A stretch of DNA of 39,321 nt, taken from the NCBI GenBank assembly GCA_032718475.1, contig JAUCBJ010006265.1, positions 1 through 39,321 on the forward strand, read 5' to 3'. This document shows positions 1 to 39,321 of the stretch, piece after piece; within the stretch, counting starts at the first letter, position 1, and every line of letters starts with the position of its first letter. The translations under genes were made by a program, and so were the position numbers. This stretch comes from Nemertoderma westbladi (lineage: Eukaryota > Animalia > Xenacoelomorpha). Below the pieces are notes generated by a model that saw only the letters and a program-made list of their open reading frames with translations, had not been told where the DNA came from and did no database searches.

Positions 1-2100
1 TAACACTTTGACTAACAATAGACATATTTTCTGATGCTATGGAAAGGTCAGTCTCACTACCAATCTCACTAAGGTTCTCAATTTGAGACATGTTTACCTT
101 ATTACCCTACCAGTCTAAAAACTATAAATTATAGTTGAAAATGCCAGAGGTAAATAAAAATATGTACTTTATACTGGCAGAAAATTTAACTGGTACCGGT
201 ATGTTTTGTGTATGACAACTGTTCTTAAATAATTCAATATTGGTTGCTGTAAGCTAGATGAGAATGTATATAGTTTTATAGTAGGCTATAGTAGGCTATA
301 GTATAGTAACCTATCTACAGTATATATCTATACAAGTGTAGTAGGCCAGGCCTACCAACACGATACACGTCTGCACGTTTACTCTAATGATCTAGAACGA
401 ATGTAACTATATCTTGGGATTTTGGATAGGCCTATGACCAAATATCCAATATAATACGGTAATATAACCCAAACAAAGGTTATACAATTCTGCAATTGCA
501 GGTCGCACAGTACCGGTAGCCTAGCTTACCTGCCTACTGCAATACATAACATAAGTACAGAAGTAAGTAAAAAAGATCAATTGAATAGACTATCAATAAT
601 TATATGTAATTGCGCCATGGGCTACTCAAATTATAAAGTATAGAGAAACTGAACAAATGGGCATAGTATTATATAACATAAGGCATATTTAAATGACCTA
701 CTTTTAATTACAGTAAATTATTAGTAGGCCTATACCCTACAACTATGTTGCAGTGCAGGTCGTGCTTAAAGACTCAACAACTACAACGTCTAGCCAACCA
801 TATAATACTGTAATATACCTTCATAGAACCGGTAAATATATAAATATAGGCCTATTTATCAGGGTTCTAAACATATATTATACAAAAGAGCAAAAGTACC
901 GGTATATCAGTATATATACTGTAATATAGACACTATTCCGCTATAGAGATTGGTCTAGCTGCCTAGATAATGACGGGACCGTATTAAAATACTTGTTTAC
1001 CTACCCTTTTCACCTGATCCAGGGCGTTATAATACCACAATTAACTTGAAATATAATGTACCGGTATTATAAATCTACTAACGGACTATAGACAAAATAT
1101 AATGAAACTTACCTTTTCCATGACTTTTTCTTTCAAGTCCACAAAAAAGACGCCGACAGTACAAAAGTCTCACACCAAGCAGCCTGTAATATCAACCAGA
1201 ACAGAATAGATCGCCAGTTGACAGCTCTTGGATGTTTATTCGAAAACTTCCGCTACTGGGCCTTACCTGTTACCCTTAACGACAATAAATCCAAAACATT
1301 GTCTATTTTACTAGGCCTATGCAGCAATGACCATACACACAAACAAAACGCTCCATACATACAGACATATACCTGTATACTGATATGATATATACACATA
1401 ACAGCATAACTAAGGCAGTAAGGTACAGTAACAGTTGCCAGCACACACCACACCTGACCACGAATACGATAATTCACACAATCAACCAAAACATAAACAC
1501 ATATATACACTAGCAGATTTAATTAACAGTACCGGTACCGGTCTGCCGGTAATACTGTAATACAGTCAACCTCAACAGTACCGGTCGGCCGGTAATACAG
1601 TAATAGTGGCATTTATAGAAATAGCCTATCCGATAAAATATAAATAAAATTTTGATTGGTTGTCCCACCTGATTTATAAATGAGTATGTACTGTGGTACA
1701 AAGCAAACTACTATAAATTTTATTAGTTTTTGTTAAAAATGTTAAACCGTGAATGCAGGAATAAGTATTATCGCTATCACGGTTTATCAATAGCGATAAA
1801 CTTCCTAAGCAATTTGAGTTGTGGCAGAATCTTTGACGCGTAAATATGCTTAAACCTTCGGTTTCTTGGAATAACTGTGAACCAATCCCAAAAGATTGGA
1901 CAATCAAGCCCCCCGGGGAAGGTCCCTAATAATGCGGTCCATAACTGATACATAGGCCCAGGTATTTGGTCACTGGCCTATGCAGACAGTCAGCGTCTAT
2001 GCCCGTTCAGCCCTCCACACCCACAACCCTTTCACCATGGCACAACCACCTCACGAAGAACTCAACATATCTGATTTCATCTGTATGTTGATGAGTCTGA

Positions 2101-2161
2101 ATGTTACAGTCTGACAGTGTTATAATAAAACCGACTGAAATACTAAAATATGTTTTTAACA
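2101..2161. repeat. 61-bp direct repeat, copy 1 (copy 2 at 4106-4166)
   Basis: ATGTTACAGTCTGACAGTG...TATGTTTTTAACA is identical at 2101-2161 and 4106-4166. Confidence 0.95.
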
Positions 2162-2707
2162 GATGATCAGTTTGTAACTGTGCTTGTCGAAATAGAAGCA
2201 ATAATAAATTCACGTCCTTTAGTAGGTCAAACCACTGATATTAATGACCCTCAGGTCATCACACCAGGACATTTACTTATGACCAATCCTTCTGCCATCA
2301 TACCTCGTTGTGAACCTGAAGAATGTCACCAATATGCACGAAAGGCGTGGAAGGTAACGCAATATGTTGCTCAACGTTTCTGGGACCATTGGTTAAAATA
2401 CTATATACCATCATTGAGTATCCGTTCCCAGTGGTATTATACCAATAGAAACCTATCAGTAGGTGACCTAGTTCTAATAACGGATGAGAATATACCCAGA
2501 CGTGAGTGGTTAACTGCTAGAATATTGGAAGTGAAGCCTGACTCAGCTGGTCTTGTAAGATCTGTAGAGCTTCTAACCATCCATGGTTCCAAACTAAAAC
2601 GCCCAGTACAACGACTGTGTTTATTGGAAGAAGCTCGGAAAGATATAGGTGACTACACCAAGAAATTGTCTCGTACAGACGCATTGAAGACTTCTGTTTT
2701 GCATTGA
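2150..2707 (+). pseudogene. BEL/Pao integrase C-terminal fragment (end of core plus DUF5641-type tail), 5'-truncated
   Basis: EIEAIINSRPL, ITPGHLL, FWDHWLKYYIPSL, VGDLVLI, RPVQRLCLLE are typical BEL/Pao integrase tail motifs and align with ORF 37538-38215. Upstream pol is absent. Confidence 0.9.
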
Positions 2708-3445
2708 CTGTTATTATGCTATATTCTATAATATACGATATTTTAAGTTTTATTTCGTATATATTATTGTTGTATTAGTCCTAGATGTGAATAATACGGG
2801 AAATGTACTATGCTAGGTCAAGTAAGTATATGGTCTCTAGCATCATTTATGTTCAAGTTTTAGTTCATTACATAATTTGGAAAAAGGTTAGTTATTTTTG
2901 TTGTTGGAATATATTTTAGTGTGATTATAATGAAATTGATTTATGACTATGTGAGTTGACTATTAATTTACATATGGAAAATAAGTATGTGTGTATGATA
3001 TACTGTATATTTTTTTTTTTATTCCTTAAAGTAAAGATCAAATATATCGTTATATACATTTATTTGATCTTGTGGCAAAAAATTGAAGTTACACATAACT
3101 AAGATTATGTGTATTGATTAAGTTGGTTGTTTCACAATCAGGATAGTAAAAAATTATTGTGGTTTTCTTGACAAAATGGTATTTAACAGAGTTGAGAAAA
3201 TATACTGATTGAGTCAGGCAAACTAACTATAAATTTTATCCAAAGCAGGAAATAATAATTTTAAATATTTTCGGATATTATATCAAAATAATTTCAAATA
3301 TTTGGAATTCTGTGAGCTGGACTATTGGGCTCTCTGTATGTAATGTTTGGTTTAAATTGGTATTTATTCCCGATAGTATTTGCTGCTGCCTATTAATAAG
3401 TCTTAGTAAGTCTAAAACACCATACTCAAGTAAAATTGCAGTGAA

Positions 3446-3652
3446 GCACCACAATGCGCTTCTTTGATGATCGCACCCCACTGCGCTTCTTTGATGATCG
3501 CACCACACTGCGCTTCTTTGATGATCGCACCCCATTGCGCTTCTTTGATGATCGCACCACAATGCGCTTCTTTGATGATCGCACCACACTGCGCTTCTTT
3601 GATGATCGCACCACAATGCGCTTCCTTGTCGCTTGCACCACAACGCGCTTCT
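3446..3652. repeat. 27-bp minisatellite, 6 near-perfect plus 2 degenerate copies
   Basis: Unit GCACC(A/C)CA(A/C/T)TGCGCTTCTTTGATGATC repeated head-to-tail from 3446. Confidence 0.95.
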
Positions 3653-4106
3653 TATAGCACTACAGGTCTATAGTAAACAGATTACTATTGAGGAATAGAA
3701 TAGTCAATGATTGACTCTCTGCCTATTTGGATGTGTCGACCTTTTGGATTAAAAGATCAATGCGAATATATATATATATGAACAATAGCCCACATGGATA
3801 GATATATTTATTGGATTTGTATAGATTCTTGTGATGTATTTCAAATATTGAGTGAAAGTATTTTATCTATACATATATAAAGACATCAGAGCTGTACTTT
3901 ATAGTATTATTAATTGTAAGACAATGATTCTAAGTACTTTATTATATTACTTTATTAGACTTGTATAGATTCTTGTCATGTATTTCAAATATTGTGCTAT
4001 TGTCAGTAATTTGTCAAAAACCTTTGTAAATGTTCATTGCGTCCTATTTTTTGTAAATTTATATAAAGGATTATCCAAATTTAGGGAGCGGTGGTATAAG
4101 ATCCGA

Positions 4107-4273
4107 TGTTACAGTCTGACAGTGTTATAATAAAACCGACTGAAATACTAAAATATGTTTTTAACAAAAACCTGCCACACTAACAAGTTATATGAAATGT
4201 AATTCCATACCGGTAGCACCATCTTTATATATAGGTAAAATACCATCAATACACGCTAGGTGGCGTCCTTACA
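4107..4273. mobile_element. Putative short LTR abutting a truncated gag
   Basis: TGTTACA...CCTTACA termini. A PPT-like AGGGAGCGG lies at 4083-4091 and TATATAAA is on the minus strand. The gag frame is cut at 4273. No TSD found and orientation is ambiguous. Confidence 0.4.
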
Positions 4274-6020
4274 ATGCCTGTTCGTAACCATTGTGTATAC
4301 TTTGGTAACATTCTATTAACCTACGTGGCTCGCCTATAGTGAATTGAATTAGATACATTAACTTTTTACAATCTAAAATAGGTTTAGAACTTATAAGGTT
4401 GTGAAAGGTTTGCTGGAAGCGTAAAAAATCTACTGGTTTTCCATCAAACTTGATAGGGTCTGGGCGAGGAAGACTCAGTCTAAGTAAAATAGAATGGTCT
4501 AGGTTATCTGATGGGTTGGACTGGGAATTCATTGTTTTTGTATCGGTCGATCGTGTGGGGAAATTCTCAGGACCTGTAATATTTGAACTTGGATAGTACA
4601 TTGTATGATTCTGAGTAGAATTAGCGCTCGATACACTGCTGAAAATGTTACTGGGTTATAAGGACTGGCTGTAGGGTTAAGATGAGATTGAATCGGATAA
4701 GTTGGGTGTATATTGGAATAGTCATTTACAGTTAAATTTCGTTGTACGGAAGTAGTCATACCAGGATGTGAACTAGAATAGACGGTGTTAGTTAATATAG
4801 GATTGTTTGATAGTGGGACACAAATATTACTCACGGAATAAACAGGAACTGCTACAGATGGTATACAATTATTATTCATAGAGTATGAAGTTTCGTAAGT
4901 ATGGTTTGAATGAATACTAGTTTTATGGCTGTTTGAATCAACAGCAACACTAGATGGCGCTATTGCTACATTACTGGGCTTTAAATTTCCAGATAGTTCT
5001 TGGCTGTAAAATTCCTCTTCTAATATGGCATTTTCTAATTCCATTTGTCTGGATAAGTGTTCTCGTTTTGAATTGAGTTTCAAGTCTAACGTATTTAATT
5101 CAGTTAAGCGTTGTGATTGTTCTAGATTTAATTTAGATTTTTGAACTTTGAGACGTGCTGCACGAGCAAGTGAAGATAATTTGGAATTAGAAGTGGATAT
5201 TTTGCTACCAGACACTGTATTACTAACAGAATCGTGGACTCCTACATCATCTTGTAACTTTTGGTTCGTATAACTTACAGTTCTTTTGGATATTATATCA
5301 CCGAATGTGCGTCGAGTACCTGAGAACGATCGAGACAAATTATCAGCGTGTGGCTGTGAGCTATCCTGTAAAGGAGAATCTGAGGCAGTAAACTTATTCT
5401 TAATAAGTACAGTTTTAGGTTTTACTGAATTCGTTATAGAGTTATCACTCCGTTGAGATACCTGAACTTGTACGTACAGTACTGTAAAATGGTTTATCAC
5501 TTTGCGGGGGCTTGTGAGATCCACATATAATGGTGTCATCTATTGGGATCGAACTAGCTGGAGAACCTGAAACAAATTCTTTAGATGATTGATCTAATGT
5601 ACTGGAAGCTATAGCTCGTTCTTTAGAAGCTCCGACAATGACAGAATAACTCTCAAATAAATTATTTAATTCGTTTAATTGCGTGGAAATAACGTTCAGA
5701 TCGCTACGAATTTTAGTTGAAGTGTTCATATCTTTATTATAATCAGAAAGTGAGATCAATTTTCTCGCCTTATTTTCGTACTTACCAAATGCAATTTTGA
5801 CGTCACACCAGAGAGTTGCGACAGTTTTGAATGGTTGTTCATCGTCTATGGAGGACCTGAAGCGGTTTCCGAGCTTCGTGAATGTAGATTTGAATCCACC
5901 CAGTATTCTTCCGTGACTCAGAAGATCCGTTAGAGATTCGTGGTCATCAGCAACGGCATTGGTGGCGGCTGCGGCTGCGGCTTGGTTTCCATCTGATGAT
6001 GCACCGTGGTCAGAGTTCAT
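4274..6020 (-). pseudogene. BEL/Pao gag, frameshifted twice and truncated within the DUF1759-like region
   Basis: Three overlapping ORFs (5445-6020, 4529-5539, 4269-4601). The last has LPRPDPIKFDGKPVDFLRF...KLMYLIQFTIGEPRRLI...GYEQAL, homologous to the Gag at 10684-12042. Confidence 0.85.
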
Positions 6021-6102
6021 CTTTGAGAATTTCTACTGTACTTCAATCTATATTACTGTAGGTATACTTCAGGAAGAGCTCACGACAAGATTTTTTACGA
6101 AA

Positions 6103-6251
6103 TGTGCGTGTACTAATACTCAAGGTGACGCTAAATTTTCATTATATTAACATGCTCATAAAAAAGGAAATAAAGACGGAATAGTACATAAACATGATCA
6201 TATTCAAAAACAAAGAAAAATAAGTGCGTATCTTTGCGGCGTTAGCAAACA
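6103..6251 (-). mobile_element. Putative short 5' LTR of the 4274-6020 gag element
   Basis: Minus strand TGTTTGC...CGCACA, directly upstream of gag and cutting the satellite unit sharply at 6251/6252. No second copy to confirm it. Confidence 0.4.
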
Positions 6252-9055
6252 CTCCCTGTTAATATTGTTGTGTTGTAGAATATTTATTATAGTTTCATCG
6301 TATTGCCAAAGCGGCTGGACCCAAAGTTAATATGTAATGCAATAATTCACCTCAAATATCTCAACTATTTCATGAATATAATGAGTATTAAATCCTTGTA
6401 AAAATCCTTGGTGTTTTTCAGCAATAATTTATTAAAATCTCCTCTGATTTTTTACAAAAAACGACATCGATTTTCATATTTATAACTTCTAACCCACTCC
6501 ACGAGATAGAGAATCTTAAATGAAAGTCATAAGAACAGGCAACACTTTCATTAATAGAAGTAATCAGCTGTTATTTGCTTCGTCTTTCCCCAGGAGATGG
6601 ATGAAATTTGATTGCGTCGGAACACCCCCTTTTTGAGGCTCTCAGAGTGAAGATATAAGTAGCCTATTTCCCTGTTAATTTTGTTCTGTTGTAGAATATT
6701 TATTATAGTTTCATCGAATTGCCAAAGCGGCTGGAGCCGAAGTTAATATGTGATACAATAATTCACCTCAAATTTCTCAGCTATTTCATGAATATAATGA
6801 GTATTAAAGCCATGTCAAAATCCTTGGGGTTTTTCAGCAATAATTTATCAAACTATCCTCTGATTTTTTTACAAAAAACGACATCGATTTTCATATTCAT
6901 GACTTCTATCCCAGTCCACAAGATACAGAATCTTAAATGAAAGTCAAAGGAGCAGGTAACACTTACATTTATAGAAGTAATCAGCTGTTCTTTGCTTCTT
7001 CTCTCCACTGGAGATGGATGAATTTTGATTCCATCGGAACACCCCTCCCTATCTGTGGCTGTCTGAATGGAGAGATAAGTAGCCTATCTCCCTGTTAATA
7101 TTGTTGTGTTCTAGAATATTTATTATGGTTTCATCGAATTGCCAAAGCGGCTGGAGCCGAAGTTAATATGTGATACAATAATTCACCTCAAATTTCTCAG
7201 CTATTTCAGGAATATAATGAGTATTAAAGCCATGTCAAAATCCTTGGGGTTTTTCAGCAATAATTTATCAAAATATCCTCTGATTTTTTTTCAAAAACCA
7301 CATCGATTTTCATATTTATAACTTCTAACCCACTCCACGAGATAGAGAATCTTAAACGAAAGTCATAAGAACAGGTAACACTTTTATTTATAGAAGTATT
7401 CAGCTGTTATTTGCTTCGTCTTTCCCCAGGAGATGGATGAATTTTGATTGCGTCGGAACACCCCCTTTTTGGGGCTCTCAGAGTGGAGAGATAAGTAGCC
7501 TATCTCCCTGTTAATATTGTTGTGTTGTAGAATATTTATTATAGTTTCATCGTATTGCCAAAGCGGCTGGAGCCAAAGTTAATATGTAATGCAATAATTC
7601 ACCTCAAATATCTCAACTATTTCATGAATATAATGCAATGAGTATTAAATCCTTGTAAAAATCCTTGGTGTTTTTCAGCAATAATTTATTAAAATCTCCT
7701 CTGATTTTTTACAAAAAACGACATCGATTTTCATATTTATAACTTCTAACCCACTCCACGAGATAGAGAATCTTAAATGAAAGTCATAAGAACAGGCAAC
7801 ACTTTCATTTATAGAAGTAATCAGCTGTTATTTGCTTCGTCTTTCCCCAGGAGATGGATGAAATTTGATTGCGTCGGAACACCCCCTTTTTGAGGCTCTC
7901 AGAGTGAAGATATAAGTAGCCTATTTCCCTGTTAATTTTGTTCTGTTGTAGAATATTTATTATAGTTTCATCGAATTGCCAAAGCGGCTGGAGCCGAAGT
8001 TAATATGTGATACAATAATTCACCTCAAATTTCTCAGCTATTTCATGAATATAATGAGTATTAAAGCCATGTCAAAATCCTTGGGGTTTTTCAGCAATAA
8101 TTTATCAAACTATCCTCTGATTTTTTTACAAAAAACGACATCGATTTTCATATTCATGACTTCTATCCCAGTCCACAAGATACAGAATCTTAAATGAAAG
8201 TCAAAGGAGCAGGTAACACTTACATTTATAGAAGTAATCAGCTGTTCTTTGCTTCTTCTCTCCACTGGAGATGGATGAATTTTGATTCCATCGGAACACC
8301 CCTCCCTATCTGTGGCTGTCTGAATGGAGAGATAAGTAGCCTATCTCCCTGTTAATATTGTTGTGTTCTAGAATATTTATTATAGTTTCATCGTATTGCC
8401 AAAGCGGCTGGAGCCGAAGTTAATATGTGTTACAATAATTCACCTCAAATATCTTAGCTATTTCATGAACATAATGAAGTATTAAAGCCATGTCAAAATA
8501 ATTGGGATTTTTCAGCAATAATTTATTAAAATTTCCTCTGATTTTTTTCAAAAACCACATCGATTTTCATATTTATAACTTCTAACCCACTCCACGAGAT
8601 AGAGAATCTTAAACGAAAGTCATAAGAGCAGGTAACTCTTTCATTTATAGAAGTAATCAGCTGTTCTTTGCTTCTTCTTTCCACTGGAGATGGATGAATT
8701 TTGATTCCATCGGAACACCCCTCCCTATCTGTGGCTGTCTGAATGGAGAGATAAGTAGCCTATCTCCCTGTTAATATTGTTGTGTTCTAGAATATTTATT
8801 ATAGTTTCATCGTATTGCCAAAGCGGCTGGAGCCGAAATTAATATGTAATGCAATAATTCACCTCAAATTTCTCAGCTATTTCATGAATATAATGAGTAT
8901 TAAATCCTTGTCAAAATCCTTGGTGTTTTTCAGCAATAATTTATTAAAATCTCCTTTGATTTTTTACAAAAAACGACATCGATTTTCATATTCATGACTT
9001 CTAACCCACTCCATGAGATAGAGAATCTTAAATGAAAATCAAAAGAACAGGTAAC
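6252..9055. repeat. Satellite array, ~416-421 bp monomer, ~6.7 copies
   Basis: Monomer starts (TCCCTGTTAAT motif) near 6252, 6668, 7088, 7504, 7925, 8345, 8764. Confidence 0.97.
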
Positions 9056-9305
9056 TGTTAAACTGGCGCGACCCCTAATACTGACAGCAGAACTGTTGAA
9101 CAGACAAATACCCGTATACCTCTCTGCCAACCTAATGAGTTCTCGCCTAACCAATAAGACATAAAGACTGCTCTACTGTTAAGTAAAGGGGATCAGGAGC
9201 GTGTTATTACTAAAATGTAAGGCTGCTAAATACAAAACCGCTACTTACCGTTGGATGGCGCTAATCTGCCGTCCGCTAATATATTTTACTAAATTTACAC
9301 GACTC
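9056..9305 (-). repeat. Truncated 3' LTR of the outer element (terminal 250 bp only)
   Basis: Matches 27750-27999 with 3 substitutions seen by eye, then diverges abruptly after ACACGACTC. Confidence 0.95.
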
Positions 9306-9604
9306 GAGTGCCGGGGCCGCAGCCGCTGGAGCAGCTATTGCGAAACAATTAACCGTGGACGGTAATAATGGTTAAAACGGGAGTAACATTTAGAAAATTA
9401 TATTTAGTATCGAGTAAACCGTTAGCTACTGATTTAAAACCTCAAGATATACCTAGAGTAAATACTACAAAAAGAAAACCCTTCAAAACATTGATTACAT
9501 AATTAAAAAATTATGGAGACATAATTAAAAAATTTCAGTTGTTCTTACGGTGATGCCCTTTATAAGAGATTTGAATATACATATTACTTGCGGTTGTCGA
9601 AAAG

Positions 9605-9952
9605 ATGCCACGCAAGATGAAACCGATTTTAAGCCGAACCTTAGACAAAAAACTGTTAAGAATTTATTTAGATCCTTCATCCCCTGCGGGATTTGCAAGT
9701 GTTGCAAAATTAGCAAAAGCTGCAAACATCAAACCAGCATAAGCCCAGAAATGGTTGAGCAGGCAAAAGACATACACCCTTCACGCTCCACGTAGACATC
9801 ATTATCCAACATCTAAAATATTTACGGGAGGCTTAAAAGATATATATATATGATAGATCTGGTGGATATGCAGCAATATAAATCGCAAAATAATAATTAT
9901 AACTATATATTAACATGTATTGATGCCTTTAGCAGGCTTGCTTTTGCCTATG
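9605..9952 (+). pseudogene. Polinton retroviral-like integrase, N-terminal part
   Basis: Manual translation: MPRKMKP...IYLDPSSPAGF...KWLSRQKTYTLHAPRR...IDLVDMQQYKSQNNNYNYILTCIDAFSRLAFAY. Stop at 9740-9742 and a (TA)n slip at ~9841-9851. The frame continues at 16100 after removing the insertion. Confidence 0.88.
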
Positions 9953-10347
9953 TGTGACGGGATCCAAGAGGGATCCCGGTTTACCCGTTGTTAGTTCACG
10001 CGTCCCCGCCGTGTATAAGGAGTGAATGAGTTTGTGCTGTTTGTCGTATATAATATTTGGATATGCAGATATAGATATAGATATAGATATGAGATAATAT
10101 TGTCGTATACAGAAGGCGGGATACGGTAACTAAAGTCCCGGTCCTTCCCTAGCTAACTATGTAACCTAATCTAGCACCGGTATTGCACTGAGATAACTGA
10201 ATTGGTATGATTACTGCCAAGTGGCTATATTGCACGGTTGGCCTTGTTACTCTACCTAATCGATGCCTTTCCCCCCTCTGATTGGTTGATACCCTTGTTG
10301 GCGCCCTTTGGAGTGTTCCCGTTCACTTCACCTATTCTCTCTGGGTT
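9953..10347 (-). repeat. Truncated 3' LTR of the inner element
   Basis: Matches 15548-15943 with ~3 substitutions and 1 indel, then runs directly into protease-region coding sequence. Confidence 0.95.
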
Positions 10348-13300
10348 GTCATTGGGCAGTCCATGCCTACTATGATGGACACCTTCCTAACGTCCACGTC
10401 TGGGATTGAGAAGTCAATGTCGTCCAGGAATTTATACTGCTCGACCTCGATGTTGGTTGGCCGCCTGGCATTGATATTAATTGACTCTATCACTTGGATG
10501 GGGTCGATGGTTGCCCCATAGTTGCATCCCGGTGCCACTGCTGCAATTGCGCACCGTCCTGTCCTCATCTCCAGGATCTCATCTTTGCTAGAGATGGTTG
10601 TTACCGCCATTCTGCTTGGCCTCGTTCTCAATCCTATCTCTTCGGCCACCCATTCCTCGACTAATGTGAAGGCAGCTCCACTATCAACCAGCATTAGCGT
10701 TGTTACTGATCGATTGCCTTCCCCAATCACTCACACGGGTACTACTCCAAGTAGCACCGTTCCTCTCTTCTTCGCTCCTACTGTGCTCGTCGCCATCGTT
10801 TGGCCTCTCCTTTGACCAAACTTGACCGGCTTCTCCTTGCACTCCCTTGCTCTTTGTCCACTCATTACACATCGCGAAGCAGACATTATTGCTCAACGCA
10901 TAATCTATCTGATCTTGCCTAGGTAGCGCCTGCCAGTACCTGCAGTTCATGGTTTGATGAAACGCATTTGCGTGTAGCTGGCATTTGCTCTTTGGGTCGT
11001 AGCCCTCTTTATACAGCGCATTGCGTATCGCAGTTGCGTTCGTACCAAAGTCCCTACTATTCTTATTGTTTGGATTCAGCCTACTGGACGTACTGGGGTT
11101 ATGTTTATTCGTGTTGTTATTGTTTCCCTGTCCGTTCCATGGTGTTGTCTTATCCTCGGCTAGCTGTGGACTTGCAGTCCCCTGCGTCGCTGCATATGGC
11201 AATGATTGCCTAAGTCTCGGTAATGCGTTTGATGTGTTATGCTCTGGTTTCGGTCTATGGTAGTCTGTCTTCGGTCCCTTTCCCAGGCTGTCTTCGCTAT
11301 AGACTGGGTCAGTTATTAGTTCAGCCTCGTAGTTTAAGAAGTTTGACATTTCTTCTAAACCCGGTTCCGCACCCTTCTTATCTCGAGTGGAGAAGGCGAT
11401 TTTTCTCCACTTGTTGCGCAGCCAGTTTGGTAGTGCCTGCGCTATCGTGGTGATGTTGTTGGACGCATTGAGCTCGTACGGCGCGTCTAGCGTCTTCAGC
11501 ACGATTAGCGCCTTTTCGACTTTGTTAGCGAACGTCTTAATGCTAACGGGATTATCCTGTAGGCCACCCGATGTTATGCCTCTCAGCGTCTGCCTGATGA
11601 TCTTGGCCGGGTGCCCGTATTCCCTATCCAGTGCCCGCCATGCTGTCGTGAAGCCGCCCTCTATTCCTTGATATTGCCTCACGATATCGTATGCTGGGCC
11701 TCCCGTGTACACTTGCAGATACTTTAGGCACTCCGCCTGCGTCAAGTTTTTTGTTAGTATTTCGTTACTATACATGCGCCGAAACTGTAGATATTCTTCC
11801 GGCCTGCTCCCATCGAATTTGAATGGTTCCACGGGTGGTAGCTCGATCCTCGTTTTCAACGCATCGATCAACGTGGCCATCCCCATCGCCTGTGCTTCCA
11901 ATGGGTTCGATGGATGCTGTATAGTTTCTCCTGTCTGGTGCGTTCCGTCTGTCCTATTTCTTGACTTTCTCTGACTTGGGTATGTCATCGGGGGTAGCGG
12001 CCCCCTCCATATGTCTGTATCACACGACCTATTCTCATCCAAGGGTCTCGTTGTTCTTGCTCCTATCGGGGTATATTGTTGATATTGTGGTGGGGGAATG
12101 TCACCCTGTCCCCCCCCCCACCGGTATGTTTGGTACTGGGGTTGATGTTAATATGTTGGGGCCCATGCACCTATCCGCAATAATTCCCCCCTCCCCTGGG
12201 TATATGTTATGTCCCTGCATGCTGTAGTCATACTGCTGTACTGGTACCGGTATAGGCCTATCAGCTTCTGGCCTACCCGCCGGTATGTATTCCGCGACTT
12301 CCGGGTTTAATCCCGTTGTCCACGCTATCCTATCGCCTACATTGCCTCTCTCAGTATGGCCTATGGTATGTGCAGTAAGGCCTACAGTATGTCCTACAGT
12401 CTGCATGTGTTGTTCGGGATCGAAGTTTATTCTTCTCGAATAATCCTCCCCGCGGCTACCGTATTCTCGATCGATAGGTGTATTCCGTCGGAAAGTTTCT
12501 CTTCGACCCCCCCCCTCTACTGTTCTCGTCTTCGTACCGGTACATCGCGTACCCCTCCATCGGCGCGTAGTGCGCCTCGCCGGGTCGCATCTCTCCGGGG
12601 CGACGGCAATCTCCCGGAGTCCGACCCCACTGACTCTCCGTCCTCATCTCAACTACCGACGGCTCGCTATCCGTCCTCGCTCTTCTATCGTTCGCGGCGA
12701 TACTCTCTACTACTGTCTTCTCTTCTTCTCCTTTCAGTGGAATATTCCCGTTCGTGAGATCTCTCGTCGACCTCCCGGTTAAACCCCACTGTTCTTCTTC
12801 CCTCTTCTGATCGGGCTCGACGCTTCGTCCGCCCTCTTACGACGTCAACCTGTCTCTCTCTGCTCGGTCGCACGCCGCTGGGGATACTCGCAATCCCCCT
12901 ATTACTTTCCGTCGCCGGTTGTTGCGGTTTACCTATTTCGGCCCTCGCATTATCCGCTGACGGCTGTGGGACACTCTCTGCCCCCCCCCCCCTTTCGCCG
13001 CTAACTCGCTGTTGTGGGGCTCTCGTAGCCCCCCCCCCCCCCCCCCCCACTCGCCACATCTAACTTCGCTATCTCTCATCCCGCTACTATATCCCTCTCT
13101 AGTCGACACATCAACCCTACCGCGGTCGGGTCTATTCACCCCCGCCTCTCTCTCTGCTATTGCGTGGCCTACCAGGCCCTCTGCTCCCTGCCTACCGACT
13201 ATGTGGCCTACCAGGCCCTCGCTGGGTCTATTCAACCCAGCCACTCCCTGCCTACCAACTACGTGGCCTACCAGGCCCTCGCTGGGTCTATTCAACCCAG

Positions 13301-15480
13301 CCACTCCCTGCCTACCAACTACGTGGCCTACCAGGCCCTCGCTGGGTCTATCCAACCCAGCCACTCCCTGCCTACCAACTACGTGGCCTACCAGGCCCTC
13401 GCCGGGTCTACCTAACCCAGCCACTCCCTGCCTACCAACTACGTGGCCTACCAGGGCCCCATCTGTCTGGCCATACACGCCCGACGTGTTTACATTAATA
13501 GCACCCGTATTGGAAACGGAATTAATTTGTTCGTTCGAAATAAAATCATTTGAATTATCTTGCGCGACTACACTATCTGAATTATTTTGTAAATTCGGGC
13601 TCGCTGAATTATTTAAGTTATTTGGATTATTTTGTGTTATTGCATTACTTAAATTATTTTGTAAGTTCGAATTTGGGTTATTACTTTGATTATTTGGATT
13701 ATTTTGCGTAGCTACATTAATATCAGAATTATTTTCTACATTAATATTAGGAATGTTCTGATTTAAATTTAAATTACTACCACTAGGTAAAGTATTTCCT
13801 GCAATAAAGGTTTGATTAGAATTATCCCATACGGTACTATTAATATTAACCACGTCTACTGTACCATTATCATTATTACCCCCCCCCCCCCCCCGCCCGT
13901 ACGGTCACACCAGTTTTGGGTCTGTCGTGCGGTCCCTGTAAGTGGGGTATTAATAAATGTATCCACGGCCCCTGGCTCCTCTAAAATACTCGAGCCAGTC
14001 TCGCTCTCAGACGCCCCCGCCCGCACCATTTGCAACTCATGCGCGCGTCTAATCCTATGTTCCGAAAGCTCACTTTGGCGTCTCTTTAATTCCTTTTGCT
14101 CTCGCTCAGCTTCTGCCATTCTCCTCTCACACTCCCGCGCGTCCTGGCCAGCCAACTCTGCTACTCTCCTAGCGCTCTCCCTTCGTCTCGCTTCACGCTC
14201 TCTGCGTTCACTTTCCTCCCTCGCCTCACGTTTCTCGCGTTCCGCCTCACGTTCCTTTCGTTCACTTTCCTCCCTCGCCTCACGTTTCTCGCGTTCCGCC
14301 TCACGTTCCTTTCGTTCACTTTCCCACTTCGCCTCACGCTCCTTGCGTTCACTTTTCTCTCTCGCCACACGCTCCTCTTGTTCCTTCAACTCTATTTCAT
14401 CATACTCCCTAAGGCTTCTCAAAGCCCTTTCGGCCTTCTCTCCGGTTTCTCTAATCAATGCCGCTTCCCTCTCTAGCCGCATTCTCCCCTCCTCTAGCCG
14501 TTTATCCATTTCCCTCTGACCTTGCTCTATCAGCTCGAGACGGTACGCGGCACCTGCCTCTCTCACCAGTCTTTCTTTCGCGGAGGATGTAGCAGACTTA
14601 TCGGTCACGACGGACTCCCTTCGCCTCCCCGATCTACTAACTTTCCCCCGCTTCCCGGAACTTCCTCCGACCGATGAGGCCGAATCCTCGGGGTTAACCT
14701 CGGATTCGCCCCCTTCTGGTCCCCTCCAACCCACTAATTTTACTCCCCGGGCATCGACCAAGTATGGCCCTATGTACACTGACGCTACGCTAGGTTCCAT
14801 ACTCCCACATTCCCATAGTTCGAACAGTTCACTGGCAACCCCTTTCGCTCTCTCCTCGGCTAGTTCTCTCTGCCCAAAACGCATTAGGTAATTAAAGTGT
14901 CTATCCGACTCACCTAGTCGTTTCCTCAGTCTCACCTCGTCTATCTTCGCCCCTTCCTTCTTAGCGTCCTTTAGTAGTCTCTGGGTCGCGTTGTAGGCCC
15001 GTCGAAGTCGATCAGAAACCCCGACGTCCTCGTCGCCGATCTCTCTTCCGTCTCTCCGGGTCCGACGTCGTACCGGCGGCCCCACCGTCGCCGTTTCGGT
15101 GGGCCGTTCGTCGCCCTCGGCCTGTAGCTGGCCGGCGACATCGGTACCGATATCTCCTTCGTCTCTCTGCGTCCGGGGCCGCACCGTCGGCCCCACCGTC
15201 GCCGTTTCGGTGGCCGCTCGTCGCCCTCGGCCTGTGGCTGGCCGGCGACACCGGTGCGTCGACCCCCGTCCCGTGTCGACTCGTCTCCTTCTCCCTCGAG
15301 CTCGTTCTCTCTATCCTCCGACTCGACCTCAGGTTCCAGGTCCCCCTCGTCCTGAACTGCCGGATGACCCGTTACCGATGGGTCCGGCGTTGTGGGCCTG
15401 TATCGCCTGGTTGCGGCCTCGCGGATCGTTAGCTCTTCGTCCGGGGTCCGCGTCGGTGTTATCTCTCCCGACTGGCTCAT
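10348..15480 (-). pseudogene. BEL/Pao gag-aspartic protease polyprotein, broken by frameshifts and a stop; RT/RNase H/IN deleted
   Basis: ELPPVEPFKFDG...YLQVYTGGPA...LDREYG (DUF1759-like), LITDPVYS, knuckles CQLHANAFHQTMNC and frameshifted CFRC...GQRAREC, protease LVDSGA. Several frameshifts fall in poly-C tracts. Confidence 0.9.
13163..13458. repeat. 60-bp coding tandem repeat (20-aa unit GLVGHVVGRQGVAGLNRPSE), 4 full plus 2 partial copies
   Basis: ACGTGGCCTACCAGGCCCTCG... units at 13201, 13261, 13321, 13381. Confidence 0.95.
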
Positions 15481-15547
15481 CTTTCTTCTGCAGATTTGGT
15501 GGCTGGTGGTTACTGAGTTTATCTAGGGCGGCAGCTATTTTAGTTAC

Positions 15548-16094
15548 TGTGACGGGATCCAAGAGGGATCCCGGTTTACCCGTTGTTAGTTCACGCGTCC
15601 CCGCCGTGTATAAGGAGTGAATGAGTTTGTGCTGTTTGTCGTATATAATATTTGGATATGCAGATATAGATATAGATATAGATATGAGATAATATTGTCG
15701 TATACGGAAGGCGGGATACGGTAACTAAAGTCCCGGTCCTTCCCTAGCTAAACTATGTAACCTAATCTAGCACCGGTATTGCACTGAGATAACTGAATTG
15801 GTATGATTACTGCCAAGTGGCTATATTGCACGGTTGGCCTTGTTACTCTACCTAATCGATGCCTTTCCCCCCTCTGATTGGTTGATACCCTTGTTGGCGC
15901 CCTTTGGAGTGTTCCTGTTCACTCCACCTATTCTCTCTGGGTTAGGGGTTTGGCCCCTGACCCTCATTGTGTGCTTCTCCTTCCCATTCTTATTGGGATG
16001 CCACGAGTTGGTTAATTACCCAATCTTGTGGCTCCCAATATTGCTTATCGGCTTATAACTTTATGGGGTGTTAGCGGGATTGAATAAGCTAACA
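15548..16094 (-). repeat. Full 5' LTR of the inner element (547 bp)
   Basis: Minus strand TGTTAGC...GTCACA, bounded by the TSD, with the gag start 68 bp downstream. Confidence 0.93.
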
Positions 16095-16101
16095 CTATGG
16101 T

Positions 16102-16842
16102 ATGAAAACAAAAAAGGGTATTGAAATTATTAGTATATTGCAAAAAATATTCCAGAAAGGAAAACAAAACAGAATCGCGACTGATCAAGGTTCTGAGTTT
16201 CTAAATAAATCTGTAAGGAAATATTTAGATACGTTAGGTATACAGTATTACGTAATGTACTCTGCAAATAAGGCGGCTATTGTCGAGAGATTCAATAGAA
16301 CATTAAAAACAAAGATGTTCAAAATTTTCACACAACGGGGAAATAATGTTTGGATAAAAATTTTACCTAAGCTTATCTCGGCTTATAATAGGTCATATCA
16401 TAGGACAATACAAATGACTCCCATTGAAGTTAATAAATTTAATGAAACTGAATTAATGAATAGATTATATGGGAAATATAGACAGATTAATCACAAGAAA
16501 ATAAAATTTAAAGTTGGAGATACAGTACGATTATCTATCGCTCGTACTGCTTTTGCTAAAGGCTATCGAGAACAATGGACACGTGAATTATTTATTATTC
16601 ATCGTGTCAGGTTGGATAGAGTACCAGCGGTAATGTTCGATATTAAGGACAGTGCTGGAGCTATAATAAATGGCTCATTTTATTCATACGAACTCCAAAA
16701 GGTCCACCCGAATAGTAATATTTATCTTCCAATTGACAAAAATATTGGCAAACTTAAAGAACGTGTACGCAATGGGAAGAAAGAATATTTAGTCCGATTC
16801 ATCGGATCCAAGAAACAGTCGTGGGTACAGCATATTCAATAA
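16102..16842 (+). pseudogene. Polinton integrase, C-terminal part with chromodomain-like tail
   Basis: IATDQGSEF, KAAIVERFNRTLK, YNRSYHRTIQMTP, FKVGDTVR, FAKGY..QWT.E.F, GSFY..ELQKV, KKEYLVRFIG...SWV. Confidence 0.92.
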
Positions 16843-17086
16843 GCTTAGGTTTATACTGTATATTAATTCATTTTGGTCACATATGTCCGTAATTAATCAA
16901 TATTAACTCGAATGATATTACTATATCTATAGTTCATCCGCTTTAAATAAAGCCAGTAAAATATTGATCCCTCGCATATACTGTAGAAGATGCGACAATG
17001 AACGTGGTCACAGATGTCTATAATTTAACATTATACTGTATGTACAAAGGAGTCAAGTAGAGAGAGCTTAAATAATAATAATAATA

Positions 17087-17953
17087 ATGGCCACAGATAC
17101 ATATATCACTCTACTTTCAGATAGCTCATTAAACACTTATCCCAATAATAATCCTAGCGAGTTTACTGTTGATTTAGCCGAAGAATTATATATTGGTCCA
17201 AACGCTAAAATTGGGCTTGCCGAGCTACAATACCAAGCAACATACAGTAATATTACGCTGCAAACTCAAATCTCGCTGGCAATCGGGGTAGATGCAAAAG
17301 ATGCCAAATTATATAGTTTATTTCCTGGTATGCATAACTCTATTCAAGTCATTATTGATGATATAAATAAACTGTTTACTTCTGAAGCGAAATATAGAGA
17401 TTTCGAATTCATTTTTAATACAAATAATTCTAGAATTAAATTTAAATTTCCTAAAAAGTTGAAAAAAATACAATTAAGTATACGTGGTGATTTAATTCAA
17501 ATTCTAGGCTTAAAACCGTTATTGAATCAGAATCATCCAGGTATTCCGAATTGGGATATATACAGTACCACTACAGTAGATGAATTAAGCAATATAGAAC
17601 AACCGATATTAATTTTAAATTATAGCGGACCAAAAATTTCGGAAATTGGCATTTTAGATTTTCCAGCTCCCACGAATATAACTCGTAATAAAGATACAAT
17701 CTTCATATACACAGATATTATTAAGAGCTCATTTGTTGGCGACGCTTTAGCTCCGCTCTTAAGAACCTGTCCATTAACACAATTAAATCGAAAATATATT
17801 AATCACGAATACGAGAGCATTTGCTATTACCCATTGTTGAATAAAAAACTAAAAACAATATTAATTACTTTACGTGACGGGCAAGGCGAATTAATTAATT
17901 TTAGCGGAGGTCGCACTGTTATAACACTTAAGTTAATACGCGGTGGAGGGTGA
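17087..17953 (+). CDS. Polinton minor capsid (penton-like) protein, copy 1
   Basis: YITLLSDSS..YPNNNPSEF...IGLAELQY at the N-terminus; IFIYTDII..SFVGD..APLLR...YYPL...I.I.LRD..G..INF..G..VITL at the C-terminus. These match the Maverick penton pattern; it lies between integrase and MCP. Confidence 0.78.
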   Translation: MATDTYITLLSDSSLNTYPNNNPSEFTVDLAEELYIGPNAKIGLAELQYQATYSNITLQTQISLAIGVDAKDAKLYSLFPGMHNSIQVIIDDINKLFTSEAKYRDFEFIFNTNNSRIKFKFPKKLKKIQLSIRGDLIQILGLKPLLNQNHPGIPNWDIYSTTTVDELSNIEQPILILNYSGPKISEIGILDFPAPTNITRNKDTIFIYTDIIKSSFVGDALAPLLRTCPLTQLNRKYINHEYESICYYPLLNKKLKTILITLRDGQGELINFSGGRTVITLKLIRGGG

Positions 17954-18803
17954 TGGATGAATTCTACGTTAGACTACCGAGTAACTCCTGTCCAATTGAT
18001 TTTCCCCGCAATAGCGCTAGTAATTATCAGATCAATTTTCATGGTGCCTTACCTATAAATCCAAACGAAAACTGGGTGGTAGGTATAAAAAGTATATTTT
18101 ACTTAGCCACGTTGCCGTCAATGTATAACAATGTAGAGAATGTTATTTTATTAAAAAAAGGGAAAAAAAATTTTGAGGATACACTTCCATCCGGCTTGTT
18201 CTACAGTATCAATGACATTATAGATTATTTTAACACTGGGGCGTTGAAAGATAAATTACAAATAGTTGAAAATACTCAGCAAAATAGGTTGCAATTTATT
18301 TTAGGGAAAGCGGTGCGAGAGTTATTTATAGGTCAACAATTAGCCTATTATTTTGGAATTACTGAAAATAATCTCGGTGCGAATTTAAATCCAAATTTTA
18401 AAATTATTTTGAAGACGAAAAATAATAACATAAAGGGTTATTTAATAAAGGTTATCGGAAATGAAGAAAAAACTTACCAGATGGTATTTTTATGCCCTCA
18501 ACCACCCAATTCTATTCCAGAACCTAAATCGAACATGTACGAGACTACTAATACAATTGAAAATCAATATATTAATGACTTTGGTTTAGCTTTACTTCGT
18601 CGCGTGGCGATACCTGATGACGTGAAATATGGTAGCATAATAAAAATAAAGAATTTGCCAAGGATACAATTCATTATATCCCTGTAAAAAAATCATATAA
18701 GATAACATACATTCATATTGAAATAACAGACAAAGAAGGAAAAGATTTGAATTTTGAATACGGGACAACATCTATTACATTACACTTTAAACAAATAAAT
18801 TAA
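17950..18803 (+). pseudogene. Polinton minor capsid (penton-like) protein, copy 2, one frameshift near 18645
   Basis: FYVRLPSNS...FPRNSASNY...WVVGIKSIFY; LALLRRV; the shifted frame gives HYIPV...IHIEITDKEGKDLNFEYGTTSITLHFKQIN* (stop 18801-18803). Confidence 0.78.
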
Positions 18804-18804
18804 A

Positions 18805-19367
18805 ATGGATTCTGATTTATTTCAAAGATACAGTAAACCTCAAGTGGTGCAGACTCTAATCTTGCTGTTTTTAAAGGTGGAAGAAGTACCAGAGGGTCGA
18901 CGCAAGTTCCTGTTTTTCGAGGTGGTTCATATATTGACCCTTACGGTCAACAAATTGGTGCATTTGGTCCAAACTTAAAACAACGTCGTTTTCAATGTTA
19001 TCCTAGAGGTATGCGGGCAAATCAACACGGGGAAGGTATATTTACAGACGCTTTATCGACATTGAAAAAATTTGGTAAGCCATTAGCTAAAAAAGTTTTA
19101 CAAAAAGCTTTACCATTTACCACAAAATTTATGAGACAACACGTAATACCAAAAGGTAAGCGGGTCTTACATCAGCAGGCTAATACGGTTATTAATAAAG
19201 CATTAAATAAAATGAAACCGTCAACAAGGTCAGTTGTAGAAAAAGTTTATAGAGATTTAAAGCGACCTGCTAGACCAATGTCTATGAACATACATCATCG
19301 TCGTAGTAATAAAAATAGAAAAATAAAAAAAGGCAAACTGAAACACTGCGAAAAAAGTATTTTTTAA
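18805..19367 (+). pseudogene. Small basic Polinton core/maturation protein (pVII-like), frameshift near 18843
   Basis: Joined reading: MDSDLFQRYSKPQ/GG...AVFKGG...PVFRGG...QHGEGIF..LKKFGKPLAKK...K/R-rich...SIF. Q-x-G-x-G motif and position just before MCP are typical of Mavericks. Confidence 0.65.
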
Positions 19368-19369
19368 TA

Positions 19370-20629
19370 ATGTCAATTATTAAGGAATTAGATTTATTTT
19401 CTACACAGCCAATACAGACTGAATTTAAAGCAAAGCATTATGAAACAATTTACCCAGTATCTAATCTCAGAAGTGAGTCTAGGGAAGTCACGTTCCTTGT
19501 ACCGAGATCCAATGAATTCTATACGAAACTGCAAGATGCGTTATTAATTACAAAATGTACTGTACGGTGGGATAGACGACTTGAAAACTCTCATATATAT
19601 ATGTTGAATTACCCTTCTGGGACTATGTGGAGTGATATTAAAATAGACTTTAATGAGAAGCAGGTTGAAAATAGCAATAACCATTATTTCTACAAGTCGT
19701 ACTTATCCAATTTATTATTTACAACTTAGGAGGATAAAAATGGGCTACTGGGTGCGGGCGGCTTTCGTCAACCTTTAACCGAACATGGAAATGAAATTAA
19801 TCCTGACGCGCATCCTATTGGCGATGCCTTTAGTAAACAAATGCAATTTGTAAGTGGATTGACGATTGATTTTGATACTGAAAGTAAAATAATACAACCC
19901 GGGTATGATTTAAGAATGCATTTTAGAAAAGTATCAAATTCGTTTATTTTTAAAATCACTCCAAACGCAAACGCAGTGACAAATCTTCGATTAGAATTAG
20001 ATGAAGTAAAGATCCTAATCCCTAGAATGGAGGTTAATCCGGTAATAGAAAGCAGTCACCTAAAAGGTTTAGAGAGTTACGATATTGAATATCAATTCCA
20101 AAAAAAGGAGGTTACAACATTTACTATTCCCGCTCAAACCACAAATTACACACAAACAAACATATTTGATGGTAAAAAACCCAAATTAGTTATTATCGGC
20201 TTCATAACAAATAACGCTTATTCTGGAGAATTAATTAGTAATCCCTTGAAATTTGAACATTTTAACCTTAGACGCGCGGAACTGATTGTAGACGGTCTTC
20301 CAGTAGGTGGTGTAATATACGAGCCTAATTTTACAGATGGAACATATATTTTTGAGTATACTCAATTAATGAAGAACATTAATACATATATTAACGGTTA
20401 TGGGTGTAATAATATAGACCATGAAACCTACTTAGGTAATTGCCCCCTCCTATCCTGGGACCTAAACGCCGACGGCTATGTTAGAGATCCGCAACCGTCG
20501 ATATATACTAACGGCCAATTAAAATTAAGATTTGCCGAACCGTTGGTTGAGACCATAAATGTAATCGTTTTTAATATTTATGATCAATCATTAAGTTTAA
20601 ATAGCTGGAAAGAAATACATATCGATTAA
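19370..20629 (+). pseudogene. Polinton major capsid protein (double jelly-roll), one in-frame TAG at 19727-19729
   Basis: ORFs 19370-19729 and 19841-20629 share a frame. Motifs ELDLFS.QPIQT, NIFDGKKPKLVIIGFITNNAYSG...NPLKFEHFNL, L.LRFAEPL.ETINVIV. Confidence 0.88.
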
Positions 20630-20631
20630 GT

Positions 20632-21084
20632 ATGTTATCTACAGAGGACCTTGATATGTTTCCAGTGGGTGGTCACTATTTGGGAGCGTTTCCAGCTAAG
20701 AAATTACCTAAATTAGATAATAATAATAAGCGAAGAGATTATGGGTTAATAGTAAATACCGATAAAGAGCATCTGCCCGGGATTCATTGGATCGCAATAT
20801 ATATACGAGATAATGAGGTTGAATTTGATTCGTTTGGGCCAAAATATCCAAACAGATGCATCGAAAAATGGCTTGAGAAAAATTCAGCGAGGTGGCGTAC
20901 TACTCGCAAACAATTTCAAGACCCCAGGAGGACCACATGCGGCCTATACTGTCTCTATTACTTGGTAAATCGAATTGACACAAACTATCCAATGAGAGCG
21001 TTTACAAATAATGTAGAAATAAATGAAATAATATTATATAAATGGCTTGTTAATTATTATAAAATAAACCAACAAGCGTTGTAA
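20632..21084 (+). CDS. Adenain-like (C5-type) cysteine maturation protease
   Basis: IVNTD...PGIHWIAIY (His), FDSFG (Asp), QFQ....TTCGLYCLYYL (Gln/Cys); directly follows MCP. Confidence 0.93.
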   Translation: MLSTEDLDMFPVGGHYLGAFPAKKLPKLDNNNKRRDYGLIVNTDKEHLPGIHWIAIYIRDNEVEFDSFGPKYPNRCIEKWLEKNSARWRTTRKQFQDPRRTTCGLYCLYYLVNRIDTNYPMRAFTNNVEINEIILYKWLVNYYKINQQAL

Positions 21085-21115
21085 TTAATCATTTAGCTTT
21101 TGTTTATCAGATAAA

Positions 21116-21691
21116 ATGGATAATATTATTTTTGTTGATTTTCAATACTATAAGATAGACAATAAAGAGTATCCGGTAGTATTTAAAGAATTTGCTATAT
21201 TCGATTCTAATTACACCAAAACTAATGTAAAGATGTTTTTATTTAAAGGTCCTCCTAATATTAAGTTATCAGCTTTAGATATAGCTCACGTAAACAATTT
21301 ACGAGACATGACTTCGCATTTACCTTGGGATTACGGCGACATTTCGCAAGATGACTTTAAAAAATACATGAAGAGACATTTAAAATATAAAAAAAATAGT
21401 CATGTATTTGGGTTGATGAAGCAGGCAATATTAGTTTCCCAACTTGATGTTCTCGCTCCAAATTCGATGGAGAAATTGGGAATATATCGACTATATTACA
21501 ACTATTTAACCCCCTGTCGCTTCCACGATCAATTAACTACAGTAGAAGATAAATGTAGTTTCCACTTAAACACAAGGGATAACTGTCTGCGGTACTGCTC
21601 AGCGAAAAGGGTTGGAGGGTATGTAACGAAGCGTTCAACTGCGTCAGGTGATAAACAGAAAGAAATAACTGCGGTGGAAGATGTACTGTAG
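21116..21691 (+). CDS. Polinton accessory protein, possibly degenerate DEDD/RNase H-like fold with a Cys/His tail
   Basis: IIFVDFQ...VFKEFAI...FLFKGP...HLPWDYGDI...CSFH...C-S resembles a recurrent Maverick ORF. Function is inference only. Confidence 0.55.
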   Translation: MDNIIFVDFQYYKIDNKEYPVVFKEFAIFDSNYTKTNVKMFLFKGPPNIKLSALDIAHVNNLRDMTSHLPWDYGDISQDDFKKYMKRHLKYKKNSHVFGLMKQAILVSQLDVLAPNSMEKLGIYRLYYNYLTPCRFHDQLTTVEDKCSFHLNTRDNCLRYCSAKRVGGYVTKRSTASGDKQKEITAVEDVL

Positions 21692-22056
21692 GTTTACTGT
21701 AAGCTTGTAATGTGATGGGATATAATATAATTTTATTTTGGTGATGATCTTGATGTTAATATAAAAATATAATAAAATATAATTTTTTTACAACAAGTTC
21801 TCTAAAAAAGAGTCAATTGCACTAGGTTAACCATACACATTTAACAATATGACGTAGACATAACATGTACAGTAAGTATTCTCGATATCATTCTAATATA
21901 GATATACTGGTATTGCGAAACATCCTATACATCGCAAACTAATAACACATACAGTAGTTGACTAGTAATATTAGTCAGAAATGCAACATAATCTGTATAG
22001 GGTGTAATGATTACCTGTTGGTACCGGTACTGATAAATTCAATAATTTATTATAGG

Positions 22057-22915
22057 CCTATCCACAACTGTCATCCGCTTTATCAGTACCGGTAGTGTTT
22101 TACTCTTCCAACACTGTAGTCGCTGTCTACTGGTATCAGTACAGCAGTAATCTGATGCAAGGAGGGGTCTCACATACAGGGATTAGATCACCTACCCAAA
22201 CAATACAGTACTGCTGTACTGTCGCTGTTGTTGTAACAGCATAGTCAGATAGAGCATACTGATTTCCTTTGATTAGCATTGTACCGCAGTACCAGTACCG
22301 CAGTATTAATGTAACAGTACCCGCAGTAACAAACTAAACCAATGTATACAATATTGTGAGCCAGTTACAATCAGATGTGTACGCAGTCAGCCACGCTGCG
22401 GGGATGCAGTCAACCTCACAGCTAGCCTCGCAGCTCCTATCCACAACTGTCATCCACTTTATCAGTACAGCAGGAATCTGATGTAATAGCATTTGTTTTT
22501 TTTCACCTATAAGGATACTGCTGTCTACCCGAACCTTGATTAGCATACTGCTGTCATAACCTAGAAGGTACGCGTGGCTCTCATATATAGGGATTAGATC
22601 CCCTACCCAAACAATACAGTACTGCAGTACTGTCGTTGTTGTTGTTGTAACAGTATAGTCAGATACAGCATGTTGATTTCCTTTTATTAGCATTGTACCG
22701 CAGTACCGGTACCGCAGTATTAATGTAACAGTACCCGCAGTAACAAACTAAACCATTGTATACAATATCGTGAGCCAGTTACAATCAGATGTGCGCGCGG
22801 TCAGCCTCGCAGCCACCCTCGCGAGCAGCATCGCTGCCAGCCTCGCAGCCAGCCAGCCTCGCAGCCAGCCTTGTGGCACGCAGTTAGCCTCACAGCCAGC
22901 CAGTCAGCCAGCAGC
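22057..22915. repeat. Imperfect ~380-410 bp tandem duplication followed by CAGCC-rich microrepeats
   Basis: CCTATCCACAACTGTCATCC at 22057 and 22436; a ~225-bp block at 22168-22392 recurs at 22579-22806. Confidence 0.88.
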
Positions 22916-23030
22916 TACTACCGGCTAGGCATGCAGTCACCCCGTGAGAGTCATACTTATTCAAACGAGGTTAGTTTTCCCTAACTACCGATAGATCGAA
23001 TGAAAAATAATATTGTTTAATTTTCACCTT

Positions 23031-23585
23031 CTAATCACCAATATATTCTACACCTAAAGTCACAACACCAAACATTAATAAATAATCAACAAGTTTACTA
23101 AATATAGGGTAATAAATATGAAATTTGCTAGGTGAACACATTAAAGTACATTTACCGGTATGAAAGCAGCAAATGACTACGGTATTATTTATTCTTATTT
23201 TGCAATTATTAAAAATTTCAGGTTCATATATAACTTGAAGTTGCACATTATCAAAGACAACATAAAACCCGGTATTGTTTATCAATAACCTATAGACTAC
23301 AGACTTAATACTAAAAATATAAGTACATAAATTAACAGATTTTAAAATCAAATTAATACTAGTTTTATCAAATATATGCTTTTTTACTTTATGGAAATTA
23401 TACTTACTGCCTAATAATATAATACGACCATTTTTAAATATTAATAATGTGGCACCAAATATCTTATATATAAACTGATTTGGTTTGAGTATGTGTTTAC
23501 CAGATAATTGATTTTTTAATTCTTTAAAATTAATCGCTGACACTTGCTGGCAACTTACATTCTTATTAACTATCTGATAGTTCAT
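23031..23585 (-). CDS. Divergent TATA-binding protein (TBP)-like protein
   Basis: Two saddle half-repeats: ATLLIFKNGRIILLGSK (cf. TBP TALIFSSGKMVCTGAK) and YEPEIF...VICCFHTGKCTL (cf. YEPELF...LLIFVSGKVVL). 184 aa fits the TBP core; intronless and overlaps the PolB stop. Confidence 0.8.
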   Translation of the reverse strand: MNYQIVNKNVSCQQVSAINFKELKNQLSGKHILKPNQFIYKIFGATLLIFKNGRIILLGSKYNFHKVKKHIFDKTSINLILKSVNLCTYIFSIKSVVYRLLINNTGFYVVFDNVQLQVIYEPEIFNNCKIRINNTVVICCFHTGKCTLMCSPSKFHIYYPIFSKLVDYLLMFGVVTLGVEYIGD

Positions 23586-24135
23586 TGTTTGGTTCCCGAT
23601 AAATAGGTATATTGTTTTTCTTTATCGGTTTTTCGAGCTTTGTTTGATAGTGACCCCAAGGAAGTGAATGATTTTTATTAACCCAATAAAGTTTATCGTC
23701 AAATGCGCTGAGAGCAAACTTATCTCGTGCTACAGTGTACACTTTGTGTAATTGGCTCTGAAATTGATGCGTTTCCTTGGAAATTTCTTGGTTATCCTTA
23801 TATGCTCTTAAATAATCTTCGTGGCAAATATTTTTATCCACGACAGCTCTTGTTATTCCTTTCGCCCGTCGTATATTCGTTTCATTGAATTCCAAAATTG
23901 AATATAATTTTGGTCTTAAAAATACCGCTTGTTTAATTTCACGTGAGGCTAGTTCATCTTTACAGTAATAGAGTCTGGATTTATTTTTATCGCTGTAGAG
24001 AGGGTTATCCTTGGGGTAATTGGATGTATCTAAAATATTATTTTTAATTAAGGCTTTTAAGAAATTACTCTGCGATGTATTATAGTAACAACCTATTAAA
24101 GAGTCCGTATCTGATGCTACAATATCAATTCGGCA
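23566..24135 (-). pseudogene. Protein-primed family B DNA polymerase, C-terminal ~190 aa, fused in frame to BEL Gag
   Basis: SDTDSL, LDTSNYP.DNPLYS..N, KDE, LRPKLYS, AKGI, LSAFDDK, SLPWGHY are Maverick PolB C-terminal motifs at the end of ORF 23566-25710. Confidence 0.93.
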
Positions 24136-26547
24136 GGGTTCTGCAGGGTTGTTAAGTCTGGTCCTATCCCGGGGATTAAAACTTACCTGCTCCGCGTCCG
24201 TCCTTCTTTCCTTATAGTTTCGGGACTTCTGACGTCTCATGTCTTCCTCTTCATCGCTCGACTCGGTGTCAGTACTTAGCGCTCGCGATGGTTTGCGCGC
24301 CGAGGCCCTGACCCAAGCATCTTGTATAAACTTCTCAGCTGAGTTTTCGAAATTGGGATTATGGATATTTGGGACAGGCATCCTTACCTGAGGTCTATGT
24401 GGTATAGTCTCCTCCGATATGCGTACTCGTTGACTAGGCTGGACTTTATCTAACTCAGGCCTGCTAGGATTTGAATTACTTCTTACCTGGGTTGCTTCCT
24501 TTAACTGTAGGTTACTAAGCATGTCCGTTATAGGTTGGATGTGTGGCGATATAGTTTGCGCTAAACTGGCACTTAACTCATCCCTCGTAATAAATTCCTG
24601 GCTAGGGTTCTGTTGTATAGTCGGCTCTATCTGAGTAATCCGCTGTCTCTCATATGATCCCTCTTCCGGTTTAACCCGGAAGTTCTCCGTCGAACTGGGT
24701 CGGCGCTCCGTCCGCGTATTCCAAACCCGCGGGTTCGGTTCGCCCAATACTCGTCTCGTCAGAGTTTCTCTAAACTCTCCGTTGTCTCGTTCGGTGTACA
24801 GTGGTGCGGTGTTCTGATGACGTGGATTCTGCGCGATAGGTGAAGCACTAATACCAACTGGCGTGCGATATGTAGAGAACGGTTTAGCAATCCGTGTACT
24901 CGTAATAGCTGGACCGGGTATAGGAATTCTGGTCGTCGTCGACTCGCGTATAGTCGGAGTTCTCGCTTCCTGTTCGGCCTTCTGCAGTGCGAACAGTTCT
25001 CGCAACTCGGTACCTACACTCGCCCCACATTCTTCGATCATTCGCATCCCCTTCTCGGCGATTTCATTCGCCTTTCTAGTCCGTTCCTCGCACTCTAGGG
25101 TTAATCTCGCACTTTCCAACTGCGCCAGTTTACGTTCTTCTTCTTCCCTCACTCGTCTCGCTGCGCTCTCTTCTTCCACATGCGCCTTTTCTTCATACAA
25201 CGCTTGTCGCTCTTTCTCGATCTCGAGTTCGCGTTCCTTACGTTCGCGTTCAAGTTGGAATTCGTGTTTCTTCACTTCCCGTTCGCGTTCAAGTTGGAGT
25301 TCGCGTTCTTTCTGTTCGCGTTCTTTCTGTTCGCGTTCAAGTTGGAGTTCGCGTTCAAGTTGGAGTTTGCGTTCCTTCTGTTCGCGTTCCGCTTGCTCAT
25401 GCTTACCTTTCTCTTCCAACTCCCGCAACTTTGCGTCTAACTTACGTCTTCGCTCCCTTTCTCGTTCGGCTTCCTTCCGTGCTTCCGATGCACGCAAAAC
25501 TTCCGCCTGTTGTTCGTCCAGTCGGCGTCTTCTCTCCTCTTCCGAGTTGTGCGAAACAAGGGATCTAGCATATATAACTTTCCCTCGCGCGTGACTAACC
25601 TGGGAATTGCCACTGTCTCTGGATGCGTCGTCGGGTGGAGTCAACGTCCTCTGTTGAATGTTCTCCGTCGTCGGTAGCACCTGGCCTGGTACCACCACTC
25701 CATTCTGCATCAGTCAGCTAGTAACTTCCCTCTGATAACGGCGCTCTTCTTTATCTTGGATCTCTTCCCGCTCCTCTAAGTCTCTTAAATCTGCGTCACT
25801 CACCTGAGTCGCCTGCGCTTGTGATGCCCATAGCAACCAGTTTTCCGTCCTAACTCGTCGAAATCGCTCCGATAACTCGCGGTGCTCTGACAAGGCTGCT
25901 AAAACCCTATCATAAACCCTCGTCTCCACGTCGCTCGACTGAGACTCTACTGCCTTCTTTGCTAGGACTGCAAGCTCCTCCGTCTGTTTGAATAACGCTG
26001 AGTTGTATCCTCTTCTAATCTCTATTAACCCTTCCCTGTCGATGTTCGCCGAGTCGGCTAACATCTTCCTTACCTTGTCCGCCGTCCGAGTTATATGTCC
26101 GGCATGCGCGCGAAGTTTCTTCTTTATCGCAATATCAAGTTCTCTCTCACTTACCTGACTCACACTTGGTGGACTTGAAGGATTATTTCGGGAACTACGG
26201 GTACTCCTTACAGCCGCTGGGACCACGGCACTTACCATACCCACAGGTCTGGAAACCGGGCTCCGGGCTCTCGCTTCTGCTACACTACCCTCCCTATCAC
26301 TCACCTCTGTCCGGGCTGCTGTGCGGTCCTTCCTTACAGTAGTGGTAGGGGATCCTAATACTATTACCTCACCTTGTTCTTCCTCACTGGTTACTGTCTC
26401 ATCCTCCTGTTCACTTACGTCAGCGTCGCTCGCTGCATCGTCATAGTCGGCATTGTCGTCAACAGTAATATTGACACTATCGTCAGTCGGCGGTCCAGCC
26501 GCCGTCTCATAGCTGTCCTCTAGTGCCTCCTTGTCTGAGACACTCAT
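24136..26547 (-). pseudogene. Gag N-terminal region of the outer BEL element, one in-frame TGA at 25714-25716, truncated at the PolB junction
   Basis: ORFs 25714-26547 and 23566-25710 share a frame. KKLRAHAGHITR motif, long E/R coiled coil, located downstream of the 5' LTR. Confidence 0.75.
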
Positions 26548-27749
26548 AGTCTAAATAATGTTTGCCTTCCGGCAAAATATCTCGCAAAAGTTCGAGATAT
26601 ATATATAATTTAATCGAAATACGATTAAATTATTTGACAAATAATCAGTTGGTCCAAAATGTCAAAATAAATTCGCAATGCAATATTGTGAATTTAATGG
26701 GGTATATAGTTATAGCAAATACTAGCACAATATTTAAACAAAAATATTATTATATAGCTATTATAGCAATTAAATACCGGTATGACACAAAATAGTTTCT
26801 GAATCTAATACAAAATATTCAGAATGAATTTGCCACCCAAATAATTCCAATTTTGCATATATAGCTCTAATCAACGTAATTTTAATTTCAAATATTATAT
26901 GTATCCACTAGCGCGTGGCTACATCTTCGGGTTGCGACTCTCTCTAACTCTCTCTCTAACTTGAGCGATTCAAAAAACCATGGCCGGCTAAACCTAAATA
27001 TCCTAACTAATAAATTGAGTTCAGCTTTGCAGTTAAACAACCGATAATTTTTTACTGCTTCCACAAACACAATGGTGCCAACAGAGCAACTAACCTTGTT
27101 TGCTGTGAGATTCCACGTCCGCGTCCAAAGATTCAGGCTCTTCGCTGATTGCAAACCGAACCCGCAGACCCACACGAACCCCAAACTCAGAAGTTCTGTC
27201 TTGCCATGTATCTCCAGATGGTATAAAATAACTAAGCGGTTACCTAACATACCGGTACAAAACTCTAGAATTTTACAAATAATTTTGACCGAAACTGAAT
27301 TCTTGCAAACCTAGCTAAAATTAAAAAAAACTTACTAATTACAATTCGCCCTAAGGCCTAAGGAACTGCTGTATTCGCAATTAGTAAAAACGCACTACCG
27401 TACATCCACTGTATGCAGTACAGTAAGTAAAACAGTACACCAACCTAACAGCCTAATGATACTGTGTGTGGTACGGCAAAACAAATGTCCCTTCTACCGT
27501 ACGCAGTAACAGCAATCAGCCTAATGTACTACTGTACTATTGTACGCGACCAGTGAATACAGTAAGCTAAACTAACAGCCTAATAATACACTCGATGTTC
27601 TACCGTACGCAGTACAGTGCCTAATACAGTAGACAATATCACGTGCTCTAACTTATTACTTAATTACTGCAGTAACAGTGATCCTACCTATCAGCCTAAG
27701 AATACACTCTTGACTGCTGCAAGCAACAGCCAATAAAAGCATACCTTAC

Positions 27750-29978
27750 TGTTAAACTGCCGCGACCCCTAATACTGACAGCAGAACTGTTGAACAGACA
27801 AATACCCGTATACCTCTCTGCCAACCTAATGAGTTCTCGCCTAACCAATAAGACACAAAGACTGCTCTACTGTTAAGTAAAGGGGATCAGGAGCGTGTTA
27901 TTACTAAAATGTAAGGCTGCTAAATACAAAACCGCTACTTACCGTTGGATGGTGCTAATCTGCCGTCCGCTAATATATTTTACTAAATTTACACGACTCT
28001 TGCAAAATCGCTTGTTCCTTTCTCTACCGATCGCTCGATAGAGAGCTAACTGTTCGAATCTATGAGCCACGCGGGAATAACCAAAATAATAAACCCGAGT
28101 CGGCTCCCTAAGCTTACTTAAGACGAGTGCGAGGGGCTTTGCACTCAGAGTATATTCTTACGCCTAATTTTACCACTATTGAAGTACGATAATGCCTACG
28201 TCTTTTCTAATCGCGAATACTGGGGATTCCCTAACGGAATGTGTGAATGCGAGAATATTTAAATAATCAAAAAATTGGTACAGTACACTGTCTTTCGTGG
28301 GTAGTACCGCTCTGGGTCTAAACTTGCCTGCAGCTGGCTTTAGGCCAGCAATCTACTAGTGTCTTGCGTACTGACTACTGCGATCTAGCTTATTGCCCGC
28401 TAGTGCAAATAACCGCTCAGCGTGAATAGTTTACGGTACTCTAAATTATTACCTTAGCTACTCTCCGCTATGCTGCGTACTAATTCTTAATTTTACGAAT
28501 CAATTACAGTCACAAATATGTAACAGCGCACTAATTACTAAGAGTTCCAGAATGCGTAATTCTAATTTATTACACAACAGGTTTCGCTAGTAATAGCCTA
28601 AAATGCCGTATTACTTTGACCTAATCAGTAATTATTTGTAGTAACTAAGAAATAGAAATCAATCAAAGAGAAAAGGAGCGCCTACCTAAGCATTCGTAAT
28701 CGTAGGCACACTTCAGTAACACACCAATCAGCGTCAGCAATCACAGATCACAATAGTACAACTTGCAATTATACAATCCGCAATCATATAATTCGCAACA
28801 TAATAATTCGCAATTGACTAATTCGCAATCTACTGTAAGGTATGCAGGCCCCTCCCGGGTACGTCTAGGCTTCCTAACTAACCCAATTCCTGCCCCCCTA
28901 ATACTAAATAGAGACAAAATCTGGATCATCAGCCCCCTAGTTACCGTACCAGCGAGTGGTCTCTACCTACAGTTCAAATTGCCCGACCACAACGTTGACC
29001 CCCGCCAGCGTTGCCCGCCTTTGAATCCTCCGCACTCCCTTCGTTGCTAACCCACCGATGTGCCCACCGCCTACTGGCAGCTTAGCCCTCCATTTATTGA
29101 ATAGCTACCGTAGCGGCGCATGCAAATCACAAGTCTGACAGTCTCAGAAATCCCGTAGGATTATTGCGTCGAAATGAATTACATAGAACCATTAACGAAA
29201 GAGGTAGAAATCATAGTTCCGGTTGTAATTAGCAGTAATCAATAGGATTGATTGAGAAATACAGTTAAGAATAATAACACTAATGAATCATTCCAAGAAA
29301 ATTAATCAAAAGGTAGAAATGCAGAAAATACGCACAAATTGTACTCCTAAACATTATACAAATAATATTGAGATGAGGTTGGCGTTATAGAGGAGTAGGA
29401 TTGAGTACAGCTCTACCGGCAAACCGCCAATTTATAGGTGATCTGAGAAGGGTGATGCAATAAGGGTGATGCAATCGCTCTCCTATTGGCTCTCCAATCC
29501 GTGCTAGCATTAGACCAACTTGGAAACAGTTAGTCCAATTAGAAAGCCGGATTGTGAACCTCAGGGCTTCCAAACCGCGAATTATTACCATATATGGTAA
29601 TGGATCATGTCCCTGGCTGCGGAATGGTTAGGATTGCGTCCCTAGATGCTAGCCCTATCGAGGCTAATAACAGCAAGCACATATCCGGGGTCCAACTGAA
29701 CTTGCTACCCTGGAACTATCTACTTATATCCTAATACAAAATTACATAGGTAGGGCTACATACTATACAAAATGGATGAATTCAAAAATATATGGGCATT
29801 TTAATTTCCTTATCTAAATGTCACCGCGCTATCATGTCTTATCTATCTAAAATATTATACTGCATAACGGACTAATATTGCGTACAGTATAACGGACTAA
29901 TATATTATACTGCATAATGAACCAATATATTATACTGTATAATGGCTAATAATGTGTACAGCGCCATATACCGTAACA
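27750..29978 (-). repeat. Full 5' LTR of the outer element (2229 bp)
   Basis: Minus strand TGTTACGG...TTTAACA, bounded by the TSD; colinear homology to 32156-34036. Confidence 0.92.
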
Positions 29979-32155
29979 GTAACACTTACATTTATATAGA
30001 AGTAATCAGCTATTCATTGCTTCGCCTTTCCTCTGGAGATGGATGAATTTTGATTCCGTCGGAACACCCCCTTTTTGAGGCTCTAAGAGGGAAGAGATAA
30101 GTAGCCTATCCCCCTGTTAATATTGTTGTGTTCTAGAATATTTATTATAGTTTCATCGAATTGCCAAAGCGGCTGGAGCCGAAGTTAATATGTGATACAA
30201 TAATTCACCTCAAATTTCTCAGCTATTTCATGAATATAATGAGTATTAAAGCCATGTCTAAATCATTGGGGTTTTTCAGCAATAATTTATCAAAATCTCC
30301 TTTGATTTTTTTCAAAAACCACATAGATTTTCATATTTATAACTTCTAACCCATTCCACGAGATAGAGAATCTTAAATGAAAGTCATAAGAACAGGCAAC
30401 ACTTTCATTTATAGAAGTAATCAGCTGTTATTTGCTTCGTCTTTCCCCAGGAGATGGATGAAATTTGATTGCGTCGGAACACCCCCTTTTTGAGGCTCTC
30501 AGAGTGAAAATATAAGTAGCCTATTTCCCTGTTAATTTTGTTCTGTTGTAGAATATTTATTATAGTTTCATCGAATTGCCAAAGCGGCTGGAGCCGAAGT
30601 TAATATGTGATACAATAATTCACCTCAAATTTCTCAGCTATTTCATGAATATATTGAGTATTAAAGCCATGTCAAAATCCTTGGGGTTTTTCAGCAATAA
30701 TTTATCAAACTATCCTCTGATTTTTTTCAAAAACCACATCGATTTTCATATTTATAACTTCTAACCCACTCCATGAGATAGATAATCTTAAATGAAAATC
30801 AAAAGAACAGGTAACACTTTCATTTATAGATGTAATCAGCTGTTATTTGCTTCGTCTTTCCCCAGGAGATGGATGAAATTTGATTGCGTCGGAACACCCC
30901 CTTTTTGAGGCTCTCAGAGTGAAGAGATAAGTAGCCTATCTCCCTGTTAATATTGTTGTGTTCTAGAATATTTATTATGGTTTCATCGAATTGCCAAAGC
31001 GGCTGGAGCCGAAGTTAATATGTGATACAATAATTCACCTCAAATTTCTCAGCTATTTCATGAATATAATGAGTATTAAAGCCATGTCAAAATCCTTGGG
31101 GTTTTTCAGCAATAATTTATCAAAATATCCTCTGATTTTTTTTCAAAAACCACATCGATTTTCATATTTATAACTTCTAACCCACTCCACGAGATAGAGA
31201 ATCTTAAACGAAAGTCATAAGAACAGGTAACACTTTTATTTATAGAAGTATTCAGCTGTTATTTGCTTCGTCTTTCCCCAGGAGATGGATGAATTTTGAT
31301 TGCGTCGGAACACCCCCTTTTTGGGGCTCTCAGAGTGGAGAGATAAGTAGCCTATCTCCCTGTTAATATTGTTGTGTTGTAGAATATTTATTATTGTTTC
31401 ATCGTATTGCCAAAGCGGCTGGAGCCAAAGTTAATATGTAATGCAATAATTCACCTCAAATATCTCAACTATTTCATGAATATAATGAGTATTAAATCCT
31501 TGTAAAAATCCTTGGTGTTTTTCAGCAATAATTTATTAAAATCTCCTCTGATTTTTTACAAAAAACGACATCGATTTTCATATTCATGACTTCTAACCCA
31601 CTCCAAGAGATAGACATTAGACAATCTTAAACGAAAGTCAAAAGAACAGGTAACACTTACATTTATAGAAGTAATCAGCTATTCTTTGCTTCGCCTTTCC
31701 CCAGGAGATGGATGAATTTTGATTGCGTCGGAACACCCGCTTTTTGACATTAGACAATCTTAAACGAAAGTCAAAAGAACAGGTAACACTTACATTTATA
31801 GAAGTAATCAGCTATTCTTTGCTTCGCCTTTCCCCAGGAGATGGATGAATTTTGATTGCGTCGGAACCCCGGCTTTTTGAGGCTCTAAGAGTGAAGAGAT
31901 AAGTAGCCTATTTCCCTGTTAATATTGTTCTGTTGTAGAATATTTATTATAGTTTCATCGTATTGCTAATGTGGCTGTAGTTAAAGTTGTTATGTAACAC
32001 AATAATTCACCTCAAATATCTAAGTTTTTTCATGAACATAATGAAGTATTAAAGCCATGTCAAAATAATTGGGGTTTTTAAGCAATAATTTATTAAAATT
32101 TCCTCTGATTTTTTTTCAAAAACCACATCGATTTTCATATTTATAACTTCTAACC
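29979..32155. repeat. Satellite array continued, ~5 monomers, with an internal 133-bp duplication (31613-31745/31746-31878)
   Basis: Same monomer as 6252-9055; resumes in register after the TSD. Confidence 0.97.
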
Positions 32156-34036
32156 TGTTAAACGAACTACCCCAGCCTAACCAATAAAGACACAAACTGC
32201 TCTATTTACTAGACGGGGCAATGAGGAGCGTATAATTACTAATAATAGGGTTTCAGATACGGAAAACCACTACTTACCGTTAGATGGCGCTAATCTGCCG
32301 TCCGCTAATATATTTCCTAAATTTCTACAGCTCCTACTAAATTCTCGTTCCTTTCTCTACCGATTACTCGATAGAGAGCTAACTGTTCGAATATATATGA
32401 GCCACGCGGGAATAACCAAAACAATAAACCCGAATCGGCTCCCTTAGCTGACTTAAAACGAGTGTGAGAGATTTGACACTCAGAGTGTATTTTATAGCCT
32501 AATATTACTGTAAAATTGTGCTTACAACTACGTCCTTTCTAATCGCATCTAATCGCAATACTGGGGTTCCCTAACGGAATGTGTGAATGTGAGAATATTT
32601 AAAATAATCGAAAATTGGTACGGTAATTATTTCGGGACTCAAACTTATCTGCGGCTGGCTTTAGGCCAGCAATTTACTGATGCGCGCTGCGTACTGTATA
32701 CTACGATGTGAATTTTGTCCGCTAATTCAAATAACCGCCCAGCGTGAATAGTGTACGGTACTCTAAATTATTACCTTAACTACCCTCCGCTATGCAGCGT
32801 ACAAATTCCTAATTTTACTAATTAATTTCAGTCACAAATATGTAACGGCGTACTAATTACTAAGTATTCCAGAGTGCGTAATTCTAAATTATTACGCAAC
32901 CGGCTACGTCTAGGCTTCCTAACTAACCCAATTCCTGTCCCCCTAATACTACAAAATGCTACAAAAACCTGGATCATCAGCCCCTAATTGCCGAACCGGC
33001 GTATCTGACCCACTCTATGCTGCAAACTTGCGCGCAATAGTAATCCCCCCAATGTCACTTGTCTTTGAATCCTCCGCACTCCCGTCGTCGCTAACCCCCC
33101 GATGCACCCGCCGCGCTTACCGGTACCCTAGCCCTCCATCATAATGAGTAGCTACCGTAGCGGCACATGCAAATCACAAAGTCTGACAGTCTGAGAAATC
33201 CCGTAGGATTATTGTCGAAAGGAATCACATAGAACCATTTACTAAGGGGTAGAAATCATAGTTCCAATTTGTAATTAACAGCGATCATTGAGATTGATTG
33301 AGAAACACAAACAAGAATCAAACAGAAATTGCAAATTAGCGAATCATTGCAAGAAAATCAAAAGGGCAGTAATTTACACAGAAAAAACTAAGCATCGAAT
33401 AATAGTTGAAGGTGAGCTGTGTGGGGTGTGTGTAGAGACAATGGAAGTACGCCAATTTATAGGTGATTTGAGAAGGGTGATGCAATCGATCTCTCATTGG
33501 CTCCCCAATCCGAGCTAACATTAGACCAACCTGGAAGCAGTTAGGCCAATAAGAGAGCCGGATTGTGAGCCTATTGCTCCCTGAAATCGCAAATTGCCAC
33601 CATATAAGGTAATTTTCCCGATGCTTAATTTGGCGGTACTAATAATATCATGCACAAATATAAATTTAGCGCAATTATAGAGAAATTAAAACCAGTAGCT
33701 AGCCTCATCAAGGCTAATAACGGCAAGCCCAGATCCAGGGTCCAACAAGGACTTGCTACCCTGGAACTATCTACTTATATCCTATTACAAAACTACATAG
33801 GTAGGGCTACATACTATACAAAATGGATGAGTTCAAAATATATGGGCGTTTCAGTTTCCTTATCTAAATATCATTGCGCATTATGCCTTATCTAAATAAT
33901 TATACTGCATCACGGACTAATATATGATACTATATAATGGACTAATATATTATAATGCATAATGGACTAACATTATTATACTGTATAACGGACTAATGTA
34001 TTACATAATGTAGGTACAGCGCCATATACCGTAACA
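32156..34036 (-). repeat. 3' LTR of the third element (1881 bp), diverged relative of the 27750-29978 LTR
   Basis: Same termini (TGTTACGGTATATGGCGC...TTTAACA) and colinear similarity. It lacks ~280 bp present at ~28580-28860. Confidence 0.92.
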
Positions 34037-34043
34037 CCGCTCC
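34037..34043 (-). promoter_or_regulatory. Polypurine-tract-like motif
   Basis: Minus strand GGAGCGG immediately precedes the TG of the 3' LTR; the same motif occurs at 4085-4091 on +. Confidence 0.55.
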
Positions 34044-34467
34044 AAGGGAAATCATGCAATGTTTCCCTCCAATTGTAGAAGAGTGTAAGGCGATGTATAC
34101 AAAACAAAATAAATCTCTTTCAAATAATCTAAATATCTTGGTACTATAATAATTCTACTATTTACAAATATTGCTATAGATATTGCATAATGAATTGCAT
34201 ACAAATTAAATTTACAAAATATTATCTCTCTCTCTCAATGTTAACAATTATTACATACAAATTAAATTTACAAAAAATACTGTTTCTCATTCGTTCTACA
34301 TAATGATTGCTACATACAAATTAAATTTACAAAATACTTTCAAATTATAAAAAATTTTGCTAGGGTAGGTGAAAAGAGTAAGCCAAACCCGCAGGTTTGT
34401 CTCCCCAATCACCTCCTTCGCCTCTCTCATAATATGAATCCAAATCAGTGCGACTAGTGTATATGAG

Positions 34468-36779
34468 TCAAGTCGGATATTTACAAATGCTACAATATAC
34501 ATCAGAGCGACGATGATGTATATATCTAGAGTCTGTCGCCCCGTGATACGATGCATTACTGACCCGCTCCTGGGTTCTTCGGGCTCGCTCCTCTCTTTCG
34601 CCCCCTACCCAGATACACCAATCGTCCTCCGAACACCAATGAATGACGCTTCTAAACTCGCGCAATGATATCCGCTTATAAACAAGTTACCGTGTTCGAC
34701 TCAAGAACCAAATAATATTGTGTGACGCACGGGGTGGCGCGTAAATGTTCCAATACACTAATGCTTGCCGCTTGAAGTGGGATTTGAACTCCGCTCCCGG
34801 TGGCGTGTTATATTCACCATACGCTTCCTCATATTTCTTCTGCGTCTTCAACTTGAAGTCCCAATTATACAATAAATGTGCTATGAATCCCATACCAGTC
34901 TTGGCAGAGTTGGGATACTCCCTATAAATTCCAATGTCTTGTGCCCATAGCAACAATAGCTTGGTGTCGACAAACGGTCTCGGCAATCTATCTTCTAAAT
35001 CAGTCATGGCGTTGAAGTCACTCTCCAAATCGCTCTGGACTCCCGATCCCACCTTGACGTAATCTTGGCTAAGAATCGCCTCTCTAACCTTCTTGGGTAG
35101 CATCCTGGCATCGATACGCTCCGCTCCGTGCATACCTCCTCGCCTGCATACCTCCAAAATCTGTTCCCTAGGATCCTTCCCTTTCCGATATTGCGCCGTG
35201 ATTATGGGCTCCGGTCTCTCTCTATCCGCCCTTACGCGCATAAACACATGAGTCACACCATCAGCCACGCGAATTTGAATGCACTTACTAGTCAAGCATT
35301 CCTGTTGAGACCCTCCTTCATTGTCGTAAAACATCACTTTCCAATCTTGCAGTGATTCCTCCGTTTTCCTCCACTGACGCTGAATCTCATCGGATGGGGT
35401 CCACATGCGCTCGATAGCCTTGTGGTCGTCATATCGGGTGTAAGATCCCTTTCTCCTCAGCCACGCCCGGTCTACCTCCTCGTCATCTGGGAATGTAGCC
35501 ACTGCGACCCATACCTTAATGTACTTGTCTAACCATCCAAATAACTTACTCTCTTTTCCCGGAGCTCCAATCTTATCCAATGTGTCGTAGTCTGTGATCT
35601 GCATCGGGACATCACACCAAGAACTTCGCGCATAAAACTTCCCGTAGACAGTCGACGTTCCAAATGATCCAACATCCTCACCATCGGCAAGAATCTAATC
35701 GCTTCTCGCGACTCCAGGTGATCTACCAATATCGCAGGTTCGCTACCGTCGGAATAATACACCGGTCGGGGTTGAGATACGGCCTGTGGAACAAATCCGG
35801 TCACTCTCCTCGTCTCCTCTTGATGTCTATCCGCGGTCTTATTATATTCCGCTATCCGCGCTTCGAATAATTGTTTCGCTTTCGCCGCTCGCTCCTCCTG
35901 CCGCAATGCGTCTATGTCGTCCTGATGCTCAGGCGTGAGAGCTCTCACTCGATGAGGCGAAGTAAACGTAGTCCAGGGACTTGAGAGCTCCAAACCCGCA
36001 GGTTTGGTACCCGAGTCCCGTGCTGCTTCGCGCCGCACCTCTAGGTCCTTGTAGGCTCGGTACAGCGAAATGGCCGCTGCTGTCTCTATCAAACTGGGTG
36101 TCGAACAGGGTTTAATCTCCGTATACGGATCTAAAGTCGTAACGGTCGGCGTAATGGGTCTTGGAGGTTGCTTTCCACTGAAGTCGATACTGATCATCGG
36201 GTTGCTCATTGGGTAACCTCCCTCGTTATATCTAAGGAACTGATGAGCTTGACATCGCGTTAATATCGGTTCAGGATGATGCTCGTCCAATCGGTCGGGA
36301 ATTGCTACGTCTTGTTTGTTCATGCATTCACCACATTTGTAGAACAACTTGTATACACTGAAGACCTTCGACGTCTCTTGATCCTCGCCTCGAGTCCTCC
36401 GATACAGATGCATTCCGTCGAACTGATCTCGGACTGCAGGTAAAGGCTCTTTGTGTCGTAAATACATGTTCATATGGTACAGCTGCGCAATCTCCTCGTC
36501 CGGGTCTGCGCTAATGTCGCACACGTCTAACGCGAAATCGTAGGGATACCGAGTGCGATACTCTTTCCGCAAAACTTCCATACAGTCCCCCAACGCTCTC
36601 ATTCTTTCCCTCCTTAACTCTTTATCATAAGCGGGTTTATACTTCACATTTAGCTCCATCACCGACCTACCGTGGTAGTAAACATTCGAATCCTTACATC
36701 CCGGTCGGGCAAATGGCAGCTCCGCCTCCTCTCTGGCAGTAAATCCTCTCCGCGGTTGCGCTCAAATTTCCTTCTCCAT
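34468..36779 (-). pseudogene. Extra retrotransposon ORF (~770 codons) with C-terminal DEDDy 3'-5' exonuclease (WRN/EXD-like) domain
   Basis: ATG 36779 is in frame with 35529-36662 (one TGA). There is a frameshift near 35600, and 34687-35604 is in frame with 34468-34665 (one TAA). Motifs FYDNEG, CIQI, LPKKVREAILSQDYVKVGSGVQSDL, FVDTKLL, GMGFIAHLL...LK. Confidence 0.72.
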
Positions 36780-37537
36780 TATGCGCGTATATACATATAT
36801 ATATATCCCAATAAGGTTCCGTTACGTAACTAATTACACTGTGGGTAAATCAGTTAGATGTCGCCGAAGGACAGACCTCTTGAGCCCCCCCCCCGCCTTA
36901 CAGCAGTTCAGGTTCGACTCTCTAGATCCCGTCTCATTCCTAACTATTCTCTAACCTATTCCCATACATAGCGCAAAAACTTTGGAGGTAAACTGGCCAT
37001 GACCAACTCACTTTTTGATGCCCAAACTACTCCCATTACTTGTACTAAACTACAGTAGTTAGAAAGGACCATAATCTCAATGCTCGACTATACCAAACCC
37101 ACAGGTTTGATAATCGAACATCACACTTCACTGCAAACTACTGAGTGGGGTCCGTGTACGCCCTGGTGCTACTAACCTTTAGCACCTTAGTTGTACTGTT
37201 GGCACCAATCTGTGGAAGTTGCTAAACTCAATTTACACTCCTACGTAATATAGCCGTCACCATGGTTTCTAAATGCTATTTTCCAGGCTTCACGACTTTT
37301 CAAATTACTGTTTATCTATAGACGAATTCAGAATGCGTCTATACACAGTGTCTGGAATTGTCTTGGGTTCACTTCTAATTTTTTAAAAATTTCTAATTTT
37401 CCAAAAATTTTTTGAAAATAAAATTTTGTTTTGATACCCACCAGACAAAACTCAACGCAAATCACCACAAACCCGCTCCTATGCATTTCCTAGTATTTGC
37501 ATACGAGGAATGCATACGAAGTGAGTTGCGTCCAACA

Positions 37538-39319
37538 CTAATTTTGTTTTGAGGCAGGAGACAAATTACAATCTCCAGTCTCGATGCGTGTCTCCTCTAA
37601 TAACACGATATCTTGGACCGGTCGATCCAAGGTGTGTAAACCATTAGTTTTACACTTCTTTGGGTGCGGACACTTGCACCTAATTTTCACAGTGACTGTG
37701 CGCACTATGTTTTGCACGTCTGGGTGTATATGCAAGATGACTCCCGTCTCCCAATATTTTCTCTTGACAATCGGCTCGGTTATCAATACGTAATCTCCCC
37801 TTTGGAGACTCCGAACCGTTTTGTACCACTTTGTTCTGGTAGATATGGTGGGAAGATAGTATTCCCGCCAATATTCCCAGAATGTGTACGCGACTAATTG
37901 TGTTACTTTCCAGCTTTTTCGACTATATAGGTCGGCACTAATGGGTTCTGATGCCGGCACAAGAAATGCTGGACTCTGCATTAGCAAATGATTCGGCATT
38001 AATGCAACACCGTCTGGCAACATAGCTATCGGCCTCGAGTTCAGTGTATGCTCGATTTCGATGAAAGCTGTGACCAGCTCGTCGTCGGTAAGTTGTTTGT
38101 TTACAGGCAATGTCTTGGCAATGGCCTGCTTTACAGAGCGAACTAAACGCTCCCAACTTCCTCCTCTCCAAGGACTTTCTGGAGTATTGAATCTCCACTC
38201 TATTCTTTGCGGCAAAAGTGCTGCAGAAATTTATTTATTCTGTGCCGCTTTATGAGCCGCGTTCAACTCGCTATTCCCTCCGACAAAGTTTGTACCCTTA
38301 TCGGAGTAGAACGCCTTTACTAGTCCTCTCCTGGCCATAAATCTCTTCAAGGCCAGGAGCAGAGATTTGGTCGACATGTCTGCCACACGCTCGATATGTA
38401 TGGCTCTACTAGCCATACATGTCAGTAGCAGGCCCCATCGTTTGTGGGTCAGCCGTCCACTCTTTGCCTCAATCGGACCAAAACAATCCACCCCTGTGTT
38501 CGTAAAGGGTGGGTCATATGCCTGCACTCTCGCTTCCGGGAGTTCAGCCATCTCCTGTTCCAATACTCTGGCGTTCACCCTCTTGCAAACCAGACAGGCA
38601 TCGTACATAGTGCCGACTGCCCTGCTTGGCTGCAATAGAATGAATCGCTGTCTCGCTGCCGACAAACAGTGTAACTTTCCCGCGTGATGCAACCTCTTGT
38701 GTATATCCCATAGAATCGCTCTTTGCAATTCTATTGGGTGACTCGGGATTATCACAGGGAACCTGAACTGTGAGTCAACTGTAAACTGTCAACTGTTAAC
38801 TGTAACAGTCTGGATTCTCGATCTATGACAAATCAAACCCTTATGGATTAATGGACTCCATTTTCTAAGGGGTTTATAGAGAACTGGTCGTTGAGCCGAT
38901 GATAGATGGAATTCTTTTGGGAAGGCACACATTTGATAATGCTTCAAATGATTTAATTCCGCTTGATCAATCTCATCCTCTGTCAGAGGTTGTTTCAATT
39001 TCTGAATTCGCTCACTATTAGTGCTCAATTGTTCTCCTAAATGTTTCGAATGTTTTATACAAAGGTACGAAATGTATCGGCTTAACCACGCAGTTCTTTT
39101 ACAAATTGTCAGCCAAGAGGCAGACAAATTTATTAATTTGTCATAAATACTACATGGCTCTAATGCCAGCGATGGTTGTCTGCTAACTAATGGAAGTTTC
39201 GAATCCAAACCCGCAGGTTTGGAAACCAAAGGATCCATTGTGTCGGTCATTTTCTGTCCGTCACTTACCAACTGTGACTCTGGTTTAGTCTGTAAGGGTG
39301 GTTTTACGTCATAACTTAC
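37538..39319 (-). pseudogene. BEL/Pao pol C-terminus (integrase), two in-frame stops
   Basis: Three ORFs in one frame: HHCC finger (HKRLHHAG...CLVC), GVDCFGP, TCMASRAIHIE, SDKGTNFVGG, GGSWERLVRSVK, LNSRP, DUF5641-type tail. Confidence 0.95.
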
Positions 39320-39321
39320 CC

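Follow-up and report, generated by a model that had tools for sequence, protein, structure and literature searches.

A diverged TBP-like gene beside the DNA polymerase remnant of a Polinton fragment in Nemertoderma westbladi

A gene encoding a 184-aa protein of the TATA-binding protein (TBP) fold class is carried on the minus strand (positions 23031 to 23585) of the 39,321-nucleotide stretch of Nemertoderma westbladi DNA analysed here (contig JAUCBJ010006265.1; hereafter the window). The gene is real, lies in a broken Polinton fragment directly behind a remnant of the element's DNA polymerase (PolB), and belongs to a multi-copy Polinton family in which it is under purifying selection. From the residues kept and replaced in the protein, we propose, with a probability of roughly 0.55, that it is an element-encoded TBP that would recruit host TFIIB and RNA polymerase II (Pol II) at variant TATA words of the element's own promoters. 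Polintons are not known to encode an RNA polymerase. A single element TBP together with a candidate promoter box makes it testable how Polintons control the timing and expression of their genes inside host nuclei.

The 184-aa frame is open throughout, which was true of none of 2,000 base shuffles. It had been annotated initially, from the letters alone, as carrying both TBP half-repeats, and this is borne out by a match to PF00352 in two stretches, with a score above the curated cut-off (35.8 versus 22.9 bits; E value, 7.1e−9). The best of three PDB sequence matches was an archaeal TBP (E value, 0.003). TBP clusters, the top ones mostly viral, accounted for 29 of 30 matches in the ESM Atlas, where the recognition value of the protein was 1984, below the tool's mark of 2300. 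A single-sequence structure model was uninformative (pLDDT, 37.7). A model guided by an 87-row TBP alignment (pLDDT, 82; pTM, 0.65) folded as a two-lobe saddle, with no first helix in lobe 2 (pLDDT of ∼70 there), and matched TBPs in both Foldseek (E value, 5e−9; TM of ∼0.6) and VIA-align (Z, 13.8; rmsd, 3.6; 163 residues aligned). TBP made up the top 38 VIA-align entries, and the first non-TBP entry followed at a Z of 8.1. As the guided model leans on the TBP alignment, this fold evidence is not independent of the profile evidence. The protein has a pI of 9.5. The gene is AT-rich, as first described, but it does not simply share the composition of the element, its GC content of 0.25 being lower than the 0.32 to 0.36 of the other Polinton genes.

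Five public sequencing runs from four studies contain part of the stretch, and the best of these may be the window's own source. The 581-base TBP stretch was recovered in 340 contigs in run X1 (138 at ≥99% identity, 135 at 95 to 99%, 40 at 90 to 95%, and 27 at <90%) and in 110 contigs in run X3. Single contigs over the stretch reached a depth of up to ∼11,000, which is not a copy number; together, the contig and depth pattern suggests many diverged copies of the element. Variants within the gene were classed one site at a time, ignoring phase, in the best-supported 40 of 65 rows, a choice favoring a divergent subfamily. Of these 40 sites, 26 fell at codon position 3 (p = 4e−5); 22 changes were synonymous, 18 were nonsynonymous, and none created a stop, giving a pN/pS of 0.19. 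The sole indel among the rows listed was an in-frame one of 9 bases near the end of the gene.

One contig of the divergent subfamily differed from the window at 49 of 293 aligned bases (83% identity), with no gap. A divergent contig linked the PolB part (position 23621) to the TBP part (23533) via other letters. The two genes are thus adjacent in at least two subfamilies, and this adjacency, together with the low pN/pS and the lack of stops, upholds the assignment of the TBP gene to the Polinton family. The 20-bp overlap of the gene with the end of the upstream ORF (23566 to 23585) is present in the window copy, but the junction letters vary among copies, so the overlap may not be a constant of the family.

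The Polinton fragment extends from ∼9306 to 24137 and consists of a plus-strand block that converges with the PolB remnant and TBP gene on the minus strand. Several of the gene assignments below were made against L052, a metagenome contig with a related element. The 5′ part of the integrase gene (9605 to 9952, plus strand; L052 integrase E value, 3.5e−7) contains a stop and frame changes and is interrupted by a minus-strand LTR retrotransposon (9953 to 15943) with a DUF1759 gag and an aspartyl protease, whose direct repeats (9953 to 10347 and 15548 to 15943) share 99% identity. The 3′ part (16093 to 16842, plus strand) matched the L052 integrase, an rve-plus-chromo protein, with an E value of 7e−28 and the rve family itself below cut-off (E value, 4e−4). 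Downstream on the same strand are two putative minor capsid genes (17087 to 18803), named from gene order and similar to the L052 post-integrase gene (E values, 2e−6 and 3e−4), the second with a frame change near 18640 to 18690; a putative basic core protein gene (18805 to 19367), named from its position and composition and frame-broken near its start; and a putative major capsid gene (19370 to 20629), which has an in-frame stop at 19727 to 19729 and an N-terminal part resembling its L052 counterpart (E value, 5.5e−6). The lesions noticed initially in neighboring genes were thus found in the integrase, minor capsid, core, and major capsid genes. No Pfam or PHROG match was identified for the capsid genes of the window, and the capsid and core names denote gene order and similarity to L052, with no profile match behind them. 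An amphipathic, antimicrobial-peptide-like stretch was seen in the putative core protein (19011 to 19100, plus strand; PF08023 E value of 0.01, below cut-off).

The plus-strand block continues with a maturation protease of the adenovirus type (20632 to 21084; PF00770, 23.8 bits; cut-off, 21.3) and a 191-aa ORF (21116 to 21691) of an unnamed eukaryote-associated family (Atlas value of 0.96 to unnamed clusters), for which there was a weak Maelstrom-like (DEDD nuclease fold) lead (Atlas value of 0.88 to PF13017) and no Pfam match. A non-coding gap with a direct repeat of ∼414 bases inside it (21692 to 23030) separates the convergent blocks. Within the window, no Walker A motif or match to the packaging ATPase of L059 (a Polinton contig with a related polymerase), no match to the N-terminal half of the L059 PolB, and no long (terminal) inverted repeat were found. 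The window copy is a broken fragment without ends, most of PolB, and the ATPase.

The 714-aa ORF upstream of the TBP gene, read at first as an intact PolB, proved to be a chimera of a retroelement-like 524 aa and a C-terminal PolB piece. The PolB piece (23566 to 24137, minus strand), the last ∼190 aa of a polymerase of the protein-primed type from the DTDS motif to the end, shares 36% identity over 163 aa with the L059 polymerase (E value, 3e−29) and has homologues P0001 to P0003. Only residues ∼525 to 714 of the ORF matched such polymerases; residues 1 to 524 gave no match at an E value of <1.5 with three PolB queries. The PolB remnant had no named match in the PDB or PHROGs, and the N-terminal part of the L059 polymerase matched PF03175 below cut-off. 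In frame with the remnant is an ORF from a different repeated element, GC-rich (0.51) and coiled-coil-like (24138 to 25710, minus strand), the boundary being marked by a GC step from ∼0.3 to ∼0.5 near 24100 and by contig breaks. Public-run contigs diverge from the window on both sides of 24136 to 24138, and none of the 32 contig pieces among the matches listed (32 of 5,653) bridged this junction, so the fusion may be peculiar to this locus or assembly. Neither a Pfam family nor another window ORF matched the 524-aa part, which we tentatively assign to an LTR retrotransposon as its probable gag region.

Searches for homologues of the window protein identified none among 40 candidates, none among 1.84 billion representatives, and no viral loci. 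IMG/VR scans with a capsid piece, a PolB piece, and an alignment of short TBPs yielded no relative, nor did a scan of the genome collection with the short-TBP alignment. A TBP-motif scan of IMG/VR returned seven loci, of which five encoded a TBP (four archaeal-virus-like and one giant-virus-like) and two were chance matches; none was Polinton-like. The archaeal-virus-like IMG/VR loci L002/L003, L004, and L006 carry their own TBP genes, and L012 has two that are convergent. The corresponding metagenome scan gave 51 loci, and the TBP-positive ones were mostly archaeal- or eukaryotic-looking; ORFs were examined in 5 of the 51. In three contigs from one metagenome (L052, L013, and L031), a gene for a 169-aa TBP immediately precedes a Polinton integrase gene, and the integrase-to-capsid gene order of L052 is that of the window. 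The coupling to PolB put forward initially therefore holds in at least two subfamilies but is not general, given the gene's place before the integrase in these three related contigs. Another locus, L022, encodes a 144-aa TBP (340 to 774) with no recognised neighbor, and L023 is unrelated. A group of TBP-like proteins of 144 to 147 aa (L022, P0041, P0084, and P0114) is without much of the first strand and helix H2 of lobe 1.

A profile built from the window protein and four metagenome relatives retrieved 1,391 proteins from 2,629 candidates. The best 120 comprised 67 of the short type and 49 cellular TBPs (separated by rank and length) as well as 4 fragments, which were dropped; a Polinton context is known for only three of the short-type proteins. 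The window protein scored 31.2 bits on the cellular profile and 40.6 bits on the short-type profile, the latter score being mildly circular because the short set was gathered with a profile containing the query; 200 shuffles reached at most 7.5 bits. Two trees were built from 29 of the 73 rows, with no host TBP; among the 44 omitted rows was the long-branched 144-aa group. The protein fell with the short-type clade in both (support of 100/100 with LG+G4 and 99/100 with the mixture model) on a branch of length 3.0 to 5.0. A quick tree of all 73 rows placed it outside the main clade, alongside the 144-aa proteins with their long branches. The phylogeny thus points to the short TBPs and not to eukaryotic TBP, but a placement outside the short-TBP clade was not rejected by the AU test (p = 0.087).

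The Polinton in L059 (16.6 kb) encodes an integrase and an A32 ATPase besides its related PolB, but no TBP-like frame better than an E value of 0.05 was detected in it, which argues that the TBP gene is accessory. L059 is a contig in an Anaerolineae MAG, contains a block of ∼4.7 kb twice, and has a LINE-like RT beside it; it is probably wrongly binned host DNA.

TBP has four intercalating phenylalanines, two base-contacting asparagines, and one specificity proline, as described in the text of PMC12529657. Two glutamates of the C lobe form the TFIIB contacts; in the survey of PMC7221094 they are kept in ∼40% of viral TBPs, most of which have a viral TFIIB, and the first glutamate is kept in ∼40% of viral TBPs with a TFIIB of their own. 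The published positions were mapped by us onto the columns of an alignment of the window protein with 22 cellular and 59 short-type TBPs. Kept in the window protein are N7, F38, F50, G53, G59, F125, F141, G144, and K145, along with both glutamates of the YEPE motif (E121 and E123), whose columns hold glutamate in 54 and 59 of the 59 short relatives. The three or four DNA-intercalating phenylalanines counted initially come to four, F38 (NQF), F50 (LIF), F125 (EIF), and F141 (CCF), the register of F38 being less sure as it adjoins a 5-residue gap.

Other positions have been replaced. The threonine of lobe 1 and the second asparagine are gone, the latter being a feature of the short-type family (threonine in 56/59). 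The Pro-Gly after F125 has become Asn-Asn, and the Thr-Gly of lobe 2 is Met-Cys (M149/C150), the glycine being present in 59/59 short and 22/22 cellular TBPs. The five residues after F38 are missing, and helix H2 is ∼6 residues shorter. The full set of two base-contacting asparagines, proline after the third phenylalanine, and Thr-Gly in both lobes is therefore not found, and in view of the changes in lobe 2, Pro-Gly, the second asparagine, and H2, the protein should not be classed as a canonical TATA reader. Replacement by M149/C150 of a Thr-Gly whose glycine is otherwise invariant may have altered or abolished the binding to DNA. The set of phenylalanines predicts binding and bending in the minor groove, the replaced second asparagine, proline, and lobe-2 Thr-Gly suggest an altered DNA specificity, and the shorter H2 would allow a partial escape from host TBP regulators.

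In the proposed mechanism, the TBP would be made by the element together with PolB and would bind element promoters through the minor groove of a variant TATA word. Its two glutamates would be offered to host TFIIB, whereupon Pol II could start at the integrase and virion genes, with the activity partly beyond the control of host TBP regulators. The redirection of host polymerase to element promoters, as suggested initially, is predicted here from the residues kept and from a weak match to a promoter word. Host TFIIB is the likely partner because the glutamates are kept and the surviving fragment has no TFIIB-like gene; no Pfam match to TFIIB was identified in 14 proteins of the window, whose fragment is without element ends, or in 5 proteins of L052. 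More speculatively, co-expression with PolB could make the TBP an early product that switches on the integrase and virion genes of the opposite strand.

A candidate for the variant word is TATAAGAG, which has five copies in the 3.9 kb of L052 (expected, 0.41; 0 of 200 shuffles). These copies are on the coding strand before the starts of integrase, minor capsid, core, or capsid genes and never before the TBP gene. The integrase genes of L013 and L031 are preceded by the word as well; its copies there overlap the TBP stop at homologous positions and cannot be counted as independent. The 39-kb window has a single exact copy, a candidate promoter box at 9561 to 9568 (plus strand), 44 bases before the likely integrase start at 9605; the chance of one exact copy in any of seven upstream stretches is ∼0.04. 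Six of the seven non-TBP genes of the window had no exact copy within 130 bases of their starts, their nearest forms having one to three mismatches (combined P = 0.058); the core start was placed 4 bases early in this comparison, with no effect on the outcome. A de novo motif search in eight upstream regions of the window, in which the integrase start was mis-set, found nothing above shuffles. The box is strong in L052 and weak in the window element. That the window TBP reads TATAAGAG or a drifted relative is speculative.

We discarded TATACTGTA, a second word with three copies ahead of the first minor capsid gene, as a candidate box of the element: six of its nine copies are located beyond the Polinton, and TACTGTA occurs 46 times across the window against 6.3 expected. 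The ∼7-fold enrichment of TACTGTA is seen inside and outside all elements and marks it as a host-wide word.

Retention of the TFIIB glutamates alongside the replacement of central lobe-2 DNA contacts, and the lack of a clear common box before most genes of the window element, would suit a decoy or repressor that holds host TFIIB (or Brf1/2) or AT-rich sites unproductively and so damps host or element transcription. This seems unlikely to us, as a pure protein sink would have no need of the four phenylalanines, all of which are kept, and the genes of L052 are preceded by a strong box. In addition, the contact between TBP and TFIIB normally forms on DNA.

A DNA-bending role outside transcription, in which the TBP fold would serve PolB (for example, through bending or opening of the termini in protein-primed replication or in integration), would fit the position directly behind PolB in two subfamilies, which differs from that in L052, L013, and L031, as well as the pI of 9.5 and a divergence far beyond that of the relatives. 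It is nevertheless an improbable reading: the relatives' genes lie away from PolB, L059 combines a related PolB with no detectable TBP, and the YEPE glutamates have been kept, whose known role in the text of PMC7221094 is the contact with TFIIB. In that same survey, nearly all TBP-bearing viruses also have a TFIIB-like gene, and such a partner could have been encoded in a part of the element missing from the window, from which the ATPase, the bulk of PolB, and the two ends are absent. We give little credence to an orthogonal pair of this kind, given that host-type glutamates are kept family-wide and no TFIIB Pfam match turned up in the 14 window or 5 L052 proteins. That the gene is a captured host TBP decaying without function in the element, as its very long branch, GC content of 0.25, and loss of otherwise invariant residues might suggest, is largely refuted by a pN/pS of 0.19 with no stops at 40 sites, the gapless 293-base alignment of the 83%-identical subfamily, and trees that group the protein with short TBPs and not with eukaryotic TBP.

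Extending the preferred reading, a TBP acting with host TFIIB and Pol II, to the whole family, animal Polintons would have an old and widespread one-gene switch consisting of a bare TBP core and a private TATA variant working with host TFIIB and Pol II to switch on integrase and virion genes; the window protein would be an extreme member, relocated behind PolB, whose lobe-2 DNA surface is rebuilt and whose specificity has shifted accordingly. We consider this extension possible but doubtful. If true, such a private-TATA switch would be the smallest viral device known for commandeering Pol II initiation. The preferred reading would itself add a third viral use of the TBP fold, besides the TFIIB-bypassing herpesvirus mimic and the TBP-TFIIB pairs of giant viruses. 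Natural TBP variants with changed DNA contacts also inform TBP specificity.

Viral TBPs are known, and the window protein is an unusually diverged member behind PolB. With cellular TBP (PF00352; PDB entries 1cdw, 1ytb, and 1mp9) it shares the two-lobe saddle, four phenylalanines, first asparagine, and YEPE glutamates; it differs in being only ∼17 to 20% identical, in its shorter H2, in the absence of an N-terminal extension, in being borne by a mobile element, and in the replacement of the second asparagine, the Pro-Gly after the third phenylalanine, and the lobe-2 Thr-Gly-Ala. The short TBPs of L052, L013, and L031 (∼165 to 175 aa when database relatives are included) have likewise lost the second asparagine and kept the glutamates. 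They form a clade with the window protein in both 29-row trees and share the integrase-to-capsid order and the word before the integrase. However, they are only 23 to 25% identical to it, retain the lobe-2 Thr-Gly and a full H2, and are encoded before the integrase, whereas the window's gene is on the opposite strand, behind PolB.

A precedent for a TBP-like gene in an element related to Polintons is the label 'TBP' given to MELD viruses with an adintovirus-like PolB in the Fig. 5 legend of Starrett et al. (2021, PMC8502044). That precedent is a legend label in the section on non-animal datasets, with no sequence analysis, family, word, or mechanism attached to it in the text there. TBP is not among the accessory genes of animal adintoviruses in section 3.2 of the same article, and 'TBP' and 'TATA' are absent from the text of its supplement. 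Text matches to TATA in two further articles had no bearing on the question: in PMC12220804 the match is an author name, and in PMC10675990 it concerns mirusvirus-related elements. In the literature covered, a scope that excluded most subscription journals, Repbase reports, figures, and bioRxiv supplements, we found neither a TBP family of animal Polintons nor a promoter box or mechanism for one.

ORF24 of KSHV has a viral TBP fold with four phenylalanines and works with host Pol II, using TATTWAA at late genes (PMC12529657). The fold with four phenylalanines is common to both proteins, and a variant TATA word is proposed for that of the window. Unlike it, ORF24 is described there as large and multi-domain, contacting Pol II directly, depending on five other viral factors, and having no TFIIB glutamates (PMC12529657). 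The window protein is a 184-aa bare core with both glutamates and is therefore not a mimic of the herpesvirus ORF24/UL87/BcRF1 type. The TBPs of large double-stranded DNA viruses are similarly divergent, with DNA-facing phenylalanines kept and an eroded regulator surface on the N lobe (PMC7221094; BFVD matches), but most are paired with a viral TFIIB and their glutamates vary, according to the text of PMC7221094.

The surroundings of the fragment are rich in repeats. A 265-base direct repeat (97% identity; 9041 to 9305 and 27735 to 27999) flanks the whole Polinton fragment together with the retroelement piece fused to it and is the start of a unit of ∼2.2 kb (27839 to 29978 and 32175 to 34036; 73 to 84% identity) that contains 25-base tandem arrays. 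If this unit is a long LTR, as it may be, the Polinton fragment would be nested within an LTR element. Satellite arrays with a period of ∼415 to 419 bases (6252 to 9055 and 29975 to 31880; 6.7 and 4.2 copies, respectively) bracket the nested elements. Farther along, downstream of the end of a DUF5641 integrase (37538 to 38023), two overlapping ORFs of 305 and 376 aa with no Pfam match (34687 to 36659, minus strand) are possibly extra ORFs of an LTR retrotransposon.

Follow-up and report, generated by a model that had tools for sequence, protein, structure and literature searches.

BEL/Pao elements carry gag, pol and sometimes env (PMC8742986; likewise the accessible part of PMC3118150). An earlier note, made from the letters of the sequence, proposed that a BEL/Pao element of Nemertoderma westbladi carries in the env position a gene for a WRN/EXD-like 3′-5′ exonuclease. 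We followed up this proposal in the whole stretch of DNA from which it came, 39,321 nt in length and hereafter called the window. The window is eukaryotic and repeat-rich; besides two arrays of a 415–419-bp satellite and a Polinton-like block it contains several LTR elements of the BEL/Pao type. The element in question lies on the minus strand with its 5′ half beyond the window, and all of its features below are on that strand.

The host element was identified from its pol end. The 3′ part of pol (RNase H tail and integrase, 37538–39319) runs past the end of the window and contains the Pfam domains DUF5641 (E 2.9e-18), which we take to be a marker of BEL/Pao, and Integrase_H2C2 (E 4.1e-6). Its integrase is 43% identical to another BEL integrase at 2147–2653. 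Two in-frame stops (38791 and 38233) interrupt the pol of this copy ahead of its stop codon at 37540–37538. The 3′ LTR, the only one of the pair within the window, was delimited by homology to its counterpart in a sister element (29978–27750); the two LTRs are 73–84% identical in blocks and about 79% alike. It measures ∼1881 bp (TGT...ACA, 32156–34036) and has the TG...CA ends typical of BEL/Pao. The pol domains and LTR ends bear out the BEL/Pao assignment of the earlier note, and the assignment rests on the integrase end because the 5′ half, where a BEL/Pao element would have its gag with a triple Cys-His box, protease, RT and a primer-binding site for tRNA-Arg or tRNA-Gly, is outside the window. 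At 1.9 kb the LTR is longer than the 0.2–1.2 kb quoted for BEL/Pao (Belpaoviridae). At the place where BEL/Pao elements have a polypurine tract of about 10 nt, a short GGAGCGG stands directly before the TGT, with a purine run ∼25 nt further 5′.

The LTR end of the element runs into the 415–419-bp satellite, and loose contig ends at 32155 also continue as satellite. The sister element (LTR 29978–27750, remnant 9305–9056) is flanked by a 5-bp target duplication, GTTAC (29983–29979 and 9055–9051). Both of these related elements sit in the satellite at different positions, one of them at the 32156 junction, and a preference for the satellite as insertion target is possible. A TGG-type primer-binding site is the usual expectation after a 5′ LTR; no obvious one was seen downstream of the 5′ LTR of the sister element (27750–27700, minus strand). 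A motif resembling TGGTGCCAACAG occurs inverted at 27067–27093 and again at 37187–37213, in the spacer downstream of pol in the element studied here. The sister element also hosts a nested BEL/Pao-like element (9953–15943, minus strand) with 396-bp LTRs that are 99% identical, a DUF1759 gag and an internal deletion. The Polinton-like block (16093–21691, plus strand, and 23031–24100, minus strand) encodes an rve integrase, an adenoviral-type C5 protease and a TBP-like ORF (PF00352, E 8.4e-9). It presumably also includes capsid-like ORFs and what appears to be the tail of a DNA polymerase B, fused in frame to the gag of the sister element.

The extra gene, here called ORF3, is a sense-strand third ORF between the pol stop (37538) and the 3′ LTR, as the earlier note had described. 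It starts with an ATG at 36779 and meets an in-frame stop at codon 6 (36764–36762), after which the frame is open for 410 codons (36761–35529) and overlaps an open stretch of 335 codons in another frame (35694–34687). The non-coding spacer between pol and ORF3 (36780–37537) has 14–19 stops per frame, and spacer and 3′ UTR together have 9–19. Thus, the long open frames of ORF3 are not due to chance. A pyrimidine-plus-AG scan found two weak splice-acceptor-like sites in the spacer, at 37050 and 37045.

We aligned the contigs of three public DNA runs, X1, X2 and X3, to the element (X1 and X3 are from one sample); a further run, X5, contributed only 2 contigs, and X4, possibly an RNA run, was left out. 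Nearly all other depth of X1–X3 disagrees with the window copy at two indels of one base each, one near 35.62 kb and the other near 34.72 kb, and the stop just past the second indel is likewise not common to other copies. The window copy is therefore a broken one, and both halves of ORF3 form one frame in most copies. ORF3 had been reconstructed at ∼770 codons with two stops and one frameshift, which holds as a reading of the window alone. The frameshift near 34.72 kb is a second one and private to this copy, and places the last ∼85 codons of that reconstruction off frame, so that neither its length nor the end at 34468 could be retained. The intact ORF3 is predicted to be about 700–710 codons long.

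Is ORF3 a regular part of the element? In each of X1–X3 contigs cover all 30 bins of 32100–39321. The summed depth of the ORF3 bins is about 17,000–59,000 and that of single divergent contigs about 8–130; depth is not copy number, and these values show that very many near-identical copies of the ORF3-bearing element exist. Among the joints listed, those that bypass ORF3 in whole or in part (34516–37353, depth 12.6; 35780–36709, depth 33.4) have the depth of single contigs, and we found no long terminal inverted repeats at the ORF3 edges. An independent insertion of ORF3, the alternative named in the earlier note, is rejected on the low depth of the listed joints and the lack of long edge repeats, and ORF3 appears integral to the element. 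The pol bins have about 2–3 times the summed depth of the ORF3 bins. Related copies or families without ORF3 may therefore exist, or the better-conserved pol of relatives may contribute to this depth.

We then looked at how the copies vary within ORF3. Forty of 128 variants were listed, of which 39 were used; six beside the second indel were set aside and 25 were classed as subfamily variants. Eighteen of these 25 listed sites are synonymous, where a fraction of about 0.30 is expected (binomial p 2e-5). Of the 20 sites that separate the window from nearly all copies (8 and 12 in two comparisons), 11 are synonymous (p 0.017). The predominance of synonymous variants argues that ORF3 is a selected family gene. 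It is a strong hint of the purifying selection that the earlier note had asked about, and it is not a dN/dS estimate, since the sites are 40 of 128 and a single divergent contig accounts for many of them.

What does the gene encode? The C-terminal half (34652–35617), which in the window copy contains the frameshift near 34.72 kb and then the stop, resembles a divergent WRN/EXD-type DEDDy exonuclease domain. In the ESM Atlas, residues 90–335 scored 0.92, and 24 of 30 matches fell in one set, described as “Werner syndrome-like exonuclease”, in which 38% of the members carry PF01612. The query shares 166 of 256 features with this set, slightly fewer than the 170 that a true member typically shares. 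An HMMER scan of 1.84 billion representatives gave a sole homolog, P0001 (E 8.9e-4 library-wide), which is 31% identical to the window protein over 98 aa of the ExoII core. P0001 is a protein of 648 aa from one ENA contig of 9449 bp, with its exonuclease domain at the N-terminus followed by CCHC zinc knuckles; the domain of ORF3, in contrast, is C-terminal. The stretch of P0001 aligned to the window protein has a weak PF01612 match of its own (E 0.2). P0001 may be another transposon-borne nuclease.

Profiles of the two proteins were compared with a reference set of 14 bacterial PF01612 domains, 12 of which are stand-alone. The set had been revised after a shuffle test: L173 (wrong frame) and L174 (a different exonuclease type) were dropped, L175 and L176 were added, and L177 was not used. 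HHalign placed the pair of window protein and P0001 on this set with a probability of 65% (E 6e-5, score 36.4), and the maximum score in 60 column shuffles was 22.5. The window protein alone reached 9% (E 0.0035, score 25.3; maximum of 60 shuffles 18.0), P0001 alone 89%, and the N-terminal half, used as a control, 0.3%. A plain HMM score was marginal, with 9 of 500 shuffles as good, and was obtained while the set still held the two wrong rows. When the pair profile was run against 40 bacterial genomes it gave six weak matches, two of them inside stand-alone PF01612 genes. In the 16-row alignment of window protein, P0001 and bacterial domains, D26, E28 and K116 never vary, and G118 and D124 are nearly invariant.

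Structure prediction was less telling. From the single sequence, without seeding, AlphaFold returned a model with pLDDT 34; seeded with the 16-row alignment it reached pLDDT 51 and pTM 0.49. The seeded model resembles At5g06450/RICE, Exd1, WRN and Nibbler (Z 9.8–9.1, rmsd 4.0–4.6, 150–161 residues aligned; best match Z 9.8, rmsd 4.2, 161 aligned; top neighbors 1vk0, 5fiq, 2e6l and 7jw6). These matches are circular because the model was built on DEDDy homologs, and they speak to compatibility only. Foldseek found no match to the seeded model at E ≤ 0.001. What favors an RNase H-like DEDD fold is the profile and language-model comparisons.

Direct searches with the window protein were blank. Pfam gave nothing at E ≤ 1, below the PF01612 gathering score, in a scanned frame that excluded the ExoIII part. 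NCBIfam and PHROGs returned no match, and neither did PDB sequence searches; for P0001 the latter matched only the CCHC knuckles. Word-based homolog searches were equally blank among 968 candidates near the length of the C-terminal half, among 1262 longer proteins, and among 2148 with the pair alignment. Scans for related loci found nothing in viral contigs, metagenomes or prokaryote genomes, and tblastn against plasmids and phages gave only noise at E ≥ 0.1. Taken together, the Atlas set, the homology to P0001 and the HHalign comparison nevertheless uphold a WRN/EXD-like domain in the C-terminal half of ORF3.

The motifs listed in the earlier note, namely FYDNEG, LP-x9-VKVGSG-x3-D, FVDTKLL (34974–34954), G-x3-A-x2-L-x4-K and CGEC, are all present. 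ExoI is FYDNEG at 35314–35331, with its aspartate at 35325–35323 and its glutamate at 35319–35317, the invariant D26 and E28 of the alignment. ExoII, VKVGSGVQSDLESDF at 35014–35058, has its aspartate at 35031–35029; its lysine is invariant and its glycine and aspartate nearly so, and this block is the best-scoring stretch in the P0001, HMM and HHalign comparisons. The D-x-E of ExoI, at the end of strand 1, and the ExoII aspartate after KVG-x5 are both traits of PF01612.

ExoIII is different. The canonical Y-x3-D is absent from ORF3, and the earlier note had read ExoIII as YWNIY, decayed by a GAC>TAC change. This reading was dropped, as the base that differs there in nearly all other copies does not give an aspartate; by position the tryptophan of YWNIY corresponds to the conserved tryptophan that precedes ExoIII. 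An alternative register from MAFFT, with NWDFKLKTQKKYEEAY placed on the bacterial NW...Q..YAA, was also set aside as less likely: it offers no ExoIII acid, and P0001 lacks the W and the Q-x2-Y there. The candidate that fits, YYLVLES at 34697–34717, is read in a different frame just beyond the second break and has the form Y-x3-E. Here YYLVLESNTV aligns with YYIYCENTTI of P0001, and 7 of 2000 shuffles were as good, compared with 1837 and 1641 of 2000 for the other two frames. As the window protein and P0001 both have Y-x3-E, the predicted site is D-E-D-E. An active enzyme with such a site has a precedent in RICE1, in which glutamate replaces the last aspartate; the accessible part of the report describes it as atypical and metal-independent (PMC5451212). 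We consider a DEDDy fold with a Y-x3-E ExoIII very probable from the sequence comparisons, with the non-canonical ExoIII read from one homolog.

The sparse similarity could also be illusory, or ORF3 could be a passenger, either a decayed host fragment or an unrelated protein carried neutrally. This is what the blank family searches and the single homolog among 1.84 billion representatives (E 9e-4) would lead one to expect. However, a passenger is at odds with the ordered ExoI, ExoII and ExoIII motifs, the synonymous bias, breaks that are private to the window copy, and the agreement of Atlas and HHalign. This explanation is already weakened, and we think it very unlikely.

Relative to the families it resembles most, WRN, EXD1, EXD2, Nibbler (mut-7) and RICE, ORF3 shares the order of ExoI D-x-E, an LP...KVG...D ExoII and a W...Y-x3-acid ExoIII. 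It differs from WRN/EXD (PF01612) proteins in that it falls below the Pfam threshold, has glutamate for aspartate in ExoIII and is encoded by a transposon. It also has, as we read the alignment, a ∼40-residue insertion after strand 3, and ∼30 residues before the ExoIII tryptophan.

The N-terminal half (35620–36779, including the in-frame stop at codon 6) matches no known family: Pfam, NCBIfam and PHROGs gave no match and the Atlas no usable one, and it stays unrecognized, as in the earlier note. It contains a C-x2-C-x24-C-x2-H pattern (36335–36243), which is possibly a zinc site and includes the CGEC (36335–36324) noted before. A Pro/Ser/Thr linker and a charged stretch at about 35950–35800, helical as read from the sequence, were also seen. 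We found no transmembrane-like segment in ORF3, where the maximum hydropathy over 19 residues is 0.70, for the N-terminal half, and 0.88. With neither such a segment nor a family match, the N-terminal half is not an envelope. The env-like ORF3s of the BEL/Pao elements roo, Cer13, Tas and Atlas are third genes in the matching position (PMC8742986; and, in their accessible parts, PMC9094657, PMC13524379 and PMC554778). Unlike them, ORF3 has no hydrophobic transmembrane segment and no similarity to envelopes.

Juno and Vesta of bdelloid rotifers are Ty3/gypsy-like LTR elements. DEDDy ORF3s are known from both, and also from Athena/Terminon (Rodriguez, Kenefick and Arkhipova, 2017, PMC5408684, accessible part). 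The novelty of a nuclease as cargo was therefore overstated at first, nuclease ORF3s of LTR retrotransposons being already in print. The rotifer ORF3s have a DEED motif and a function that is untested according to the accessible parts of PMC5408684, PMC5718144 and PMC6338049; no demonstrated function for any DEDDy ORF3 was found in the available portions of the literature searched. They are like ORF3 in being separate, sense-strand, non-envelope genes between pol and 3′ LTR, and in having a DEDDy fold whose acidic motif is altered. They differ in their host, which is BEL/Pao here, and in the motif, D-E-D-E with an ExoII aspartate and an ExoIII glutamate rather than DEED. ORF3 is also set apart, by description, as WRN/EXD-like rather than RNase D-like and by its long N-terminal half. 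P0001 shares the D-x-E, the D and the Y-x3-E. Our literature search found no BEL/Pao exonuclease ORF, and a search for the term “exonuclease” found it absent from PMC3118150, PMC2774666, PMC554778, PMC9094657 and PMC13524379; Repbase/GyDB, subscription papers and supplements may hold a precedent, for example among nematode Cer elements. As predicted from its sequence, what is new in ORF3 relative to the rotifer genes would be the different superfamily, the WRN/EXD-like type, the D-E-D-E site, the long N-terminal half and a set of companion hairpins.

These hairpins are four long structures predicted in the sense RNA, with unrelated lower stems and one common, near-palindromic 16-nt tip. The tip motif, AAACC-YGYG-GGTTTG, occurs at four sites in the element (9 matches over the two strands, where 0.02 would be expected). 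The tips are located inside pol (39206–39220, z −4.16), in the spacer between pol and ORF3 (37094–37108, z −4.69), inside ORF3 (35991–36005, z −3.78) and in the 3′ UTR (34384–34398, z −4.36), that is, 1.1–2.1 kb apart and with two within coding frames. When their lower stems were compared with shuffled flanks, 2, 2, 18 and 12 of 500 shuffles were as stable. Rfam has no match within 32000–39321. We regard the hairpins as candidate signals for packaging, dimerization or export.

With such hairpins at hand, the DEDDy domain could be mainly RNA-binding, like that of Egalitarian or EXD1, and ORF3 could recognize the four hairpins and export, localize or package its own RNA in a Rev/RRE-like manner. 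Besides the spread of one identical tip along the sense RNA (z −3.8 to −4.7), this possibility can draw on the non-canonical ExoIII and on Egalitarian, whose exonuclease-homology domain contacts stem-loop signals and makes no use of its catalytic residues in doing so (accessible part of PMC13186709). However, the acids are kept at all four sites, in the distant homolog too, which suggests metal binding. In addition, the sister element has a weaker related tip motif within its gag (24722–24736, z −1.85), so that the hairpins could be recognized by Gag or by a host protein. We find a purely RNA-binding role unlikely, while still worth weighing.

We instead favor a nuclease function. The nuclease may, as the earlier note supposed, have been captured, in this case from the host. 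Nibbler/mut-7 and EXD1 relatives have roles in small-RNA pathways. Part of this background is also given in the accessible text of PMC5408684. Because the four acids are kept and the nearest cellular families act in small-RNA pathways, we propose that the ORF3 protein could be an accessory RNA exonuclease that blunts the small-RNA defence of the host, an explanation for which, taken as a whole, we see the balance as even. ORF3 would be expressed from a spliced or subgenomic RNA. Its N-terminal half, with the possible zinc site and the helical segment, would target the protein to small-RNA or element RNPs, where the exonuclease would trim guide RNAs, or the cleavage products of these, at their 3′ ends, and more genomic RNA would survive for reverse transcription. 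That separate expression, targeting by the N-terminal half and trimming of guide RNAs all hold jointly is a tentative suggestion by analogy, drawn from knowledge of the family, and we lean slightly against it.

A nuclease could also act inside the particle, where it would trim the 3′ ends of primer tRNA or genomic RNA, or polish or proofread cDNA ends before integration. RNA ends and ssDNA are both acted on by DEDDy enzymes, Rodriguez et al. propose processing of retrotransposon RNA 3′ ends in the accessible part of their paper (PMC5408684), and the lack of the usual TGG-type primer site after the 5′ LTR of the sister element is in line with such a role. We nevertheless judge action within the particle to be quite improbable.

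Returning to the anti-silencing proposal, a more far-reaching form of it would be that a BEL/Pao element encodes the control of its own RNA, with the nuclease of predicted D-E-D-E site and possible zinc site paired with four cis hairpins by which the element marks itself. This is a speculative reading to which we give little weight. If it were true, the nuclease would degrade the guides of small-RNA silencing, or RNA that lacks the mark, and would spare or ferry hairpin-bearing genomes, the family would amplify inside satellite heterochromatin, and the D-E-D-E nuclease would come from a widespread, undescribed transposon-borne subfamily that includes P0001.

Few descriptions exist of animal LTR retrotransposons whose accessory genes encode enzymes. 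The selected, WRN/EXD-like ORF3 of this highly amplified BEL/Pao family would extend exonuclease cargo to a second LTR superfamily, and in a family of so many copies the natural variation is sufficient for tests of selection. The ORF3 family thereby makes anti-silencing factors encoded by animal transposons a testable question.
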